A model generated the notes under the pieces. It saw only the letters and a list, made by a program, of their open reading frames with translations. It searched no databases and was not told the origin of the DNA. A stretch of 64,000 nucleotides of DNA. Origin: Terriglobia bacterium (GTDB taxonomy: Bacteria > Acidobacteriota > Terriglobia > 20CM-2-55-15). The DNA lies in contig CBDCLE010000011.1 in the NCBI GenBank assembly GCA_965218585.1, positions 77,620 to 141,619 of the forward strand, given 5' to 3'. Each line of letters starts with the position of its first letter. Positions within the stretch are counted from its first letter, which is position 1. Below are positions 1 to 64,000 of this stretch, piece after piece. A program made the translations under genes and the position numbers.

Positions 1-274
1 CATCGGAGATTCCTACGACAACGCTCTCGCCGAATCCGTTATCGGACTGTACAAGACCGAAGTTATTCGACGGGAGGGACCCTGGAAGGGGCTCGATGAT
101 GTGGAGTTCGCGACGCTGGATTGGGTCTGCTGGTACAACGACAAACGATTGCTGGAACCGATCGGAGATATCCCTCCAGCCGAGTTTGAGCAGCTGTATT
201 ATCAGAATCCGCCGTCCGGCCTCGTCGAGGCCGGACTCAACTAAAACGGTCTCCGGGATTCCCGGGGCGGTTCA
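1..274 (+). mobile_element. IS3-family (IS51-group-like) element, 3' part; transposase C-terminus 2..244 and right inverted repeat
   Basis: Frame 2 reads GDSYDNALAESVIGLYKTE...WYNDKRLLEPIGDIPPAEFE (IS3 OrfB tail); ends in ...CCCGGGGCGGTTCA at 274. Confidence 0.9.
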
Positions 275-492
275 ATGACTGCAATGTTGGGATGGTTCAG
301 AGAAGCGAGTAGTTTGGCTTCACGTTCAAACCGTGCAAGACGATCCGCGTCTTTCGCATACTCTTCCGGCAGCGTCTTAATAGCGACTTCACGGCCAAGT
401 TTCGTATCACGGGCTCGCCACACTTCTCCCATGCCACCCTTACCGAGGAGTGTGCTGATCTCATAATGGCCGAGTTTGGTGCCGGATTCCAT
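275..492 (-). pseudogene. Hanks-type Ser/Thr protein kinase, N-terminal fragment cut by the IS3
   Basis: LGKGGMGEVWRA, VAIK, RFEREAKLLASLNHPNIA motifs; frame runs into the IS end at 274. Confidence 0.85.
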
Positions 493-730
493 CGTTTTGG
501 CAGTGTTGTGCGGTCATAGACCGCACCTACAGTAAATTTGGCTAAACGATACAAGAGGTGAGGGTTATTGGCAAGAAAAGGGTCAAGTCCTCGCAAACGA
601 TCTTCTCGGACGCTGAGAATTACTTTTTGTTCGTTCCCCGCAGCCTCACTGCCAACCCGGCGATAACCCCAGTAGTATCAGCAGAAAACAAGAGCGCCTG
701 TATAATAACTAATTTTTGAGGGGAGGACCG

Positions 731-1528
731 ATGACGGGCACCAAGTTTGAAGAGCTTGTCCAGATCATGGCTAGGTTGAGGGGGCCCGATGGATGCCCGT
801 GGGACAAGGAACAGGACTTCAGGTCTCTGAAGCCGATGCTCGTCGAGGAGGTCTACGAAGTCCTCGAAGCCATCGATAGAGAGGATCACCACGGATTGGC
901 CGAAGAACTGGGAGATCTCCTTCTGCATGTTGTCTTCCATGCCCGCCTCGGGGAAGAGCTGGGCGAATTTGGGATCGACGATGTAATCGACGGCATCTCG
1001 GAAAAACTCATCCGCCGGCACCCTCACGTATTCGGCGAGGAAAAAGCGTCCTCGGCCAGTGACGTTGTCGACAACTGGGAGGCAATCAAGAGCCAGGAGA
1101 AAGCAGACGGAGGAGAGGCTCCTCCGAATGTGCTCGACGGCATTCCCAGAAAACTTCCCGCGTTACACGAGGCACACAAGATTTCCTCTCGTGTGGCTCG
1201 CGTCGGTTTCGATTGGCCAAAGATCGACGCCGTCTTCGAAAAGCTTCAGGAAGAGATTCCCGAGTTGCGCGAAGCGATCGCGGAGTCGGGGAGCCGGACT
1301 CATCGCGACGAAATCGAAAGCGAGCTCGGAGACATGTTCTTTGTCCTGGTCAACATCGCGCGTTTCCTGGAAATCGACAGCGAGTCTGCACTCAAGAGCG
1401 CGAACCGGAAGTTCCGGTCTCGCTTTGATTACGTGGAACAGGAACTACTCCGTGCCGGCAAACCGAGTTCCGAATGGACCCTTGAGGAAATGGAATCGCT
1501 TTGGCAAGAGGCGAAGAAGAAGGTGTGA
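731..1528 (+). CDS. mazG: Nucleoside triphosphate pyrophosphohydrolase MazG
   Basis: GCPWDKEQ, EELGDLL, KLIRRHPHVF, second ELGD; GGAGG RBS before ATG 731. Confidence 0.93.
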   Translation: MTGTKFEELVQIMARLRGPDGCPWDKEQDFRSLKPMLVEEVYEVLEAIDREDHHGLAEELGDLLLHVVFHARLGEELGEFGIDDVIDGISEKLIRRHPHVFGEEKASSASDVVDNWEAIKSQEKADGGEAPPNVLDGIPRKLPALHEAHKISSRVARVGFDWPKIDAVFEKLQEEIPELREAIAESGSRTHRDEIESELGDMFFVLVNIARFLEIDSESALKSANRKFRSRFDYVEQELLRAGKPSSEWTLEEMESLWQEAKKKV

Positions 1529-2844
1529 GCCGTGCCAAAGCAATTCGCGCAGATTGGATCTGTCCGGTTTCAACCCCGCCGGTCAAAGATGGAGTCATTC
1601 TGATCGAAGATGGGCGGATCGTTGAAATCGGACAGGGGGCTCCCGACGGTGTGCCTGTCGAGTTCTTCGACGGTTGCGCGATTATCCCCGGTTTCGTCAA
1701 CACGCACGTCCACCTCGAGTTTACCGTTCTTCGGGGATTTCTTGAGAACCTTCCGTTTTTCGAATGGATCCGCGCTCTGACGCGAACCAAGTACAAACAC
1801 TTAACATCGGAAGATCTTCTGTGTTCGGCGCGACTCGGCGCGATCGAGTGTCTTGAAGCCGGCGTGACTGCCGTTGGCGAAGTGACGGATCTGGGAGCTG
1901 GCTGGTCGGCAATGAACGAATTCGGCTTGCGGGGAGTTGCCTATCAAGAAGTCTTCGGCCCGTCTGAAGACGTGGCACCGGACGCCCTGAGGGCGTTGAT
2001 CGATAAAGTGGACGCGATGCGCGGGAACGAGTCACCCACCTGCCGGGTCGGAGTGTCTCCTCATGCGCCCTACTCGGTTTCGGCAAACTTGTACCGCGAG
2101 GTCTGTGGGTATGCGGACAAGGCGAACCTCCCGATCGCAGTCCATCTGGCGGAGTCATCCGAGGAAGGGAATTTCGTTCGAGACGGGACCGGGCCCTTCG
2201 CCGAATTCTTGAAAGGTCGCGATATCCCTGTCACTGCTTACGGAATCACGCCTATCGCCTATCTCGACAGTTTGGGAATTCTTCGCCCACAGACCCTGGC
2301 TATCCACACCATCGACTGTGATGCCCAGGATGTAGAACTTCTCAAAAAGTCTGGGACTGCCATCGCTCACTGCCCGAAATCGAACCTGAAGCTGGGGCAT
2401 GGAATCGCACCGGTCAGCGAGTTTCTGGAGGCTCGAATCGAGGTCGGTCTCGGCACCGACAGCGTCGCAAGCAACAACGTCGTCGACATGTTCGAGGAAA
2501 TGCGCACCGCGGCCTTTCTTCAGAGAACCCGATCGGAAAGCTCTACGGCGATTACCGCGACTGAGGCGCTCGGTATGGCAACGCTCGGCGGGGCTCGTGC
2601 GCTCGGCTTGGGAAAATATCTCGGCAGCATCGAAACAGGCAAACTGGCCGACCTTGCGGTTGTCGATCTGGGAGACGTCGCACTCCAACCTGTTTACGAT
2701 CCCGTCGAGACGATGGTGTACTCTGCGAGCCGGAAAAGCGTTTTAGCTACTTTTTTGGGCGGGGAACGGGTGAGGGTCGATTCTTCCGCGCTTCTCTCCG
2801 AAGCAAAGGAAATCGCCGACCGTCTCCAATTAGCTGAACTCTGA
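1525..2844 (+). CDS. Amidohydrolase family metal-dependent deaminase (MTA/SAH or aminofutalosine deaminase-like)
   Basis: PGFVNTHVHLE, SPHAPYS, HLAES, HCPKSN, LGTDS; GTGA overlap with mazG stop. Confidence 0.85.
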   Translation: MSRAKAIRADWICPVSTPPVKDGVILIEDGRIVEIGQGAPDGVPVEFFDGCAIIPGFVNTHVHLEFTVLRGFLENLPFFEWIRALTRTKYKHLTSEDLLCSARLGAIECLEAGVTAVGEVTDLGAGWSAMNEFGLRGVAYQEVFGPSEDVAPDALRALIDKVDAMRGNESPTCRVGVSPHAPYSVSANLYREVCGYADKANLPIAVHLAESSEEGNFVRDGTGPFAEFLKGRDIPVTAYGITPIAYLDSLGILRPQTLAIHTIDCDAQDVELLKKSGTAIAHCPKSNLKLGHGIAPVSEFLEARIEVGLGTDSVASNNVVDMFEEMRTAAFLQRTRSESSTAITATEALGMATLGGARALGLGKYLGSIETGKLADLAVVDLGDVALQPVYDPVETMVYSASRKSVLATFLGGERVRVDSSALLSEAKEIADRLQLAEL

Positions 2845-2857
2845 CGACTCCAGAGGC

Positions 2858-3451
2858 TCAGACTTTTCGCAAGAGGTGGCCGAGCTTGTCTTTTTTCGTC
2901 CGCAGATAATGTTCGGTGGTGTTGGAGGGCGGAATCTCGATGGGGACACGTTCAATCTCGTCGATACCGGCTTCTTCAAGAGCAGCAAGCTTTTGCGGGT
3001 TATTCGACATGAGCCGGACTCGCCGGACAGCAAACTCATTCAGAACTGCCCCGCACAGTGTATAGGTTCGCTGATCGGCTTCGAATCCGAGCTGATGATT
3101 GGCCTCAACGGTATCGTGACCGGAATCCTGAAGTTCGTAAGCCAGCAGCTTGTTCATGAGACCGATACCGCGGCCTTCGGCTAACTGATAGATCAGGATG
3201 CCCTCGCCTTCTTCGGATATCTTTTGAAGGGCGAGTTCCAACTGATCGCCGCAGTCGCAACGGGACGAAGAAAAAGTCTCTCCGGTAAGACACTGGGAGT
3301 GAATCCGCACCAGCGCAGACGGCTCATTCCAGGGAGTGCCCATCACCAGAGCGATGATGCTCTCGTTGCCGGACTTTTCCTCGAAACTGAAAATCCGGAA
3401 AGTCCCGAACTTCGTAGGAAGCGCGGCCTCGGCCACTTTGCGAATATCCAT
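2858..3451 (-). CDS. ribA: GTP cyclohydrolase II
   Basis: VRIHSQCLTGE, RCDCGDQL, EGRGIGL, NNPQK motifs. Confidence 0.95.
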   Translation of the reverse strand: MDIRKVAEAALPTKFGTFRIFSFEEKSGNESIIALVMGTPWNEPSALVRIHSQCLTGETFSSSRCDCGDQLELALQKISEEGEGILIYQLAEGRGIGLMNKLLAYELQDSGHDTVEANHQLGFEADQRTYTLCGAVLNEFAVRRVRLMSNNPQKLAALEEAGIDEIERVPIEIPPSNTTEHYLRTKKDKLGHLLRKV

Positions 3452-3493
3452 ACGCAGGCAATTCTAACACGTTGTAGAGGGTCGTTTTAGAGC

Positions 3494-4078
3494 TCAGTTG
3501 GCTGTGGGACTGACGACGATGTCGTCGGGACTGCCCACCACGCGGTCGGGCCCGGAAGACCTGAGGCTGTAACTCCCATCGCCGGATTCATAACCAATAG
3601 GGCTACCCCATGCATCGTCCCGAATCAATTCCGATATGAACAAGGGATGCAAGATGTCCGATAGGTAGCCATCCGGGCTGATTTCCGGAAGGGCCCCGTT
3701 TTCGTCTCGATATGCATTCACCCCAAACGCGAGTTGTTGCATTGCGACGGTGGTCTGTTCGTTGTTCTGCGCTTCCAGAGCCCTGAGGAACATACCGACA
3801 TCGACCCACTGCCGATCACCCAGGCGGGCTGAAACGATCATCCAGTCTCCGTCCGGTCCCCTCTCGAACTGGAACGCCATCTTGACGCTCGTTTCGGCAA
3901 TCATCCGGTCTCCGCTCTCGGTGACAATCCTTTCGATAGCAACGTCGGAAGGAACCAGCTCGGAGTCTCCAAGGCTTGCAATCTGAGACCTCGCGTTGCG
4001 CGCTGACAGGCCCGAACCACAGCCGCTCGGTGCGACCAGGAGAAGGAGTCCCAGTGCCGACAAAACCGCGTATCTCAT
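3494..4078 (-). CDS. Putative lipoprotein with C-terminal GspG/T2SSG-like domain
   Basis: Hydrophobic signal ending PSGC; C-terminal DAWGSPIGY...YSLRSSGPD. Confidence 0.6.
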   Translation of the reverse strand: MRYAVLSALGLLLLVAPSGCGSGLSARNARSQIASLGDSELVPSDVAIERIVTESGDRMIAETSVKMAFQFERGPDGDWMIVSARLGDRQWVDVGMFLRALEAQNNEQTTVAMQQLAFGVNAYRDENGALPEISPDGYLSDILHPLFISELIRDDAWGSPIGYESGDGSYSLRSSGPDRVVGSPDDIVVSPTAN

Positions 4079-4214
4079 AGGGAATATGAGTCTATCACGT
4101 TGTGATATGATCCAATCCAATTCGAGAGTAGCGTATTCGATGGCTGCGGCGAATGCGCTTTTTGTCGTCACATCCAGACTGTTTTCAGCATCTACTCAAA
4201 TAGCGGGGGATCGA

Positions 4215-4910
4215 GTGCGGGTCAACGTTCTTTTCTTTGCGTCGCTGAAAGATATTGTCGGATCGCGGGATCTTACCCTTGATGTCAGCCTCAACTCGAC
4301 AGTGGCGGAGGTTCTCGAACAACTCGAATCGAACCATCCCGGCCTGAAACCGTATAGGCCAATCCTCCTGACAGCCGTAAACGAAGAATACGTAGAACAA
4401 ACCCACACGGTCGAGGAGGGAGACGAAATCGCCGTTTTCCCCCCTGTAAGTGGAGGAGAAGTGTCCGGCCATTCTTTGAGACGAAACCGCCCCCATGAGT
4501 TTTACGAAATCACGCAGGAACCGATCGATTCGGTAAAGATTTCCCGAGAACTGCTGCAAGACGAGGACGGGGCGATCTGTGTATTCGAAGGCGTCGTTCG
4601 AAATCATTCGAAAGGGAAGGCGACCCGATACCTGATCTACGAAGCCTACGAAGGAATGGCCCTGAAAAAATGCGAAGAAATCGGCCAACTTGTCCGCAAG
4701 ACATGGGAAATCGATTCCATCGGCATTGTCCATCGTCTGGGTCGACTCGAGATTGGTGAAGCTTCGGTGGCGGTCATCGTAACGTCACCTCATCGTCGTG
4801 CTGCATTTGATGCCTGTCACTACGCAATTGACCGACTGAAGAAGATCGTCCCTATCTGGAAGAAGGAATATTTCGAAGACGGGGAAGTCTGGGTCGAGGG
4901 ACAGAATTAA
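4215..4910 (+). CDS. Fused molybdopterin synthase MoaD-MoaE (MoaX-like)
   Basis: N-terminal VLFFASLKD...PPVSGG (MoaD) joined in frame to FEGVVRN...HRLGRL...LKKIVPIWKKE (MoaE). Confidence 0.9.
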   Translation: MRVNVLFFASLKDIVGSRDLTLDVSLNSTVAEVLEQLESNHPGLKPYRPILLTAVNEEYVEQTHTVEEGDEIAVFPPVSGGEVSGHSLRRNRPHEFYEITQEPIDSVKISRELLQDEDGAICVFEGVVRNHSKGKATRYLIYEAYEGMALKKCEEIGQLVRKTWEIDSIGIVHRLGRLEIGEASVAVIVTSPHRRAAFDACHYAIDRLKKIVPIWKKEYFEDGEVWVEGQN

Positions 4911-4932
4911 ATTGGGGACAGTGAGCAATTTC
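4909..4932. repeat. Single REP-like unit (GGGGACAGTGAGCAATTTC)
   Basis: Near-identical to the arms of the 16753-16808 inverted repeat. Confidence 0.6.
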
Positions 4933-4945
4933 GGAGCGCTCACTA

Positions 4946-6414
4946 GTACTACTGTGTTACAAACGGTCTATTTTATGTTAGCATCCGGTCATGAGCGCCA
5001 AATCGAAGGCGCCAGGCACTCAGGAAAAACGTTTTGCGGCCTATTTGGAACGCCTGGCGTCGGCCGCAGGACACGCCGATCGTCATGAACCGTTGAAGTC
5101 GTACTGCACCGGGTTGTTGCTGCCGATCAAACGTAAGAGTGTGGAGCCGATGGCTGCACGATTGGCTCCGGATAATGTACGCCGAATGCACCAGTCGCTA
5201 CATCATCTGGTCGCGGATGCGCCCTGGGACGATGCGGCTCTGTTGGCAGAAGTTCGACAGTACGCGCTGGGGGCGATGGAAGCCAACGGTCCGATTGAAG
5301 CCTGGATTGTCGACGACACCGGATTCGTGAAAAAGGGGACCCACTCGGTGGGTGTGGCCCGGCAATACTGTGGACAGGTCGGCAAACCTGAGAACTGCCG
5401 GGTGGCGGTGAGCCTGTCGGTGGCGACAGCGAAATCCAGCTTGCCGGTGGCATGGCGACTCTACCTCCCCGAGACCTGGGCGAAGGATCCGGAACGTCGA
5501 AGCAAAGCCGCTATTCCCGAAGACGTTCGATTTCAAACTAAACCTCAAATTGCTTTGGAACAAATCCGGCAGGCCGTCGATGACGGCATTGCTCCGGCAC
5601 CGGTTCTGGGCGATACGGCCTACGGCAACAACTACAAGTTCCGGCACGGCATCACCGAACTCGGACTTAGCTACGTCCTAGGGGTGCAAGGCACCACGAC
5701 CGTGTGGAAACCGGGCCAGGGTCCCTTGCCGCCGAAATCCTTGACCGGCCGCGGACGGACACCGACCCGCATGCAGCGCAACAAGAAACATCAACCGGTT
5801 TCGGTCAAGCAACTGGCCCTCTCGTTGTCTCCCCAGCGTTGGAAGAACGTCTCCTGGCGCGAAGGCACCTCCGAGACCCTGCGTTCCCGTTTCGCCGCAG
5901 TTCGCATTCGTCCCGCTCATCTGGATCACGAGCGCCACTCGCCGCATCCGAAAGAGTGGTTGTTGGTCGAGTGGCCCAAGACCGCATCCGAACCGATCCG
6001 GTACTGGCTCTCCACTCTTGGGGCCCATACCTCGCTTTCCGATCTGGCCGGTCAGGCCAAACAGCGCTGGATCATCGAACGCGACTATCAGGAACTCAAG
6101 CAGGAACTCGGTCTGGGACACTACGAAGGTCGCGGCTGGCGTGGATTTCACCATCATGGCACCTTATGTATTGCCTCTTATGGGTTCCTGGTCGCCGAGC
6201 GGAGCCGTTTTTCCCCCTCTGCATTTGTCGAGCATGTTGGACTATCCGTCCCCAAACTCCCCAAACACTTCAAACCCCGCGGAACCCCGGATCCGGCCCG
6301 AACGACATAACCCCTGCTCGATTGCCACGCTTCGCATTCGCATCGCCCGCTTCCTGATTCAGCAGCTTCCTCGTTGTCCGTTCTGTGGACCGCTTCGTTT
6401 GTAACACAGTAGTA
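4946..6414 (+). mobile_element. IS701-family insertion sequence
   Basis: Perfect 22-bp inverted match TAGTACTACTGTGTTACAAACG (4944-4965) / 6396-6417; CTA on both flanks. Confidence 0.9.
4991..6310 (+). CDS. IS701-family DDE transposase
   Basis: RKSVEPMA, IVDDTGFVKKGTHSVGVARQYCG, DTAYG, RWIIERDYQELKQELGLGHYEGR. Confidence 0.95.
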   Translation: MSAKSKAPGTQEKRFAAYLERLASAAGHADRHEPLKSYCTGLLLPIKRKSVEPMAARLAPDNVRRMHQSLHHLVADAPWDDAALLAEVRQYALGAMEANGPIEAWIVDDTGFVKKGTHSVGVARQYCGQVGKPENCRVAVSLSVATAKSSLPVAWRLYLPETWAKDPERRSKAAIPEDVRFQTKPQIALEQIRQAVDDGIAPAPVLGDTAYGNNYKFRHGITELGLSYVLGVQGTTTVWKPGQGPLPPKSLTGRGRTPTRMQRNKKHQPVSVKQLALSLSPQRWKNVSWREGTSETLRSRFAAVRIRPAHLDHERHSPHPKEWLLVEWPKTASEPIRYWLSTLGAHTSLSDLAGQAKQRWIIERDYQELKQELGLGHYEGRGWRGFHHHGTLCIASYGFLVAERSRFSPSAFVEHVGLSVPKLPKHFKPRGTPDPARTT

Positions 6415-6573
6415 CTACTCGGTCATGCCGATATTCAGACCACAGCCAATATCTACACGGATGTTAACGACGACGATGTTCAGAAGGCCGCCGACGTGTT
6501 AGATGAGGCCCTGAAGATTTCTTGTGGTACATCTGTGGTACAAACGCCTTCCATCACCGAAGTGGTGCAGTAG
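6415..6573 (+). pseudogene. Tyrosine integrase C-terminal remnant
   Basis: LLGHADIQTTANIYTDV (box II H...Y motif); points toward the tRNA 3' end. Confidence 0.75.
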
Positions 6574-6678
6574 GGCTCAATCGTTCGTAGACGTGATGCT
6601 CAAAGGAAATCCCGCTAAGCCCAACAAAAAAAGCCACCTTCCGGTGACCTTAATCGTTCCCTTATGGGCTGCCTGTTA

Positions 6679-6750
<72 letters not shown>

Positions 6751-6827
6751 TCGTGGTTACCATCTTAAGAACTCTGTTACGGATCGTCAAGCGGACGAGA
6801 GTGGGGGAGGGCAGTAACCCTTTAATC

Positions 6828-7157
6828 TCAACGAACGGATTCGGGTCGAGGGCCGTCGGAGGGTAAGACCAGAATGATTTCACCGGGTCGGACCAGCCTC
6901 AGGTCTTCGCGCGCACGGCGCTCGATTTCGGACGGTTCGGTGCGCAGGTTACGGATTTCCTGTGCCAACTGTACGTTCTCGGTTTCCAGTGTCTGGATCT
7001 CGGCCTGGAGTTCGGCCAGTTCGGTGGTTTTTCGACGGACTTCCAGCAGGCCACGGTCGCTGATCAGGGTTAAGACGAGAGTGGCCAGAGTCAACAGGCC
7101 GAAAACGGCGAGACCCACTCGGACCATCATTCCCTGAGCTATGCTTCGGTTGTCCAT
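6828..7157 (-). CDS. ftsB: Septum formation initiator FtsB/DivIC family
   Basis: Single TM helix, coiled coil, IERRAREDLRLVRPGE. Confidence 0.85.
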   Translation of the reverse strand: MDNRSIAQGMMVRVGLAVFGLLTLATLVLTLISDRGLLEVRRKTTELAELQAEIQTLETENVQLAQEIRNLRTEPSEIERRAREDLRLVRPGEIILVLPSDGPRPESVR

Positions 7158-8548
7158 CGTTCCCCGTATTCGAGGAGCTGCTCCAGTTCCCGGCGGCTCG
7201 TCGCTTCCGCGTAAAATCTGACGACCGGTTCTGTGCCCGAAGGCTTGGCCAGGACCCAGCTGCCGTCTCCAAATATCAGCTTCAGACCATCGGTTCGGTC
7301 TGTCTTCTCAACCTTCTTACCGAAGAAGTCTGAAACGTTGGATGCAATTTTTGCGTCCAACGCATTCCGAACAGATGGCTTAAGCCGAATGTTCAGACGA
7401 CGATTATACACTGCACCGGTCCGTTCAAAAAGGTTTTTCAGTAGTGTGCTCAATGATTTCCCGCGCTCGGCGACCATTTCGGCGACCAGGAGGCAGGCCA
7501 AGATCCCGTCCTTTTCCGGCAGGTGTCCCTGAATCGCAAGGCCCGCACTTTCTTCGCCTCCCAGAATGATCCGGCCCTGTTCGATATATTCCCCGATGTA
7601 TTTGAAACCGACGGGAGTTTCGAGTACCTCCAGACCGTGGAGCTCGGCGACGCGATCGATCAGGTGGGTTGTGGCCACGGTGCGGGCGACGGCCCCACCC
7701 CAACCCCGGCTCTCGACGAGGTAGTCCAGAAGCAGGGCGATGACTTCGTTCGGGTAGACGTAGTCGCCGTTCGAATCGAGTATGCCGAAGCGGTCCGCAT
7801 CGCCGTCGGTTCCGAATCCAAGTGTGAGTTCCTCATGCAGCACGGCATGCTTCAGGCCTCCAAGATTCTCCTCATCGGGTTCGGGGTGGTCGCCGCCAAA
7901 GTAGACGTCGCGTTCGGTGTGCAGGGTATAGGGGGTGATTCCTTCGGATTCCAAAAGATAGTCGAGATATCCCGCCCCGACGCCGTGGAGCGGGTCGTAA
8001 CCGATGCGAATTCCGGATCTGCGGATGGCTTCGAAGTCGATCTTTGTTGTGAGGCTTCTGAGGTATTCGTCCCGGATATCGACGCCTTCGATGTTCTCTG
8101 GCGCCGGAACCGATTGAAATTGCCAATCACTCTTCTGAAGCTCGATGATGGCACGCTCGATACTTTCTGTCACATCAGGTAAGGCGGGCGAGCCATCGGC
8201 GCCGGAGAACTTCAGGCCGTTATATTCGCCAGGATTGTGACTGGCTGTTATGTTGATTGCTCCGTCGAGTTTTCGGTGGCGTACTGAGAAGGAAACAGCG
8301 GGAGTGGGCACAGGCTTGTCCGAGACGAGAGCGTGGATGCCGTCTGCGGAAAGGACGTTTGCAACCTGGGCGGCGAAGTGTTCAGAAGCGAATCGAGTGT
8401 CGTATCCTACCAGCAGCGTCGGTGAAGGTGATCGCTTAAGGATGTGTTGCGCGATTGCTTCGGTTGCCAGCCGTACGTTGGCAAAGGTGAAGTCCTCGGC
8501 GATGATCGCGCGCCATCCCGAGGTTCCAAACTTGATCGTAGCTGCCAT
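7139..8548 (-). CDS. Phosphoglucomutase/phosphomannomutase family protein
   Basis: FGTSGWR, TASHNP, DGDADR, GGEESAG, KPSGTEP. Confidence 0.93.
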   Translation of the reverse strand: MAATIKFGTSGWRAIIAEDFTFANVRLATEAIAQHILKRSPSPTLLVGYDTRFASEHFAAQVANVLSADGIHALVSDKPVPTPAVSFSVRHRKLDGAINITASHNPGEYNGLKFSGADGSPALPDVTESIERAIIELQKSDWQFQSVPAPENIEGVDIRDEYLRSLTTKIDFEAIRRSGIRIGYDPLHGVGAGYLDYLLESEGITPYTLHTERDVYFGGDHPEPDEENLGGLKHAVLHEELTLGFGTDGDADRFGILDSNGDYVYPNEVIALLLDYLVESRGWGGAVARTVATTHLIDRVAELHGLEVLETPVGFKYIGEYIEQGRIILGGEESAGLAIQGHLPEKDGILACLLVAEMVAERGKSLSTLLKNLFERTGAVYNRRLNIRLKPSVRNALDAKIASNVSDFFGKKVEKTDRTDGLKLIFGDGSWVLAKPSGTEPVVRFYAEATSRRELEQLLEYGERWTTEA

Positions 8549-8606
8549 ACCCGTCGCTATCTTAACAGTCGTTTCTCAGTAAATGACGGGAAGGTATCCG
8601 CCCTTT

Positions 8607-8924
8607 ATGACTGAATCAATGATCGCCATGGTGACCTGCGGATCACGTGACGAAGCGGGAGCGATTGCCGAAGCACTCGTCTCCGAGAAGCTCGCCGCTT
8701 GTGTGAACGTGGTTTCTTCAGTTGAATCCTGCTATCGGTGGGAGGGCCGGTTGAATTGGGATGCCGAATGCCTGCTGGTAATCAAGACTACTGCTGGCGG
8801 CGTCGATCGGGTCCGGCAGCGTGTTCTCGAGCTTCACAGCTACGATCTGCCGGAGTTCGTCGCCTTCAAGATCGACAACGGATCCGAATCTTACTTGAAG
8901 TGGATTGAAGACTCAGTGGATTAG
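8607..8924 (+). CDS. cutA: Divalent-cation tolerance protein CutA
   Basis: LAACVN, YRWEG, HSYDLPE, YLKWI. Confidence 0.92.
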   Translation: MTESMIAMVTCGSRDEAGAIAEALVSEKLAACVNVVSSVESCYRWEGRLNWDAECLLVIKTTAGGVDRVRQRVLELHSYDLPEFVAFKIDNGSESYLKWIEDSVD

Positions 8925-8940
8925 GTGAAAGAAATACTAA

Positions 8941-9007
8941 CCGAGAGACGCTGAGGGCGCAGAGGACGCAGATAAATAATTTGTCCGCGTCCTCTGCGTT
9001 TCTGCGT
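8941..9007. repeat. CGCAGAG-type hairpin repeat between convergent genes; possible terminator
   Basis: CGCAGAGGACGC...GCGTCCTCTGCG inverted repeat. Confidence 0.55.
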
Positions 9008-9012
9008 TGTTC

Positions 9013-10152
9013 CTATTCTTCAAACGCATGTTCCAGATCCGCAATCAGGTCCTCGATGTCTTCTATTCCAACCGAAATTCGAACCAGACCGGCTGTGACG
9101 CCCAGGCGTTCTCTGTCTTCCTCCGGTACGGACGCGTGAGTCATTGTTGCGGGGTGTGAGATCAGCGTTTCTACGCCGCCCAGGCTTTCGCCGAGAGAAC
9201 AGAGTCGAACGCGTTCGAGAAACCCCGAGGCCGCTTCCAGCGATCCGAGGTCGAACGCGATCATCGCTCCAAAACCGGACATCTGCTGTTTCGCCAGTTG
9301 GTGTTGAGGGTGATCTGAAAGGCCCGGGTAGTACACGGTTTGAACCTGGCTTTTTGAATCCAGATACTGTGCAATCGCCATTCCGTTGGAATTGTGGGCC
9401 TCCATCCGGATTGGAAGCGTCTTGACGCCGCGCAACACCAACCAGGAATCGAATGGTGACAGGATCGCGCCTGCGGCGTTCTGGATGAAGTGGAGTTGCT
9501 CTCCATCTTTTTGGTCCTTCAGGACGGCGACGCCTCCAACACTGTCGCTGTGTCCGTTGAGAAACTTCGTCGTACTGTGGATGACAATGTCTGCGCCCAG
9601 CGCAATAGGTCGCTGGAAGTAGGGGGTCATGAACGTGTTGTCGACGACGAGCCGGCAGCCGGCGTCTCTGGTTACGCTTGAAATTCCTGCGATGTCGCCG
9701 ATGGACATCAACGGATTTGTCGGTGTTTCTACGAAGACCATCTTGGTGTTCGGGCGAATCGCATTGCGTACATTGTCTGCGCTGGATGTGTCGACCCAAG
9801 TGAAGTCGACACCGTAGTTGCGTACGATGCTTTCGAAAAGACGAAAGGTTCCACCGTAAACGTTCTCCGTGCAGACGGCATGATCGCCTTTCTCGAGCAA
9901 GAGCTGTGTGATCGCCGTTTCCGCAGCCATTCCAGAAGCGAATGCGCACGCGGAGGTGCCACCTTCCAGGGCAGCCATGTTCTGTTCGAGAGCGTTTCGT
10001 GTGGGATTTTCGGTCCGGGCATACTCGTAGCCTTTGTGCTTTCCCAGTCCTTCCTGAACGTAAGTAGATGTCTGGTATATCGGAACCGTAACCGCGCCTG
10101 TGGTCGGATCGGGTTCCTGACCTGCGTGTATTGCGTCAGTTCTAAAGCCCAT
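9013..10152 (-). CDS. Cystathionine gamma-synthase/lyase (Cys/Met PLP-dependent family)
   Basis: YEYARTENPTR, ETPTNP, VDNTF, HSTTKFLNGHSD, ESLGGVE. Confidence 0.93.
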   Translation of the reverse strand: MGFRTDAIHAGQEPDPTTGAVTVPIYQTSTYVQEGLGKHKGYEYARTENPTRNALEQNMAALEGGTSACAFASGMAAETAITQLLLEKGDHAVCTENVYGGTFRLFESIVRNYGVDFTWVDTSSADNVRNAIRPNTKMVFVETPTNPLMSIGDIAGISSVTRDAGCRLVVDNTFMTPYFQRPIALGADIVIHSTTKFLNGHSDSVGGVAVLKDQKDGEQLHFIQNAAGAILSPFDSWLVLRGVKTLPIRMEAHNSNGMAIAQYLDSKSQVQTVYYPGLSDHPQHQLAKQQMSGFGAMIAFDLGSLEAASGFLERVRLCSLGESLGGVETLISHPATMTHASVPEEDRERLGVTAGLVRISVGIEDIEDLIADLEHAFEE

Positions 10153-10202
10153 AGAGGCAGATCTTACTTTAATTTTGTGGAATCTGAGTAATCCGGGTAT
10201 CG

Positions 10203-12464
10203 CTATTGGTGATTATCGATCTCTTCGAAATAGTCACCCTTGACGAGGACTTCGCGCGGCCTGCTGCCTTCCGGTGGGCCGACCATGCCGTCTGCTTCCA
10301 TCGCGTCCAGTAGACTGGCTGCCCGGCCGTAGCCGATTCGCAGGCGACGCTGCAGGGCGGACGTGGACGCTTTCCCCCCATTTCGACAACGAGGCGCAGG
10401 GCAGTGTCGTAAAGTTCGTCGGTGGCGCCGTCCGGTTCCATCCGTGCTCGCCGCTCTTCTGGAGAGTCGAGGATGTTTTCGTTGTATGAAGGCCTGCCCT
10501 GAGCTTTGAGATAGTCCGCTACACGTGTGACCTCTTCTTCGGTCACCATCGGGCCGTGTGCGCGCATGAGGCGCGGAAGAACCCGGCGGCAGGAAAAGCA
10601 TGTCACCGCGACCCAGGAGCGATTCGGCTCCGTTCGCATCGAGAATAGTTCGGGAGTCGATCTTGGTGGCAACACGGAAGGAAATACGAGCCGGGAAGTT
10701 AGCTTTGATCAGACCCGTGATGACATCCACAGAAGGTCGTTGCGTCGCCAGAATGAGATGGATTCCGACCGCGCGCGCCATTTGCGCGAGGCGTGTTATC
10801 GATTCCTCGACCTCGCGGGAAGCGACCATCATCAGGTCGGCCAACTCGTCGATTACGATCACAATGTAGGGGAGCTGCTCGCGGTCCTCTTCTTCCTCTT
10901 CGCCAAAACCCGGAATCGGTAGCTGTTTGATGTGTTCGTTGTAGGCTTCGAGCGTCCGCACACCCCGTTTGGCCAATTTCTTGTAACGGCCTTCCATTTC
11001 CCCGACGGCCCACTTCAGCGCGTTTTGCGCAGCGACAGGTTCGGTCACTACGGGGACCAGGAGGTGGGGGATGTCCTGATACAGCCCCAGCTCGAGCCGC
11101 TTGGGATCGATCATGATCAGTTTTACCCGATCCGGTTTCGACCGAAACAACAGCGACAGAATCAACGAGTTTATGGATACAGACTTTCCGGTTCCCGTAG
11201 ATCCTGCAATCAGAAGGTGCGGCATCCTGTGAAGATCGGAGACGATGATGCGCCCTGTGATGTCCTTGCCCAAAGCCAGCGGCAGCAAGGCTTTAGATTT
11301 CAAGTATTCGGGTGATTCTATAAGTTCCCGAAGAGTGATCGTGGCGCGATCGGGATTCGGCACCTCGATGCCGACTGTCGATTTTCCGGCAAGCCGGTCG
11401 ATGCGAATCGATTCTGCTTCCAGTGCAAGGCAGAGGTCCTGATCCAGTCCCGTTACCTTGGAATACTTGATTCCGGGCTCGGGTTTGAATTCGAACGTCG
11501 TTACGACAGGCCCCGGATGAATCTGCTGGACCTGTCCTACGACTTCGAATTCCTTTGTCTTTTCTTCGATCTGGTCTGCGCGTTCCCGAAGTTCCTCTTC
11601 ATCTACGGGTATCTGATCCTCCGGCGGCAGTAACAGTTCAGGGGAAGGGAAGTTGACGGTTTTCAGCGGGACTGGCTCCATTTCCGTGACGACGGGCTCG
11701 TCGATAGGGATCAGGGAAGGCTGCTCGGCCACTCTCCGTTTGCTGGCCCGGGGCGGGGGCACATCTTTGGGTTTTTCCGCCTTGGGTTCGGGTTGTGTGA
11801 CGAGGGCTGGAGCTTTCTTTCGCTCGATGCGTCGCCGCACTCGCTCTCTTGATTGTTCCTCCAGCCATCCGACGGCCTGCTGTTGCCACACGGCCACAAA
11901 GCGCAGGCGTGGCCGAAGAAAGTCGATCGTCCTCTGAAAAGAAAAAGTCGTCGCAAGAAGAAGCGAAACCAGAAAAGACGCGACCAGTACGATCACGGTG
12001 CCGAGCGGGTTGAGCGTAGCACTCAACCATTCGGCGAGGAGTTGACCGCCACCCCCGCCTGCCGGAATCTGTCCGCCGATCCGGGGAACAGCAGGGGAGA
12101 GCGCAAGGCCAGTCGCCAGTGTCAGGACCATCAGCGACATTCCGGCCAGTCGGGTCCCCACAGTGCCGACACTCCATGACGCCAGCCAATGGAACGCGTA
12201 GATGCCGAGGAAAACCGGCAGTAGAAGGCCTGCATAACCGATCGCCTGAAACAGCAAGTCGGAAGCATGTGAACCGACGACGCCAATCAGGTTGGCCGGT
12301 TGATCTTCAAATCGGACGTTTCGGCTGATGTTGAACGAAGGGTCCGTCGCGTCGAAGGAGACGAGGCTGAGACTGATCAGTACCGCGACCGTAACCAAGA
12401 GCAGACCGACGAATTCGTTGATCCGACGGTGCTCGGTGGGCGTGAGGTAAACCGTCCACTTCAT
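10203..12464 (-). CDS. ftsK: DNA translocase FtsK (two compensating indels near 10575 and 10375)
   Basis: N-terminal TM helices, AGSTGTGKS, IDELADLMM, ATQRPSVD, gamma domain LQRRLRIGYGRAA; correct segment RLMRAHGPMVTEEEV...YDTALRLV lies in another frame. Confidence 0.93.
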   Translation of the reverse strand: MKWTVYLTPTEHRRINEFVGLLLVTVAVLISLSLVSFDATDPSFNISRNVRFEDQPANLIGVVGSHASDLLFQAIGYAGLLLPVFLGIYAFHWLASWSVGTVGTRLAGMSLMVLTLATGLALSPAVPRIGGQIPAGGGGGQLLAEWLSATLNPLGTVIVLVASFLVSLLLATTFSFQRTIDFLRPRLRFVAVWQQQAVGWLEEQSRERVRRRIERKKAPALVTQPEPKAEKPKDVPPPRASKRRVAEQPSLIPIDEPVVTEMEPVPLKTVNFPSPELLLPPEDQIPVDEEELRERADQIEEKTKEFEVVGQVQQIHPGPVVTTFEFKPEPGIKYSKVTGLDQDLCLALEAESIRIDRLAGKSTVGIEVPNPDRATITLRELIESPEYLKSKALLPLALGKDITGRIIVSDLHRMPHLLIAGSTGTGKSVSINSLILSLLFRSKPDRVKLIMIDPKRLELGLYQDIPHLLVPVVTEPVAAQNALKWAVGEMEGRYKKLAKRGVRTLEAYNEHIKQLPIPGFGEEEEEDREQLPYIVIVIDELADLMMVASREVEESITRLAQMARAVGIHLILATQRPSVDVITGLIKANFPARISFRVATKIDSRTILDANGAESLLGRGDMLFLPPGSSAPHARTRPDGDRRRGHTCSGLSQSSGQAFIQRKHPRLSRRAASTDGTGRRHRRTLRHCPAPRCRNGGKASTSALQRRLRIGYGRAASLLDAMEADGMVGPPEGSRPREVLVKGDYFEEIDNHQ

Positions 12465-12475
12465 CACGTCGCATT

Positions 12476-13288
12476 CTATCTAAATCCTATAGAGAAAGCG
12501 AGTAAGACCACAATACCAAGCGTTATCCGATAATAAACGAACGCATATGTTGTGTGTGTTGCCAAATAGCGAAGAAGGAAGGCGATGGCTGCGTATCCGA
12601 CTATTCCGGAGGTCAGTATGCCAACCAGTAGCACCCCCAGTTGGTCACTGCTCATCCCTTCGTTGAAGAGGTCGAACACCTGCTTGGCGCCCGCTCCCGC
12701 TATCAGCGGAGCTGAAAGCAGAAATGAAAAGCGGGCTGCCGCATCGCGTTCGAACCCCCGGAACAGGGCTGCTGTGATAGTGACACCCGACCGTGACACT
12801 CCGGGAATGATCGCCAGCGCCTGTGCAAAACCCACGATCAAGGCATCGGTCCAGGAGACACCTTCGAGGCGTTTTTCTCTCCGTCCTCTCCACTCGGCAG
12901 CGACGAGGACAAGTGCCAGACCGATGAGTGTAAACGCCACCACGAGAGGACTGCGCAGGTATGCTTCGACGAAATCCTCCGCCAGGAACCCGGTCACTCC
13001 TCCTGGCACGGTTGCCGCGGCAATAAGCAGGACCATGCGGGCGTCCGGTTCGGCCCAGTGCCCCCGGGCAATGCGAACCCCGGAGCGTGCGAGGGCTATC
13101 CACTCTCTTCGGAAGTACCAGAGCAGGGCAAACAGCGTGCCGATATGGAGCGCTACATCGAAAGCCAGGCCCTGTTCTTCCCAGCCCAGGAACCAGGGAA
13201 CGAGGATCAGGTGGCCGGTACTGCTGATGGGCAGGAATTCTGTGACTCCCTGAACCACACCCAGAACGATTGCCTCGAGTACGTCCAT
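12476..13288 (-). CDS. uppP: Undecaprenyl-diphosphatase
   Basis: QGVTEFLPISSTGH, PGVSRSG, AARFSFLLS. Confidence 0.95.
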   Translation of the reverse strand: MDVLEAIVLGVVQGVTEFLPISSTGHLILVPWFLGWEEQGLAFDVALHIGTLFALLWYFRREWIALARSGVRIARGHWAEPDARMVLLIAAATVPGGVTGFLAEDFVEAYLRSPLVVAFTLIGLALVLVAAEWRGRREKRLEGVSWTDALIVGFAQALAIIPGVSRSGVTITAALFRGFERDAAARFSFLLSAPLIAGAGAKQVFDLFNEGMSSDQLGVLLVGILTSGIVGYAAIAFLLRYLATHTTYAFVYYRITLGIVVLLAFSIGFR

Positions 13289-13298
13289 CAGTGTCGGT

Positions 13299-14960
13299 TC
13301 AGATTTCCATGATGACGGGCAGGATGAAGGGGCGCTTGGAAAGCTGTTTGGAAATATACCGCTTCAGCGCGCGTCGAATTTTCTCTTTGATCACAGCCCA
13401 ATCCCCACGTTCTTCGAGTGACGAGTCTTCGATGGTTTCGATCACGAGATCCCGGCATTCTTCGACCAGTTCGTCGTCATCCGTGACTGTCATGCCTCGA
13501 AATACCACTTCCGGGGGACTTTCCAGTTCGCCCGTCTGTTTGTTGATCACGATAACCGGCAGAACGATACCGTCTTCGGAAATGTGCCTCCGGTCGCGCA
13601 CCACCAGATCGGCCACTTCTTCCAAGCTCCCCTGATCGATCAGAACACGCCCGACCGGCGCTTTCCCGACTATCGAAACGCTGTCGGCATCGAGTCGGAT
13701 CACGTCGCCGGTTTCTGCGATCAAGACTTCACGTTCAACGACTCCGGTCTGTTCGGCTATTGCTGCGTGACGATGCAAGTGACGGTAGTCGCCGTGAATC
13801 GGGACGAAGAATCGGGGTTTGACCAGCATCATCATGAGCTTGAGTTCTTCTGCGCTGGCATGGCCGCTGACATGGACGGGTGGGGTTGAACCGTCCTGAT
13901 AAATGACGTCGGCCTGCCGGCGATAGAGATGGTCCATCATTCGGGAAATTGCCCGTTCGTTACCGGGGATCATTCTGGACGAGAGGACCACCGTGTCGCC
14001 TGCATCAAGATGAAGGTCCTTGTGTTGGTCCACCGCTACGCGCGCCATCGCAGACATCGGTTCTCCCTGACAGCCGCTGACGACGACACAGACCCTGTCT
14101 CTAGGGTGGTTCTTGATCTCCTTTGGGCGTATCACCAGTCCAGGAGGAAGATCCAGCGATCCCAACTGCTGGGCCATGTCGCTGTTGGTCAGCATTCTCC
14201 GTCCGAGAAAAGCCAGGTGCCTGCCGTGTCTGTGGGCCGCGTCCGCAATGATCTGAATACGGTGGATCGCGGATGTGAAGCAGGAGACGATGATGCGGCC
14301 TTCGGCCTCCCCGAAAATGCTTTCGAAACGACCCTCGACAGCACGTTCCGACGGCGTATATCCCTCGCGTTCTGCGTTCGTGCTGTCAGAGAAAAGAGCC
14401 AGGACGCCCTCGCGTCCGTAAGCGGCGAATGCGGGCAGGTCGAAGTGGTGGCCGTCGATCGGAGAATGGTCGATTTTGAAATCGCCTGTATGAATGATGA
14501 GTCCTGCCGGTGTTCGAATGGCCAGCGCGAGCGAATCGACGATGGAGTGTGTGACCGCGATGAATTCTACGCCAAACGGTCCCAACCGGATGGAATCCTC
14601 CGGATGAATCTCGATCAATGTTGATTCTGTCAGGAGGTCATGGTCTTCCAGTTTCCGGCGAACAAGTGCAAGCGTGAACGGGCTGCCGTAAACCGGAACA
14701 TTAATGTAGGGAAGAATGAAGGGAAGCGCCCCGATATGGTCTTCGTGGCCGTGTGTCAGGACGATCGCACGGACTTTTTCACGATTGTCGAGCAGGTAAG
14801 TGATATCCGGGACAACGATATCCACACCCAGCAATTCCTGTTCGGGAAACAGAACGCCGCAATCGACGACGATGATGGAATCATCGGACGAAAACGCCAT
14901 CATGTGCATGCCGAATTCGCCCAGTCCGCCGAGGGGGACAACTTCTAAAGTGTCAGTCAT
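13299..14960 (-). CDS. rnj: Ribonuclease J
   Basis: PLGGLGEFG, THGHEDHIG, HTGDFK, HVSGHA. Confidence 0.95.
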   Translation of the reverse strand: MTDTLEVVPLGGLGEFGMHMMAFSSDDSIIVVDCGVLFPEQELLGVDIVVPDITYLLDNREKVRAIVLTHGHEDHIGALPFILPYINVPVYGSPFTLALVRRKLEDHDLLTESTLIEIHPEDSIRLGPFGVEFIAVTHSIVDSLALAIRTPAGLIIHTGDFKIDHSPIDGHHFDLPAFAAYGREGVLALFSDSTNAEREGYTPSERAVEGRFESIFGEAEGRIIVSCFTSAIHRIQIIADAAHRHGRHLAFLGRRMLTNSDMAQQLGSLDLPPGLVIRPKEIKNHPRDRVCVVVSGCQGEPMSAMARVAVDQHKDLHLDAGDTVVLSSRMIPGNERAISRMMDHLYRRQADVIYQDGSTPPVHVSGHASAEELKLMMMLVKPRFFVPIHGDYRHLHRHAAIAEQTGVVEREVLIAETGDVIRLDADSVSIVGKAPVGRVLIDQGSLEEVADLVVRDRRHISEDGIVLPVIVINKQTGELESPPEVVFRGMTVTDDDELVEECRDLVIETIEDSSLEERGDWAVIKEKIRRALKRYISKQLSKRPFILPVIMEI

Positions 14961-15770
14961 GGGCCGAGATTATATACGAGCGCGTGGTGAAGCCGGACGA
15001 AGGTATCGACAGACAGGTCTTCGGCCCGGGCATCCGGGGGGACACCTTCGTGCTCGAATGTCTTGAGGAGCCCATCGCGTCCGTGGCCGGGAAACGAGGG
15101 CACAAGATTGTTTACGAGTTTCTTTCGCCGGGAGGAAAAAGCCTGTTTGACGAAAAGCATGAAGTTCGGGGAGTCAACGGTATCGGCGCGCCATGTCATG
15201 CGAATCATGCGCGACCACACCTTGGGTTTGGGTGTGAAAGCGCCCGGTGGCACCCTGAATCCGCCTTCTGTCTCCGCGTAATACTGTATGCCCACCGAAA
15301 GAACTCCGTACTGGCGGGACCCAGGATCTGCAAGTATCCGGTCTGCGACTTCCTTTTGAAGCATGACCGTGACGGATGCGATTGACCCACGTGCCTGGGT
15401 AAATCGCTCGATCAAAGGAGTGGCGACGTTGTAGGGCAGATTCGCGACGATGTGGTACGGAGAGTCCGAAAGCCGAGTGAAGTCCATTTCAAGAGCGTCG
15501 CCCTCGATGATCTCGACGTTGGAGGAAACGCGGGTCCGAAGAGCCCTAACCAGATCAGAATCGACCTCAATCGTGACGACGCGTCTCACCCGCCCGGCCA
15601 GAGTCCGGGTCAGCGTGCCTTTCCCCGGGCCTATTTCGATGACTGTGTCCAGGCTTCCAACCCGGCGAGAAGTCGACGATCTTTCGAAGAATACGGGGAT
15701 CAGAGAGGAAGTGTTGGCCGAGACGTTTCTTAGGCACTTGAGAGGGCTGCTGGTTCACTGTCTGGGACAA
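14957..15770 (-). CDS. rsmA: 16S rRNA dimethyltransferase RsmA/KsgA (indel near 15660)
   Basis: KKRLGQHFL in one frame; EIGPGKG, ANLPYN, MLQKEVADR in another. Confidence 0.9.
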
Positions 15771-15771
15771 A

Positions 15772-15847
<76 letters not shown>

Positions 15848-16074
15848 GTGCTACACGGCTCGAAACACGGATCGTAGCCGAACCACCATTTGTACCATTG
15901 AAAGGTACCCAAAGCAAACCTGGTAGTCGGTCCCACTTTTGGGGCTATTTGTGTAATCCAGGCTACACACGTGTCGAAATATCGCTTCCCCCCTTTGACA
16001 CGCCCGGCAAAAATACGTGTAATTGTAAGCCCGCTTACGGGGTCTACTTATTTTCAAAGCATCAGGAGGACGTT

Positions 16075-16734
16075 ATGCCACTTCGGTTGGGGGCCACCGC
16101 GCCCGATTTTACTGCGGACACGACGGAAGGATCGGTCCAATTCCATGATTGGATTGGGGATGGTTGGGCCGTGCTGTTTTCGCATCCTAAGGATTTCACA
16201 CCTGTCTGTACGACCGAATTGGGGTACGTGGCCAAGCTCAAGCCTGAATTCGACAAGCGCAACACGAAGGTCATCGGACTCAGTGTCGACTCGGTTGAAG
16301 ATCACATAGGCTGGTCGAAGGACATCGAGGAGACGCAGGGTGTCGCCCCGAACTATCCGATGATCGGTGACCCCGAACTCAAAGTCGCCAAGCTCTATGA
16401 CATGCTGCCTGAAGACACCGAAGGTGGGGCCAAGGGCCGGACTGCGGCGGACAACATGACGGTTCGTAATGTCTATGTCATTGGTCCGGACAAGCAGATC
16501 AAGCTCATCATCACCTATCCGATGGCAACGGGACGGAACTTCGACGAACTGCTTCGCGTCATCGACTCGCTTCAGCTGACCGCGAACCACAAGGTCGCGA
16601 CACCGGCGAACTGGAAGGACGGTGACGACTGCATCATTGTCCCGGCCGTGTCCGACGAAGCCGCGAAAGAAAAATACCCTGATGGATGGAAAACACTAAA
16701 GCCGTATCTGCGGATCGTGAAGCAACCGAAATAA
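16075..16734 (+). CDS. 1-Cys peroxiredoxin (Prx6 family)
   Basis: FSHPKDFTPVCTTELG, GRNFDE, TPANW; GGAGG RBS. Confidence 0.93.
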   Translation: MPLRLGATAPDFTADTTEGSVQFHDWIGDGWAVLFSHPKDFTPVCTTELGYVAKLKPEFDKRNTKVIGLSVDSVEDHIGWSKDIEETQGVAPNYPMIGDPELKVAKLYDMLPEDTEGGAKGRTAADNMTVRNVYVIGPDKQIKLIITYPMATGRNFDELLRVIDSLQLTANHKVATPANWKDGDDCIIVPAVSDEAAKEKYPDGWKTLKPYLRIVKQPK

Positions 16735-16737
16735 GGT

Positions 16738-16819
16738 AAATAGGGGACAAATAAATAGGGGACAGTGAGCGATTTCAGTATGAAGAAATTGCTCACTGTC
16801 CCCTATTTATCCCCTATTT
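16738..16819. repeat. REP/REPIN-like inverted repeat doublet
   Basis: AAATAGGGGACAGTGAGCGATTTC (16753-16776) / GAAATTGCTCACTGTCCCCTATTT (16785-16808) plus partial outer copies. Confidence 0.75.
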
Positions 16820-16825
16820 GATTCT

Positions 16826-17185
16826 ATGCTCATATCAGAGGTCCTGGCGTCTCACAAAGAATGGCTGGAGTCCGACGGCTCGCGTGGCGAGCGCGCCCAA
16901 CTTCAGAACACCGTACTGCAACAAGCCGACCTGCATGATGCGAACCTTGAGCGTGCCGACCTGAGCGGTGCGAAACTCAGCGTTGCGGATCTGATGCGGG
17001 CCAATCTGCGTGGAGCCAACCTTCAGGGTGCGGATCTCTGGATGTCGGACATGAAGGACACGATTCTGGACGGGACGGACCTGCGTGGGGCAAACCTCGC
17101 CGAAGTGACCGGCCTCAAGGCGAACCAGCTTGCCCAGGCTGTGGTCGACACCAAGACCCAACTTCCCGACACATTGGCCGACTGA
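16826..17185 (+). CDS. Pentapeptide-repeat protein
   Basis: A(D/N)Lxx repeats; HKEWLES N-terminus. Confidence 0.85.
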   Translation: MLISEVLASHKEWLESDGSRGERAQLQNTVLQQADLHDANLERADLSGAKLSVADLMRANLRGANLQGADLWMSDMKDTILDGTDLRGANLAEVTGLKANQLAQAVVDTKTQLPDTLAD

Positions 17186-17264
17186 TTTCAAACTGCGGTC
17201 TCGGTTGTGCGCTCCAAGAGCCACCTACAGCCCCCGCGGTGCCTCTGTGGTTCGCTTCTTCGAG

Positions 17265-18437
17265 TTAACGGTAGGCGGAGATGCCCGTGATGGCTTCTCC
17301 AAGGATCAGCGTATGCATATGGTCGGTTCCTTCATACGTATAGACTGACTCGAGGTTGACCATGTGGCGAAAGACCGGATACTCCAACGTCACGCCGTTG
17401 GCTCCCATCAGGTCCCGGGCGAGGCGTGCGGTCCGCAGGCCGACGCGAACGTTATTGCGCTTTGCGAGGGAAGTTCGTGCGTAGTTTGAAGTCCCTGCTT
17501 CTCTGAGCTTTCCCAGCCTCCAGGCCAGCAGCTGACCTTTCGTGATTTCACTCAGCATGTCGGCGAGCTTTTCCTGAACCAGTTGAAACGAGGCGATCGG
17601 ACGGTCGAACTGCGTCCGTCCCTGCGTATAATCAGCCGCCCAGCCGTAGCAGTTCATTGCGGCACCGATGGCACCCCACGCAATGCCGTAACGTGCGTGG
17701 TCCAGGCAGCCGAGGGCGCTCTTAAGCCCGCTGGTTGCTGGAAGGCGGTTGTCCTCCGGTATCTCGACGTCGTCCAGGATCAGGTCCGAAGTGACAGATG
17801 CTCTGAGCGACAGTTTCTTTTTGATCTCCGGAGCCGCGAATCCCGGCCGATCCGTTTCGACAATGAATCCCTGTATGTTGCCGTCATCGTCCTTGGCCCA
17901 GACGATGGCAATGTCGGCAATGGACCCGTTGGTAATCCAACGTTTGGTTCCGTTGAGCGCCCACATTTCTCCGTTACGCCGCGCCCGGGTTTCCATGCCG
18001 CCAGGGTCGGAGCCATGGTCTGGTTCGGTCAAACCGAAGCAGCCGATCTTTTCTCCCTTTGCCAGGAGTGGAAGCCAAAGCCGCTTCTGCTCTTCGGAAC
18101 CATAAGAATAGATGGGTTGCATAACCAGCGCGCCCTGGACGCTGACGAAACTTCTCAGGCCGCTGTCGCCGGCTTCCAGTTCCTGCATCATGAGGCCATA
18201 GGCCACGCTGTTCATGCCTGCGCATCCGTACTCTTCGGGCAAGTTGGCTCCGTAGAGGCCAAGTCCCGCCATCTGGGGAATGAGTTCGGCTGGGAAGGTG
18301 GCTGCTTCGAAGTGGTCTTCGATGATGGGATCGACGTGGTCGTTGACGAATCCGCGGATCGTGTCGCGGACCATTCGTTCCTCGTCGGACAGAAGATCGT
18401 CGAGCCGGTAAAAGTCGACTCCCTGGTAAGAAGGCAT
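17265..18437 (-). CDS. Acyl-CoA dehydrogenase (glutaryl-CoA dehydrogenase-like)
   Basis: GCFGLTEPDHGSDP, KRWITNG, SLRAS, YTYEGT. Confidence 0.9.
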   Translation of the reverse strand: MPSYQGVDFYRLDDLLSDEERMVRDTIRGFVNDHVDPIIEDHFEAATFPAELIPQMAGLGLYGANLPEEYGCAGMNSVAYGLMMQELEAGDSGLRSFVSVQGALVMQPIYSYGSEEQKRLWLPLLAKGEKIGCFGLTEPDHGSDPGGMETRARRNGEMWALNGTKRWITNGSIADIAIVWAKDDDGNIQGFIVETDRPGFAAPEIKKKLSLRASVTSDLILDDVEIPEDNRLPATSGLKSALGCLDHARYGIAWGAIGAAMNCYGWAADYTQGRTQFDRPIASFQLVQEKLADMLSEITKGQLLAWRLGKLREAGTSNYARTSLAKRNNVRVGLRTARLARDLMGANGVTLEYPVFRHMVNLESVYTYEGTDHMHTLILGEAITGISAYR

Positions 18438-18485
18438 CCGTGTCTCCGGAAAAAAGCGCTTTATTATACAGTAGGCGTCTAGGAT

Positions 18486-18685
18486 TGCGTGCTTGTTGCC
18501 GTGAGGTTCAACGTTAGCGAACGGATTTCGCTCGGTCGTTCATTCAGACATCCTGTCTGACACGACCGGCGAGCCCGTCATCGTCGACGATGACGGGCCC
18601 TTAGAGAGAGCCGGAAGGTTAGGGACTTGCATTGGGAAGGACCCGCACCGGTCCGCACGGTGCGGGTGGACAACGAGGCGGTAGC
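18486..18685 (+). ncRNA. Candidate structured non-coding RNA (6S-like?)
   Basis: ORF-free gap with terminal pairing 18492-18500/18668-18677 and four internal hairpins; family and strand not confirmed. Confidence 0.5.
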
Positions 18686-18769
18686 CGAGGCGTTCAGTGT
18701 AAGAAGATAATAGGATGAGGACTCGAAATGTCAGGTGTAGAGAGGGACGGTGGGCTCGACGTTAATCGC

Positions 18770-19965
18770 ATGAAAGCTACCTACGCAACCGAAATCGTCA
18801 AGACACTCCGAGAGCGCGGACACGAAGCATACTTCGTCGGCGGCTGTGTGCGCGATATGGTGATGGATCTCGAACCCACCGACTATGACATCGCCACCAG
18901 CGCTCTTCCTGAGGAGGTGGTCGAAATCTTTCCGCGGACCGAACCGATCGGAGCCAGGTTCGGCGTGATCCTGGTTGTTCATGAGGGTGTTGGGTTTGAA
19001 GTCGCTACTTTCAGGTCGGATGAGGCATATGTCGATGGACGCAGGCCTACCGGCTGTTGTCTTCACGAATCCTAAAGAAGATGTTTTGAGGCGGGATTTT
19101 ACGATCAATGGTCTGCTTTACGATCCGATTGAGAGACACGTCATCGATTATGTTGACGGGCAGGCCGATATAGAAAAGCGAATTGTGCGCGCCATCGGCA
19201 ACCCGCATGAACGTTTCGATGAGGACAAACTGCGGATACTCCGCGCGATTCGCTTCGGTGCACGGCTGGGATACTCGATCGAGGATGAAACCTGGGCCGC
19301 GGTTCGAGCGATGTCCTCAAAGATCGACCAGGTGAGTGCTGAGCGCATTCGAGATGAATTGGTGCGAATTCTGTCGGAAGGCGACCCTGCCCACGGAATG
19401 CGTATGTTGGAAGATTCAGGACTGCGAAAAGAAATTCTGCCAGAACTCGCCTGGACAGATCATCTCGACCGTTGCCTCGGGTTGATCAAAGGTCGGGTCG
19501 AACCGGATCTTGCGATGGCGGTCCTTCTTCACGAGTGTTCGGTCGAAGATGTGGGGCGTATCGTCGGTCGCTTGAAGTTGTCGAATGCGGAACAGGCGCA
19601 TGTTCAAGTGCTCGTTGGAAATCAGGCCATCTTTGACCAGGTTCGAAAAATGCCCATCGCCGGGCTCAAGCGCTTTCTCCGTATGGACCGGTTCGAAGAC
19701 CACCTGGAGCTCCATCGGCTACACCACGAGGCTGATGGTGGAGACGGGGCATCTCTGGAATTCGTTCAGGAAAAACTCGACCTGTGGTCGGAAGAAGACC
19801 TTTGGCCTACGCCCTTGATATCGGGCGACGACCTGATTACATTGGGAATGGAGCCCGGCCCTTCTTTTAAGAAAATCCTGACAGTGGTCGAAGACGAACA
19901 GTTGGAACAGCGACTCTCCGATCGGGACGAGGGCGCTCAAGTTCGTGCAGCAACAGTTCAAGTAG
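18770..19965 (+). CDS. cca: CCA-adding tRNA nucleotidyltransferase (indels near 19050 and 19932)
   Basis: VGGCVRD, DYDIAT, EVATFR, RRDFTIN, EDKLRILRAIRF, SAERI. Confidence 0.88.
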
Positions 19966-19974
19966 AGGTTCCAG

Positions 19975-20214
19975 TTGAAACACCTGCTCGCTCTAGTCCT
20001 TCTAATCAATCTCAACACGGCAACCATCGAGCAATTAGATCAGCTTCCGGGGATCGGGCCCGTTCTGGCCGAGCGAATCGTTGAATTTCGCGAGAAAAGA
20101 GGTGGTTTTCGAAGAGTGGAAGAGCTGCTTGCTGTCCCTGGAATCAGCGAACGAAGGTGGCAGGTGTTGCGACCTCTGATAGAGGTGATTGAGGCTGACC
20201 CGAAGGATCAGTAG
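19975..20214 (+). CDS. ComEA-like helix-hairpin-helix protein
   Basis: [27 protein letters not shown]. Confidence 0.8.
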   Translation: MKHLLALVLLINLNTATIEQLDQLPGIGPVLAERIVEFREKRGGFRRVEELLAVPGISERRWQVLRPLIEVIEADPKDQ

Positions 20215-22921
20215 TCGGGTCTTCGGCCGGGCCTGGCAAGAGCGCGTCGTTTTCGCTCAGGAAGAAACCCGAGGAAAAGGAATGAATCGGGCAGTACGTG
20301 TGTGGAACTGTGCCGAAGATAAATGCCTGTGTGAATCGGGTCTCACAGTAAGGCGTCGCCAGCGTCAAAGTGTCCCCGTCAATGCTGACCATTTCGACGC
20401 CGGGGGGATCATAGAAGTTCATGTCTTCGTCTTCCCGGACAGGGTAAAGCTCATCGGCCGCCAACATGAATGACACCCAGATGGGCAGAGCTGAGCGCGA
20501 GCCTTCCAGATCCAATTCCCGGTTGTCATCGAAGCCAACCCAGGCAATGGCCAGCAGGTCCTTGGTATACCCCGCGAACCAGCCGTCTCTGGATGTGCCC
20601 GTTTTGCCTGCAGCAGGTAACCGAAATCCTCTGGCCCGGACGCCCGCCCCCGTGCCCCGATTTATGACGTTTTCCAGGAGGTTGGTCATCAGGTACGCAA
20701 GTTCGGGTGCGATGACTTGTTCCGATTCCATCTGATACGTTTCGATCACGTCACCGTCTTCGTCAGCAACCTGTCGGATTGACCGGGGTTCTACGCGGAC
20801 ACCCTCATTGGCGAGCGCGGTGTAGGCTCCTGCCATTTCGATCGGAGTCACTTCAAACGATCCCAGAGCAATCGAAGGATACGGGCGGATGTCGGCGTTG
20901 AGGCCGACACGGTGCGCGAGGTCGGCGATACGGTCGAATCCAACGCGCTCTGCGACTTTCACCGTAGGAACGTTGAGCGAGCGCTGGAGCGCCTCCCGGA
21001 CGGGGATCATCCCGTAGAAGACGTTCTTGTAATTGTTCGGCTCGTAGTACTTGTCGTCTTCGTAAAAGAAAAGAGTCGGCTCATCCATCACTGTCGTGAC
21101 CGGCGTAATGACCAACGCTTCGCCGATTGTTCCGAGTTCGTCTCTGTCCGGAAGCACGATGAAATCCATTTCTTCCAGAAGTCCGTCCGCCGCCTCTTCT
21201 TCTCCCGTCTTCAGGGGGTGGTCGGCTGCAGACTGAAGTATTCGGCCTGCGTCAGAACGAGGCCTTTCATCGATTTCTTCTTCCTCTTCGCCTTACATCT
21301 ACCGAAACCGCTTCCTCGATTTCTTCTTCAGTATCGGGCATCAAGCGCGTAGGCAAATCCGTCGAGAAGAATCGCTTCGGAGCTTTCATCCACTTCTTCG
21401 ACTGGATCGACTATCGGGTTGAACGCTGTTTCGAAAGCAGTTGCGTATACGAAGGGCTTGAAGATGGAACCGGGCTGACGGAATGCCTCGGTGATCCGGT
21501 TGTATTGGCTGGCGCCATAGTCGCGGCCGCCAACCATGGCCTTGATTTCTCACCGGTATGCGGGTCCAGGGCAATCAATGACGCCTGGACTGGGGGCCGT
21601 GCCCGAAGAAGTGCCGCGCCCTAAGGCTTCCAGTTGTGCGTCGACTTGAGCGATGCCCAATGCTACGGCTTCGACGGCGGCCTTCTGGAGATCCGGATCG
21701 ATAGTGGTGTAAATACTCAGTCCATCGTTGATCAGTTCTTCCTGCGAAAAGTCGTTGAGCAGCTGGTCCCGAATGTAGTCCACCATGTACGGGGCTTCGC
21801 TCTCATCCACTCTCATCTCGGCAATCTGAATTTCTGAGTCCCGCGCCCCGGCAAGCTGCGTCATGTTGATCATGTCCAGATCGTACATTCCGTCCAACAC
21901 GATGTTGCGGCGCTCAATCGAGCGTTCCATGTTGTTTCGAGGCGAGTAGGCGCTCGGGGCAGGGAGCATGCCCACCAACGTGGCTGCTTCCGAGATCGTC
22001 AAGTCTGAGATGTCTTTTTCCAAAGTACGCAGCGGCCGCTTCTCCGAAGCCGTGGATGGCAAAGGAGCCGCGGTTACCCAGATACATTTCGTTGGCGTAC
22101 ATGGTCAGGATGTCGGATTTCGAGAGGCGCTGCTCTAGGATCAGAGCCATGAAAATTTCCGGAATCTTGCGGTTCCACGTCCGGTCGCCGCGATCGAGGA
22201 AAAAGCTGCCCGCCAGCTGCATCGTCAATGTGCTTGCGCCCTGGAGATTTTCACTCCGGACATAAGTGGCTATGAAGGCCCCGCCGGCCCTGATGAGATC
22301 GATTCCCAAGTGTCGGAAGAAACGCTGATCTTCGGAAGCGACAATGGCATCGGTCAGATGGGGCGGTAGCTGTTCCCATTCGAGAAGTCGTCGCTTTTCC
22401 CGGGTATCGTCAAAGAGGCTTGTTACCAGTTCGGGAGGTAACGCGACTTGATCGACTTCAAACCCGGTGAGCATTTCCTGAACACGGCCGACGAGGGTTC
22501 CGCTGAAATCGACCCGATAGTCGGGACCCCGGTCCGGAGAGATGATGATGCTGGAGCCTTGATCGCCGGGGATGAACTGGTAGACGTTGTCCTCGGAAGG
22601 CGTTCGGTCTCGCGGTTCGAGTCCGGCGCGCCGCAGGCGAAGGATAACGTCGGTGGGGGCGATCTCCTGACCCGTGTAGACGATGTATGGAGTAGCGTAA
22701 ATTCGGGCGGCGTTCTTGAAGATTTCACCGGAAAGCCTGCGATCGATGATCGTGGCATAGATGTTGTAGTAGTGCATGAACACTACGCCACCACCGATCG
22801 CCGCAATCAGCATCAGCGCTGCGGAGATCTTGACAAAAGGGGAAAGCAGGAAAGATCTTACGGCTCCTGACTTTTGCTTCGACCTTCCGGTCCGTTTCCG
22901 GGTGCTGGTCTGCCTCTGCAT
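20144..22921 (-). CDS. mrcB: Class A penicillin-binding protein (PBP1B-like), split by several indels
   Basis: TM anchor, UB2H-like region, [14 protein letters not shown] (glycosyltransferase); [15 protein letters not shown] (transpeptidase) in successive frames. Confidence 0.85.
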
Positions 22922-22995
22922 AACCGATTTATTATAGCCCAGAAGACGAGTTAAGGTTCAGAAAGGAGCATAGTTAGCCTCCTTGGCCGTATCCC

Positions 22996-23424
22996 TCAGG
23001 CGGAGTCGGGTGATTCGGCAGCCCGTAGTCGTTCGTAGTGTTGGCTCGGGATTGTCGTGGGGCGTGCCCGCTCTTTGTCCACAACAATATGCTTCGTGCT
23101 TCCCTCAGCCAGAAGCTTGCCGGTTTGTGCGTGAGTGATTTCGTAGGAGAAGAGCATCGTTCTTTTCCTGAGGCGCTTCAAAGATGTGCGAATGAGGATT
23201 TCGTCATCGTAGCGGGCGGGCGAATGGTACCGGCACTCGGCGTCAGCTACGGCGATGGCGACGCCGTCGTTCGCCTCCATGTCGCTGTAGCGGAAGCCGG
23301 ATTCCAGACAGAAATCAGTGCGCCCGATTTCCATCCATACCAGGTAGTTCGAGTAGTAGACGACACCCATTTGATCGGTCTCTGCGTAGCGGACCCGAAT
23401 TCGGGTTTCTGCAACAATAGACAT
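22996..23424 (-). CDS. Acyl-CoA thioesterase (YbgC/4HBT family)
   Basis: RVRYAETDQMGVVYYSNY, PARYDDE. Confidence 0.88.
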   Translation of the reverse strand: MSIVAETRIRVRYAETDQMGVVYYSNYLVWMEIGRTDFCLESGFRYSDMEANDGVAIAVADAECRYHSPARYDDEILIRTSLKRLRKRTMLFSYEITHAQTGKLLAEGSTKHIVVDKERARPTTIPSQHYERLRAAESPDSA

Positions 23425-23549
23425 TACGGATTACCTTAAAGCACTGGCACTCAGCCCCTCCCTCATTGGGAGTGCCGACACATTGTACTCTCTTGCTTGA
23501 CCCCTGTCGGGGATGCGGCTAGCATGGCCAAACATCAGAGGAGACAACC

Positions 23550-24599
23550 ATGAGACTTTCCAGCCGCATATTGGTCGTTGCAGTGTGCCTGGCCCTGTCG
23601 TCAACGGCCGCCTTTTACCAGGCGCAGACTGTACCCGACATCGTAACGGCCGCCAACGCGTTTCTGGCAGCCCTCGATGCCACCCAGTCCGACACGGCAC
23701 GGTTCGACTTCGAGGATGAAGAAAGAATGAACTGGTTCTTCACTCCTGTCCCCCGTCAGGGACTCACGTTGGGAGAGATGGAGCCGTACCAGCAGCAACT
23801 GGCACAGGCTTTGGTCGCAGCTACGTTGAGTTCGAGAGGGGCTGTCAAGGCCGTGACAATCCTGAGCCTCGAGCAAATTCTGTATGAACTCGAGGGTGGA
23901 GAGGCCGCCCGGATCAGGCGCGATCCCGAACTCTATTATTTCAGTATCTTCGGCGAACCCTCCATGACGGGCACGTGGGGATGGCGCATGGAGGGTCACC
24001 ATATTTCGGTCAACCTGACGATGGACGACGGCGAGGTCATCGCCTCAGCGCCGACCTTCCTCGGTTCGAATCCTGCCGAAGTCAAGGAAGGACCCCGCCA
24101 GGGCTTGAGAGTTCTGGGAAGGGAAGAGGACCTCGCGCGAGGCCTGCTGTCTTCACTGGACGCGACTCAGACGGAAACCGCCATCATTGAGGAGACCGCT
24201 TTCAGGGATATTCTCACCAGCAATTCCAGAGTTGCCGAGATCGAAGGAGATCGGGCCGGCCTAGCTGCCTCGGACATGACCGAGGAACAGAGGAACCAAT
24301 TGGCGTCCCTGATCGGCGAATACGCCAATCGACTGTCGCCGAATATCGCCACCGACACGTTGGGACGGATTCGCGAGGCCGGCGTCGACGAAATCCACTT
24401 CGCGTGGGCCGGCAGTGCGGAGCGGGGAGATGCGCACTATTACCGGGTCCATGGGCCGACGTTTCTGATCGAGTACGACAACACACAGAACAACGCGAAC
24501 CATGTCCATTCGGTGTTTCGCGATCTGGAGAACGATTTCGGACGTGACACGCTCCGGGCGCATTACAGAACGGATCATCCGCGGGCGTTTGCTGATTGA
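23550..24599 (+). CDS. Secreted DUF3500-family protein
   Basis: Signal peptide; WGWRMEGHHIS, YYRVHGPTFLIEYDN, NHVHSVFRD, DFG. Confidence 0.8.
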   Translation: MRLSSRILVVAVCLALSSTAAFYQAQTVPDIVTAANAFLAALDATQSDTARFDFEDEERMNWFFTPVPRQGLTLGEMEPYQQQLAQALVAATLSSRGAVKAVTILSLEQILYELEGGEAARIRRDPELYYFSIFGEPSMTGTWGWRMEGHHISVNLTMDDGEVIASAPTFLGSNPAEVKEGPRQGLRVLGREEDLARGLLSSLDATQTETAIIEETAFRDILTSNSRVAEIEGDRAGLAASDMTEEQRNQLASLIGEYANRLSPNIATDTLGRIREAGVDEIHFAWAGSAERGDAHYYRVHGPTFLIEYDNTQNNANHVHSVFRDLENDFGRDTLRAHYRTDHPRAFAD

Positions 24600-24820
24600 G
24601 GCGTAAGAAGATAGGGGTGGGGCAAGCTGGCCCGGGAGCGATTGTCGAGTTTTCTCCGACTTCAGAAGGAGATTTCATCGTCCCAGTTGCGGCGGCAGGA
24701 ACATGAGCGCCGGGCCTACGAGCGCCGCTTTTCGAAAATGGCCCGCCGTCTCACGAAAGATCTGAACAAACGGAGATAAAACAAAGGGATCGCGCCTTCG
24801 TGTTGAAAAGCAGGTAAGGC

Positions 24821-26455
24821 CTAAACGTCAGGTTCTCGGTATGTGCCGTACACGCTTCGGAGGGTGTCACAGATCTCTCCCAAGGTGGCATATGCGCGGA
24901 CACAATCCAGAATAGGATCCATCATGTTCGCCTCGGCTTGGGCCGCTGCTTTCAAAGCACCCAGGGTTTCGGAAACTTTGGGATTGTCCCGCCGTTCACG
25001 CAGTTTTCTGAGATCTGCGATCTGCCGATCGGCAACGGCGTCATCGATCAGGAGGATGTCGATTGGCACCTCGTCTTCGACCTCGTACTCGTTGACGCCC
25101 ACTACGATCTTTTCCCTGTCCTCGATGGCGCGCTGGTAGGTATAAGCCGCGTCCTGGATTTCCCTCTGTGGAAAGCCTTTCTCGATGGCTTCTACCATGC
25201 CGCCAAGTCCGTCGAGCTTTTCGAAATACTCCCAGCAACCCTTTTCCATGTCGAGTGTCAGGCGTTCTACAAGGTAAGAACCGCCAAGCGGGTCCGCCGT
25301 GTTCGTTATCCCGCTTTCGTGCGCAATGATCTGCTGCGTCCGGAGCGCAATGCGCGCCGTCTCTTCGGTGGGCAGGGCCAGTGATTCGTCAAGCGAGTTC
25401 GTGTGCAACGACTGCGTGCCGCCCATGACCGCGGCCAGCGCCTGAATCGTCGTTCGGACGACGTTGTTGTAGGGCTGCTGCGCTGTCAGTGAACATCCTG
25501 CAGTCTGGGTGTGGAAACGAAGGACCGCGGCCTTCGGATTCTTCGATCCGAATCGATCCCGCATCACCCTGTACCAGATCTTCCGTGCCGCGCGGTACTT
25601 CGCTACTTCTTCGAAAAGATCGTTGTGCGCGTTGAAGAAGAAGGAAAGCCGGGGAACGAAGTCGTCGACATCCATTCCCCTGCGGCGGGCCCATTCGACG
25701 TACTCGATGCCGTCGTACAAAGTGAACGCCAACTCCTGTAAGGCGGTCGCTCCCGCTTCGCGAATGTGATATCCGCTGATCGAAATGGTGTTCCACCGGG
25801 GCACGTGCCGGGTACCGAATTCGATCGTATCCACGATCAGCTTCATGGAAGGCCGGGGCGGGAAGATATATGTCTTTTGTGCGATGTATTCCTTGAGAAG
25901 ATCGTTCTGTATCGTCCCCGAGAGCGTGTTCCATTCGACGCCCTGTTTTTCGGCCACCACGAGGTACATGGCCCAGATGATCGGTGCAGGCGCGTTCGTC
26001 GTCATGGAAGTGCTGATCTGGTCGAGCGGGAGCCCTTCGAACAGCGTTTCCATATCCTCCAGTGAGTCGATAGCGACGCCACACTTCCCCACCTCTCCTT
26101 CAGACATCGGATGGTCGGAGTCATACCCCATGAGCGTGGGCAGGTGGAACGCTACCGAAAGGCCCGTCTGACCGTGATCCAACAGATAGCGGAAGCGTTT
26201 GTTCGTGTCGAGAGCCGTTCCGAACCCACTGAACTGACGCATCGTCCATAGCCGCTCGCGGTACATGGCCTCGTGTATGCCGCGTGTGTAGGGTGGCTCT
26301 CCCGGTGCACCAAGATCTGTTTTCGGATCGAACCCAGGGAGATCCTCAGGTGTGTAAGACTCCTGGATCGGTACTCCGGAGACCGTCGTATAGCGGACTC
26401 TTCGACTGGCCGATTTCGCCTTCGAGGTCACGTCTTCTTTCAAGTCTTTGGCCAT
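24821..26455 (-). CDS. Methylmalonyl-CoA mutase family, large (catalytic) subunit
   Basis: [42 protein letters not shown]; no B12-binding domain. Confidence 0.92.
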
Positions 26456-26482
26456 ATACAACATGGTATCGAACTTCTCTTC

Positions 26483-26572
26483 TAAAAGTAGGGACACGTC
26501 ACTCTTTTTGAGGTCGAACGGGTGTGAGACCAGACGCCCGTTGGTAAAAAGAGTGACCTGTTCCTACTTTTT
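26483..26572. repeat. REP-like inverted repeat between divergent mutase and proS
   Basis: AAAAGTAGGGACACGTCACTCTTTTT ... AAAAAGAGTGACCTGTTCCTACTTTT. Confidence 0.6.
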
Positions 26573-26660
26573 ACTATCGCGTCCCGCCTCTTCCATGCGC
26601 GACGTGCCGAGTGTGCTAAGATTCGCCGTTTACGCCGCGTGACAGGGGAAGGACTGAGGG

Positions 26661-28091
26661 ATGGCTGGAATAAAGATAACCAAGCGGGCCAACGATTATT
26701 CAAGGTGGTATACGGATGTGATCGCCGCGGCCGAGCTAGCGGATCATACACCTGTTAAGGGCTGCATGGTGATCCGTCCGAACGGTTATGCTATCTGGGA
26801 AAAAATGCAGCGGGCCCTGGACGACATGTTCAAGGAGACAGGACACGAGAATGCGTATTTTCCGTTGTTGATCCCCGAAAGCTTCCTTGCGAAAGAGGCC
26901 GAACATGTCGAGGGATTTGCGCCCGAAGTAGCGGCGGTGACTCACGCCGGAGGCGTAAAGCTGGAAGAACCTCTGGTGATCCGGCCGACTTCTGAAACGA
27001 TCATCTGGCATGCGTATCGAAACTGGATTCAGTCCTACCGCGACCTTCCTATCTTGATCAACCAGTGGGCCAATGTAGTCCGATGGGAGATGAGGACGCG
27101 ATTGTTTCTCAGGACGACGGAATTTCTCTGGCAGGAAGGCCATACGGCCCACGCGACTTACGACGATGCCGAGCGAGAAACGGTGACGATGCTCGGAGTG
27201 TACCGTCGGTTTGCGGAAGAGTTCATGGCCGTGCCAGTGCTGTCGGGACTCAAGAGCGAGGCCGAGAAATTTGCAGGGGCGCATCACACCTACTCGATTG
27301 AGGCCATGATGCAGGACGGCAAAGCGTTACAGGCTGGGACGTCGCATCATCTTGATCAGGGCTTTGCGAAGGCTTTCGACGTGAAGTTTCAGAATGAAAA
27401 GGGAGAGCAGGAATATGTCTATGCGACCAGCTGGGGCGTGTCGACTCGTTTGATCGGAGCATTGATCATGGCTCATAGCGACGACCGGGGAATCGTTCTC
27501 CCGCCCCGGCTTGCCGCGACACACGTGGTCATTATTCCGATCTTCAGAAAGCCCGAGCAACGGGCGGCGGTCATGGAGCGTGTGGATCAATTGACGGCCG
27601 GCTTCTACGGCATCGACTTCAAAGTGGACGATCGGGAACAACACAGCCCCGGGTGGAAGTTCAACCACTGGGAACAGCGAGGTGTGCCCCTGCGGATGGA
27701 GATCGGACCGAAGGATCTGGAGAAGAACCAGGTGGTTCTGGTGCGCCGGGACAACACGGAAAAGAGCTTCGTGTCCCAAGACGGGCTCGCGGCCACAATC
27801 AGCGACGCGTTGAGCGGCATTCAGTCGGGCCTCTACCAGCGCGCGCTGGAGTTTCGTGAGGCGCACACGCAGGAAGTGGACGATTACGGGGCCTTCAACG
27901 AGATACTCGATGGCGAGGGTGGTTTTCTCTGGAGCCACTGGTGCGGCGCTTCGGAATGTGAAGATAAGGTGAAAGCGGAGACGAAGGCCACAATCCGCTG
28001 TATTCCCACCGAAGGTGAGGCCGAACCGGGGAGTTGCATCAGATGTGGCGAAGCGTCGGAACGCCGGGTCGTCTTTGCACGCGCGTACTGA
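26661..28091 (+). CDS. proS: Proline-tRNA ligase (eukaryote/archaea-like type)
   Basis: [35 protein letters not shown]-terminal Zn motif and ARAY end. Confidence 0.96.
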
Positions 28092-28195
28092 TCATCCCTG
28101 TTGAAGCTTACCTATCAACGATTGTTCGTCGCGTGGTCGCCGAAGTTCGATCTTCTTAATGTTGTCGTATGTGTTGCCATCGAAGACTACGCGGT

Positions 28196-29750
28196 TCTAT
28201 GGAAGGGGCTGTCAAGAGAAACACGTCCCCGCCGAGCGGACCACCGTACCCAACACTGTCGTGGCAGCCAGCCCCTGTCTCCGTTGAGACGAACTGTTGA
28301 TCCGGCATCGCAGAGAAGTCGATCACTCATCACAACGTGGTGTGGTTTCGAGAAACTGAAAAGCGCAAAGGGGTCGTGATTGCCGACCACGGTTCTATCT
28401 GAGCCTCGAGGGCTATCGCTTTTCCAGGTCGTGCGAGGGGGGATAGAGTATTACATGGGCCTTCAGCAAGCGCTGTGTGCCAACCGCGTATCGGATCCTC
28501 ACCCTCGACCCTACCGTTCCGACGCCTCACCGACGACGAGCGGTCGAATGCCTCGCGCTGTCGGCAGAAGTCTGGAAACGGCTATGTCGCCAAGTTCAGT
28601 TTCTTTGCGTTAAACGTGTCTCCTTTCTTCCACATCTTCAGTGCGGTCGCTGCAATCTTCCTCGCCAGTGTCAGCCGAGCCATCTCCTTACGCTTGCCGT
28701 CTTTCTGGAGCCCCTCCAGGTAGCTTTTCCAAGGTTCGGCCCCCATGCCTCCGGTCGCCGCCCCGATGAACACATCTTTCAAACGTCGGTTGCCGTTGCG
28801 GTTCAGTCCCCGCGTGGCGATCGGCTTTCGACGACGTACCACACGACTCCCTTCCTGCTCATACTCCGCACTCATGTGCATTGCCACGGCCAGACCGCTG
28901 TAGTTCCAGAGCTGGCGTTTGGTTCGAAATCGATGCGGGGTGTCCCCCGTCGCTACAATCAAGGCGCAACGTATCGGTCCCAACTGGGGAATCGTCTGCA
29001 ATATCCCCACCGCACGATGCTTGCGGCTCTCGGTTAACATCGCCAGCTTCGCTTTTTTTCTTAACCCTCTCAGATGATCCAGCTCCTCATACAACCATCC
29101 GGTACGCCGCCGTGCACCGGTATTGGCGAGCTGTTCGATCCAGTGTTCCCGCTGCGATGGGAGGTAGACGCCGTGGCCCGGCGTCCGGATCCCACGTCCT
29201 CGATACATTGCCTTGATCCGAACCATCGTCCGCTGCGTATCCAGGGTCAAGGTCTCATATCCGCGGACCAGTTCTTTCAACGTCCGCGTCGCATCGTGCC
29301 CGTGGTAGACCGACCGCAGCCATCCGGCCCGGAGCAGCTCGGCCAGTTTCAGGGCATCCACCCGGTCGGTCTTGGACCCGTCACTGAGCAGTTTGTTCCG
29401 TCTGGGATCACACACGATCACTTCGCTCACATATCCCCGGACCACGTTGTAGAGCCATTCGGCCTGCGTGGTTTCTTCAAACGTCACGTGCAGCTCACCA
29501 CTCAGACTCTCCAGCAAATCAATGATTGGCCCGGCCTGGGTCTCTACGATCTTTTCCCAGACCAGTTTGCCGTCTGCGTTTAAGACCATCACCACCGTCG
29601 TTGCCTGGTGCACATCCATGCCGATATACTTGGCCTGTTTCATTTACGTGCTCCTTTGTCTTTGAATTCAACGCAGCTACGTTGAATGGGTTGTTGTCGG
29701 GAGATTTTCCTCCTGGCAACAGCCGACAAAGGGGCGTCCTTCCTTATAGC
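28196..29750 (-). mobile_element. IS110-family (IS1111-type) element with long downstream non-coding region
   Basis: Ends defined by host-gene reconstruction; 2-bp core GT at 28194-28195 and 29751-29752; subterminal IR GGAAGG/CCTTCC. Confidence 0.85.
28582..29643 (-). CDS. IS110-family recombinase/transposase
   Basis: IGMDVHQ, FEET, KTDRVDA (DEDD RuvC-like); IPQLGP, YSGL, GNRRLK, LARK (Tnp20 domain). Confidence 0.93.
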   Translation of the reverse strand: MKQAKYIGMDVHQATTVVMVLNADGKLVWEKIVETQAGPIIDLLESLSGELHVTFEETTQAEWLYNVVRGYVSEVIVCDPRRNKLLSDGSKTDRVDALKLAELLRAGWLRSVYHGHDATRTLKELVRGYETLTLDTQRTMVRIKAMYRGRGIRTPGHGVYLPSQREHWIEQLANTGARRRTGWLYEELDHLRGLRKKAKLAMLTESRKHRAVGILQTIPQLGPIRCALIVATGDTPHRFRTKRQLWNYSGLAVAMHMSAEYEQEGSRVVRRRKPIATRGLNRNGNRRLKDVFIGAATGGMGAEPWKSYLEGLQKDGKRKEMARLTLARKIAATALKMWKKGDTFNAKKLNLAT

Positions 29751-30209
29751 GTAACGCTTGCGATTGGGTCCGTGCGTGGTCAACCCCCAGAGCAGGATGG
29801 AATCCCGACTGAAGGCCATCGACAGCGATTCGCGATTTCCCGAGAAAACGGGCTCGCGGGCCACCGCCCGGAAAAGAGTCCTCGAGACGAGACGCCACAT
29901 TACCAGCGGGAAAGAGTAGTTCAACCAGATCAGATGAGTAGCTCGTTCCCAGACAAGATCGCTCACCATTTGGTAGTTTCCGTCGGTGACCCATCGCTGA
30001 TTCTGAGTCTGTACGTCGACCTTGGATCGAAACTCTTCCGGTGGGCGTTCTTGCCAGTCAGGGCCCCAATACAGAGCATCGAGTTCGATGTGGTGTAGAT
30101 CGAGGGCATGTGCGAGGCGACGTGCGAGTACGGTCTTCCCAGAGCCGGTTGTGCCGATGATCGCGATTCGCATCACTGTTGAGGACCTTGCCGAAGAGTC
30201 AGTCTGTGA

Positions 30210-30845
30210 ATGAAGGTATCAAACGTGTCTGATGAATCACAGGTGTGGCTGCGGCAGTTTCTTTACCTCGGCCTGCTGACAGCGTTCGTGCAGGTATTGC
30301 AGACCACATCAGCATTGCTGTTGTGGATCGGGACGTCCTCGCCCATTCTGCTGGTTTTCGGGATGGATGCGCTTGTCGGCGGAACCCGTGAATTGATTCT
30401 GGCCAGACAGATTGCCCGGTACCATACTGCGGACGTGGATCCGGGGACGGACAGGGTGTTGTTTGGAATCGTGGCTGGCGGATACCTGTTGGTCGGTGCC
30501 ATCGCCCTTGTCTTGAGTGTCGGCCAACTCTGGGGGCGCCGGGCTCCGGAGGCGACCCTGCTGGGTCTGGCTCTGGCGGCGGCCTCCATGCTGATCGTTC
30601 CGATCATCGGGTCGTACATGAAGGCGCTGGCGATGGAAGTGCGCAGCCCGGCCCTGAAAGCTGCCGCGATCTTTACGTTCGGGAACTCCTACCTTTCGAT
30701 GGTGTTACTGATTGGCCTTCTGATTAACGCGGGCATGGAGCGATGGTGGGGCGACCCTCTCTGCGCCCTGATCATGTCACCGTTCATCATCTACAAGGGA
30801 ATTCAGATCCTGACCGAGCACAGGAGTGAAGAGTTTGCGGAATGA
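30210..30845 (+). CDS. Cation-efflux-like membrane protein
   Basis: About six TM helices; FGMDA and WWGDP resemble cation efflux TM domains. Confidence 0.55.
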   Translation: MKVSNVSDESQVWLRQFLYLGLLTAFVQVLQTTSALLLWIGTSSPILLVFGMDALVGGTRELILARQIARYHTADVDPGTDRVLFGIVAGGYLLVGAIALVLSVGQLWGRRAPEATLLGLALAAASMLIVPIIGSYMKALAMEVRSPALKAAAIFTFGNSYLSMVLLIGLLINAGMERWWGDPLCALIMSPFIIYKGIQILTEHRSEEFAE

Positions 30846-30926
30846 CCCAGGTTGGGCTCGACACACCCAAAAAAGGGAAAACTTGGCTTGCGATTTACCA
30901 GGTCATTAGGTGATAGTCAAAGAAGC

Positions 30927-30951
30927 AATGAAAATGACATTCGTTTTCATT
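30927..30951. promoter_or_regulatory. Fur-box-like operator upstream of feoAB
   Basis: GAAAATGACATTCGTTTTC (30930-30948) matches 14/19 of GATAATGATAATCATTATC; AATGAAAA/TTTTCATT palindrome. Confidence 0.7.
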
Positions 30952-30972
30952 TAGCCTGACTGGAGCCCTCTG

Positions 30973-31215
30973 GTGATTGAGTTAGACAGAACACGCCTGA
31001 AGTTGTCAGACGCGACGCTATCCCAGTGGTATCGGATCGAACGGCTGGACGGTCCCGAACTGGAGTGTCGCCGCCTGCTTGATCTGGGTTTCACTCCCAA
31101 CGAAAAGGTTGCCGTAGTGCGGTCGACGCCACTGGGAGATCCCCTCGTCGTTGCCGTTCGTGGAACGCAACTGGCCCTCCGAAAGCTCGAAGCTTCCTGG
31201 ATCCTAGTCCAGTGA
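30973..31215 (+). CDS. feoA: Ferrous iron transport protein A
   Basis: [19 protein letters not shown]. Confidence 0.9.
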
Positions 31216-33167
31216 CAACGCCCGTTGAGGTGGCAGATTCGGCTGAACAAGGCGCCCGGCCGCTGACGGTGTGTCTGGTGGGCATGCCGAACTCCGGCAA
31301 GACCACATTGATGAATGCCCTCACCGGTGGGCATTTCCATACCGCGAACTATCCTGGCGTGACCGTCAGCCTGCTTCAGGGAAAGAGCCGCCCCGAATGG
31401 GGGCCACCGCTCACTCTTGTCGACCTGCCCGGTGTTCACAGCTCGGTCAATCCATCTCCCGAAGAAGAACTTTCCTGCAGGGTCATAGAGTCGCAGGACC
31501 CGGCCGTTGCTGCGGACGTGTTCGCGCTGGTCGTAGATGCGACACAGTTGGAACGCCACCTGAAGTTCGCTGGTTTTGTGGCCCGTCAGAAGAAGCCCGT
31601 TGTTTTGGTCCTGACGATGGTGGATCTGCTCGGACGCGTCGACCAGTCGCTCGATGCCGGAAAATTGGCCGAGGCGCTCCGAATTCCCGTGGTAACGGTC
31701 GATGCACGCGAGGGGCAGGGTGTTGAGGAGCTCGTAAAAGAGTGTCGTGCCGCCGCCGGGCGGGTATGGGAGCCGAACGCGCTGTCCGATCTCGGCGACG
31801 ACCCTGTGGCTGCGTACTCGATGGTAAGGGAAGTCCTGGATGCCTCCGGTGCCCTGGTCCGGTCTGCTGCCCGGGTCGAAGGGGATTCGCTCACCGCCAG
31901 GATCGACCAGGTTGCTCTTCACAGGCATCTCGGTTTCCCTATGTTTGTGATCGTTCTAGCCGGGTTGTTCGCGTCGATCTTCTGGATGGCAACACCGTTC
32001 ATGGACGCAGTTGAGTTCGGATTCGGCTTCGCGGGAGACATGGTGACGGGTCTGTTTCCCGAAGCACTCTTCGCACGGTTTGTTGCTGAGGGATTGATAG
32101 GAGGAGTGGGTGCTGTCGCCGTGTTCTTCCCGCAGATCGTGATCCTGTTTTTCCTCATGACGCTGCTGGAGGATTCCGGATATCTGGCCCGAGGGGCCAC
32201 CCTGGTCGACCGGCCCCTCTCGTACTTGGGACTACACGGGCGGTCGTTCGTTCCGATGCTTTCTGGTTTCGCCTGCGCGATCCCAGCGGTTTTCGCGGCT
32301 CGTTCGATTCCGACCCTGCGGGAGCGATTGTTGACGATCTGGATTTTGCCGCTTATGAGTTGCAGCGCCAGGCTACCAGTCTATGCATTGTTGTTGGCTG
32401 CGCTGCTGCCCCAAGCTGCCTGGGCAGGTCTCAGTCTCGCCGCGATTTATCTGGCAAGTCTCCTGATCGGTTCGATATCCGCTGGTATCGTTGGACGATT
32501 TATCATGCCGGACGATACATCCTCGCTACTCGCAATGGAGTTGCCCGTATATCGCGTACCTCGTTGGAAAGTCATTCTGAGAGCAACATGGTCCAGATCG
32601 TCGTCCTACCTACGCAAGGCGGGCATGCCGATCGTAGTTATCGCCATCGTTCTGTGGCTTCTCTCAAACTTCGGCCTGGGGAGCGCTCAATCACAGTTCG
32701 CTGGAGTTGGGGAGCCACCTCTGATCGTTGAGACGGAAATGGGCCAGTCGCTGGCAGCACAATTGGGGCAATTTACCGAGCCATTGCTCGAGCCGATGGG
32801 CGTGGACTGGCGTGTAGGCGTCGGTCTGATCTCGGCATTCGCTGCGAGGGAAGTCTTTGTCAGTGCCATGGCGATCGTGTTTGCGGTTGAAGGTGATGAT
32901 GAAGACACTCAGGCTGCGGGACTACTCGAGCAGATGCGGACAGCGACCTTTGCCGGTAGCAGCCAGCGAATTTTTACCGTGTCGAGCATGATCGGTCTTA
33001 TCGTTTTCTTCTTCTTTTCCCTCCAATGTATCGCCACTGTAGCGGTTGTCCAGAAGGAGACCAACTCCTGGCGTTTCGCTGCGATCCAGTTACTCTTCTA
33101 CACCGGCGTCGGATATGGAGCCGCCGTTGTCACCGTCCAGGGACTTCGCGCACTGGGTGTGGCATAG
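31212..33167 (+). CDS. feoB: Ferrous iron transport protein B
   Basis: [37 protein letters not shown]. Confidence 0.95.
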
Positions 33168-33204
33168 TTTTCTGGCTGAAACATTCGAAAGTGACCGGAT
33201 CTAG

Positions 33205-33326
33205 CAGCCTGTCGGACTAACACCAAATCGAAAATCTAAGCCATTGATATGACTGTGTTTACAGTTTCGAGCTGAAAAGGGCCGTCGTTGAAAACAAAGG
33301 ACTTACGCCGAAAGTCCGACAGGCTG
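33205..33326. mobile_element. MITE (non-autonomous, 122 bp) flanked by CTAG
   Basis: 14-bp TIR CAGCCTGTCGGACT/AGTCCGACAGGCTG; CTAG at 33201-33204 and 33327-33330. Confidence 0.75.
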
Positions 33327-33899
33327 CTAGGCCTTCCCATTCAAATCCCCTAGTCGCTGGTAGTCTTCTGGAGTGTTGATGTTGTTGAACATACGAGTGT
33401 TGAAGCCGGCTTCCTTGAGTGCTTCCTCCGAGATCTCTTCATGCCGAACCGCCGCGGAGAATCCTTGAATCGAATAGTCTCCCGACTCCAAATAGTCTTC
33501 GAGCTTGCTGAGCAGCCCCCGGCGAGCGCCCAGGCATAGTGCGACGTATCCCTCGATACGGCAGAGAAGCAGGTTGTCGGTGGAGGTGCGGAGCCGGTTG
33601 GCAAGGTAGTTCAGGAATTGTGGTTCGAGCAGCGGCAGGTCTACGGCAGTAATCAGGTTGTTTTCGGTTGGGGTCGTTCGAAGGGCCGTCCGGATACCTT
33701 CGAGCGGTCCGCGGCCAGGCCGGATGTCGGGAACGAGATCCCGGCCCACGATCCGGACTTCCGAGGCGACCTCCCGGAGAAGGCCTGCCATGTGTGTCAC
33801 GAGCGTCCCCTCGCCCCAGGGCAGGGACGCCTTGTCGGTCCCCATCCGGGACGCCTTGCCCCCAGCCAGTACGAATCCCGTGATCGCTTCATCGGACAT
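33327..33899 (-). CDS. mobA: Molybdenum cofactor guanylyltransferase
   Basis: LAGGKASRMGTDKA, GPLEGI, AVDLP, FNNINTPEDY. Confidence 0.92.
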   Translation of the reverse strand: MSDEAITGFVLAGGKASRMGTDKASLPWGEGTLVTHMAGLLREVASEVRIVGRDLVPDIRPGRGPLEGIRTALRTTPTENNLITAVDLPLLEPQFLNYLANRLRTSTDNLLLCRIEGYVALCLGARRGLLSKLEDYLESGDYSIQGFSAAVRHEEISEEALKEAGFNTRMFNNINTPEDYQRLGDLNGKA

Positions 33900-33960
33900 C
33901 AGTCCCTCCTTCGAAGAGATGATAGCCCAGCCCGCCAGGGCAGTGTGACGTTATAATGTC

Positions 33961-33989
33961 TTGACGCTATAACGTTATGAAGCTAATGT
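33961..33989 (+). promoter_or_regulatory. Sigma70 promoter for a leaderless antitoxin transcript
   Basis: TTGACG-17 bp-TAATGT, 6 nt before ATG 33996. Confidence 0.65.
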
Positions 33990-33995
33990 AGCGAT

Positions 33996-34226
33996 ATGGC
34001 AGACCCCAAGCGAACGACGATCTACTTCGATCCAAGTCTCCACAAGGCTCTCCGGATGAAAGCGGCGGAGACCGATCAGAGTGTGTCGGATCTGGTAAAT
34101 GTTGCCGTCAGGCGCAGCCTGGCCGAGGATGCCGAGGATCTGGAGGCGTTGGATGAGCTCAGGCAAGAGCGGGAACTCAGGTTCGAGGACTTCGTTTGGA
34201 GTTTGAGACGCCGTGGAAAGATATAG
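33996..34226 (+). CDS. CopG/ribbon-helix-helix antitoxin
   Basis: KRTTIYFDPSLHKALRMKAAETDQSVSDLVN; followed by an overlapping GTG-GAA-AGA-TAT-AGC toxin-like start cut by IS21. Confidence 0.8.
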   Translation: MADPKRTTIYFDPSLHKALRMKAAETDQSVSDLVNVAVRRSLAEDAEDLEALDELRQERELRFEDFVWSLRRRGKI

Positions 34227-34300
34227 CTGTTAATTTGCACGGAAAAGTGATCCGGGTTTTGCATTGAAAATTGACCCGGGTTAGAGAGCCGGATTATGGC

Positions 34301-35080
34301 TCATGGGTTGGGGTTTTTCCGGGGTTTAGTCTCCTTTGTGTGTGTGGAACTGTTTCTAAAACGGTAACTGTCATTGCCGGTTTCGACGATGTGGCAATGG
34401 TGGGTGAGGCGGTCGAGCAGCGCGGCGGTCATCTTCGTGTCGTTGAAGACCCGGGGCCATTCACCGAAGGCAAGGTTGGTGGTGAGGACCCTGCGGGTGC
34501 GCTCGTAGAGTTTGCTCAGCAGGTGGAACAGCAAGGCGCCGCCGGCCTGCGAGAACGGCAGATAGCCGAGTTCATCGAGAATGACCAAATCGACTTGCAG
34601 GAGCCGGTTGGCGATCTGCCCAGTCTTACCCTTGGCTTTCTCCTGTTCCAGCGTGTTGACGAGTTCGATAGTGGAGAAGAACCGGACTCTGAGGCGATGG
34701 TGAGTGATGGCCTGCACGCCGATGGCCGTGGCGAGATGGGTCTTGCCGGTGCCCGGTCCGCCGATCATCACGATGTTGTGAGCGTCGGCGACGAAGTCAC
34801 ATCGATACAGTGAGCTGAGCAGTGCCTCATCAACGGGGCTTTCATTGAAGTCGAAGTTGGAGAGGTCGCGATAGGCTGGGAAGCGGGCGGTCCTCATCTG
34901 GTAGTTGATGGAGCGGACCTCGCGCTCGGCGACCTCGGCCTCGGTTAAGGTGTGGAGCATGGGCTCTATGTTTGAGAAAGCCGGAGCGCCTTGCCGCGCG
35001 AGTTCATCGACCGCTTGCGCCATGCCATGGAGTTTGAGCGACCTCAGCGCGCTGACCAGAGATTCAGATGACATGGCCAT
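34301..35080 (-). CDS. istB: IS21 helper ATPase IstB
   Basis: [32 protein letters not shown]. Confidence 0.95.
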
Positions 35081-36590
35081 CTCCTCTCAAGCGGTCGTAG
35101 CGATGAACATCGGCCTTCGGTTCATTGAGCAGTGTCAACGCATCGGGTATATCGATGAGGCTGGGCGGCGAGGCTTCCAGTAACCGGCTCAGGATATTGA
35201 GCACATGTTGCTTGGAGGCGGCCCCGGCTGCGAGTGCGATCTCGGCGGCACGCAGCACCGCCGGCTCATCGTGGTGCAGCACCAGCGCCAGGATCTCCAC
35301 CATCTCCCGGTCCCCGCCAGGTCGCTTGAGCCGCGCCGCCTGGAGGCGCTTGAAAGGTTGGGGAAGCTCGGCGAAGGGAGCGCCGTTCCTCAACGCGCCC
35401 GGTTTTCGTTGGAGGACGCTCAGGTAGTGGCGCCAGTCGTAGACGGTTCGCCCTGACCGGCAGTCGCGCCCGCGCGCGATCACCCGCGGATGCTCAGCGA
35501 TGATCTGGCCTTCGGCGGCAATCACGATGCGTTCGGCGTAGACGCGGACACTGACCGGCCGGTTGGCAAACGCGGCCGGCACGCTGTAGCGATTACGCGC
35601 GAAGGCGATAAGGCAGGCCGGAGAAACACGCTTGGTGTGCTCGACAAAGCCATCGAACGGCGTCGGCATGCGCATCAGATGCGCGTGCTCATCGGCCCAG
35701 ACCTCGGCGACTGTACGCTGGGGCTGCTCCGGGTGATGGATCTCGTCCCAGAGACCCCGGCATCGCCGCTCAAGCCACATGTTCACGTCACGGAAGCCAG
35801 CAAACTCAGGCGCGTCATGGAACAGACGGGGCCGCGCGTCCCGGACGTTCTTCTCGATCTGGCCTTTCTCCCATCCGGCGCCAGACGTGCAGAACTCCGC
35901 TTCGAACAGGAAATGGCTCACCATCGCCTTGAACCGGGCGTTGACCACCCGGGCCTTCCCTCGGCCCACTCGGTCCACCGCTGTCTTCATGTTGTCGTAG
36001 ATGCCCCGCCGGGGCACACCGCCCAACGCCGCCAGACAATAGTTGTGGGCGTCGAACAGCATCTCGTGGGACTGTAGCGGATAAGCCCGCAGCATGAACG
36101 CCCGGCTGTGGCAGAGTTTGAACTGCGCCACCATCAGCTTCGTGCGTTCACCGCCGATGACCACCCAGTCCTCGCTCCAGTCGAACTGGAACGCTTCGCC
36201 GGGCGCAAACACCAGCGGCACGAACGTGTCCCGGCTCACCTTCGAGGCTTCTTGCTGTTGGCGCCGCCATACCCGCGCAAACGCCGCCACACGGTCATAG
36301 GACCCCGTGTAGCCAAGCTTCATCAACTCGCCGTGCAGCTGCTTGAGATTACGCCGCTCCTTGCGACCCCGGGCCGATTCCCGCTTCAGCCACGACGCCA
36401 GCAACTCGGCGTAGCCGTCCACTTTGCTCCGGCTCCTGCGCTTCGGATAGACCGCCTCCAGAGCGCCGTTCGCCAAGTGCTTCCGGATCGTATTACGCGA
36501 CAGCTTCGTTCGCCTGCTGATCTCTCGAATCGATACGCCCTCTCGTACATGCCAGCGTCTGATCACACTCAATATCGCCACGTCTATCAC
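35064..36590 (-). CDS. istA: IS21 transposase IstA
   Basis: N-terminal [29 protein letters not shown]. Confidence 0.95.
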
Positions 36591-36699
36591 TCCTTTGCCC
36601 TCCTGCTCTGTTAATCGGCAGGAATGGGTATACACGTGGGTCAAATTTCGATGCAAATACCCGCTTTAAGTGGATCAGTTTTGGGTGCAAATCAACAGC

Positions 36700-36828
36700 C
36701 TGCGCCTTGAAGTCGATCCGGCCAGCTATTGGCTCTATACCTCCTCCCCCGTCGATGCTCAGAAAAGGGCCGAGGCGGTCCACCAATACGGCCTCGTCGA
36801 GGCCATCGAACACCTGTCCAGGAGGTAG
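36700..36828 (+). pseudogene. Probable VirB4 C-terminal remnant
   Basis: LRLEVDPASYWLYTSSPVDAQKRAEAVHQYGLVEAIEHLSRR* directly before virB9; tail resemblance judged by eye. Confidence 0.5.
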
Positions 36829-36831
36829 CTT

Positions 36832-37674
36832 ATGTTGAAAATCATTCCACTCGTGACGGTGGCGATTCTCGCCCTGTCGGTGCCGCTGATCGCACAGGAC
36901 GGAGACGCGGTGTTGCGGATCATCGAAGCCGAAGATCAAATCGTCCAGATCCGGGCCCGGACCCGGCACACCACTGTCATTGTGCTACCCGCGACGGAAA
37001 CCGTGCTGGATTTTGTCGTGGGCGATTCCGAGTATTGGCACCTGACCGGGGCCACGAATCTGGCGTTCCTCAAGCCCATCGCCGAGGGCGTGACGACCAA
37101 CGTCGCGCTCGTGTGCGCTTCGGGGACGATCTACTCGTTCCTCGTCACCGAGAGCGGAGAGCACAATCCGCATCTTGTCGTGCGCGTCGAAGCGCAGGCG
37201 GACGCCGATCCGCGCATCTCACCGGCGGGACATGAGCCCGCCTTTGTCGCACGGAGCCAGGTCGCCGCCTATCAGCAAATGGCGGAGTCGGCGATCGAGA
37301 CGGCCCGGGCCGCGCAGGGGGACGCCGATGCCCGGATCGCGGATGCGGTGGCGCTCGCGGCGAGCGAGGCCGAGGAGTTCCGGGCGGAGTATCCCACCCG
37401 CCTCAAGTTCTCCTACCGATTGGAGGATGACGCGCTCAAGTGGCCGTTCCTGGTCGAGGGGATGTGGCATGACGGGCGCTTTACCTACCTGCGCTCGAAC
37501 GCCCAGGAGTCGCCCGCCCTCTACGAAGAGAAAGACGGCCAACCGGCGCTCGTGGCCTACGACCTGGGCGAGGACGGGCTGTATATCGCCCGGCATGTTC
37601 TAGGTGACGGATGGTTGCAGATCGGCAAACAGAGAGTCCGGTGGCGCTTCACCGCGCCGGAGATCGGGCCGTGA
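36832..37674 (+). CDS. VirB9/TrbG-like T4SS outer-membrane core protein
   Basis: Signal peptide; GDSEYWHL...LKP; MWHDGRFTYL...PALY. Confidence 0.82.
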   Translation: MLKIIPLVTVAILALSVPLIAQDGDAVLRIIEAEDQIVQIRARTRHTTVIVLPATETVLDFVVGDSEYWHLTGATNLAFLKPIAEGVTTNVALVCASGTIYSFLVTESGEHNPHLVVRVEAQADADPRISPAGHEPAFVARSQVAAYQQMAESAIETARAAQGDADARIADAVALAASEAEEFRAEYPTRLKFSYRLEDDALKWPFLVEGMWHDGRFTYLRSNAQESPALYEEKDGQPALVAYDLGEDGLYIARHVLGDGWLQIGKQRVRWRFTAPEIGP

Positions 37675-39020
37675 GCGGATGGCGGCGGCTCTATGCGAAA
37701 CCGGCGGGCGCGCTGCCGGGCGGGATTGTCACTCAATGGGGCGTCGGGATCATCGCCATCCTGGTCCTCCTGCTTCTGAGCGCCTACATCTATTTCGGGG
37801 GCGGTGAGGAAGCGGAGCTTGAGGAGGGCGCGGAGACGGTGCAGGCCCCGGCGGGGAGTTTCGCGGATCGGATGGCTTCGCAGGTCGAGGCCGAAGCTCT
37901 CCGGGCGGAGACCCGCCGACAAGCGACACAGCGGGCGTTGGAGCAGCAGCGGCAGCAACAGGGAGACACCGGCGGTGGGATCGGTGCGGGGCGGGTGAGC
38001 GTGGATGAAGCGATGCTCCTGGCCGGTCCCAGTCCCGACACCGGCCAGCCCTACACCGAGGAAGAATGGGAACTCCGCGAACGCTTGCGCCTGGAAGCGA
38101 TCGAGCGGCGGAGCCGTTCGCTTCGCAGTTCGCCCCTCGCGCAGACCTACCGGCAAGTAGACGAGACGGCAGGGATTGCCAGGCCACAGGGGACTGAAAC
38201 CGAAAGCCCGGTCGGGACCATGAGAGCGGAAGGAGCAGCGGCGCTCGAACAGGCGCTCGACACGCTTGGAACGGTCACAACCAGCCTGGAGGATCAAGTC
38301 GAGGCGGAGGCCCGGGCGGATCAGGCGTTTATCGAAGCACTGCGCGGGACGGAGGCAGCGGCGTTCCCCGCAGTCGCTTCAGCGGGCGCGGCGGACGTGC
38401 CGGCGCCACCGCGCGATTACTCTTCCCCGGTGCGGGTCGGAGAGCCGGAAGATCCTCCCGGCTGGGAACGGATCTATGAAGGCTCATTCCTGGAGGCGAC
38501 GCTGGCGACACAGCTTTCCGGTGACTTCCCCGGCCCAGTCCTGGCCGTGGTTTCGGTGCCGTTCTACTCGGCAGACCGGCAGCGGATTTTGGTGCCGCGA
38601 GGGACGCGAGTCATCGGCACGGCTCAGGCCGTGGCGAACCAGGACCAATCGCGCCTTGCCGTCAGTTTCCACCGTTTGATCCTGCCCGATGGCCGTTGGG
38701 TGTCGCTGGAATTTCATGGGCTCAATCAACTCGGCGAGGGAGCCTTGAAAGATCAGGTGAACCGCCACTACTTCTCCATGTTCGCCGCTGTCGGGGCGGT
38801 CGGTGTCCTCAGTGGACTGACGGCGGCGGGCGGCAACCCTTACGAGGGTGGCGTGGCGGGCTTCGGGGCCGGTGCCGGACAAGGGCTCGGCCAGGCCGCG
38901 ACGCGCATCCTGGATCGTTTCCTGAATCGTTTGCCCACCATCACAATTCGCGCCGGTCACCGGCTTCGCGTCTGGTTCACTTCCGACGTGCGGGTTCCCC
39001 GGCCCCAACAAGGAGACTGA
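37671..39020 (+). CDS. VirB10/TrbI-like T4SS protein
   Basis: TM anchor; EGSFLEATL...GTRVIG...RLILPDG...DQVNRHY...PTITIRAG. Confidence 0.85.
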   Translation: MSGWRRLYAKPAGALPGGIVTQWGVGIIAILVLLLLSAYIYFGGGEEAELEEGAETVQAPAGSFADRMASQVEAEALRAETRRQATQRALEQQRQQQGDTGGGIGAGRVSVDEAMLLAGPSPDTGQPYTEEEWELRERLRLEAIERRSRSLRSSPLAQTYRQVDETAGIARPQGTETESPVGTMRAEGAAALEQALDTLGTVTTSLEDQVEAEARADQAFIEALRGTEAAAFPAVASAGAADVPAPPRDYSSPVRVGEPEDPPGWERIYEGSFLEATLATQLSGDFPGPVLAVVSVPFYSADRQRILVPRGTRVIGTAQAVANQDQSRLAVSFHRLILPDGRWVSLEFHGLNQLGEGALKDQVNRHYFSMFAAVGAVGVLSGLTAAGGNPYEGGVAGFGAGAGQGLGQAATRILDRFLNRLPTITIRAGHRLRVWFTSDVRVPRPQQGD

Positions 39021-39062
39021 AATGAAAATGTACCGGAAAGTCTTGACCGTTACAAAGACACG

Positions 39063-39821
39063 ATGGCGAAGATCACCCTGGACGGCCAATTGACCCAGAT
39101 GACGGATCAGTTCAACCACCTGCAAGAACAGGCGCTCGGAAGTGTCGGCGCGCTCACCGATCCGTTCACCGACCTGGCATCGGTGCCGACGCAGTTCATC
39201 GGCGTGGGCCTGTCGTGGAAGAACGACTTTGCCGGCGTTGCTGCGGAGTTGGTGTCCTCGGTGGAACAGATGGGCGAAACCGGCACGAGCTTTACCCAAT
39301 CGTGGCGCGGGCGGCTCATCGCCGCCGACACGGTGACAGAGAGCGACATCATTGGTCTGTACAACTCTCAGCGGTCCGAAGTGGCCGAAAGAGCGGCACG
39401 GGGCTACCTCGCGGCGCGAGAGGAAGGCGAGAAACGCCTGGTCCTCGATCACGCCACGAGCGATGCGGCGGCGAATCTCATGGTTGCGGCGCGCGAGGCC
39501 GTGGCCTCCTACGAAGGGCTGCGGAACAACACCAATACCTCCAACACCGTGCTCGCTCAATCGCAGGTGGCCGGGACCCTGACCCAGGGGAACCTCACCG
39601 CGGCTATGGCGCAGTTGATGGCGTTCGAGGCGGCGAAGGCGGCGGCGGAAGATTACGAACGCGAGATCGCCCGGCGCGAGGCGCTGGCGGAATGGGTCGA
39701 GGCCCAACGCCGAGCGCGCGTCACCTTTGAGGCGCAACAGGCCGGGCTCGATGCCCGGCGCGAGGCGATGCGGGAAGGGTTGCTCTTCCAGATTCATCCG
39801 TTCTATGGCGGAGGAAACTAA
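39063..39821 (+). CDS. Hypothetical T4SS-associated helical protein (TrbJ/VirB5-like?), N-terminus probably damaged
   Basis: Follows virB10; RBS-linked ATG at 39022 (MKMYRKVLTV) is out of frame with the body. Confidence 0.45.
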   Translation: MAKITLDGQLTQMTDQFNHLQEQALGSVGALTDPFTDLASVPTQFIGVGLSWKNDFAGVAAELVSSVEQMGETGTSFTQSWRGRLIAADTVTESDIIGLYNSQRSEVAERAARGYLAAREEGEKRLVLDHATSDAAANLMVAAREAVASYEGLRNNTNTSNTVLAQSQVAGTLTQGNLTAAMAQLMAFEAAKAAAEDYEREIARREALAEWVEAQRRARVTFEAQQAGLDARREAMREGLLFQIHPFYGGGN

Positions 39822-39898
39822 CCCGGTACGCCGATGCAAATTCAACTCGATCCGGCGATCCCGGCCCAGATCCCCCCGGAGCAACTCCGGGATTTCAA

Positions 39899-40216
39899 GT
39901 GGCGCTAGTGGGCAAGGGTTCTTTTATCGTTGGACTGGTGATCGCTGTGGCCGGAGGCTTAGGCCTTGAACAAGCCTGGTTTGGCTGGGTACTTGCCGTG
40001 CTCGGCCTGATCGTCGGATTCTTGAATATCAGCGACAAGGAGAATCAGGCCTTCCTCTTAGCGGCGATCGCGCTGATCGTAGCCGCAAACGCCGTCGGAG
40101 CGATCCCCTTCATCGGGGAGGTGGTGACCCGGATCATCGCGAATCTCGTGCTCTTCCTGGGGGGCGCGGTCTTGGTCGTAGCGGTGAAGAGCCTGTTTGC
40201 GGTAGCGAGAGACTGA
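39899..40216 (+). CDS. Small multi-pass membrane protein
   Basis: Four hydrophobic segments, GLIVGFLNISDKE. Confidence 0.7.
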   Translation: MALVGKGSFIVGLVIAVAGGLGLEQAWFGWVLAVLGLIVGFLNISDKENQAFLLAAIALIVAANAVGAIPFIGEVVTRIIANLVLFLGGAVLVVAVKSLFAVARD

Positions 40217-40485
40217 AGTCGTTCTGACGCAGGCGGCATCGGGGCCGGAAAGCCCTTCCTCTGAAGAGAAGCGTTCACACCCAGTCGCTTTTCCAGCGCC
40301 ATCGCCACCTTCGCCAACACAGACGGAGGCGATCGAGTCGTTGGCGTTGATAGATGACGGAGAGGCTTCTCAGGGGTTCCTCATAGGAGGCGAGCCGCTC
40401 CGAGACGTGACGCTGACAAGCTGGCCATGGTGGAGCGGCCCGTTGCTTGTCAGATCACCGCTTTTGCACCAGGATTGCCCGCTAT

Positions 40486-40725
40486 TCATTCCCCCCATTT
40501 GCGGCGCGGCCGATCCTTTAGCCGGTTGATCAGCCAGCTTGCGCCCTCGACGGTCGACGGTTCGACAGTGGACAAATCATCTGCGTTGCGTTCCTTCTTG
40601 AGCCGTGCGATATGAGCCAGTTGCTTTGGAGTCGGGGGACTTGGACCGGTACTCCGAAAGAACCACGCCAGCGAACCAACAATAGCCACGATGAACACGA
40701 CAGCCAGGAAGATCAGAAGGCCCAC
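40486..40725 (-). CDS. Hypothetical single-TM protein
   Basis: N-terminal hydrophobic helix; PTPKQLAHI. Confidence 0.45.
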   Translation of the reverse strand: MGLLIFLAVVFIVAIVGSLAWFFRSTGPSPPTPKQLAHIARLKKERNADDLSTVEPSTVEGASWLINRLKDRPRRKWGE

Positions 40726-41016
40726 AACTTACTCACCTGCGGCCCTTGTTTCGGCACCGGAATTTCGCCCAGGATTGCGTTTCAGGGGTGTCCCTACAGG
40801 TAGAGTCGTGCTCAGTGAAACACCGTCTTCGGGGAAGGCCCTGCAGAACGCCGCGATTGGACCGAGCGTCAAACCGCTGTCGTTCAGAGTCACCTTCCAG
40901 TGCCACGCGCTGAAACAAGAGATTCTTGATCCGGTCCGCCGCCTGCAGATGGAACACACCATAATCGAGCAGCGGGTTCGAGAGCAAGGCATTGAATCTG
41001 GACGGTACCCGGACGC

Positions 41017-41880
41017 CTACTTTTGGAAGTGCCCGCAGCCAAAGAGGCCCGGAATTTCAAAGGGGAGAGAGCCAAGTTCTGCAGCATACCGGCTACCGAG
41101 GTCCATCATCGTGATCCCCTCGATGGTGCGGAAGCCCGCTTCAGCCATCAACGCACTCATCTGAGCCAGACTGAAGTCGCTACGCATCGGCTCTCCTCTC
41201 CTGGCAACGTACGCTTCAAGCTGTGCTCGCTTTTCCCGGTGCTCGGGCCATGCGGAACGGGCGTCGAGCATGTAATCGACAACAAGCTGCGAACCGGTGG
41301 CTACGCCGCCCGCAATAGAGCGGACGGTCGAGGCAAGCACCTCCCGCGGTAGATAGTAGATCACCCCCAGCAGCGACAGGAACGCTCGTCTTGCCGGTTC
41401 GAACGCCGATTCCGACAGCGCGTTCATCACCGGAATTCGCTCAAGGTCCGCGGGGACAAAATGCAATCCACGCGGTATATCCAGGCCGGCTCGTCGCAGG
41501 CGCTCCTGTTTGATCTCCTGCATGGCGGGCCGGTCGATCTCGAATACTTGAAGACGTGCCATGAGATCGGGCCGGCGCAGGGCAAACGAGTCCATCCCGG
41601 CCCCGATGATCACGTACTGGGTGATGCCGGCCCTGACTGCGGTCTCGAGTGCCTGCTCGGCGTAACGCGCCCGGATCAGTGTCCCGAGCGCGGCCGGTCG
41701 GAGGCGGCGTAGCACGCAGTGCGCCATGAGCCAGCCGGCGGGACGAATTCGCAGAATCCGTCGCGCCGATCGCCCGCAAAGCAGGATGGCGTACGGATCG
41801 TCGACGAGCTGTACGCGGTCCCGCTGGTGCAGGGCACGGACTGCGGCGACGAGGTCAGCAGTCGAAACTCGTGTCTTCAT
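41017..41880 (-). CDS. Class I SAM-dependent methyltransferase (LCM/YktD-like)
   Basis: DDPYA, QYVIIGAGMDSFA, FEIDRP, GVIYYL. Confidence 0.88.
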   Translation of the reverse strand: MKTRVSTADLVAAVRALHQRDRVQLVDDPYAILLCGRSARRILRIRPAGWLMAHCVLRRLRPAALGTLIRARYAEQALETAVRAGITQYVIIGAGMDSFALRRPDLMARLQVFEIDRPAMQEIKQERLRRAGLDIPRGLHFVPADLERIPVMNALSESAFEPARRAFLSLLGVIYYLPREVLASTVRSIAGGVATGSQLVVDYMLDARSAWPEHREKRAQLEAYVARRGEPMRSDFSLAQMSALMAEAGFRTIEGITMMDLGSRYAAELGSLPFEIPGLFGCGHFQK

Positions 41881-41949
41881 GTGTGCAATTCATAGAGATC
41901 GTTTCATTTGGAATTGGGGTAAAACGTTCGGGAGTTTCTAGTCTAAAAC

Positions 41950-42945
41950 CTCTAGAAAATTCCGTTGAGCGGCGGCTTTTGATCCGGACTTCGACGGGCC
42001 GTGGGAATCCGAACCGTTACCGGTCCCACTCCGGTCTGCAATTCCCGTTCGAGAAGAAAACCGTTGCGCACGCCCCCGGCGGTACCTGCCTCGGTTCGAC
42101 GACCGCCATCGCTCAAAGTTGCAACACAACCGTTCGGTCCTGGTGCATACAGGCAAGGGAATTGGCGATAATGGGATATGGCGCATCGCAAAACTGAACA
42201 GCATCCCCTTTTTCCCGGACGTTGGTTCGAAGATGACATCATTCTCCTCTGCCTGCGCTGGTATTTTCGCTTCAAACTGGTGCCGTCGGGCTACATTGAA
42301 CTTATGTGGCATTTAGACTATCCCCAGAAGGGGGTATTCCCTTGACTCCAGTAGCCCCCACAGGTAGTAGTCCGGGGTATGGAGGACTATCCTCGGACGC
42401 TTCAGGTCGGTGTCGATGAGGACGGTGTGATTGTGGCCCAGAAACTGACCGACAGCACGACCGATGATGCAGGCGTCGCCCCGGACCTTCTCGATCAGAT
42501 CCCAGAGGACAAGAAAATCGTACGCTTCACCGGCGACGGAGCGTACGATCGGAATTCCATCTACGAAACATTTGCGGAACGCGCCGCAAGGGTCGTCGTC
42601 CCTCCACTCAAGAACGCCGTTCCGTCGCGATCCAGAACACGAGCGGCAAATGCCCGGAACAGAACGGTGAATCGCATCAAGAAGGTCGGTCGCAGGCAGT
42701 GGAAGAAGGATGCACGGTATCACGGCCAGGCGCGGGCCGAAAACACGTTCTTCCGATACAAGCAAATCCTCGGAAGCCGACTACGCTCACGCGACGCTGG
42801 CAATCAACGAATCGAGGCCCGACTCGCCTGCACAATCCTCAATCGGATGATCGAGCTCGGAGCACCGAAATCGGAGGCGATCCGAAACTGAGGGAGAGCG
42901 CGGTGAGGGCATATGGGGCCGATGTCGATCCATGCAACAACGCCA
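41950..42945. mobile_element. Mosaic of IS fragments (IS256 piece, IS6 N-terminus 42178-42279, IS5/IS903 pieces, IS1595 left end)
   Basis: GVRNGFLLERELQTGVGPV; LFPGRWFEDDIILLCLRWYFRFKL; MPHKFNVARRH; MEDYPRTL; GDGAYD...ENTFFRYKQILG with end ATGCAACAACGCC. Confidence 0.7.
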
Positions 42946-43059
42946 TTCTTCGTTGTGGATTGGAGGCAGACATGAGGAACTTGATGTCCACAACTGATAT
43001 AGACTCTGGAAGCAGCGATCTCCGGTTGGAAGCCGGGCGCCCTGATTGGATTTCTGACA

Positions 43060-43566
43060 ATGGGACATATAAAACGCTTGTTTGGAATCGGTGCCGTCGT
43101 TGTGGCCCTTCTGGTCACGTTCGTGATCGGCTGGCTGGTGGCGAGCCTGGGCATCGGATCGACAATGGACTTGGAGTCACTGCCCGAACTGGAGCGCCAG
43201 TTCGCCGAGCGAATGCGCGATGTCTCCCTGGTCGGCCGCTTTACCATTGCAGGCCGGGAAGACGAGTCGGCCCGTCCGGACCGGTACGATATCGCCAGTG
43301 TTGAGAAGGTCGGCGGTGACCGCTGGCGGTTCAACACTCGTCTTCGCTACGGGGAGAGAGACGTGACGCTGCCGGTCGCAGTAACCATGCTGTGGACAGA
43401 CGACACCCCCATGGTAATGCTCACGGATACGACAATCCCGACGCTCGGCACGTTCAGTGCCCGGGTGTTCTTCTACGAAGACCGCTACGCTGGCACCTGG
43501 CAGCATGGTGAAATCGGCGGCCATATGTTCGGCAACATCGAACCCACCGCTGACGCCGGACCCTGA
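43060..43566 (+). CDS. Conserved-looking hypothetical membrane-anchored beta protein
   Basis: N-terminal TM; YAGTWQHGEIGGHMFG C-terminus. Confidence 0.65.
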   Translation: MGHIKRLFGIGAVVVALLVTFVIGWLVASLGIGSTMDLESLPELERQFAERMRDVSLVGRFTIAGREDESARPDRYDIASVEKVGGDRWRFNTRLRYGERDVTLPVAVTMLWTDDTPMVMLTDTTIPTLGTFSARVFFYEDRYAGTWQHGEIGGHMFGNIEPTADAGP

Positions 43567-43690
43567 CGACCGCCCCGCACTCAGAACGGCCTCAGCGTGG
43601 TCGTGCGCTGCACATTCATCCCACGCCTTGCACCATCTGATCTGGCCTCCTCTCTCTGATATGCAGGACCTGGTCGGACAATCAGTGCTC

Positions 43691-44090
43691 CTATTGTAAA
43701 CGTTCCCGGAGAGCTTCATAAGGGGTTTGGCCGTCGAAGGCGGCATGGGGTCGAGTGAGATTGTAGAAGCGTTCCCATTGCGTCAGTTTCTTGTTCAGGT
43801 CGACATCATCGACATAGTCGAGCAGTTGATAGAACTCCTCCTGATCGGTTCGATGGGAGCGTTCCACCTTGCCGTTGAGCTGTGGAGAGCGTGGCTTGAT
43901 GTAGACGTGACGAATGCCCTTGTCTTTGACGTGCCAGTGAAACTTGGCTTGGAACTCGTGCCCGCGGTCGGTCCGGATGCTCTGCACAGGAAATGGGAAC
44001 GTTTCCAATACATGATCGACAAAGGCGATCACGTTGGCCTGGTTGTGGCGCGGATATATCTTTAGAGCACGAATCCGCGTTGCATCAGAG
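43691..44090 (-). pseudogene. IS481-family transposase C-terminal fragment
   Basis: IRTDRGHEF, PQLNGKVERSHRTDQEEF, YNLTRPH. Confidence 0.8.
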
Positions 44091-44195
44091 GTTGTTCCAG
44101 TTGGTGTGTAAAAAGAAAGAGGCGGTGTACGCTTTCGGTGAAATCTAAACTGAGCGCACAATCCCGGGTGCAACCGGGAGAAAGGTACACCACCC

Positions 44196-44544
44196 ATGGA
44201 GAAGAGGAACATACCGGCAGCAGTGGCGTCAACGAATGCGTATGAGGCTCTCGAGGACTGGGCGCGATCCCGGGTCCAAGTCTGGCTTCAGGAGTTGCTT
44301 GAGGACGAAGTCACGCAGTTTCTGGGCCGGGAAAAGTCGGAGCGGAGTCCGGATCGGCGAGGGTACCGGAACGGTCACGGGAAACCGCGCGACGTGCCCT
44401 TCCGGCACAAGATCCATCACGTTTGGCGGAAACAGCACGCTTTGATTCACGTTCCATTCTCGAAAGGTTTTGGTCATGCCCAAACCTTCCCTCATTTCAC
44501 CGTCGGTTTCGGTCCGGTCTGATAGGGATTACGGGGACAGGCTC
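44196..44544. pseudogene. IS256 N-terminal fragment (+) fused to an IS1182-type left-end fragment (-)
   Basis: LLEDEVTQFLGR...GYRNGH; MTKTFREWNVNQSVLFPP; end GAGCCTGTCCCCGTAATCC. Confidence 0.7.
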
Positions 44545-44548
44545 CTAG

Positions 44549-45945
44549 CAGCCTGCGCCGTAGGAAGTGAATGAGATAATTCTGTCGCAGTTAGGAGGAG
44601 AATGCGATGCCGACGACGTTTCGCCCGTACCAACCGGATCAAGGGTTGCTGCTGCCGCCGGATTTACGGGATTGGTTGCCGGAGGGGCACTTGGCGCACC
44701 ATGTGAGCGATCTGGTGGACGGAATGGACTTGACGGTGTTTTACGCGCCGTACGAAGGGGACGGTCGTCGCAAGTCGCCGTATGAGCCGCGGATGATGGC
44801 GAAGGTGCTGATCTACGGGTACGCGACGGGGGTGTTTTCCTCCCGAGGGCTGGCGCGGAAGCTGGAGGAGGACGTGGCGTTTCGGGTGTTGGCGGCGGGG
44901 AATTTTCCGAGCCATCGGACGATTTGCGAGTTTCGCCGCCGTCATTTGTCGGATTTCAAGGCGCTGTTTGTGGAGGTGGTCGGTCTGGCGCGCGAGACCG
45001 ACGCGGCGGAGGATGCGCGCTTTGGGGCGGCGTTTCGGGGCGACGAGTTGCCCGAGGAGTTGCGCCGGCGGGAGGACCGACTGGCGGCGATCCGGGCGGC
45101 GAAGGCGCGCCTTAAGGCGCGGCAGCGGGAGGCCGACCAGGCGCGGGGACGCGAGCCCGGTTCGAAGCGCAACCGGAAGGGCGGGCGGCCCTACAAGCGG
45201 GAGTACGGCGAGCCGGACGAGAAGGCGCAGGATAACTTCACGGATCCGGAAAGCCGGATCATGAAGACCTCGTCGGAGGGATTTCAGCAGTGCTACAACG
45301 CGCAGGTGGCGGTGGAGGGAGAGAACCAGTTGATCGTCGCCACCGAGGTGTCGTCGAACGCCAGCGACCAGGGTCGGCTGGTCCCGTTGGTGGACGAGGT
45401 GGAGGCCACCCATGGGGAACGGCCGGAGACGGTGCTGGCGGATGCGGGCTACTGCAACGAGGACGACCTGGAGGCGCTGGAGGCGCGCGGCGTGGACGCC
45501 TACGTGGCCTTGGGCCGGGAGGGCCGGCGCGCGGTCGCGGTGGACGCGGCCAGGCATCCGGCGAAGGCCCGCATGGCCGGGAAGCTGGCGACCTCGCCGG
45601 GACGGGCGCAGTACGCCCGACGCAAATGGCTGTCGGAGGCGCCCAACGGGTGGATCAAGGAAGTGCTCGGCTTCCGCCGATTCAGCCTGCGCGGCCTGCA
45701 CAAGGTCCAGGGCGAGTGGAACTTGGTGTGTCTGGCATTGAACGTCAAGCAGTTGCAGAGGCTTCAGGCAGCCTGATGACAGGCATACCGCCCGCAAATC
45801 AGGCCGAACGAGGGCCGATTCAAGCACCTGTGGCGCACCCAGCGGCGCGTCGTCGTCCAAAACGCCCATTCCCCGGTCACGGATGCCGATTGATCGCCAT
45901 CTCGCGTAATTCGCCGAGTCGAAAATCCTCCTACGGCGCAGGCTC
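44549..45945 (+). mobile_element. IS1182-family element copy 1, internally deleted; ORF 44607-45776
   Basis: TIR AGCCTGCGCCGTAGG, CTAG flanks; 51 aa shorter than copy 2 and lacks IDGTKVRANAS. Confidence 0.9.
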
Positions 45946-45973
45946 CTAGCCCCGATTACCCTCCTGCTGAGAC

Positions 45974-46945
45974 TCAGGTTTCATCGTTATCCATCATCCG
46001 CAGGCACCAGTTGAGGGGTTCAACGACTAGAAGGCCGCGCCCTTTCGTGGCGAACGGGTCTCGCAGGAGTGCCATGCGGGCCTTGTTGCTGCAGGCCCTT
46101 ACCACGAGCGCGAGCACGTAACGGGAGCCCATCTTTTCAGCGGCACTCCACTCGTTGTTCGTCATCTCCAAAGAAGGGAACCGGGAGAGCATTGTACCTT
46201 TGACCTCGACCGCCACGAGTTGGCCATCGTTGTCTTCGTAGCCGATATCCCAACCGGGAGTCTCGCCTTCCTGTGCCACCCAGCGGAGCGAGTCCCTACC
46301 ACGACCGGATAACGTTTGCCGAAGGTGATTCAAGACGCGTTCTTCCGCCCAATCGCCAACTTCCCGAGAGCGGTCAGACCTGCGAGTGCCGCCGCTGGTA
46401 GCGCCAAGGGCGGAACGTGGCCTTCGCAGAAAGAGACGAGTTGCGTCATCTTCGAAGGTAAGCGGTGCGCTCAAGGGATCGCGTGGCAGAGTCGGAGGGG
46501 CGGGAGATCTGCTGTGAGCTGCACTGAGGATACGGTCGAAGACATCTCGTGAAATCTCGCGTACGCCGGTACGCCATCCCAAAGCGTGGCCGATACGTTC
46601 GTAGGCCACACCGTTGTTTTTCGCTGGCACTGGTACGTCGAAAGGTTGGTAATCCTCAATCGCACAAAACCATCGCCGCTGTCGGGCGGGTGTATTCGTG
46701 CCCTGGTCGGGATCCTGCCAGACGTCACCGATGATGCCTGTTCCGAAATACTCAGCTTTTCCTCGCCTTCCGCCGGCCCGCCGAACACCCCGGTAGTAGA
46801 CGAAAAGCCGGCCCGAAGCCACTCGGTTCCGGTACGCGTTTGGAAACTGGTACTGAACGCCCGTATCATCGGCCCAGAAGTCGTACTCTCCTCCCATTGT
46901 CACTTCATTTTCGACGAGCACGAGAGTGTAGGGGGGTGATGACAT
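45974..46945 (-). CDS. DUF3883 (PD-(D/E)XK) nuclease with N-terminal EVE/PUA-like domain; candidate type IV restriction enzyme
   Basis: C-terminal GDWAEERV...PGWDI...VEVKGT...MTNNEW; N-terminal DDTGVQYQFP...FVYYRG...YFGTG. Confidence 0.7.
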   Translation of the reverse strand: MSSPPYTLVLVENEVTMGGEYDFWADDTGVQYQFPNAYRNRVASGRLFVYYRGVRRAGGRRGKAEYFGTGIIGDVWQDPDQGTNTPARQRRWFCAIEDYQPFDVPVPAKNNGVAYERIGHALGWRTGVREISRDVFDRILSAAHSRSPAPPTLPRDPLSAPLTFEDDATRLFLRRPRSALGATSGGTRRSDRSREVGDWAEERVLNHLRQTLSGRGRDSLRWVAQEGETPGWDIGYEDNDGQLVAVEVKGTMLSRFPSLEMTNNEWSAAEKMGSRYVLALVVRACSNKARMALLRDPFATKGRGLLVVEPLNWCLRMMDNDET

Positions 46946-46987
46946 TCTTCCTTCTCCTCATTTCAGGCAGCCGCTTTAATTCTAGCC

Positions 46988-47430
46988 TGAACCGCCCCGG
47001 TCCTTTGGAAAGTTCCATTTTCTTGAAAGGACGGAATCGATGGGAAGCAGATAAAACCGCCAGAGGTCCGTAAATGCGCCACACGTATGGTGTGGAAGCA
47101 ACCAGAATCGATCGGAGCGAAACGAGAAAGCCAGCGATGATTATTCAGGTCTGCGGGCTCGCCCGACGGCCTCCCCGTAGTCCATGAGCCGCCGTAGCGG
47201 AGGCGGGCGACGGCGCCGACCTGGCCTGCGACGGACGGAGAAGCCCCGGCGTCGAACAGGCGACCGAAGTATTTAGCCAGATGCGGATCAGTGAGCGGCC
47301 GGCCTCCCAGCCACTCATCGACGCGCCGGAGCGCTCCGGAATAGGCCCGCCGGGTGTTCCCTGAAATCGAGGCGGCGGCCAGATGGTGGGCGCTTATGGC
47401 TTGTCTGCCCTGAACGTGTCTACGCCACAA
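46988..47430. pseudogene. IS3 left-end remnant (+) plus integrase N-terminal (SAM-like) fragment (-)
   Basis: TGAACCGCCCCGG at 46988; SISGNTRRAYSGALRR...LAKYFGRLFDAG. Confidence 0.55.
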
Positions 47431-47439
47431 ACTGAATCC

Positions 47440-49410
47440 TCACCCCGCAGGCTGAGGCGATCTTGGTAACCGTACCGAGCCGAGGATCTCTGTTCCCCCG
47501 ACAAGCTGCGGGAAAGGCCCACACGGTCCACGTCGGCTCGACGTGCGATTTTCAGATACGCCGCCCTGTAGCGCTGCCACGTTCCGAAAGGCTTTCATCA
47601 ACAATCGAGGGTCACCGTCGAACTCCTCGATCGCGGCGTTCAGGTACGCAGCGATGTCTTGACGTGTTTTGAGGTAGTCGCTAGCGCGGTGTTGTTTCAC
47701 GGGCACTTTTGCTTCTCTTGTTGATAAGCCTTCCAACAGGCCTGGATCATTTTGATGTCGCGGGCCTACCGTTTCTTCGTTCCGCCGACCAGGAGGATCA
47801 CGAGTCTTTCATTATCGAGGGAGTTATTGTCAAAAGTGGTGTTTTGCCGATTGACTCAAGCGGCGGCCTGATCGACGTGGGTCACTTCGATTCCATCGTT
47901 GAATTTCACTCCAGTAATCACCTTGGGCAGATCATCGAATCCTCGTAATCGTCGCCAATTCTTCTGAGCGCACTGTCCCAGTTTGAACATCATGTGCAGC
48001 ATGCCAACCCGCGTCAGGCAACCCCTGGATCGCTTGGTTCGGTGGCGAATGGTAGCAAAAGTCGACTCAATGGGATTGGTCGTTCGGATGCTCTGCCAGT
48101 GCTTGGCCGGGAAGTTGAAGAAGGCCAGCAGTTCTTCTTTGTCTTTCTGGAGGCAGCGAGTGGCTTTCGGATACTTCGGCTCATAGGTTTCAATGAACAG
48201 ATCGAATGCCTTCTCGGCGTCTGTCTGTGTCTGAGCCCGCCAGATCGCGTGCAAAGCCTGTTTCGCCTTCGCCTGGGCCGACTTCGGGAGCCCGTTCAGT
48301 ACGTTCATGGTCTTGTGCATCCAGCAACGTTGGTGACGTGTCTCGGGATAGATTTCCTCCAGTGCGGCCCAGAATCCCATCGCACCGTCTCCGATGGCCA
48401 ACTTCGGGATATTCATCCCACGCGACTTCAGCTTTAACAAGACCTCGCGCCAACTCTGTGTCGATTCCCGGACACCGTCTTCGATTGCCAGAAAACGTTT
48501 CTCTCCGCGTTGATTCGCGCCGATCACCACCAGTGCGCACAACTTGGTTTCTTCGGCCCGCAGTCCGCTGTAGATACCGTCGGCCCAGACATAGACCCAG
48601 CGATCGGCATCCAATCGCTCCTCGCATCCCCGGCGGTACTGCTCGGCCCAGACCTGTTTCAACCGCGATACCGTGCTCGCCGACAGGCCCTGCGCCTGGG
48701 GTCCGACAAGAACTTTTAGAGCGTCACCCATCTCGCCGCTGGAGACGCCTTTCAAATACAACCACGGCACCGCTGCTTCCAGCGATTTCGTTTTCCGAAT
48801 GTAGGGAGGTACCAGGGCCGACCGGAACGTTACCGGGTCGCCAGTCTTCGCTCGGACTTTCGGGATCTGGACCGTTACCGGCCCCAAACCGGTCTGCAGT
48901 TCACGTTCAGGCAGATAACCGTTGCGCACCACCCCGGCGTTGCCCGTCTCGGTTCTCCGATCGCCGTGGTGGGATAGCAGTTCCGCCAATTCGGTTTCCA
49001 CCGCGCGTTGGATCAGTTGCTGAGCTCCAACTCGTAGTAGCTCTGTTATCGGATCCTCAATCGTCTCTCGACCCTCCGGTCCAGTCACGTTACTCTTGCT
49101 CATAGTGGCGTATCTCCCTTGGTTGCTTTGAAGTCTGGTAAACAACAAATCAACCAGATACGCCGCTCTTCCTCAATCCCTTAAACACCAGATTCGGTTA
49201 TAACTCTTATCGAAGCTATAGTACACGCGGTATCCGGGGCCGAAGTCGATTCTAAGTTCGGAAAAGCCCTTCCCTACCCCCTTTGCGATCGCCGAAGTTT
49301 CCCAGCTCGATCCGGTCGATTCACGTCTGAACGCGAGCTCGAATCTCAGTGTCCTGGTTCTGAAGCCACTCGTCAAAGTAGTCCGTACCGACTTCTGCTA
49401 CGTAGTGAAC
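47440..49410 (-). pseudogene. RelE/HigB (HI1419-like) toxin and HI1420-like antitoxin, decayed; toxin split by IS256
   Basis: FDEWL...ELRIDFGPGYRVYY | LVILLVGGTKK with stops; DYLKTRQDIAAYLNAAIEE with frameshift. Confidence 0.75.
47820..49206 (-). mobile_element. IS256-family element; transposase 47856-49103
   Basis: VRNGYLPER, WADGIY, IGDGAMGFW, QRCWMHK, RTTNPIES; IR GAGTTAT..GGTGT; TTATCGA on both flanks. Confidence 0.93.
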
Positions 49411-49758
49411 GAGGCTGCCACAGAAATAGTTGAAGGTTGGAAAGATGGCGGTTGATCCGCCCGACTCCGTAGAATCGGGTTGAGAAATATTGTTGTGAGG
49501 AACCGCCAATGGAAGCATATCGAATTGTGAATCGCGGGGACAGCCGCTCCCTCGCAGAATATCTGACAGAGGACGAGCAGATTCTGTTGCCAATGGTCGA
49601 GTTGATCGAAGGATCACGGATGGCGATCGATGAGCTGACAGCTCAGGGGAAAGAACTTGGGGGGTCAGATTGAAACCATCTCTGTGAATCGCACAAATAA
49701 ACGGCGAAGAAGTTCTCGCGCTCGACAGACGCGCGTTACGATGAAGCCCTCACCCTTT

Positions 49759-50451
49759 TCATTCCTGCGGGTCATCAGTAATACTCCCTGAGAACGGTTC
49801 AGAACCATAACGGCAATCAAGCAGATTTGGACAATGACCGCAATCGGGGCTGCGTGGGGTACAAATCTTCATTGTGAAATCCAGGACCGCATAGTTATAT
49901 TCCTGAAATGCTCGCGGTGGCGTCAGCCTTTCGGCCAGATCCCTCACCCAGGAAACACCACGTGGGTCGCGGTTGTAAGGATTGCCAGTCATACGGCTAA
50001 GCCAGCGGACCACATTACTGTCAATTAGAACAGCCCGCTTACCCCGGTGCAACGAGAGCCATGCCGCTGCCGTATACGTTCCAACGCCCTTGAGTTTCGT
50101 AAGCTCATCCATGTCTTCCGGCAGGGCGCCGCTGTGTTCAACCGCAACGGCTGCAATGTCACGAAGCAAACCAAGCCGAAAACCTAGCCCCAATTTTCGG
50201 ACTATAAGAGAGACCTCATTTAGATCGGCACCCAATAGGGCTAACGGTGTAGGGTAACGCTTCTTGAACTCCTCATAAACGCCCTTAACCTGGCTAGCTT
50301 GTGTACGTTGTAAAAACAACTCGGCAACAAATGTAAGCCAGGCGCCCGTGTCTATCCGCCATGGATATTCCTGATAATTCTTCCGCCCCCAATAGAGCAG
50401 ACGACGGCGTATGTTCCGAACTTGATGTCCTGTGAGCTCTTGCGTTGTCAC
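49759..50451 (-). CDS. HhH-GPD DNA glycosylase, Mig (T:G mismatch)/MutY-like
   Basis: YPWR, ELFLQRT, LKGVGTYTA (HhH), DSNV, C-x6-C-x2-C-x5-C FeS motif; no MutY C-terminal domain. Confidence 0.85.
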   Translation of the reverse strand: MTTQELTGHQVRNIRRRLLYWGRKNYQEYPWRIDTGAWLTFVAELFLQRTQASQVKGVYEEFKKRYPTPLALLGADLNEVSLIVRKLGLGFRLGLLRDIAAVAVEHSGALPEDMDELTKLKGVGTYTAAAWLSLHRGKRAVLIDSNVVRWLSRMTGNPYNRDPRGVSWVRDLAERLTPPRAFQEYNYAVLDFTMKICTPRSPDCGHCPNLLDCRYGSEPFSGSITDDPQE

Positions 50452-50468
50452 TATCCGCTTCTCTTCAA

Positions 50469-51835
50469 TGGGGTTGACCCGGTTTAGTGGACACCTGATC
50501 CTCTTGCGAGGAGGAGGTATCCACGATGCCGAGAACGAGGGCACCGTATGCGGCGGTATTCCGGGAGCAGATGGTCGAGCTGGTTCGGTCCGGACGCACA
50601 CCGGAGGAGTTGGCCCGGGAGTTTGAACCGTCGGCCCAAGCGATTCGGAACTGGGTGGCACAGGCGGGCCGTGATGCTGGCCAGCGGACCGACGGCCTAC
50701 GTAGTGAAGAACGCGAGGAACTGAGGGGGCTACACCGGGAGAACCGGCGCCTGCGCGACGAGCGTGAAATCCTGGAAAAAGCAACGGCATGGTTCGCAGG
50801 GGAGACCGGATCCAGGAGGTCTACCGGTTCATGAGTGCGAATCAGGGGCGTTTTCCTATCGCCACGATGGCCCGGGTGCTTGGCGTCTCCCCGAGCGGGA
50901 ACTACGCGTGGCGTGGGCGTCCACGGTCGGGTCGCTGGCAGGCCGATGCGGAGCTGACGGTGCGAGTCCAGGCGATCCATGCCCGCGGCTGCGGGAGCTA
51001 AGGCGCGCCACGAATTCACGCCGAACTGGCCGCACGTGGCGTTGCGGTCAGCCGCAAGAGGGTGGCGCGGGTGATGCGCGCCGCGGGCGTGACCGGTGTG
51101 AGCCGTCGCCGTGCGCCGCGCACGACGCGTCGGGACTCGCAGGCTCCGCCGGTACCGGATCGGGTCGAGCGGCACTTCCAGGCCGACGCGCCGAATCGCC
51201 TGTGGATCGCCGATATCACCCACGTGCCGCCGCTCGTCGGCTTCCTGTACCTGGCCATCATTCTCGACGTGTTCAGCCGGCGGATTGTGGGCTGGGCGAT
51301 GGCGAACCACCTGCGCACCGAGTTGGTCGTTGAGGCGCTGGAGATGGCCGTGGCACAACGCCGGCCGGCCGGGGTCATTCATCATTCGGACCGAGGCTGC
51401 CCAATACACGTCGCTGGCCTTCGGCGCCCGCTACCGCGACTGGGGCGTGGCGCAGTCGCTGGCCTCGACAGGCGATTGTTTTGATAACTCGATGGCCGAG
51501 AGTTTCTTTGCGACGCTGGAATGCGAACTGCTCGACCGCATGACCTTGTCCACGCATGCCGCGGCGCGGAAGGCAGTGTTCGATTTCATCGAAGGTTGGT
51601 ATAACACCCATCGACGCCATTCGGCTCTGGGCTATCGGTCGCCGTTGGAATTCGAACGACTCCATGCCGGCCCTGTGGACGGTGCCCGGCCTGTGGACGC
51701 CCTTCGGCGACCACAGGTCCGTTGGACCCCACGCTGCGCGCGGGCCCCACACCGCCCACAGGCAACGACGACGATGTCAATCTCATGACGTGAACCCGAA
51801 AGCGTTAACCTGTCCACGAAATCGGGGCAAGCTCA
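50469..51835 (+). mobile_element. IS3-family element, degenerate (orfA 50526-50834; orfB with stop at 50999 and frameshift near 51400)
   Basis: TG...CA ends with TGGACA/TGTCCA IR core; WIADIT, HHSDRG, DNSMAESFFATLECE. Confidence 0.88.
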
Positions 51836-51837
51836 AC

Positions 51838-52365
51838 CTAATCAAGCCAAATGATTTTTGCGATGCCGAGTTTCGTGGCCGCATCCTCAACCAGTACCCG
51901 CGCGTGCATTTCATGAAACCTCCCTAGAGAATAGAAGAAAACGGCGGCATGAGGGCCGCTGTTAGATTTGCCAAATGTCCGTTCATGCAATGCCATCAAT
52001 ATCGTTTTCCAGTCGTCGGCGCGACCCCAACAAATCACTCGCCCATCCTCAAGCCGCCGGCCATGTGGTTTGGTATACCTGTCGATGACATACGCGGCTT
52101 CCGGAATGCCAAGAACTCGAAATGGCTGTTCATGGTCTGCCAGACGAGACCTGGTGTAATCCTTTAGTAGTGTGTCCTTTATGTAGACGCGAATCTGTCC
52201 CTGCCCCATATACCTGCCAAGACGGCCACCAATTTCGGGGTCCTTGGTCCATGCCTCATAGTGGTGAGACTTATCCGTCGGACTAAGGGTAGCCCACCCC
52301 AGATCATCGGCTTGCTGCCATAGCTTCTCTCTTAGAGCGGTTCTTGTGGTGTCTGGAACACTCAT
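51838..52365 (-). CDS. Hypothetical 175-aa protein coupled to the helicase gene
   Basis: ATGA overlap with helicase stop; no motif recognised. Confidence 0.75.
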   Translation of the reverse strand: MSVPDTTRTALREKLWQQADDLGWATLSPTDKSHHYEAWTKDPEIGGRLGRYMGQGQIRVYIKDTLLKDYTRSRLADHEQPFRVLGIPEAAYVIDRYTKPHGRRLEDGRVICWGRADDWKTILMALHERTFGKSNSGPHAAVFFYSLGRFHEMHARVLVEDAATKLGIAKIIWLD

Positions 52366-55300
52366 TGGACATTTCCGGGCGGTGCCGGATCAGGAAACTC
52401 AAACTGGGGTAGCTCAAGTGTCGGGTCGCTCTCTCGCAAAAACAAAGACGCTTGATCGAGCATCCACTCTTGAAGGAAGCTGCCTGCTGACGCATCGCTG
52501 AACTGAACGATCCGACTTCCTAAACCCAAGCGCTCCAGTGGACCATCACGTGCCGCCTTGTCGAGTTCAATGACCTCGGCAATCCGTCGAATATCCGTGA
52601 CAAAATCCAGAACGATCACGTTCTTCTTGCCAGGACTCACACGAAGACCACGCCCTAACTGTTGAACAAATATACGGCGGCTGTGAGTCGCTCGCAAGAA
52701 CACAATAAGATCGACATCCGGCACATCGACTCCCTCGTTAAACAGGTCGACACTCGTGAGTACGTCCAGGTGACCGACCCTGAACCGGGTCATCAGTTTG
52801 TCGCGTTCGCGAGGAGGCATGTCGCCGTAAATTGGCTCTGTCTTTATGCCATAGCGGCGAAGCATTGCAGCCATGCTTTTTGCATGAGCGATTGTGGGGC
52901 TGAACAGTATCGCAGCACGCCGTCCTTCGTTTTCGAAGGCTTGCTTGATTAGCCGCGCGGCCTGTTCATCCCTTGTTGGGATAATGAGCTTGCGGTTCAA
53001 TTGAGAGAGAGAATACTTGTGTGTAGATGCCTCTTGAACAAAGTTCCAGTCGAGATTATCAGCTAAGAGCCGATAGTCCACCTCTGACAAGAAGCCTTGC
53101 TGTAGTCCCTCGGCAATCCCGATCTTCACCAACGGCTGACCGAGAATCTCGTCAATATCGAATGCGTCACCGCGCCAGGGCGTCGCCGTGACACCTCCAA
53201 GCATTGGCGGATTCAACACATGAATTGCACGTCGAAACATATCCGCTCCGACATGATGCGCTTCGTCAACGAGTATGAGGCCGAAACTGGGAAGTTTATC
53301 AAGTTGGGAAACGACGCTCTGAATGGTCGCGAACGTAATGCCGTCCCAATAAACTGGGCGCTCGCCCTCGGAAAATTGGTGAGTTGGCACCCAACTCGGA
53401 AGCTGGTACCAGAATGCCTTGTGGAGCTGATCAACAAGTTCGCGGGTATGGGCGAGAACAAGCACTCGGTTTTCTGTGATTAGACCATCCCGATACAAAT
53501 CAGCTACGACCTCAGCCATCACGACGGTTTTACCAAGACCGGTAGCTAGCACGACTTGCGCGCGCCCTGTATCGAGCAAGGCTTCACGAAACCGCGACGA
53601 GGCATTTTCCTGATAATCACGCAGTGCGCGACGGGAAGGCGCATATTCGGGGCTGCTCCTCATACGTTTGAGTAACACGCCGGGTGGGGCTAGGAGCCTG
53701 CGCCGTAGGAAGTGAATGAGATAATAGTGTCGCAGTTAGGAGGAGAATGCGATGCCGACGACGTTTCGCCCGTACCAGCCGGAGCAGGGGTTGCTGCTGG
53801 CGCCGGATATACGGGATTGGTTGCCGGAGGGGCACTTGGCACACCATGTGAGCGATCTGGTGGACGGATTGGACTTGACGGCGTTTTACGCGCCTTACGA
53901 GGGGGACGGTCGTCGCAAGTCGCCGTATGAGCCGCGGATGATGGCGAAGGTGCTGATCTACGGGTACGCGACGGGGGTGTTTTCGTCCCGAGGGCTGGCG
54001 CGGAAGCTGGAGGAGGACGTGGCATTTCGGGTGTTGGCGGCGGGGAATTTTCCGAGCCATCGGACGATTTGCGAGTTTCGCCGGCGTCATTTGTCGGATT
54101 TCAAGGCGCTGTTTGTGGAGGTGGTCGGTCTGGCGCGCGAGACCGGGGTTGGGAACTTCGGCAAGTTGTCGATCGACGGGACGAAGGTTCGAGCCAATGC
54201 CAGCAAGCGCAAGGCGATGAGTTACGGTCGGATGCAGGAGGAGGAGCGGCGCCTGGAGGGCGAGATCGAAGCGTTGCTGTCGCGCGCGCGGGAGACCGAT
54301 GCGGCGGAGGACGCGCGTTTCGGGGAGGCGCATCGCGGCGATGAGTTACCCGAGGAGTTGCGCCGCCGGGAGGATCGGCTGGCGGCGATCCGGGCGGCCA
54401 GGGCGCGATTGGAGGCCAGGCAACGGGAGGCCGACGAGGCGCGGGGACGCGAGCCCGGTTCGAAGCGCAACCGGAAGAGCGGGCGGCCCTACAAGCGGGA
54501 ATACGGCGAGCCGGACGAGAAGGCGCAGGACAACTTCACCGATCCCGAAAGCCGGATCATGAAGACCTCATCGGAGGGTTTTCAGCAGTGCTACAACGCG
54601 CAGGTGGCGGTGGAGGGAGAGAAGCAGTTGATCGTCGCCACCGAGGTGTCGTCGAACGCCAGCGACCAGGGTCGGCTGGTCCCGTTGGTGGACGAGGTGG
54701 AGGCCACCCATGGGGAACGGCCCGAGACGGTGCTGGCGGATGCGGGCTACTGCAACGAGGACGACCTGGAGGCGCTGGAGGCGCGCGGCGTGGACGGCTA
54801 TGTGGCCTTGGGCCGGGAGGGCCGGCGCGCGGTCGCGGTAGACGCCGCCAGGCATCCGGCGAAGGCCCGCATGGCCGAGAAGCTGTCGATGGAGGCGGGA
54901 CGGGTGCAGTACGCCCAGCGCAAATGGCTGTCGGAGGCGCCCAACGGGTGGATCAAGGAGGTGCTCGGCTTCCGCCGATTCAGCCTGCGCGGCCTGAACA
55001 AGGTCCAGGGCGAGTGGAACTTGGTGTGTCTGGCATTGAACGTCAAGCGGATGCAGGGGCTTCAGGCAGCCTGATGACAGGGATACCGCCCGCAAATCAG
55101 GCCGAACGAGGGTCGATTCAAGCACCCGTGGCGCACCCATCGGCGCCTCGTCGTCCAAAACGCCCATTCCCCGGTCACCGATACCGATCAATCGCCATAT
55201 CGCGAAATTCGCCGAGTCGAAAATCGTCCTACGGCGCAGGCTCCTAGCTCGATCTTGAGACCTTGGCGCTCAAAACGAGCCTTCTCTTCCAAGAGTCCCC

Positions 55301-55598
55301 GGCCGGGTGGTCGCGACGTAGACACAACCATTCGGTCCGCTTCGTAATATCGAGCGGCTTCAACGACCTCGCTTACTGCGGCCTTTGGCGGATTTGACGA
55401 GGTGGTATGTTTACATTGCCAAACCCACAGCTTGTCGTTCTTGACGCCTAAGACATCCGCCCCTCGATCACCCGACCCGCCGACAACGCGCACATCACCA
55501 AATCCATTAACGATGAGGAGGCGTGCAACATCTCTCTCGAATGCCTTCCAAGGGCCATACAGCAGCCTTCGCTCATCAAGGAACCCGGAAAGCTGCAT
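52362..55598 (-). pseudogene. Mrr-like restriction endonuclease-SF2 (DEAH, ResIII-like) helicase fusion, interrupted by IS1182
   Basis: FERDVARLL...GDRGADV...QCK; LATGLGKT, DEAHH, TATP, EGVDVP, QQLGRGLR; removing the IS restores KIEL-APPGVLLKRM. Confidence 0.88.
53694..55243 (+). mobile_element. IS1182-family element copy 2; full-length transposase 53752-55074
   Basis: TIR GAGCCTGCGCCGTAGGA, CTAG duplication (53690-53693, 55244-55247); IDGTK, ADAGY motifs. Confidence 0.93.
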
Positions 55599-55600
55599 GG

Positions 55601-57935
55601 CTACTCCTCGTTGAGGGCCGCAGACGGCGCTAGGAGCTCCAGAGACAAACTAGCGCGTAGGAGACGCGCACGATCAGCAGCGGCTAAGTCATCCACGTCT
55701 TGTTCCGCAAGCCAAATGGCGTCAGCAAGCAGGCCTTCAAAGTATCTGACCAACTGCGCCTTGGCCTCTTCTGTTGCACTCGGCCGCCCGTAATCCAACT
55801 CCGAGTAGCTCTCATCCCAATACTGATCGTCAAAGAACAGCTCAGGGTGCTTAGAGAAAAATTTCAGAATACTGGTACGAGGCGCATACTCAAGGAAGCG
55901 ACCCGCGGCGATAGCTGCTTGGGGGTTCGCCAACTGACGCGTTGCCATCTTATGGAGGATGGCCTCCTGTTCGGAAGGGGAAAACTCTTCGAACAGCACT
56001 CGACCATCTTCCGGATCGAGTCTCTCTGAAACACCTTTCGCAATATCTGAAAGCGTCAAGGACGCTTCGCCGGACAAAGTAACAGGATCGAGCTTGGTGG
56101 TACCCGCATATCGTTCTCTGAGGTCCGCCAGAACCACACCAAAGGGTATGTCGGATTGGTCACCTCGGAGAAAATCCTTGGCTGACCAGGCTAACTCGGC
56201 GAGCAATGCATCCAACGTTGTGAGCGTTGCTGAGCGAAACGCCTCATGGGTTGGATTGACGAAAAACTCGTGCAGGCCCGAAGCCGTAGCTTTCAGTCTC
56301 CACGGAACCGTCTCCTCACCGAGTTCGGGATCGGAGTCCTCTACCGTCCAAGCGCGAACCTCCCAGCGTTGGTTGCTTCGATCATGTCTGTATTCTTGGC
56401 TCAGTGATGCCAGATGAGTTCGGTGTGCTGGCTCCGGCACTGGTTCCGGAGTATCAGGCTCCTCAGGTGGCTCTTCTTCTCCCTCATCCCCAAACCCCTC
56501 AAGGTCGTCATCTGGATCTCCTGTTGTCCCCGTATCCGTCAGAAGCTTCCGGTCTTCTTCCTCGACAAGCTCCCACCATTTTGTGTCTTCCCGGCATTCG
56601 AGATCACCAGCATGGAATTTCTTCGCCATCTGTTCGGCAAGATCATTGTCTCTAACAATGAGCAACCGCGCCCACGAACCTGCTACTTTGGGCTTCGGGC
56701 TTGACCGTCGGAAAGCTTGGAAAAGCAGGAACAAGGGGCTGTCATTCGGACCAAATCCAAGTTCACGCGCCTTGTCCGGGCGCAATGGACCATCGCCGCG
56801 AACGATATGCCCCATTTCCTCCCAGGCAGGATCGTTCCGGTCAAACCTGTTCTTTCGTGTATGTCACCCGACAATGGTCGAGATGGATCTCACCAACCAG
56901 ACGTCCCCTATTCCGCGGATCGTCAATCGGATATTCGGGCTCCTCACCGTCGTCGGAGTGCCAGACAAAGAGCTCTCTGCTGGAAATTTCGATCTTTCGT
57001 CCGTTCCGTATGAAATCGACTCCGTATTCGGAGTTGCTGAGATACCGCTGGACACCCATCCAGCCATGAACACGTCGCTTTCGCTGTATTATCTGTCCGC
57101 CACGGCCACAGGAACATTCGGTCTGGCCCGCCGGCAACCATTGCCAGCAGGCAAGGCAAAAGGGTCGGTCGCTTAGGTTTCGATCGATTGTCTGAAAAGC
57201 TCGAACTGTACCGAATCTAGGGCTCTGAACGATTCTTTCATCGCCCCAGATGCAAGGGTATCGGGCCTGTACTCTGTTTCTGTTGACAGACAGAGAAAAT
57301 GAAATCGGCACCCCGGTGGTTCGCAGCATTGCGGAGTACGTTTTGCTTAACTCGCGCGATATCTGACTCCTGTTGGCCGCGCGGGCGAACCACGTACGTT
57401 GCTCAGGTTTCAAAAGCTCGATGGATACTTCCGTTCCATGTTCGTGAGGATCAACCTTCTCCCTCTTGAGATGCGGCGTTCGAAAATGCCTCTGCTGCTG
57501 AAGCGCGTTGAAATCGATTTTTAGACCATGCCATTCAGCATCATCGCGACGGGTGGTCCAAACGGTCGTGACCGTCCCGAGACGCGCGGTAGCGATGTTG
57601 AATCCCATGCCAAACATGCCCAAGCTATCCACGGGAGTATTTCCGCTCCAACCGGCGCGCACTGCTGTTTCCAAGGTCTCAGACGACATGCCGGAACCGT
57701 TATCTCGGACAGATATCTTGGCGGAACCGCTATCCGAGGTTGGGACGGCGATATGCACTTCAGGATCGTCAACTGCTTTATCCTGTCGCTTCGCTGACAG
57801 AAATCCATCAACGGAATTGTCTACGAGTTCCGCTAGACACCGCCACTGCGCGAGATTGATTTCGCCGAGCATCGGCAAAATCCGCGGATCGGGTTGCAGA
57901 TCGAACTCGTCTTGCGTCTGAATATCGTCATTCAT
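55601..57935 (-). CDS. MORC-like GHKL ATPase with S5 fold, Zn ribbon and helical C-terminus (1-nt indel near 56850)
   Basis: ELVDNSVDG, DNGSGM, GMFGMGF, HGTEV; CLAC...CSC; RLVGEIHLD; removing one A restores YTKDRFDRNDPAWEEMG. Confidence 0.8.
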
Positions 57936-57949
57936 AAGTAGCACCCCCG

Positions 57950-59194
57950 CTATCTCCGGCTTTTTGACCGACTGGTATTTTTCTTGTTGGCAGATCCAGC
58001 TATTTGTCGGAAAAGCTTCCGTCCAATTACCTCCGCAAGATCAACCGGAACCGCGTTCCCAATCTGCCGCGTTACGTGGATCCGAGCCCCACAAAATACG
58101 AAATCGTCGGGAAACCCTTGGAGTCTCGCCGTTTCGCGCAGCGTGAAATAGCGATGCGTCCCATCATCCAGCAAGACGATATTCTCGCCGCCGGGAACGC
58201 CATGAACCCCCGCCTTAATTGTCTTTGATGGCCAGTCTAGTCGGCTGCCAGAATGGCCACGATAGATTCGTGCGCCGCGAACTAGCCAATGATTATTGTC
58301 GGATTTCGACTCGCTGGCGGCAGGAGACGGAAGGTCCGATATCGAATCCCGGACAGTCTTCCACGCATCAAATGCCGCAAAATCGTCCAAGTCCAATGCG
58401 GCCGTGCCGTTTGGCCCATTTTTAGGAGGCTTTAAGCGGCGGCTTTTCCAGTATTCACCATTGGTCTGTGTCCGTATTAGGGCTTCTTTTTTGTGGCTCG
58501 CCAGCGGAAAATCAAACTTTCCGGTAATGTCGGCCCTGGTCGCAATGATAAAGATGCGTCGCCGATTCTGCGCGATTCCGTAGTCGGCCGCTTCCAATAG
58601 CGCCCAGTTTACGTGGTATTCACACTCGTCCGTTGTAGCCTCTTCGTGTTGAGAAATTCGTTCGTCGTGTTTCTGCCACTCCTCTTCTTTCTTGGGCGCC
58701 ACAGAAGGCCATTCGAGCTGCCGTAAAATATACTCAAGGTATGGGCGAAACGACAGCCGAGCCAATCCTTGGACATTCTCGAGCATCACGGCTTGAGGCC
58801 ACAACGATCTCACCGCCCGGAGAACTTCGGGAAACATATTGCGATCGTCTTTGTCTGCCAAGTGACGGCCTGCCAAGCTAAATGGTTGGCATGGCGCGCC
58901 ACCAGCAAGCAGCCGGATTGGTCCTTCGAATTCGTCCCAATTCAATTTAGAAACATCTTCCTCGCGCACCTCACCATGTAACAAACCACCCTTAGACGAA
59001 TGGTTCTTTTCCAGCGTTTCGCAGGTATGCGGATCGATTTCAAATACATGTGAAAATTGAAACCCTGCCTTTTGTAGGCCCAGAGTCATACCACCGGCCC
59101 CAGCGAAGATTTCAATATCGGCAGAGGAGGTTGCTGTTGCCTTCTTAGATTTTCGAGTTTTGGTCACGGCCCCCGAACCGCCGATGGCGGTCAC
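57950..59194 (-). CDS. DNA cytosine-C5 methyltransferase
   Basis: FAGAGG, GGAPCQPFS, ENV, QNRRR, RETARLQGFPD, QIGNAVP. Confidence 0.95.
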   Translation of the reverse strand: MTAIGGSGAVTKTRKSKKATATSSADIEIFAGAGGMTLGLQKAGFQFSHVFEIDPHTCETLEKNHSSKGGLLHGEVREEDVSKLNWDEFEGPIRLLAGGAPCQPFSLAGRHLADKDDRNMFPEVLRAVRSLWPQAVMLENVQGLARLSFRPYLEYILRQLEWPSVAPKKEEEWQKHDERISQHEEATTDECEYHVNWALLEAADYGIAQNRRRIFIIATRADITGKFDFPLASHKKEALIRTQTNGEYWKSRRLKPPKNGPNGTAALDLDDFAAFDAWKTVRDSISDLPSPAASESKSDNNHWLVRGARIYRGHSGSRLDWPSKTIKAGVHGVPGGENIVLLDDGTHRYFTLRETARLQGFPDDFVFCGARIHVTRQIGNAVPVDLAEVIGRKLFRQIAGSANKKNTSRSKSRR

Positions 59195-59311
59195 CCTGTC
59201 GGAAAGGAATTATAAAGAAGTCGCTAATTGTTAGCGATTTTGGCTGTTTTGAAAAGAGTGGATTTGACAGTCGCGATGCACGGCCGCTTGGTAAATGGGC
59301 GCTTCACCGTA

Positions 59312-59480
59312 TCAGGCCACTGGTGACAGCCGTTCGACCTTGATTTTATCGGCATGCTTCATCGCTTGCGCTAGGTCGCAGACAGCCTGGAGCTGCGGCC
59401 ACGTGTCGGCACCGCCCCCGAATGCCTTGTCGAGCCGGATTGCCATTTCAGGCGAGATGCTCGCGTGACAGTTCACGATG
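59312..59480 (-). pseudogene. HigA antitoxin C-terminal remnant
   Basis: SISPEMAIRLDKAFGGGADTW...DLAQA. Confidence 0.7.
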
Positions 59481-59543
59481 GTCGATGCCGGCTCGACTCC
59501 GCAGCGTCAAGTTGACATTCTTATGACTGAAGGAAGAATCGCC

Positions 59544-59780
59544 ATGAGTGGCCACGACGCATTCGAGCGCATCCTGGCATCGTTGTACGATGCCAGGCTC
59601 GACGATGTCCACTGGCCGGACACCACGGCCCTGATTGACGAGGCCTGCGGCAGCACGAGCAATGTTCTCATGATCGGCGAAGGCCCGAAGGACGACATCC
59701 GGGTCCTCACCGTCGGGCTCTACTACCAGGGGCAGCGACGCGAAGACCTGGAACGAGAGTACCTCGAGGTCTACCATCCC
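59544..59780 (+). pseudogene. N-terminal fragment of a probable LuxR-type regulator
   Basis: FERILASLYDARLDDVHWP...LEREYLEVYHP, then resemblance ends abruptly. Confidence 0.5.
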
Positions 59781-59860
59781 AAACGGGGAAACGGGGAGCG
59801 CCGGTTGGCGCTGAAATTCTGTGGCCTGAAGTGTGGGGCAAAGCGATCGAATCGAGGATT

Positions 59861-59894
59861 TTTACGCGCGATAACTGGAATTATCGGGCGTAAA
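59861..59894 (+). other. 34-bp lox-like recombination site A
   Basis: TTTACGCGCGATAA-CTGGAA-TTATCGGGCGTAAA (14-6-14). Confidence 0.8.
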
Positions 59895-60197
59895 CATCAG
59901 TTCCGCGCCAAGTCCGTACTGCATGAGCATTTCGCGCCGTGATCCGCATTCCCGAGCACGTTCGATCATAACCTGCTGAAATCACTTCGTTTTTCCGGAA
60001 AAGCGTTGCGTCCGCCGACGTGACACAGGCGGAGGGCGATGCCCCATTGCGGGGTATTGTAGCAAGAATGTCCACTTTTTTACTCGCGATAACAACCGAG
60101 AGGGATCCGGGCACCGCTTGGGACGGTGCGGGCGAGCCTATACCCCGGACGTGCGCGCCGACATCACGACCCGGAAGTCTCTAGCGTGGGGCCGGCC

Positions 60198-61181
60198 TCA
60201 GCGCTGCTGCCGCTCGGCCAGTTGCGCGGCGCCGCTACGCCGGGCCAGCAACCGTTCCCCGTAGCGTTGGACCATGCGTGTCGTCTTCCACCGCCCGGAC
60301 TGCAGGATGGCCGGCAACTCGATGCCGCAGGCGATCATATCCTGAACCGGCCCGACGCGCGTGCTGTGCCCGGCCAGGGCGTCGACGATGTCGTCCGGAA
60401 GCCCGGCGCGCCGTGCCATCCTCTTGTAGATGCGCGGCACCTGGCTCGGGTCGAGTTTCTCCCGCACCGTGCCGTCCTTCCGCACCGAACGAAACAACCG
60501 CCCCTCGCCGACGCCGCTGGCTTCCAGCCAGACCTGGACCAACTGCACGGTGTCGCGCGCGAGATAGAGCATCGCGCCTCGTCCGTCCGGGTCGGTCTTG
60601 CCCGACCGCACCAGCAAGGTTGCGGACCCATCGACTTCCACCAATAAATCAGACACTTCCAGCGACACCAGCTCGGACCGCCGCAACATGGTGTCGTAGG
60701 CCACCGCCAGCAGCGCGCGGTTCCGGACGTCGATCCGCCGGTCACCGGCCGCCTCCAGCAGCCGGTTCCGCAGCGGTCAGGTCAGCCCCTGAACCTGCGC
60801 CTGCCGGCGCCCCCGGAGCCGGTGCATCCGTTGCAGGGCGAACCGGACGAGGGCGCTCTCGAGCGGGTTCGTCTGCCGGAGCGCTTTGTGCATGGTGGCG
60901 ATGCTGGAGACGTAGCGGCGCACCGTCGACGGGGCCTTGACCCGCGCCATGTCGTCGATAAAGGCGACGAGGGTGGCGGCGCTGGCGGGCAGAGCCGCCA
61001 GGACGTGTTGCCGGCACCAGGTCGCGAAGATCTCCACATCCGCCCGCAGCGCGCGCTCCGTGTTGCGGCTGAACGCACCCCGGGCCGCTTCGAAGTAGAC
61101 GGCCAGCTGGTCTCCCACCTCCGCGGCGTGTTCAACATCGGCCAGGATCTCCAAGTCGAGTGTCGGGTCTGAAATCAGCAT
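60198..61181 (-). pseudogene. Cre-like tyrosine recombinase with one in-frame TGA (60777-60779)
   Basis: N-terminal SRNTERALRAD; MLRRSE, SGKTD, GHSTRVG, GRWKT, MVQRY; both ORFs in the same frame. Confidence 0.88.
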
Positions 61182-61217
61182 CGGTCAGCCTCCGGTTCAG
61201 TCGAAAAGACCGCGCAT

Positions 61218-61251
61218 TTTACTCGCGATAATTCCAGTTATCGCGCGTAAA
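61218..61251 (-). other. 34-bp lox-like recombination site B (inverted relative to A)
   Basis: TTTACTCGCGATAA-TTCCAG-TTATCGCGCGTAAA; reverse complement matches site A at 32/34. Confidence 0.8.
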
Positions 61252-61602
61252 ACGGACCCGAGAACCGCTGAGAACGCAACCCATCAGGGCCCATTCCGAT
61301 TGCCTCAAACACGCTAGTAGCTGCTTGACTGCCATACAGTTTTTGACGCGACTCGGCCGCCAACGTTAAGGTCGGTCGCCGGTGTCGTCCCCCGGCGATC
61401 CTGGCCCGAGGTTGCTGGTTGGCTTACCCGTCCGTCGGCACGGTGAAGCGTGAGCTGTGTCCACACTTCGGCGGTGATCCGTGTTCGGCACGCAACGTGG
61501 CTCGCGGATCCCATCACGTTAGAGTCGGAAAGTACTTGTAGGGTCCTGTCCTGGGTCGCCTGCCATCGACCATCTAGTTTCAAGTCATGGGATCACCACG
61601 AC

Positions 61603-62223
61603 ATGGAGGCTGCCCTGAAGAAATACGGTAACCGGTTGATCGCGATGACGCTGCTCTGCGGCTCCTGGCTAATGGCCGCGTCCTGCACCCCGGCGCAGAA
61701 CGAACAAGAACTCTTTCAGAACGATGCCGAGCAGGGGGACGCGGACACGCCGGACAGCCTCGGACGCAGGTACGACGATGGCGAGGCCGCTATAGAAGAC
61801 GATGGCGAGGCCGCTATAGAAGATGACCGTGAAGCAATGCGGTGGTTCCGCACAGCGGCGGAGCAGGGGGACGCGCGTGCGCAGTTCAATCTGGGAACCA
61901 TGTATGACAACGGCGAGGGGGTCATCGAAGACGATGCGGAAGCGGCGCGATGGTACCGCATGGCGGCCGAGCAGGGACACGCGAGCGCACAGTTCAACCT
62001 CGGGGTCATGTACGACAACGGCTTGGGGATCATCGAGGACGACGTGTTCGCGCACATGTGGTTTAACATGGCCAGCGCCAATGGAAGGGTCAGTATCGCT
62101 GGCGTTGGGCCCGAGGAGTCACGGGCCAATCTTGAGCGTGAAATGACCAGTGCCCAGATCAGCCGCGCCACTGAGCTGGCACGCGCATGCGTGGCCTCGG
62201 ACTACCAGAACTGCGGGCCGTAA
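61603..62223 (+). CDS. Sel1-like repeat lipoprotein
   Basis: LMAASC lipobox-like; AAEQGDARAQFNLGTMYDNGEG repeats. Confidence 0.85.
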   Translation: MEAALKKYGNRLIAMTLLCGSWLMAASCTPAQNEQELFQNDAEQGDADTPDSLGRRYDDGEAAIEDDGEAAIEDDREAMRWFRTAAEQGDARAQFNLGTMYDNGEGVIEDDAEAARWYRMAAEQGHASAQFNLGVMYDNGLGIIEDDVFAHMWFNMASANGRVSIAGVGPEESRANLEREMTSAQISRATELARACVASDYQNCGP

Positions 62224-62329
62224 GCTGACCCGGAAGCAGCTGTCAACTCGAACAGTTGTATGATGAGCAGCAACGGTCCGACGTCGTCGCCGACGGTCCC
62301 GATCTGGTCGAGGCCATCCGGGATATTGT

Positions 62330-63898
62330 TTGAGGAAAGCGCCTCCAAGACGCGTGGCAGGAACCGAAGGCCGTCCCGGTTCCTTGGAGCGGCGAGAGGT
62401 CGGCGCAGTGCGGCGTCGAGCGCTGACGGCCCTGACGATGGGCCTGATCGCCCTAGCGACCGGTTGCGCACGCGCTCGGCCCGCACCCGTCGTCCCGCCT
62501 CCAGCCAGCCCTACCGAGCAGTTCATCGCGGCGATCCACGGTGCCATGCGGTCAACGGGTGTCGAACGCGCCACCTGGGGTATCGCGATCCGGTCTCTGG
62601 ATCGCGACGAGACGATCGTGGAGTTGAATGCCGACGCGTTGCTCGTTCCCGCCTCGGTCATGAAACTCGTTACGCTGGGAGCGGCCGTGGAGGCGGTTGG
62701 GTGGGACTACGCGTTCGATACCACGCTCACGGCCCGGGGCCGGGTCGTTGACGGCGTCCTCGCCGGCGACCTCGTGGCGCTAGGAACCGGCGATCCGACG
62801 ATCGGGGGACCGGGAGGAGAGGGTTTGTCTGCCTGGATCGAGGCCGTGCGCGCCCGCGGCATCACCCGCGTGTCGGGACGGATCATCGGGGACGACGATG
62901 GCGCCCAGGAACCGCTGCCGCTCTTGGCTTGGGCGTGGGACGATCTCGGCTACCGGTACGGCGCGCTTCCCGGCGCGCTCAACTTCGTCGAGAATGCAAT
63001 GGCCATCACACTCGCCCCCGGGCCGCAAGCCGGGACGCCGACGGTGCTGACCGTGCCCGGAGGCCTTCCGGCGCCGACAATCGCGAACGACGTCGCTACA
63101 GGCTTGCCGGACTCGATGGCCACGCTCCGACCCATCCTCCAGCCCGGCGGTCTCGGACTTCGGATCCTCGGCATGCTCCCGGCCGACGGCCCACCGGCGA
63201 CCTTCGCCGTATCGACGGGCAACCCGACACTATGGTTCGCCTCCGTGCTCCGGCATCGTCTCGTCGAGGCGGGTATTGCCGTCGAGGGTCGGCCTGTGGA
63301 CATCGACGATCTGTCTGGTGGCTTGGCGAACGGGCCAACCACCGTTCTTCACACCCATCGCTCCCCACCCCTGTCGGCGATCGCCGTGACGATGCTGAAG
63401 TACAGCCGAAACCTCTACGCCGAGACCGTCCTGTGGCTGACGACTGGGCCGGCGGGGCCTCGCGCCGCCGGTCCGGCCCTTGATGCGCTCCGCGAGCGGC
63501 TCGCCGGCTGGGGGATCGCCGGTGGAGATCATCAGATCGTGGACGGATCGGGGCTGTCGCGGCGCAATGCCGTGACCGCGCGGGCGCTGGTCACCGTCCT
63601 GGACCGCTTTTACGATCCAGGGTGGACTTCCCCGTGGATGCAGGCGCTGCCGGTGGCCAGCCGCGACGGAACCCTCGAAACGCGCCTGTTGGGAACACTG
63701 GCCGAAAACAACCTGGTGGCAAAGACCGGCTCGATGTCCAACATCCGTTCGCTGGCGGGCTATGTGCGGACGCGGGACGGCGAACCGCTGGCGTTCGCCG
63801 TCATCGTGAACAACTTCGAGGGCTCCGGCCGAGACGCCGAGGCGGCGGTCGACCGCATTGCCGCAAAGCTGGCCGGCTTCAGCCGTCGCGGCCGGTAG
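62330..63898 (+). CDS. dacB: D-Ala-D-Ala carboxypeptidase/endopeptidase (peptidase S13, PBP4); start uncertain
   Basis: PASVMK, GDP, SRN, DGSGLSR, KTG. Confidence 0.9.
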   Translation: MRKAPPRRVAGTEGRPGSLERREVGAVRRRALTALTMGLIALATGCARARPAPVVPPPASPTEQFIAAIHGAMRSTGVERATWGIAIRSLDRDETIVELNADALLVPASVMKLVTLGAAVEAVGWDYAFDTTLTARGRVVDGVLAGDLVALGTGDPTIGGPGGEGLSAWIEAVRARGITRVSGRIIGDDDGAQEPLPLLAWAWDDLGYRYGALPGALNFVENAMAITLAPGPQAGTPTVLTVPGGLPAPTIANDVATGLPDSMATLRPILQPGGLGLRILGMLPADGPPATFAVSTGNPTLWFASVLRHRLVEAGIAVEGRPVDIDDLSGGLANGPTTVLHTHRSPPLSAIAVTMLKYSRNLYAETVLWLTTGPAGPRAAGPALDALRERLAGWGIAGGDHQIVDGSGLSRRNAVTARALVTVLDRFYDPGWTSPWMQALPVASRDGTLETRLLGTLAENNLVAKTGSMSNIRSLAGYVRTRDGEPLAFAVIVNNFEGSGRDAEAAVDRIAAKLAGFSRRGR

Positions 63899-64000
63899 AT
63901 TAGGACACCGGAGTTCTGCGAGGACCGAGACGCCTTCCGAATCAGAAAGGAAACGGGAACATGAAACCTTGCAGCAAACGGGACACAACATCGAAAAGAC

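Follow-up and report, generated by a model that had tools for sequence, protein, structure and literature searches.

The 1555 bp segment at positions 28196–29750 of the window (the whole 64,000-nucleotide stretch of DNA that was analysed) is an intact and very probably RNA-guided insertion sequence of the IS1111 type within the IS110 family, a clear new case of a mechanism that was reported in 2024. Since then, recombinases of the RNA-guided IS110/IS1111 class have been in demand as programmable DNA-insertion enzymes. The assignment of the element as a new member of the known bridge/seekRNA-guided IS1111-type elements is well supported, and it is very probably an active-looking IS110-family element with the IS1111-type layout, in which a DEDD/serine recombinase gene is flanked by a short left end and by a long right end encoding the guide RNA, with candidate guides for the target and the left donor. 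Every coordinate put forward in an earlier sequence-only reading of this DNA was confirmed on the window sequence. The element, its junctions and the interrupted gene are as follows.

29753–30176, minus strand: 5′ portion of the disrupted host gene, which encodes a small P-loop NTPase (frame and homologue alignment; Pfam AAA_18/AAA_33 at sub-threshold scores only)
29751–29752, minus strand: left-junction core AC, the target's copy (AC in 16/16 copies)
28196–29750, minus strand: insertion sequence, 1555 bp, delimited between two AC dinucleotides (16/16 genome BLAST matches full length at 99.87–100% identity, with zero fragments)
29644–29750, minus strand: left end, 107-nt 5′ non-coding region with the -10-like TATAAG and the left subterminal repeat (window sequence; homologous left ends in relatives)
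28582–29643, minus strand: transposase/recombinase gene, 353 aa (Pfam matches; alignment to the ISCro4 and IS621 transposases)
28196–28581, minus strand: right end, 386-nt 3′ non-coding region encoding the putative guide RNA (window sequence)
28194–28195, minus strand: right-junction core, AC in this copy and variable between copies (flanks of 16 copies)
28092–28195, minus strand: 3′ part of the interrupted host gene (restored frame and homologue alignment)

Recombinase gene and interrupted host gene

The 353-aa reading frame is intact in all 16 copies. Its product matches two Pfam families, PF01548 (DEDD_Tnp_IS110, the N-terminal RuvC-like DEDD domain; 63.1 bits against a cut-off of 29, 3.4e-17) and PF02371 (Transposase_20, C-terminal; 37.2 bits against a cut-off of 21.3, 3.9e-9). 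Residues D10, E56/E57, D93, D96 and S258 are invariant among 25 relatives, and the acidic residues and the serine (...ESG motif) are in register with those of the ISCro4 (9t56) and IS621 (8wt6) transposases, with the IS621 residue numbering taken from PMC11208158. The NCBIfam model of the IS110-family RNA-guided transposase (NF033542) scores 129.5 bits over 342 of its 343 profile positions (E = 1.6e-37); the curated cut-off of 140 is not reached, which marks a divergent member and not a non-member. Across 72,556 plasmid records, no IS110-family gene exceeds 28% identity to the recombinase, and no named IS1111-group gene was found among the matches listed from those records. Metagenomes contain thousands of related proteins at approximately 69–82% identity. 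The 386 nt of non-coding DNA downstream of the recombinase gene, compared with 107 nt upstream, give the element the layout of the IS1111 group.

Contigs from other sequencing runs part from the window at 28188–28194 and 29752–29754. The proposal of the sequence-only reading that excision together with one AC restores the host gene was borne out: removal of 28196–29750 alone yields a 144-aa frame and removal of the element plus 2 nt yields a 175-aa frame, ending at 28092, that aligns gap-free across the junction with the homologues L025 (40% identity) and L026. At several further insertion sites, too, long frames become continuous once the element and 2 nt are taken out. The empty site is deduced from protein-level homologues of the host genes; at the DNA level, a query with the host-gene flank found no empty site in 41 genomes (G000 and 40 relatives), with only the neighbouring gene matched.

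Putative guide-RNA scaffold and candidate target guides

The putative guide RNA is encoded in the right end, with the following parts.

28371–28511, minus strand: core of the putative bridge/seekRNA, with outer stem, target-binding internal loop and donor-binding loop (predicted fold; scaffold kept in 30 aligned relatives)
28483–28491, minus strand: candidate target guide AUACGCGGU (RNA) on the 5′ strand of the loop (complement of the right-flank consensus of 16 sites; the homologous segment of relatives matches their own right flanks)
28448–28454, minus strand: candidate target guide GUAAUAC (RNA) on the 3′ strand of the loop (in the sense of the left flank and core; the segment of relatives matches their own left flanks)
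28402–28414, minus strand: P3, a small hairpin (AGCC-CUCGA-GGCU) flanked by the two donor-loop strands (four pairs, 97–98% paired)
28392–28398, minus strand: candidate left-donor guide, RNA AUAGAAC, which reads in the same sense as the element's final 5 nt and the core (perfect covariation in 30 relatives)

Among the 30 aligned relatives, compensatory changes occur in the stems P1, P1b, P2 and P3. P1 is 96.9% paired, with compensatory changes in three pairs, and P1b is 86.7% paired; P2 retains 5/5 pairs in 26 of the 30 sequences by inspection, with the variants CGACC/GGUCG, CAACC/GGUUG and UCACC/GGUGG; within P3, alignment pair 143–164 shows five pair types and pair 127–166 is AU in 21 sequences and GC in eight. 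The covariation score was reached by 0 of 500 shuffles and slid registers scored much lower. RNAalifold applied to a plain MAFFT alignment recovered only ten pairs; the fuller structure was specified by the analyst from the window's own fold and is therefore biased in its own favour. With a z score of −1.19, and 22 of 200 shuffles at least as stable, the fold of the 141-nt core is no stabler than shuffles, which rules out thermodynamic stability as evidence for a guide RNA. A search of positions 27500–30500 against Rfam, with E up to 1, returned no match. In many relatives, although not all, GGUUG has an alternative downstream partner, and a downstream AAAGC-GCUU pairing has four nearly invariant pairs with weak outer pairs. 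Assembled pieces of a variant with 95–99% identity are present in an RNA-library run (X17) and are not a sign of transcription.

The 16 insertion sites are all in a single orientation and share the consensus GTAAT-AC on the left of the insertion point and A(C/A)CGCGTAT on the right. The counts of the consensus base are G11, T9, A13, A8, T10, A16 and C16 for the left flank and A15, C11, C15, G13, C14, G14, T13, A10 and T11 for the right flank, a conservation that is far from chance. This site logo equals the two strands of the target loop. The segments AUACGCGGU and GUAAUAC lie on opposite strands of one predicted internal loop; the former is complementary to the top strand of the core and right flank, and the latter is identical to the left flank and core and therefore complementary to the bottom strand. 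The sequence-only reading had selected ACCGCGTA (28483–28490) as a target guide and suggested a check of whether other sites share flanks resembling it; the 16 sites do, and support its choice. The second target guide, which it had missed, corresponds to GUAAUAC at 28448–28454 and equals the left-flank consensus of the same sites. Matching at individual sites is imperfect, with means of 5.2/7 on the left and 7.25/9 on the right, and the left flank of the window copy itself matches GUAAUAC at 4/7 positions. The RNA of the window, and of all relatives in which both matches were found, has the top-strand match upstream (5′) of the bottom-strand match.

Related loci were fetched with a protein alignment as query (79 loci); a single-protein query had given 18 pattern matches, none of which was a relative. 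The element ends were located in 67 of the 79 loci, and guides and flanks were compared in the 65 loci with anchors, all from Acidobacteriota genomes and falling into 31 guide classes and 11 super-classes. The summed longest matches between a guide and its own flanks averaged 12.66, compared with 6.38 for cross-class pairs; sums of at least 12 were reached by 39 of 65 own pairs versus four of 3316 cross pairs, counts that overstate independence because the relatives are phylogenetically related, with independent guide/target changes numbering about 11. Elements with approximately 85% DNA identity (L052/L076 and L045/L054) carry different guides and correspondingly different flanks. It is well supported that the loop segments on both strands vary in concert with each element's own flanks on a common RNA scaffold.

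Two other accounts of these matches were weighed. Site choice might lie with the protein alone, the resemblance between non-coding segments and flanks being coincidental; single matches of 5–7 nt in 386 nt are individually not rare and the RNA fold is thermodynamically ordinary. Such coincidence would also have to place the segments facing each other on opposite strands of a conserved loop, make them equal to the consensus of 16 independent sites and change them with the flanks in about 11 guide/target classes (the 39/65 and 4/3316 pairs above), and the explanation is strongly disfavoured as highly improbable. Alternatively, the internal matches might be relics of nested insertions that captured target or end sequence and have no function as RNA; relatives do contain insertions beside or inside other copies, as in locus L046, which adjoins the right end of another element, and locus L095, which has a 275-nt repeat of its own 3′ part. 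Relics would not keep following new targets in elements that are about 85% identical, and the matches to the right flank (antisense) and to the left flank (sense) both occupy fixed places in a scaffold with covarying stems; this origin is disfavoured and has, in our estimate, next to no probability.

Element ends, candidate donor guides and core dinucleotide

The ends of the element carry the following features.

29738–29748, minus strand: left subterminal repeat TATAAGGAAGG (window sequence)
29743–29748, minus strand: -10-like TATAAG (window sequence)
28210–28215, minus strand: -35 hexamer TTGACA, at a distance of 14 nt from the right end and contributing one half of the predicted junction promoter (TTGAC(A/T/G) in 41/41 distinct junctions)
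28196–28206, minus strand: right subterminal repeat CCTTCCATAGA (agrees with the left repeat, as reverse complement, at 9/11 positions)

The subterminal inverted repeat falls within the range of the IS1111 group, for which the reported lengths are 7–17 bp (Durrant et al., PMC11208160) or usually 11–13 bp (Siddiquee et al., PMC11187229). The relatives have the repeats TATAAAAGG and CCTTTTATA, and the TATG and CATA variants of the two repeats change together. Beyond the repeats, relatives have terminal extensions of GCAA (4 nt) at the left end and GA (2 nt) at the right, or 6 and 2, or 4 and 4, when the core is added to one side; those of the window are 2 and 0 plus the core.

When the ends are joined, TTGACA and TATAAG are separated by 18 nt (14 nt of right end, AC and GC) on the minus strand, in agreement with the sequence-only reading, which had described a junction promoter with these hexamers and this spacer. 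All 41 distinct junctions have a predicted promoter spanning the joint, with the -10-like hexamer 16–19 nt away, and at 17 nt in 38 of them. No sigma-70-like promoter was found inside the element on the minus strand. Neither a circle junction nor the joint of an empty site was seen in the assembled contigs of four runs, although contigs cannot show rare forms.

On the donor side, AUAGAAC covaries perfectly across the 30 relatives with donor position −3 (A in 25, G in 5), donor position −1 (A in 25, G in 5) and core position 1 (A in 28, T in 2), and it is seen as a 7-nt match in most of the related loci. The sequence-only reading had paired CGGTTCTAT (28390–28398) with the identical sequence at 28192–28200. 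Seven of these bases, GTTCTAT (RNA AUAGAAC), are upheld by their covariation with the right end and core; the two additional CG bases are not, as relatives have CA or TA there regardless of the flank. It had also assigned GCTAT (28412–28416) to the other donor side. Relatives read AUAG(G/C)CC at this place, without a match to their own left ends, and the assignment is unsupported because the segment lies largely in a conserved hairpin stem, with three of its bases in the covarying P3. Its broader view that the 3′ non-coding RNA carries the guide segments of an RNA-guided recombinase stands once GCTAT and part of CGGTTCTAT are removed; in the fold, which it had proposed as a check on whether the matches fall in internal loops, the target guides share one loop and AUAGAAC occupies a second, and GCTAT is mostly P3 stem.

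A right-donor guide was not found by eye or by a column scan across the aligned relatives. None of the following holds across relatives: complements of the left end, matches in the same sense, base pairing between either repeat and the donor loop's 5′ strand, and target guides extended in a handshake-like manner. The sole signal comes from a single column whose base pairs with element position 1 (G–C in 28 and A–U in two, the latter in one lineage). It is possible, if on balance rather doubtful, that the RNA uses two guides for the target and one for the element's right end, with the left end read not by a fourth contiguous IS621-like guide, but either by the protein, via the subterminal inverted repeat, or by a discontinuous or very short RNA contact. 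The absence from the aligned RNA of a left-end match, or of covariation beyond that column, would be in keeping with such a hybrid, as would the failure of GCTAT in relatives and the conserved subterminal repeats with their concerted TATG/CATA changes. Siddiquee et al. (PMC11187229) propose that the two families may differ in end recognition, and Durrant et al. (PMC11208160) describe right-donor pairing in IS621 as discontinuous and, for many IS1111 elements, donor binding by multiple loops. On the other hand, the left ends show little variation in the family and a guide could therefore exist without visible covariation, a short guide of 3–4 nt including the core is possible (AGCG opposite CGCT in the window), and an undetected guide is weak evidence of absence.

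The core dinucleotide behaves differently at the two junctions. One AC is present on each side of the element in the window, compared with a single AC in the restored host gene, and relatives show the same pattern. Homologues indicate that the empty target carried AC at two sites. Over the 16 copies, the right-junction core is AC in ten (including a shifted site), AA in five and GC in one, and at both of the two AA sites tested the AA is not target-derived; the right-junction core appears to travel with the element. As judged from these flanks, the mismatched cores (five AA and one GC of 16) would leave the target's core in the left junction and put the element's own core in the right one, never reversed, an asymmetry that is unexplained. 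Such a pattern would be expected from inheritance of the first-exchanged strand alone, or from two exchanges that both fall on the same side of the core. With regard to inheritance along copy lineages, the few internal SNPs do not sort with the AA variant, which is found with both alleles at about element position 1505. Whether integration proceeds by a single strand or through a Holliday junction is posed as an open question in a preprint (bioRxiv 10.1101/2025.10.25.684509).

Comparison with known systems and significance

By analogy with the bridge RNA of IS621 and the seekRNAs of ISEc11, ISPa11 and ISKpn4, the recombinase would excise the element as a circle in which the right-end TTGACA joins the left-end TATAAG and so makes a promoter. 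The transcript from this junction promoter may yield both recombinase and guide RNA; in the resulting RNA–protein complex, the donor loop would hold the circle junction and the target loop the target, with strand exchange at AC.

The closest likeness is to the IS1111-type seekRNA elements (ISEc11, ISPa11, ISKpn4 and ISPst6; PMC11187229). Shared features are a DEDD recombinase with a PF02371 C-terminal domain, a long downstream non-coding region, subterminal inverted repeats, a promoter made by joining the ends (predicted here) with none other inside the element, overlapping matches at the insertion point, the top-strand one being the more 5′, and close relatives that are naturally retargeted. 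The same source places the top-strand match 5′ of the bottom-strand match, with the non-coding region downstream, in the IS1111 type (Siddiquee et al., PMC11187229), and Durrant et al. (PMC11208160) place IS1111 bridge RNAs in the right end. The element differs from the seekRNA elements of PMC11187229 in its terminal extensions (approximately 2–4 nt on the left and 0–2 nt on the right without the core, versus 7 and 3 bp, occasionally 6 and 3, for the IS1111 group), in its C-terminal motif (GLAV....S(A/S), in the window GLAVAMHMSA, with A or S and not G after the serine, versus GL.P....S(T)G), in its length of 353 aa versus 330–350 aa and in its Acidobacteriota hosts.

IS621 (Durrant et al., PMC11208160; Hiraizumi et al., PMC11208158) shares two RNA loops for target and donor (predicted here), target guides that each include the core dinucleotide so that the pairings overlap, the aligned catalytic residues D, E, D, D and S, and one core dinucleotide per side after insertion. 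The present RNA is encoded in the right end and not, as in IS621, in the left, and its loop guides are in reversed order, the 5′ strand pairing with the top strand here and the bottom strand in IS621 (both PMC11208160). The core is AC (TC in one group of relatives) instead of CT, the right-donor guide is not recognisable here and the subterminal repeats are 9–11 bp rather than 2–3 bp (PMC11208160, PMC11208158). ISPpu9 with Ssr9 of Pseudomonas putida (PMC12288879), compared by description, likewise belongs to the IS110 family, occurs in multiple copies, has a specific repeated target and carries a small-RNA gene downstream of its transposase gene.

The known mechanism is unchanged by this element, which adds a divergent and compact member with a 353-aa recombinase and a putative RNA core of about 140 nt. 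We consider it unlikely, although worth stating as a speculation, that this abundant Acidobacteriota clade uses a reduced, mirror-image bridge RNA, with two target guides and one donor guide and with the protein reading the left end through the subterminal repeat, and that natural insertions may record strand-exchange geometry. Specificity is unusually clean to read in this system, which combines 16 independent natural insertions in one genome with a large diverged family on a common scaffold, and it offers a natural data set for guide mismatch tolerance, for which half-site suffices and for how mismatched cores are resolved. If true, the core asymmetry would be field evidence bearing on single-strand versus Holliday-junction integration.

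The element, its recombinase and its insertion sites

The IS110/IS1111-type insertion sequence and its parts are as follows.

28196-29750, minus strand: the element, 1555 bp
Minus strand: 5' non-coding end of the element, 107 nt
28582-29643, minus strand: recombinase open reading frame, 353 aa
Minus strand: 3' non-coding end of the element, 386 nt

The recombinase contains both IS110-family domains, Pfam DEDD_Tnp_IS110 (3.4e-17) and Transposase_20 (3.9e-9), and aligns to the solved transposases ISCro4 (E = 1.6e-9) and IS621 (E = 4.2e-7). In the alignment, D10, E56/57, D93, D96 and S258 line up with the IS621 acidic residues and serine (IS621 numbering from PMC11208158) and are unchanged across 25 relatives. 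The residue directly after the catalytic serine, usually G, is A or S in the recombinase and its relatives. The NCBI IS110 model scores the protein at 129.5 bits, under its cut-off of 140, and the closest plasmid gene (best of 675 plasmid records matched) is 28% identical. Metagenomes hold thousands of relatives, the best 119 listed being 69-82% identical. Judged from its sequence, the recombinase is a divergent IS110-family protein.

Excision of the element only leaves the interrupted minus-strand host gene with a 144-aa frame, whereas excision of the element and 2 nt gives a 175-aa frame ending at 28092, with a C-terminus that homologues in two related genomes match across the junction without any gap; the empty site would therefore have contained a single AC. 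This agrees with the sequence-only reading, in which removal of the element restored the host gene with one AC, and all of its coordinates proved accurate. The restored P-loop host gene converges with a prolyl-tRNA synthetase gene (26661-28091, plus strand) with zero spacer. Several of the other sites likewise regain a long open frame when the element plus 2 nt is excised.

The genome contains 16 copies of the element, all full-length and 99.87-100% identical, with the 353-aa frame intact in each; no fragments were found alongside them. In transposase orientation, the final seven positions of the left flank are G11 T9 A13 A8 T10 A16 C16, so that a terminal AC is present in 16/16 copies, and the right-flank counts are A15 C11 C15 G13 C14 G14 T13 A10 T11. 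Contigs from other public sequencing runs part from the window sequence at 28188-28194 and 29752-29754, in agreement with the element ends and a conserved target. Contig depth in run X1 (window 27900-30050) is approximately 32-78 over the element versus 2-3 in the flanks, an excess of >10x, as expected for a multi-copy element in an organism carrying the locus.

Candidate target guides and their variation among relatives

Two segments of the 3' non-coding end correspond to the target flanks.

28483-28491, minus strand: candidate target guide AUACGCGGU (RNA sense)
28448-28454, minus strand: candidate target guide GUAAUAC, approximately 30 nt downstream of AUACGCGGU in the RNA

Taken as its reverse complement, AUACGCGGU gives the right-flank consensus ACCGCGTAT, and GUAAUAC agrees base for base and in the same sense with the left-flank consensus GTAAT followed by AC. 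In both the minimum-energy and centroid folds the two segments are unpaired and face each other in a single internal loop, which is predicted to be closed by a 10-pair stem below and a hairpin above. A second (donor) loop follows, with AUAGAAC (28392-28398) in its 3' strand. The target-flank match that the sequence-only reading had placed within AUACGCGGU is thus the complement of the right-flank consensus, and two of the checks that it suggested had these outcomes: the 16 copies share left and right consensus flanks equal to the loop strands, and folding of the 3' end places the target matches in an internal loop and AUAGAAC in the second loop. GUAAUAC would be the second target guide, which that reading had missed. 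In the RNA, the segment that matches the top strand comes first (5') and the one that matches the bottom strand second, the order given for IS1111-type seekRNAs by Siddiquee et al. (PMC11187229).

One copy (C1:69269-70823, elsewhere in the genome) has the right flank ACGCGTAT, with one C fewer than the usual ACCGCGTAT; excision of the element plus 2 nt still rejoins a 351-aa frame, and exchange therefore seems to track AC rather than the right-flank guide register. Contigs from a metatranscriptome library (run X17), which are no proof of transcription, cover window 28422-28594 of a 95-99% identical element variant that is changed at 28455-28456, the bases directly preceding the left-target guide on its 5' side in the RNA, with the guide itself identical.

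An alignment of 25 recombinase relatives was used to scan genome contigs and yielded 79 loci (46-69% identity), nearly all from Acidobacteriota/Terriglobia genomes. Both element ends were found in 67 of these, with the common forms GCnnTAT(A/G)AAAGG at the left and TTGAC...CCTTTTATAGA, then AC, at the right; the flank before the left end terminates in AC except in one group (L033-L038), where it terminates in TC. A common scaffold underlies the 48 distinct RNA segments, whose first-loop strands vary by species, fitting each species' own flanks. Guides and flanks were compared for 65 loci in 31 guide classes and 11 super-classes. The summed longest matches average 12.66 for own pairs versus 6.38 for cross-class pairs and reach at least 12 in 39/65 own versus 4/3316 cross pairs, the independent guide/target changes numbering only about 11 because the relatives share ancestry. 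The central proposal that the element RNA carries guide segments is thus borne out by the 16 sites and by the relatives. Two pairs of loci (L052/L076 and L045/L054) with approximately 85% DNA identity have different guides and flanks that differ to match, which represents natural retargeting.

Three related loci have unusual surroundings. In L095, the full element and AC are followed by 275 nt that repeat the 3' part of the same element exactly, beginning just past the left-target-guide DNA, and the normal right target comes after the repeat; this looks like insertion into another copy's guide sequence, a mimic of the left half-site. L075 has a similar, shorter internal repeat. In L046, a single AC separates the left end from the right end of another, related element that lies upstream, and the downstream flank fully matches the right-target guide; this appears to be insertion into an occupied site via the right half-site and core only.

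Donor loop, RNA stems and predicted junction promoter

AUAGAAC equals the final five element bases plus AC. The same position reads AUAGAUC in relatives with core TC, AUAGGAC in those with element end ATAGG and AUGGAAC in those with ATGGA, a perfect agreement with right end and core at three variable positions (variant in 5, 5 and 2 of 30 sequences). The 9-nt donor match of the sequence-only reading therefore holds for AUAGAAC, while its extra CG ignores the flanks in relatives. Of the three guide segments put forward, GCTAT (28412-28416) has to be abandoned: relatives read AUAG(G/C)CC, with no left-end match, and three of its bases lie in a covarying hairpin. Comparison of the aligned RNA of 30 relatives with their left ends gave no convincing right-donor guide. 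The sole signal is one column pairing with element position 1 (G-C in 28, A-U in 2 from one lineage). The left end may be read either by a very short or discontinuous guide, such as the discontinuous right-donor pairing described for IS621 by Durrant et al. (PMC11208160), or by the protein via the subterminal repeat.

The stems were taken from the fold of the window element and then counted in the 30-sequence alignment. In the target-loop basal stem, 96.9% pairing is found and three pairs show compensatory changes, and the distal stem is 86.7% paired; the small donor-loop hairpin is 97-98% paired, with five pair types at one pair. The covariation score was reached by 0/500 shuffles, and slid registers scored far lower. 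All five pairs of the donor-loop basal stem form in 26/30 sequences, in three covarying versions. RNAalifold alone recovered just 10 pairs, and the window RNA showed no unusual fold stability (z = -1.19). The donor-loop region (window 28337-28434, minus strand; columns 110-223 of the RNA alignment A2) has two competing pairings, a CGACC partner for GGUCG being available both upstream and downstream; AAAGC of the 5' strand can form four almost unvarying pairs with GCUU, which lies approximately 90 nt downstream. Either a multi-loop or a switch may lie behind these pairings.

Joining the element ends brings TTGACA to TATAAG with 18-nt spacing, the predicted promoter geometry reported from the sequence. 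All 41 distinct junctions have a predicted TTGAC(A/T/G) box and a -10-like hexamer 16-19 nt away across the joint, with a spacing of 17 nt in 38. No sigma-70-like promoter was found within the element on the minus strand; ISEc11 likewise has no internal promoter, according to Siddiquee et al. (PMC11187229). No circle junction was present in the assembled contigs of four runs, which cannot show rare forms.

Junction asymmetry and relation to known systems

The left-junction dinucleotide is AC in 16/16 copies, and the right-junction dinucleotide is AA in five and GC in one. Examples of the copies compared are as follows.

C26:24068-25622 and C2:282713-284267 (elsewhere in the genome): variable right-junction dinucleotide, corresponding to 28194-28195 of the window

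At the first AA site within a conserved gene, 7/7 homologues have glycine, implying target AC; at the second, the six homologues covering the site have threonine (five) or serine (one). Both sets are consistent with AC and inconsistent with AA in the empty target, and the variable dinucleotide is therefore either element-borne or made at insertion. The target's own dinucleotide remains at the left junction; the reverse arrangement was not found among the 16 copies. The AA state does not follow the few SNPs inside the element: copies with AA carry either allele of one of them, which makes simple inheritance inadequate as an explanation. One reading, inferred from five to six events, is that one exchanged strand alone is inherited or that both exchanges are 3' of the core; it would agree with the insertion via the top strand that a 2025 preprint puts forward (bioRxiv 10.1101/2025.10.25.684509).

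The element resembles IS1111-type elements in its RNA downstream of the gene, its 9-11 bp subterminal repeats and its guide order. It differs from what has been reported in its terminal extensions beyond the repeats and in its catalytic-serine motif, and it has very little sequence identity to named elements. The element probably works like the known bridge/seekRNA systems and would thus be a newly found element with an already-known mechanism.

Follow-up and report, generated by a model that had tools for sequence, protein, structure and literature searches.

A decayed copy of a conserved MORC-type ATPase cassette with a predicted role in methylation-based restriction

The region of interest spans positions 49759 to 59194 of a 64-kb stretch of DNA (the window) and contains five genes, all on the minus strand: a C5 cytosine DNA methyltransferase, a MORC-type GHKL ATPase, a nuclease-helicase, a 175-aa protein (p175), and a Mig-type DNA glycosylase. 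A first-pass annotation of the sequence had listed five co-oriented genes with two insertion sequences, and our reading of the open reading frames gave the same coordinates. It had also called the genes tightly packed. This holds for the gap of 14 nt between methyltransferase and MORC (provided that the start codon is the ATG at 57935, the counterpart of the one in the closest relative, locus L001), for the gap of 2 nt between MORC and the Mrr-type nuclease, and for the ATGA overlap between the helicase stop and the p175 start. The last gap, given as about 19 nt, we read as either 1 nt (a TTG start that spans the IS3 junction) or 31 nt (a GTG start at 50451). As that annotation had noted, the genes are less GC-rich than the insertion sequences (53.6% for the cassette without them, versus 65.3% and 65.8%; the whole window has 58.2%). 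The surroundings of the cassette include insertion sequences and remnants of type IV secretion genes.

The methyltransferase (57950..59194) is from the M.Eco29kI family. No lesion interrupts its reading frame, and translation may in fact begin a few codons further in. It matches Pfam DNA_methylase (E = 5.8e-60) and PADLOC MTase_II (E = 2.9e-107), and all of the motif strings (FAGAGG, PCQPFS, ENV, QNRRR, and GNAVP) are present. By tblastn, the methylase gene of pECO29 is 40.3% identical to it over 89% of the query (E = 4e-85); that gene adjoins one annotated as "Eco29kI family restriction endonuclease." Over the variable target-recognition region, its identity to M.Eco29kI is 40%.

The MORC gene is broken by a +1 frameshift (site 56840..56849, at around 56846-56849), which we identified by reading the sequence and aligning orthologs, into open reading frames of 367 and 404 amino acids. 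The 5' part (56841..57935) ends in a premature stop and contains the GHKL motif strings, an S5-like domain, and a Cys-rich insert of the form C-x2-C-x10-C-x-C (57108-57158); the reading frame at 56841-57944 matches Pfam HATPase_c_3 (E = 5.1e-15). The GHKL motifs are nearly invariant in our alignment of MORC proteins, and so are Cys260, Cys263, and Cys274, which bears out the Zn ribbon that had been proposed. When we compared a profile of the family to the PDB, MORC3 (E = 4.7e-06) and MORC4 (E = 2.2e-05) ranked ahead of Hsp90 (E = 0.0074). The 3' part (55601..56845) encodes helical segments, an acidic and proline-rich linker, and a conserved C-terminal domain, and is colinear with the C-terminal half of orthologs of 769-866 amino acids. 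We found no Pfam or NCBIfam family for the 3' part, and the Atlas search gave no named family for its C-terminal domain. An AlphaFold2 model of the L001 ortholog had a mean pLDDT of 81.3, with the linker below 50. The upstream frame ends in YTKEQV and a stop where the aligned orthologs have YTKDRFDRNDPAW, and the downstream frame picks up at FDRNDPAWEEM, colinear with the orthologs. The two halves are a single reading frame in 50 of 52 related loci, and the two exceptions (L009 and L047) are broken at other places. Either a genuine mutation or an error in sequencing could account for the frameshift in the window.

The nuclease-helicase gene is split by an IS1182-family element (53694..55243, plus strand; transposase at 53752-55074, NCBIfam transpos_IS1182, E = 9.7e-111). 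The element has perfect terminal inverted repeats of 22 bp and is flanked by CTAG (53690-53693 and 55244-55247). L001 is empty at this site, and the four bases of its empty site align to both edges of the insertion, so CTAG is the target duplication. Excising the element and one copy of CTAG restores a reading frame of 560 codons that no stop interrupts. The window contains a second copy of this element at 44545-45949 (90-95% similar), and the L001 gene has a different insertion of 1.3 kb. The 5' fragment (55244..55598) encodes an Mrr-type PD-(D/E)xK nuclease domain with the motif strings GDRGAD and QCK (Pfam Mrr_cat, E = 1.2e-11, reading frame 55188-55598). The 3' fragment (52362..53693) encodes an SF2 helicase/translocase core, with GLGKT, DEAH, TATP, and QQLGRGLR, and a C-terminal tail; the reading frame at 52362-53678 matches Pfam ResIII (E = 1.8e-24) and Helicase_C (E = 1.9e-20). 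An alignment of 38 orthologs shows no variation in the Mrr aspartate, the Q-C-K (D/QxK) motif, Walker A, DEAH, or the residues of motif VI, and nuclease and helicase form one reading frame in 58 of 58 loci. An N-terminal PD-(D/E)xK nuclease joined to an SF2 translocase is the architecture of restriction R subunits. The nearest defense model is PADLOC mREase_IV (E = 5.7e-43 for the window and 6e-42 for an ortholog), which spans the helicase core only (positions 239-570 of 945); REase_I (E = 1.2e-13) and REase_III (E = 2.5e-06) match more weakly over the same core. NCBIfam RadD matches at E = 6.6e-42, under its cut-off, and the solved chains nearest to the ortholog are RadD (6jde, E = 1.4e-30) and 7clg, a "Putative helicase" (E = 5.6e-30).

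p175 (51838..52365) lies directly behind the helicase here and in all 63 of the related loci. It has no Pfam, NCBIfam, or PADLOC family. Homologs are numerous: 324 of 412 candidates, and 389 representatives among 1.84 billion proteins, had E ≤ 0.001. AlphaFold2 gave a confident model (pLDDT 92.5), and the predicted fold had no match in the PDB at E ≤ 0.001. Natural fusions of PIN_8 and p175 exist, and PIN_8 nucleases are also found adjacent to p175.

The second insertion, also correctly recognized in the first-pass annotation, is an IS3-family element (about 50475..51829, plus strand) with a degenerate transposase in several frames (Pfam rve_3/rve_2 and NCBIfam transpos_IS3). The insertion point is 8 nt past the stop codon of p175 and coincides with, or only just precedes, the glycosylase start. 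Its terminal repeats are imperfect (TGACCCGGTTTAGTGGACA / TGCCCCGATTTCGTGGACA), and we saw no target duplication on reading the element ends. The glycosylase (49759..50474, about 230 amino acids, within the reading frame 49759-50790) matches Pfam HhH-GPD (E = 3.2e-06) and HHH and lacks the C-terminal domain of MutY; TIGR01084 (mutY) scores 125 bits, under the cut-off of 286.5. The earlier domain calls, including "Mig-like," agree with the Pfam matches and with the best solved match, which is 1KEA, a "Possible G-T mismatches repair enzyme" (E = 2.4e-29, positions 17-215 of 221). The alignment also matches up the Asp-Asn pair (vliDsNvvR versus amvDaNfvR) and the four Fe-S cysteines. The glycosylase probably removes T from T:G mismatches that arise by deamination of 5-methylcytosine.

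The IS3 element, with no target duplication seen, blurs the link between the glycosylase and the cassette, and an IS3-mediated rearrangement might have moved an unrelated gene next to p175. Homology between L001 and the window ends exactly at the p175 stop, where a MaoC-like gene follows in L001, and only 2 of the 63 loci have a match to the glycosylase, one of them remote (9 kb away), which also fits an unrelated neighbor. On the other hand, locus L023 has a reading frame that is 51% identical to the glycosylase (across the first 77 matched residues) and overlaps the p175 stop by 13 nt; once the IS3 element is removed, there is an in-frame TTG 1 nt beyond the p175 stop; the G+C content of the gene (52.0%) fits the cassette and not the window; it matches a restriction-modification model of PADLOC ("Type II nicking endonuclease," E = 2.8e-28); and it stands where the Vsr endonuclease is usually encoded in the related loci, in at least 12 of them at exactly this place. 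We therefore consider a chance neighbor to be possible but doubtful.

The first-pass annotation had assumed that removing the two insertion sequences would repair the operon, but it missed the frameshift in MORC. The restriction arm of this copy is dead: a frameshift disrupts MORC, IS1182 interrupts the nuclease-helicase, and IS3 sits at the junction of p175 and the glycosylase. Only the C5 methyltransferase and the 175-aa gene are spared. Across the six pieces that we compared to L001, dN/dS was 0.07-0.21 and there were no further stops besides the known lesions, so the lesions must be recent. Restriction-modification systems that decay usually end in this way, with an intact methyltransferase beside a dead restriction arm.

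With p175 as the anchor, we searched genome contigs and obtained 63 loci, from taxa of at least 8 phyla by their record titles. The counts are conditional on this anchor, and MORC loci without p175 lie outside the sample. The complete core (both parts of MORC, Mrr, helicase, and p175) is present in 55 of the 63 loci; five others are cut by contig ends and three are truncated remnants. Across 47 loci, pairwise identities are correlated between MORC and helicase (Spearman 0.87), helicase and p175 (0.70), and MORC and p175 (0.66). Thus MORC, the fusion of Mrr nuclease and SF2 helicase, and p175 form a fixed three-gene core whose members diverge together.

This core travels with one family of C5 methyltransferases (M.Eco29kI) and a T:G repair enzyme, which is usually Vsr and here a Mig-type glycosylase. 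A C5 methyltransferase match is present in 53 of the 55 core loci and lies within 3.2 kb in 52 of them. The target-recognition regions are 40-53% identical to that of M.Eco29kI, and 51 of 52 methyltransferases share a common one (mean identity 0.55, versus 0.52 for the catalytic core). In 23 of the 55 loci the methyltransferase is directly upstream of the core, as in the window, and in several its stop overlaps the start of MORC or nearly touches it. Elsewhere its place and strand vary, and its co-divergence with the core is loose (Spearman 0.26-0.31). The first-pass annotation had expected its five genes to co-occur in other genomes. Four do; the glycosylase, which it had counted as a member, is not conserved, and Vsr has that role in 47 of the 55 core loci. 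The neighbors of the loci include Eco29kI-like endonucleases, GmrSD_N, HEPN_AbiV, AAA_15/AAA_21, nSTAND1-WD40, and PIN_8 proteins, as well as integrases, recombinases, and relaxases. A more distant copy (30% identity) on a Deinococcus plasmid adjoins a row of four genes (nucleotidyltransferase, E2/UBC, Mov34/MPN, and SAVED), which we take to be CBASS.

We think it fairly probable, from gene content and conservation, that the region holds, in decayed form, a methylation-based and ATP-driven restriction cassette that is conserved and moves horizontally. Most likely, the methyltransferase, the MORC-type ATPase, the nuclease-helicase, and p175 act together to cut unmethylated foreign DNA. The methyltransferase would mark a fixed short motif on the host's DNA, possibly CCGCGG (the recognition site of Eco29kI) or one close to it. 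A MORC dimer would close on DNA in an ATP-dependent manner and, with p175, would license the nuclease-helicase, which would translocate and then cut unmarked DNA. Vsr or the glycosylase would limit the C-to-T mutations that are due to 5-methylcytosine. The interpretation in the first-pass annotation is thus partly supported, and the mechanism it proposed seems reasonable as a prediction from sequence.

An alternative is that the cassette is a self-contained machine for repairing 5-methylcytosine damage, which would offset the mutagenic cost of the methyltransferase and would not attack foreign DNA. Vsr or the glycosylase would open the T:G mismatch, MORC (a relative of MutL) would activate it and recruit the helicase-nuclease, and the damaged strand would be stripped, much as with MutL, UvrD, and exonucleases. 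E. coli MutL does stimulate Vsr. No other genes accompany the core as constantly as the C5 methyltransferase and a T:G repair enzyme (a Mig-like glycosylase in the window and L023 where others have Vsr), and a parallel with MutL, UvrD, and Vsr is stressed in PMC2292703. Also, an Eco29kI-like type II endonuclease is beside the methyltransferase in 9 of the 63 loci, so the MORC module is not needed there as a cutting partner. However, Vsr accompanies many C5 methyltransferases that have no MORC module, so its link to the core may run through the methyltransferase alone. Fusion of an Mrr-type nuclease to a translocase is a hallmark of restriction, genes of conflict and of mobile elements surround the loci, p175 has PIN_8 nucleases fused to it or encoded next to it, and insertion sequences struck the nuclease-helicase independently in the two closest copies while the methyltransferase stayed intact. 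We consider a repair machine to be unlikely.

It would be more surprising if the core were a modification-dependent (type IV-like) or methylation-independent nuclease module that happens to lie next to a Dcm-Vsr or type II system in defense islands and does not use the methyltransferase for self-marking. The similarity to mREase_IV, the variable placement and loose co-divergence of the methyltransferase, and the complete type II pair that adjoins some loci could be explained this way. But the mREase_IV match is limited to the helicase core, the partner comes from a single methyltransferase family in 51 of 52 cases instead of from arbitrary methylases, and its codons often overlap or nearly touch those of MORC where it is directly upstream. 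A nuclease directed at 5-methylcytosine, beside a methylase that makes it, would attack its own host. Restriction of unmethylated DNA remains our preferred explanation.

The cassette had been presented as an undescribed system, but Iyer, Abhiman, and Aravind had already predicted in 2008 that operons of this type are mobile restriction-modification systems (PMC2292703). In the portion of that paper available to us, the first type of MORC operon resembles the cassette in combining a MORC with GHKL and S5 domains, a Rad25-like SFII helicase to which a restriction endonuclease-fold nuclease is fused, and, in many cases, cytosine methylases (Dcm) and Vsr. Its figure abbreviations include a Roseovarius sp., and our locus L030 is from Roseovarius sp. 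217. For that operon type, the same portion makes no mention of a p175-like gene, of a single methyltransferase family, of a glycosylase in place of Vsr, or of links to PIN_8. New here are p175 as a core subunit that is also fused to PIN_8, the M.Eco29kI family as the single source of the methyltransferase partner, and the swap of Vsr for a glycosylase. Our literature searches found no experimental study of any cassette member, and in a 2026 preprint the role of MORCs in prokaryotes is still described as "proposed."

As had been supposed, the gene set matches no system in PADLOC 2.0. The MORC and p175 proteins of an intact ortholog match no PADLOC families, and its helicase matches only helicase-core models and, weakly, one nuclease-domain model of ZorD, and no Hma model. 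Hma, Mza, DISARM, Druantia, and the VcSduA/paraMORC3 Shedu systems resemble the cassette as multi-gene or GHKL defenses with helicases, methylases, or ATPases. The window methyltransferase matches DruM (E = 3.9e-87) and DrmMII (E = 1.1e-37) because these are also C5 methylases. We found no equivalents of DrmA/B or DruE/F/G in the window cassette, and matches of its proteins to MzaB reached only 17-23 bits. Hma comprises a Snf2 helicase with DUF3883, a DUF1156 methylase, and a DUF499 ATPase (PMC11232893), and VcSduA is a single GHKL-DUF4263 protein (PMC12137116).

Individual components have more familiar relatives. Like the cassette, Dcm-Vsr pairs encode a T:G mismatch enzyme beside a C5 methylase. 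The Mig-type 1KEA aligns end to end with the window glycosylase, whereas most relatives of the cassette use Vsr; the gene for the 1KEA protein lies on an archaeal plasmid, next to that of a GGCC methylase. The ATPase modules of eukaryotic MORC2, MORC3, MORC4, and SMCHD1 share the GHKL and S5-like fold, and Foldseek with the bacterial MORC found MORC2, MORC3, and SMCHD1 at about 1e-10, with Hsp90/TRAP1 equal or better. Neither CW nor coiled-coil domains are present in the bacterial protein, which carries a Cys-rich insert of its own and a C-terminal domain that is unrelated.

The Eco29kI system (pECO29, NC_001537.1) has the same family of methyltransferase, with an alignable target-recognition region, but no MORC, helicase, or p175, and its endonuclease has no counterpart in the window or in 54 other loci. 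HsdR (type I), Res (type III), and SauUSI (type IV) also combine a nuclease, of the PD-(D/E)xK or another type, and an SF2 translocase in one chain. The cassette differs from types I and III in having neither HsdM/HsdS nor Mod, and its partner is a C5 methylase of the monomeric type. The additional domains of SauUSI are PLD and DUF3427. A preprint (bioRxiv 10.64898/2026.09.23.753747) describes SauUSI as a helicase-nuclease with extra target-recognition domains, which are missing from the cassette's nuclease-helicase.

The preprint also describes MANTIS (Gao_RL, BREX-related type 2), in which an ATPase and a small system-specific protein work alongside a methyltransferase, and unmethylated DNA is restricted by an SF2 helicase-nuclease that resembles SauUSI. 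The ATPase is ORC/Cdc6-type AAA+ (DUF499) instead of GHKL, the small protein is DUF3870 instead of p175, and the nuclease is PLD instead of Mrr. Any sequence relationship to the cassette is in the helicase core only. The four-part logic is alike. The MANTIS methylase is reportedly adenine-specific, with its own target-recognition domain. Among systems studied by experiment, MANTIS is the best parallel for the way in which the cassette may function.

The cassette on the minus strand of the window is real, conserved, and linked to DNA methylation. Its core consists of genes for a MORC-type GHKL ATPase, an Mrr-nuclease/SF2-helicase, and p175, which is the product of a 175-aa ORF. We aligned p175 with 22 of its homologs, and a profile scan over one genome per species gave 63 loci. 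(The scan was anchored on p175, so it reveals the partners of p175 and not the share of MORCs that lack it.) The phyla in the titles of these loci are Pseudomonadota, Planctomycetota, Verrucomicrobiota, Acidobacteriota, Gemmatimonadota, Nitrospirota, Myxococcota, and Thermodesulfobacteriota; a Deinococcus plasmid carries a more distant copy of the cassette (30% identity). Both halves of MORC, the Mrr domain, and the helicase accompany p175 in 55 of the 63 loci, and the remainder are 5 loci that are cut by contig ends and 3 truncated remnants. A C5-methylase match is present in 53 of the 55 core loci. This is the co-occurrence that the first-pass annotation, which had proposed a five-gene defence system, suggested looking for with the MORC and 175-aa proteins. 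The helicase homolog ends at the start of p175 in every one of the 63 loci, and Mrr and helicase form a single ORF in 58/58 loci. What was a loose neighbourhood theme is now a defined cassette, with three core genes that are always together. Across the 47 complete loci, the correlation of pairwise identities was 0.87 for MORC and helicase, 0.70 for helicase and p175, and 0.66 for MORC and p175, but just 0.26-0.31 for the methylase versus the other components; these values are descriptive, as they are computed on related sequences, and they are not independent tests.

In the window, the coordinates and domain calls of the five genes that were made in the first pass agree with our results from Pfam, PADLOC, and NCBIfam. 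On the minus strand, the cassette begins with the C5 cytosine methyltransferase (57950-59194; Pfam DNA_methylase, 5.8e-60), followed by the GHKL ATPase gene, which is divided into an upstream ORF (56841-57944; HATPase_c_3, 5.1e-15) and a downstream ORF (55601-56815; no family). Next are the Mrr_cat nuclease ORF (from 55598 downward; Pfam, 1.2e-11), the SF2 helicase ORF (52362-53678; ResIII 1.8e-24, Helicase_C 1.9e-20), p175 (51838-52365; no family in Pfam, NCBIfam, or PADLOC), and an HhH-GPD glycosylase whose gene extends to 49759. The methylase lies 14 nt upstream of MORC, and this gap, a gap of 2 nt, and an ATGA overlap are the tight packing that had been reported. Two insertion sequences interrupt the cassette: an IS1182-family element (transposase at 53752-55074 on the plus strand; NCBIfam, 9.7e-111) and a degenerate IS3-family element (about 50475-51829). 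As had been noticed, the cassette has a lower G+C content (53.6%) than these IS elements (65.3% and 65.8%); the window as a whole is at 58.2%.

The window cassette is a dead copy that retains its methylase. The original observation of five genes with two IS elements stands, and we add one lesion, a frameshift in MORC. The IS1182 element is bounded by perfect terminal repeats, and its site is empty in L001, which is the closest relative among the 63 loci (a Pseudomonadales MAG, 87-89% identical to the window in DNA). Positions 3234-7365 of L001 align with 59379-55244 of the window, and 7362-8536 with 53693-52519, so that 4 bases can be aligned to both edges of the element, which implies a CTAG target duplication. 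The nuclease-helicase can be read through this site as an open frame of 560 codons; the ortholog nuclease-helicases are mostly of 556-574 aa, and the longer ORF calls are due to over-extended upstream starts. L001 has its own 1.3-kb insertion (8536-9843, with a 414-aa ORF at 8579-9823) in the 3' part of its nuclease-helicase gene. Since this site differs from that of the IS1182 element, the gene has been disrupted on two independent occasions.

The upstream ORF of the window's MORC ends with VTYTKEQV and a stop codon where the orthologs have VTYTKDRFDRNDPAWEEM, and the reading resumes at FDRNDPAWEEM in the +1 frame. A programmed frameshift is ruled out, because the two halves are a single ORF in 50 of 52 loci and the other two copies are split at different places. 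The frameshift could be a sequencing error. The IS3 element lies 8 nt past the p175 stop, with no visible target duplication. For all six pieces of the cassette, comparing the window to L001 gave a dN/dS of 0.07-0.21, and there are no additional stops, so the damage to the window's copy is recent.

In an alignment of MORC orthologs, the motif residues of the GHKL ATPase and an S5-like lysine are nearly invariant. The C-x2-C ... C-x-C insert also has three nearly invariant cysteines, and this favours a zinc ribbon. AlphaFold2 modelling of the L001 protein (mean pLDDT 81.3) gave an acidic linker that is disordered and a C-terminal domain of no known family that consists mostly of helices. In fold comparisons, Hsp90/TRAP1 (ranked first), SMCHD1, MORC2, and MORC3 were about equally similar to the model. 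Comparing a profile of the family to the PDB gave MORC3 (4.7e-06) and MORC4 (2.2e-05), and then Hsp90 (0.0074); MutL was not listed. In the Atlas, the C-terminal part of MORC and p175 matched unnamed clusters only, with NucS_C (0.79) and DUF6551 (0.91) as weak leads. In the nuclease-helicase, the GDxGxD and QxK motifs of Mrr and the Walker A, DEAH, TAT, and motif VI elements of the helicase are invariant across 38 orthologs. The solved chains closest to the nuclease-helicase are RadD, 7clg ("Putative helicase"), XPBII, and RAD25; in NCBIfam, the helicase matches RadD (6.6e-42), XPB (1.2e-20), and rad25 (1.1e-12), all far below the cut-offs.

The conserved family of p175, along with its natural fusion to a PIN-like nuclease, is an addition of this analysis. 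The model of p175 is confident (pLDDT 92.5): its N-terminal half is helical, and its C-terminal half has the order beta-beta-beta-alpha-beta-alpha-beta. Foldseek found no similar fold in the PDB at E≤0.001 (the best hit was 4zcf_A, with E = 0.046 and a TM score of 0.28). Among 1.84 billion proteins there were 389 representatives with similarity to p175 at E≤0.001, and nearly all of these have about 175 aa. Some long proteins matched residues 77-120 of p175, but they are RCC1-repeat proteins and the matches are spurious: this stretch (KPHGRRLEDGRVICWGRADDW) resembles a blade of the RCC1 repeat and draws RCC1-repeat proteins with 10-18 matched stretches. We found no homolog in a phage collection. 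Two proteins of about 505 aa, P0250 and P0258, have a PIN_8 nuclease-like domain followed by the whole p175 domain (hhalign probability 99.2% for P0258). In 8 of the 55 core loci, and also on a Ruegeria plasmid, p175 is followed by PIN_8 as a separate gene. Profile comparisons found no relationship between p175 and the nuclease-helicase (probability 0.5%), nor was one found between p175 and the separate PIN_8 protein of one locus (L040), so the fusions join PIN_8 to a whole p175 domain rather than reflecting a shared domain. The PIN_8 fusions and neighbours suggest that p175 links nucleases to the system. It looks like a nuclease adaptor.

The C5-methylase is within 3.2 kb of the core in 52 of the 53 loci that have a match; the two core loci that have no match, L007 and L062, both have short flanks. 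It is upstream of the core in 23 loci directly (the arrangement in the window), in 9 at a distance of 300-2000 nt, and in 1 on the opposite strand; where it is downstream, it is on the same strand at no more than 600 nt in 13 loci, convergent in 4, and further off in 3. The target-recognition region (from QNRRR to TLRETARLQGFP) has a mean identity of 0.55 (minimum 0.38) versus 0.52 for the catalytic core, based on 51 of 52 methylases. Such conservation is unusual among C5 methylases of different specificity. That this region is as conserved as the catalytic core argues for a single methylase family, which leads to a testable guess at the target motif. The window's methylase is 40.3% identical to M.Eco29kI from plasmid pECO29 (over 89% of the query, 4e-85), whose gene adjoins an annotated Eco29kI-family endonuclease. 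The similarity has the features expected within the M.Eco29kI family: the catalytic motifs are conserved, and the target-recognition regions are of 137 and 138 aa and are 40% identical. Across the loci, this region shares 40-53% identity with its counterpart in M.Eco29kI. An Eco29kI-like endonuclease is beside the methylase in 9 of the 63 loci, and the identity to the M.Eco29kI region is alike with or without this endonuclease (0.48 versus 0.47). Eco29kI recognizes CCGCGG. This site occurs in the window at 0.50 per kb, which is uninformative either way about the recognition sequence of the methylase.

The cassette's mismatch-repair accessory is either Vsr or a glycosylase. Using a home-made profile that was seeded with 13 Pfam-confirmed ORFs, we found Vsr in 47 of the 55 core loci, either beside the methylase or directly after p175. 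Pfam identified no Vsr among the ORFs of the window's cassette, and there is none in L001; in the window, the HhH-GPD glycosylase is in its place. This protein has about 230 aa and lacks the C-terminal domain of MutY, and its score on the MutY equivalog model (125 bits) is below the cut-off of 286.5. Among solved structures, its best match is 1KEA ("Possible G-T mismatches repair enzyme"; 2.4e-29); the alignment spans almost the entire length and includes the Asp-Asn pair and all four cysteines of the Fe-S cluster. By fold (HhH-GPD), aspartate, and 4Fe-4S cysteines, the glycosylase belongs to the Mig-type class of the MutY/Nth clan, and its predicted substrate is a T:G mismatch. The first pass had considered the glycosylase to be a regular member of the system, but only 2 of the 63 loci have homologs: an 87-aa truncated ORF that overlaps the p175 stop (L023), and a gene at a distance of 9 kb (L051). 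Given how few loci have the glycosylase and how many have Vsr, it is best viewed as a rare non-orthologous stand-in for Vsr. For the window itself, this role is less certain, given the IS3 element and the fact that homology to L001 ends where p175 stops.

The window's cassette is in IS-rich surroundings, with remnants of type IV secretion genes (CagX, TrbI) and IS21, IS256, and IS110 elements. At 34301-39020, an IS21 pair (IstB, 2.8e-79, and a Mu-transposase-like IstA) is beside CagX (8.6e-26) and TrbI (6.4e-41). This region resembles what would be left of an integrative conjugative element, which may have been the carrier that brought the cassette in. A second IS1182-family copy (44545-45949) is 90-95% identical, in 300-nt blocks, to the copy in the helicase gene and is about 150 nt shorter. 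Just 25 nt from it, a 323-aa ORF on the minus strand (45974-46945; NOV_C/DUF3883, 1.7e-14) matches the C-terminal end of PADLOC's TmtA (Tiamat) models (2.8e-14) and PDC-S36. This ORF is possibly left over from a different nuclease-based defence gene, or a small relative of one. Between this gene and the glycosylase are a small ORF (47440-47736) that weakly resembles an addiction-module antidote family (1.6e-04) and an IS256/Mutator-family transposase (47856-49148; 3.7e-62). The region immediately upstream of the cassette (59860-61252) is a G+C-rich segment between inverted repeats of 35 nt (94% complementary), with a tyrosine recombinase that is split into two ORFs (60777-61181, weakly similar to the SAM-like N domain, and 60198-60704, Phage_integrase, 2e-11). 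It is either a small mobile element or what remains of one. The three 89-nt direct repeats at 61726-62054 (62-71% identical) are within a Sel1-repeat gene (61450-62223; Sel1, 4.6e-25) and are ordinary repeat-protein periodicity.

We also ran Pfam on 114 neighbouring ORFs from 13 related loci. The families identified include Eco29kI-like endonucleases, GmrSD_N, HEPN_AbiV, AAA_15/AAA_21, nSTAND1-WD40, a second GHKL and HNH pair, an integrase, a serine recombinase, and a relaxase, and there are ordinary metabolic genes as well. On plasmid pDrdI of Deinococcus wulumuqiensis, the cassette adjoins a row of nucleotidyltransferase, E2/UBC, Mov34/MPN, and SAVED genes, which we take to be CBASS. At L026:10550-12970, a second GHKL ATPase (HATPase_c_3, 2.8e-10) and an HNH endonuclease (1.5e-10) directly follow p175, and beyond them are an Eco29kI-like endonuclease, the methylase and Vsr on the other strand. 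This pair recalls the paraMORC1 and HNH pairs that are described in PMC2292703.

We lean towards the cassette being a restriction system. A more specific proposal, which we offer tentatively, is that the core provides immunity as an ATP-gated clamp on DNA and reads the state of cytosine methylation, as set by one methyltransferase family. In this mechanism, p175 would be an adaptor with a new fold, by which the clamp is connected to nucleases: to the Mrr-helicase always, and to PIN_8 in some lineages. It seems unlikely that the core is instead a repair machine for 5mC damage. That the core acts independently of methylation, or as a type IV-like module, strikes us as more improbable still.

If the ATP-gated clamp proposal is true, then the cassette would be a bacterial counterpart of the methylation-linked silencing by eukaryotic MORCs. 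An intact ortholog would be the first tractable system for asking how a MORC ATPase acts on DNA. The window's copy, being dead with its methylase kept, is of lesser importance than the cassette family. Intact copies are present in cultured, harmless bacteria, among them Roseovarius sp. 217 (L030), Yoonia litorea DSM 29433 (L025), Ruegeria meonggei CECT 8411 (L041), and Fodinicurvata fenggangensis DSM 21160 (L024), so the cassette is ready for tests against phages and plasmids.

The first-pass annotation considered the system to be undescribed, but this type of operon was already predicted in 2008 by Iyer, Abhiman, and Aravind. According to that paper (PMC2292703), MORC operons have Rad25-like helicases fused to RE-fold nucleases, often with cytosine methylases and Vsr; the prediction was that they are mobile restriction-modification systems whose MORC forms loops in DNA. 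Also in 2008, bacterial MORC operons were put forward as the origin of the MORC chromatin ATPases of eukaryotes. The cassette has the GHKL and S5-like domains, the nuclease-fused SFII helicase, and the nearby cytosine methylase of the type 1 MORC operon; Vsr, which is frequent in that type but not obligatory, is absent from the window's cassette. The earlier interpretation is partly right: the cassette is conserved and methylation-linked, but it had been predicted before, the glycosylase is an uncommon replacement for Vsr, and the window's copy is dead. In the full-text literature, which largely leaves out subscription journals, we found no experimental study of such a MORC system, and in a 2026 preprint on Tiamat, the restriction role of prokaryotic MORC operons is still only "proposed."

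PADLOC 2.0 has no models for MORC or p175 (the intact ortholog proteins gave 0 families), and checking the cassette against Hma, Mza, DISARM, Druantia, and types I, III, and IV gave no membership, as the first pass had supposed for DISARM, Druantia, and the restriction-modification types. There is no HsdM adenine methylase or HsdS as in type I systems, and the helicase matches REase_I weakly (1.2e-13). The methylase is C5, not a type III Mod (N6A or N4C), and the nuclease is N-terminal instead of C-terminal as in Res (REase_III, 2.5e-06). The type IV SauUSI-like enzymes have a nuclease, an SF2 helicase, and a C-terminal reader of modified cytosine in one chain, whereas the match to their model (mREase_IV) is limited to model positions 239-570 of 945, which are the helicase core; Pfam found no additional target-recognition domain, and the constant neighbour is a C5 methylase. 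From DISARM (DrmA, DrmB/DUF1998, DrmC or DrmE), only DrmMII matched, and only to the methylase, with nothing for the helicase, MORC, or p175; from type II Druantia (DruE, DruF, DruG, DruM), only DruM matched (3.9e-87). The BbrUII/HgiDII GHKL restriction enzymes (NF050001) gave 15 bits (E = 0.0067) versus a 550-bit cut-off, and MzaB of Mza gave 23.1 bits in NCBIfam and 17.3 bits in PADLOC versus an equivalog cut-off of 850 bits. Hma, with HmaA (Snf2 helicase and DUF3883 nuclease), HmaB (DUF1156), and HmaC (DUF499) (PMC11232893), sounds similar to the cassette, but its domains are unrelated, and none of the 23 PADLOC families that were matched by the intact ortholog helicase is HmaA. The best studied analogue is MANTIS, which, according to its preprint (bioRxiv 10.64898/2026.09.23.753747), combines an ATPase and a small protein specific to the system with a methylase and a SauUSI-like helicase-nuclease that acts on unmethylated DNA. 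The domains that are described there for MANTIS/Gao_RL (the DUF499 AAA+ of MtsA, the DUF3870 of MtsB, and the PLD-helicase of MtsD) are absent from the Pfam results for the cassette, and the likeness is one of design only.

Follow-up and report, generated by a model that had tools for sequence, protein, structure and literature searches.

A decayed Cre-type recombinase gene between its own inverted lox-like sites belongs to a widespread family of putative self-inverting cassettes

A recombinase gene that lies between two inverted copies of what appears to be its own target site raises the question of whether the enclosed DNA is, or once was, an invertible segment that carries the gene for its own inversion, and what such a segment would control. 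We examined one such locus within a 64,000-nucleotide stretch of a Terriglobia bacterium contig (hereafter the window), for which a first-pass annotation had proposed a self-inverting cassette or the core of a mobile unit, now locked. The reading that we consider probable is that the window contains a dead copy of a self-contained cassette, in which the recombinase gene sits inside its own inverton, and that the intact kin of this copy are self-limiting phase switches of surface proteins.

Both 34-bp sites, with their 14-bp inverted arms and CTGGAA spacer, have the sequence given in the first-pass annotation. Site A, the downstream-type (D) site at 59861-59894, reads TTTACGCGCGATAA CTGGAA TTATCGGGCGTAAA, and site B, the upstream-type (U) site at 61218-61251, reads TTTACTCGCGATAA TTCCAG TTATCGCGCGTAAA, where TTCCAG is the spacer as it stands on the plus strand. 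We write these sites as 14-6-14 but 13-8-13, which is the loxP plan, is equally valid. The arms are complementary at 13/14 positions inside each site, the two sites are identical at 32 of 34 positions when compared in inverted orientation, and an inverted-repeat search of the window recovered them as a 35-nt pair with 94% complementarity. A lone fifth arm, or half-site, is also present as reported, at 60079-60092 on the plus strand (TTTACTCGCGATAA), in the orientation that the upstream site gives to its inner arm. Searching the 64-kb window for the arm 14-mer with up to two mismatches gave five matches, which are exactly the five arms, where shuffled windows gave an expectation of 0.32 and did not reach five in any of 100 shuffles. 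A degenerate arm pattern (TTTACNCGCGATAA, up to one mismatch) recovered the five arms from the 4.55-Mb assembly together with three isolated one-mismatch matches elsewhere.

The gene bracketed by these sites (60198..61181, minus strand) is a pseudogene of 327 codons plus a stop, interrupted by an in-frame TGA at codon 135 (60779..60777, context ...QGLT*PLRN). Its translation matches the Pfam family Phage_integrase (PF00589, E 2.7e-15, residues 139-307) and, among solved structures, is best matched by Cre over nearly its full length (E 3.7e-25, residues 22-316). Every PDB match between 3.7e-25 and 6.4e-23 is either Cre or Tre, an engineered Cre derivative, with a XerC-like chain following at 8.6e-06, and scores against the NCBIfam Xer models fall far under their cut-offs (~41 bits versus 335). 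The R-K-HxxR-W-Y residues noted in the first pass are borne out by alignment to Cre (chain 7rhy_A), in which R167, K195, H272, R275, W298 and Y307 correspond to R173, K201, H289, R292, W315 and Y324, and all six are invariant across 11 aligned family members. The encoded protein, as predicted, thus passes the sequence tests for a Cre-type tyrosine recombinase. The earlier suggestion that the TGA derives from TGG also holds, as codon 135 specifies W in nine of ten aligned homologues (G in the other) and is TGG in an intact orthologue whose protein is 97% identical, found at a locus (L010) of a sister species. Because of this stop the window copy is unable to make the C-terminal catalytic domain. 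The gene differs from the L010 orthologue by 34 synonymous and 11 non-synonymous codons, which indicates that it was under purifying selection until lately.

The non-coding parts of the cassette are also conserved. Site B lies 36 nt upstream of the recombinase ATG, as the first pass had stated, and the intervening leader (61182..61217, minus strand) is conserved and carries GGAGG at 61189-61193, 7 nt before the ATG. A spacing of 36-39 nt between upstream site and ATG, with the conserved leader and GGAGG, recurs in most related cassettes and is off by a few nucleotides in two subgroups (L019/L026 and L070/L072). This recurrent spacing is compatible with autoregulation of the recombinase gene. 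On the 3' side of the gene (minus strand) lies a non-coding region of 303 nt (59895..60197) with conserved blocks in an alignment of 17 cassettes, in 15 of which the lone arm is kept as GTTATCG(C/G)GAG(C/T)AAAA about 100 nt past the stop. Two cassettes have merely 58 nt of non-coding DNA. We considered a small ORF in this region and rejected it, because there is no conserved reading frame across the 17 aligned cassettes and the conserved blocks are separated by indels whose lengths are not divisible by three. An Rfam search of the cassette returned one below-threshold match only, inside the recombinase coding region (60954-61001).

Whether the segment has ever been inverted can be approached through L010, which is the corresponding locus in the sister species (genome G003), a member of the window organism's genus. 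Its DNA matches the window directly over 61217-62435 and in inverted orientation over 61245-59860, and the flank leading to a Sel1-repeat gene is joined to opposite ends of the cassette in the two genomes. There are no differences between the window and L010 over 432 bp of this right flank (61226-61657). The right-hand site of L010 consists of the reverse complement of the site A inner arm, followed by TTCCAG and the site B outer arm, and its left-hand site carries the site B inner arm. The arms are therefore swapped exactly as an inversion between sites A and B predicts, which argues that the cassette has flipped in evolution. The same junction, joining 61226 to 59887 on opposite strands, occurs in public contigs from runs X8 and X6, although, being contigs, these attest to the presence of the junction only and not to switching within a population. 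In the X6 contig the Sel1 allele is of the window type: 568 nt of flank show no differences, and the 24-bp Sel1 deletion that marks L010 is absent. The X8 contig has a sister-lineage interior, with 35 differences and two gaps relative to the window (34 and two between the window and L010 over the same stretch), and so may not be independent of L010. The exchanged arms and displaced flank show, as far as sequence comparison can, at least one evolutionary inversion of the cassette, and support its earlier description as self-inverting.

The window copy is one decayed member of a widespread and conserved cassette family. Of 8000 candidates scored in a protein search, 1919 are relatives at E <= 1e-10, and the best 120 of the 1919 are nearly all 326-327 aa in length (a few are 319-337) and 80-92% identical. 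Species-representative genomes contain 22 loci at 69-85% identity, and a single genome can have as many as four or five. The MAGs concerned are labelled Vicinamibacterales/Acidobacteria, Gemmatimonadetes, Gammaproteobacteria and Bryobacterales. A scan of metagenome contigs added seven loci, all in the usual orientation, and the window's own phylum a further six at 56-80% identity, with a match in four of 401 sampled genomes. A relative at 56% identity (L071) showed no paired palindromes. A phage origin was considered and rejected, no match having been found in 50,697 phage records or IMG/VR.

The first-pass annotation would have been refuted by homologues without such flanking palindromes, but these are present: when both sites of 30 cassettes were read inwards from their outer ends, an inverted pair with the same 6-bp spacer at both ends was found in 29, the exception being L015 (CGGGAA versus CTGGAA). 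There are eight matched spacer types (CTGGAA, CTGGAT, CGGGAT, CTGCCT, CTGTAA, CTAGAG, TTGCAG and TTGTAG). In two paralogous cassettes of one genome with common immediate flanks (L070 and L072) one spacer base differs, and it is changed at both ends. As Cre-type strand exchange requires identical spacers, such covariation is what would be expected from selection for end-to-end recombination. A search of five complete genomes for the site core (CGCGATAA-N6-TTATCGCG, up to one mismatch) found 15 inverted pairs around a recombinase gene, fourteen of them 1.34-1.39 kb apart and one 2.8 kb apart. The same search found no solo sites, and a control pattern gave zero matches.

The relatives also share a distinctive neighbour. 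In 19 of 23 non-redundant loci a divergent ORF that either reaches 400 aa or more or continues beyond the fetched flank starts 8-170 bp outside the upstream site, and 18 of these 19 ORFs encode extracellular repeat domains (fn3, Cadherin-like, Calx-beta, LRR, Big or CARDB). At two further loci (L010 and L033) the neighbour gives nothing but weak domain matches, the neighbour of L026 is a di-haem peroxidase and that of L029/L031 is a 118-aa ORF. In loci of the Gemmatimonadetes type the AGGAGG and ATG of the giant gene lie about 25-31 bp from the site, too close for a promoter to fit in outside the cassette, so that the giant-gene transcript must start in or beyond the site. On the other side of the cassette, 40-80 bp outside the downstream site are conserved within subgroups. 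In one subgroup this conserved flank ('alpha') spans 78 bp and is followed by a convergent LuxR/GerE-family regulator gene, which is whole in the relatives (378-431 aa, with a GerE domain, convergent on the cassette).

Set against this pattern the flanks of the window copy are anomalous, being of the downstream type on both sides, and mixed flanks of this kind were seen in the window only, one of 26 cassettes. At site A stands the alpha flank (59783..59860), and BLAST matches of L011, L013-L018 and L032 all start at 59783/59784. It is preceded by a plus-strand remnant of the LuxR/GerE gene comprising approximately its first 101 codons (59478..59781). Positions 59488-59781 of this remnant match L018 and L015 at 79-80%, where the segment lies 1.25-1.3 kb further from the cassette than in the window, and contigs of other organisms continue beyond 59781 with the LuxR reading frame intact. 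At site B stands the 'beta' flank (61252..61657, plus strand), which leads to the Sel1-repeat gene (61450-62223) and which, in G003, is identical and adjoins the downstream site. Flank clustering accordingly equates the upstream flank of the window with the downstream flank of L010 (score 120), and the similarity of the beta flank to the downstream flanks of other groups is marginal (score 25 versus a null maximum of 27). The two contexts occur together in G003, each on its own contig, as the Sel1-linked L010 and the LuxR-linked L013, and the interior of the window cassette is nearer to the former than to the latter (56 versus 16 informative sites). No giant-gene partner is found beside the window copy. 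We also note that the DNA to the left of the cassette is an island of lower GC content, rich in IS elements, in which conjugation and defence genes survive as remnants.

As the window copy has, compared with the sister species, the opposite orientation to the Sel1 flank, has lost the giant gene and adjoins a truncated LuxR gene, at least one inversion and one flank exchange are needed to account for it. The simplest history would be an in-place inversion plus one flank exchange at a site, their order and dates not being fixed. A search for an empty site in three other genomes of the genus found none, these having Sel1-repeat matches only, without the flank. The window copy is now locked, as the first pass had proposed: it has a nonsense codon where W is mostly encoded, its genome has no second recombinase copy at E <= 1e-5, and the giant-gene partner is gone. 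That a downstream-type flank stands at an upstream site in one of 26 cassettes suggests either that one orientation dominates or that inversion is rare. The assembled cassettes gave no instance of both orientations in a single population, 25 of 26 being in one orientation.

The anomalous flanks invite the alternative that the sites are a landing pad or exchange point, at which sites of different cassettes, on the chromosome or on an incoming circular element, recombine to integrate islands or reshuffle flanks, and that one such event left its right-hand junction in the window. An alpha/LuxR flank at site A and a beta/Sel1 flank at site B do require an exchange between sites of two contexts. 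Both contexts coexist on separate contigs of G003, several cassettes of a single genome have a common spacer, and the IS-ridden island with its conjugation-gene remnants adjoins the cassette on the left. However, a single exchange would not by itself yield the window state, because the interior is nearer to the Sel1-linked than to the LuxR-linked cassette, and mixed flanks are confined to one of 26 cassettes. In addition, the second junction is missing: in an assembly that is 95% complete we sought and did not find the L010 left flank, and there is no second recombinase gene and no further arm. We regard this explanation as unlikely.

A mobile unit, the other possibility raised in the first pass, received little support. 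In this scenario the cassette is an IS-like element, with the lox-like sites as terminal inverted repeats and the tyrosine recombinase moving the 1.4-kb unit. Such an element could explain the occurrence of up to five cassettes in one genome, the patchy distribution (four of 401 genomes in the window's own phylum and yet copies of 69-85% identity in MAGs of Acidobacteria, Gemmatimonadetes, Gammaproteobacteria and Bryobacterales), the absence of solo sites from the five complete genomes and the fact that similarity between many copies begins at the upstream site. Against this, target-site duplications of at least 3 bp were found in none of 21 cassettes, Cre-type exchange of inverted sites inverts DNA and cannot excise it, and the family was absent from the phage records and IMG/VR. 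Dispersed copies with unrelated flanks are merely 84-91% identical within a genome, only segmental duplicates being closer, and so give no sign of recent transposition. The fixed position of the cassette relative to the start of the giant gene and the subgroup conservation outside the downstream site are equally at odds with transposition, which we consider quite improbable. That the cassette derives from a plasmid or phage, where it would have served dimer resolution or circularization as Cre-loxP does for P1, and is now stranded in the chromosome is very improbable: homologues of up to 50% identity do occur on alphaproteobacterial plasmids (124 records), one with a single palindrome upstream of the gene, but the three plasmid homologues examined have one palindrome or none and no paired sites, so that paired sites are not a general property of the wider family, whereas members of the clade lie on chromosomes or MAG contigs, always have two inverted sites, which cannot resolve dimers alone, and lack phage matches.

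We therefore return to the self-contained inverton as the preferred reading, and to what its inversion might control. Since the window copy lacks a giant gene, the switch interpretation rests on the relatives. In these the upstream site lies 36-39 nt from the recombinase ATG and 8-170 bp from the giant gene, and hence flipping would change what precedes both genes. A scan of 21 cassettes for sigma-70 consensus promoters, a consensus that may not suit these phyla, gave 2, 0, 1 and 0 hits in the 3' non-coding region, the two outer flanks and the recombinase 5' part, respectively, against 0.4-0.8 expected. The two hits in the 3' non-coding region are outward-facing (L019 and L026), and with this same potentially unsuitable consensus there was nothing beyond chance in the other tested positions of the 21 cassettes and no promoter in 59895..60197 of the window. 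Synonymous-site conservation in the recombinase gene showed no peak that might betray an embedded promoter. These negative promoter searches count against the regulatory part of the reading, as do the near-uniform orientation of the assembled cassettes, the two cassettes with 58 nt of non-coding DNA and the conservation outside the downstream site. From the arrangement of genes and sites we infer that the family could provide an ON/OFF switch of the giant surface-protein gene.

The proposed mechanism is as follows. The Cre-type recombinase would bind the four 14-bp arms of the two inverted 34-bp sites around its own gene, pair the sites and exchange strands across the asymmetric 6-bp spacer, so that the whole 1.1-1.4-kb segment flips with the recombinase gene included. 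The lone fifth arm, situated in the 3' non-coding region, is a probable binding site for an additional subunit with an accessory or regulatory role. The flip would swap the sequence that precedes each of the two genes, the giant gene and the recombinase gene, and the result may be an ON/OFF phase-variation switch of a surface protein with built-in self-limitation, for which no promoter was located.

A recombinase inside its own inverton is known for the serine recombinase Hin, and what appears to be new here, judged from gene and site structure, is the combination of a Cre-type enzyme with paired lox-like sites. Hin needs Fis and an enhancer, and acts at 26-bp hix sites. Its gene lies inside its own invertible segment of ~1 kb in Salmonella, between inverted sites, and the flip switches a surface antigen (PMC9368917). 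The cassettes resemble Hin/hix in placing the recombinase gene within the invertible segment that it would act on but differ in that their predicted enzyme belongs to the Cre-type tyrosine recombinases and their sites are full lox-like sites. The FLP/FRT system of the yeast 2-micron plasmid also has its recombinase gene between two inverted targets and flipped by its own product, which serves copy-number amplification. The cassettes share with it a recombinase gene between inverted copies of its own target, but FLP belongs to a eukaryotic plasmid and its sequence kinship with the cassette enzyme is only at the level of the tyrosine-recombinase superfamily. In the fim switch of E. coli and the invertible promoters of outer surface proteins in Bacteroides, the recombinase gene is located outside a short promoter segment of ~0.2-0.3 kb with short repeats, whereas in the cassette family the whole gene is the putative invertible segment and no promoter was located. 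Those systems likewise use tyrosine recombinases (FimB/FimE in the case of fim) to flip DNA before genes for surface structures (PMC6083910, PMC7641763).

Cre/loxP of phage P1 is the best match among solved structures and shares with the cassettes the catalytic R-K-H-R-W-Y residues and a site close to the gene, although the similarity of the enzymes is weak (E 3.7e-25) despite being full-length. The loxP site has a 34-bp plan of two 13-bp arms and an 8-bp spacer, with cuts 6 bp apart (PMC10250229). Unlike P1, which has a single loxP for circularization and dimer resolution, the cassettes have two inverted sites around a chromosomal gene, a conserved lone fifth arm and giant surface-protein genes alongside. 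Further Cre-type pairs (Vika/vox, Nigri/nox and the YR series) were mined by Jelicic et al. 2023 through palindromes within 1 kb of the gene, giving ~500 predicted pairs, and a G(T)-A-T(G)-A motif beside the spacer is common to the active sites (PMC10250229). The cassette family has GATA at this position, and an arm in table S2 of that paper, TACTCGCGATAA, equals 12 nt of the cassette-family arm (accessions CP033586.1 and CP036251.1). The mined pairs differ from the cassettes in having one site per gene, and the accessible portion of the paper mentions no inverted pairs around the gene and no neighbour genes (PMC10250229). Our literature search found no fitting description of an inverton containing its own tyrosine recombinase gene, although one may exist, and nothing fitting that links the cassette to surface proteins of sponge symbionts.

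Here we have traced a broken recombinase gene to a cassette family in which enzyme and sites appear to form one invertible unit. The meaning of the window copy itself is modest: it is a pseudogene at the border of a decayed genomic island, where it records that site-specific rearrangement once took place. For the family, we tentatively raise the broader possibility that these are portable flip switches of the Cre/lox type, which horizontal transfer has distributed over Acidobacteria, Gemmatimonadetes and Gammaproteobacteria. Each would gate a giant surface or adhesion gene, the enzyme flipping its own gene along with the control region, the fifth arm might restrict the reaction to inversion within the cassette and natural spacer variants might prevent cross-reaction between several cassettes of one genome, so that together they could form a ready-made, mutually orthogonal set of recombinases and sites. 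If the proposed reading is true, the cassette would be a natural self-inverting module of the Cre/lox type, with an enzyme, two full sites and an accessory arm in 1.4 kb, and for engineering the family would offer a choice of related recombinases, whose sites come in eight or more spacer variants already matched by nature. Such a module would have been reused before giant surface-protein genes in poorly studied phyla, and may provide a handle on surface variation of uncultured bacteria.

In the window, the homology of the LuxR-type gene beside the recombinase cassette ends exactly at 59781/59783, at the edge of the alpha flank, the 78 bp (59783..59860) lying outside the downstream lox-like site. 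Contigs from other organisms in two public sequencing runs (X3 and X5) continue beyond 59781 with the LuxR-type frame intact. Taken together, the abrupt end of homology in the window and the continuation of the frame elsewhere indicate that a deletion of approximately 1.25 kb has joined codon ~101 of the LuxR-type gene to the alpha flank. Slightly further left, a 54-aa ORF (59312-59476), which we take to resemble HigA-type antitoxins in their C-terminal part, was without a Pfam match. Summed contig depth around this ORF was very high in all four runs, and this stretch is therefore common to many organisms.

The region left of the cassette, from 49759 to 59191, has a lower GC content (52-56%) and carries defence-type genes broken up by insertion sequences. 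These genes encode an HhH-GPD protein resembling type II nicking endonucleases (49759-50787), a helicase that aligns with the central portion of type IV methyl-directed restriction enzymes (52362-53675), an Mrr-like nuclease (55188-55595), a GHKL ATPase (56841-57941) and a C5 cytosine methyltransferase (57950-59191). Between the nuclease and ATPase genes, the group also includes one for a 403-aa protein assigned to no family (55601-56812). Insertion sequences and their fragments are numerous between 28582 and 55071, and comprise an IS110-type element (28582-29640), IS21 istA/istB (34301-36653), an IS256-type gene (47856-49145), two IS5-like DDE genes of high GC3 (44607-45773 and 53752-55071) and rve fragments. 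Remnants of a conjugation system, TrbG/CagX and TrbI, are present at 36832-39017. To the right of the cassette, the Sel1-repeat gene (61450-62223) contains 108-bp repeats (61726-62054), and the window allele differs in length by 24 bp, in frame, at 61774 from the allele shared by runs X5 and X8 and the intact cassette locus of the sister species (L010).

Several related cassettes depart from the usual plan. In the sister species, a second cassette (L013; G003:C1, 490-1794) is interrupted by an IS5-like transposase gene, which leaves only the final ~97 recombinase codons together with the lone arm, a single site with the spacer ATCCCA, and the alpha flank with LuxR. L033 (2929-5774) spans 2.8 kb as opposed to the usual 1.4 kb, with ~1.45 kb of additional DNA between the recombinase stop codon and the downstream site. 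The short cassettes of the L019/L026 subgroup, which are without the lone arm, are the only ones to carry an outward-facing near-consensus promoter (TTGACG-17-TACAAT in L019 and TTGACG-17-TAGGAT in L026), located ~60 bp inside the downstream site. L015 (999-2388) is the sole cassette with mismatched spacers, CGGGAA versus CTGGAA, and its upstream site may be inactive despite an intact recombinase gene.

Beyond the alpha-side LuxR gene, an 84-aa conserved protein of no family is encoded both at L015 (4289-4543) and at L018 (6302-6556), a cassette locus in a different genome. Retention of this protein past the LuxR gene suggests that these two loci have a larger neighbourhood in common on the alpha side.
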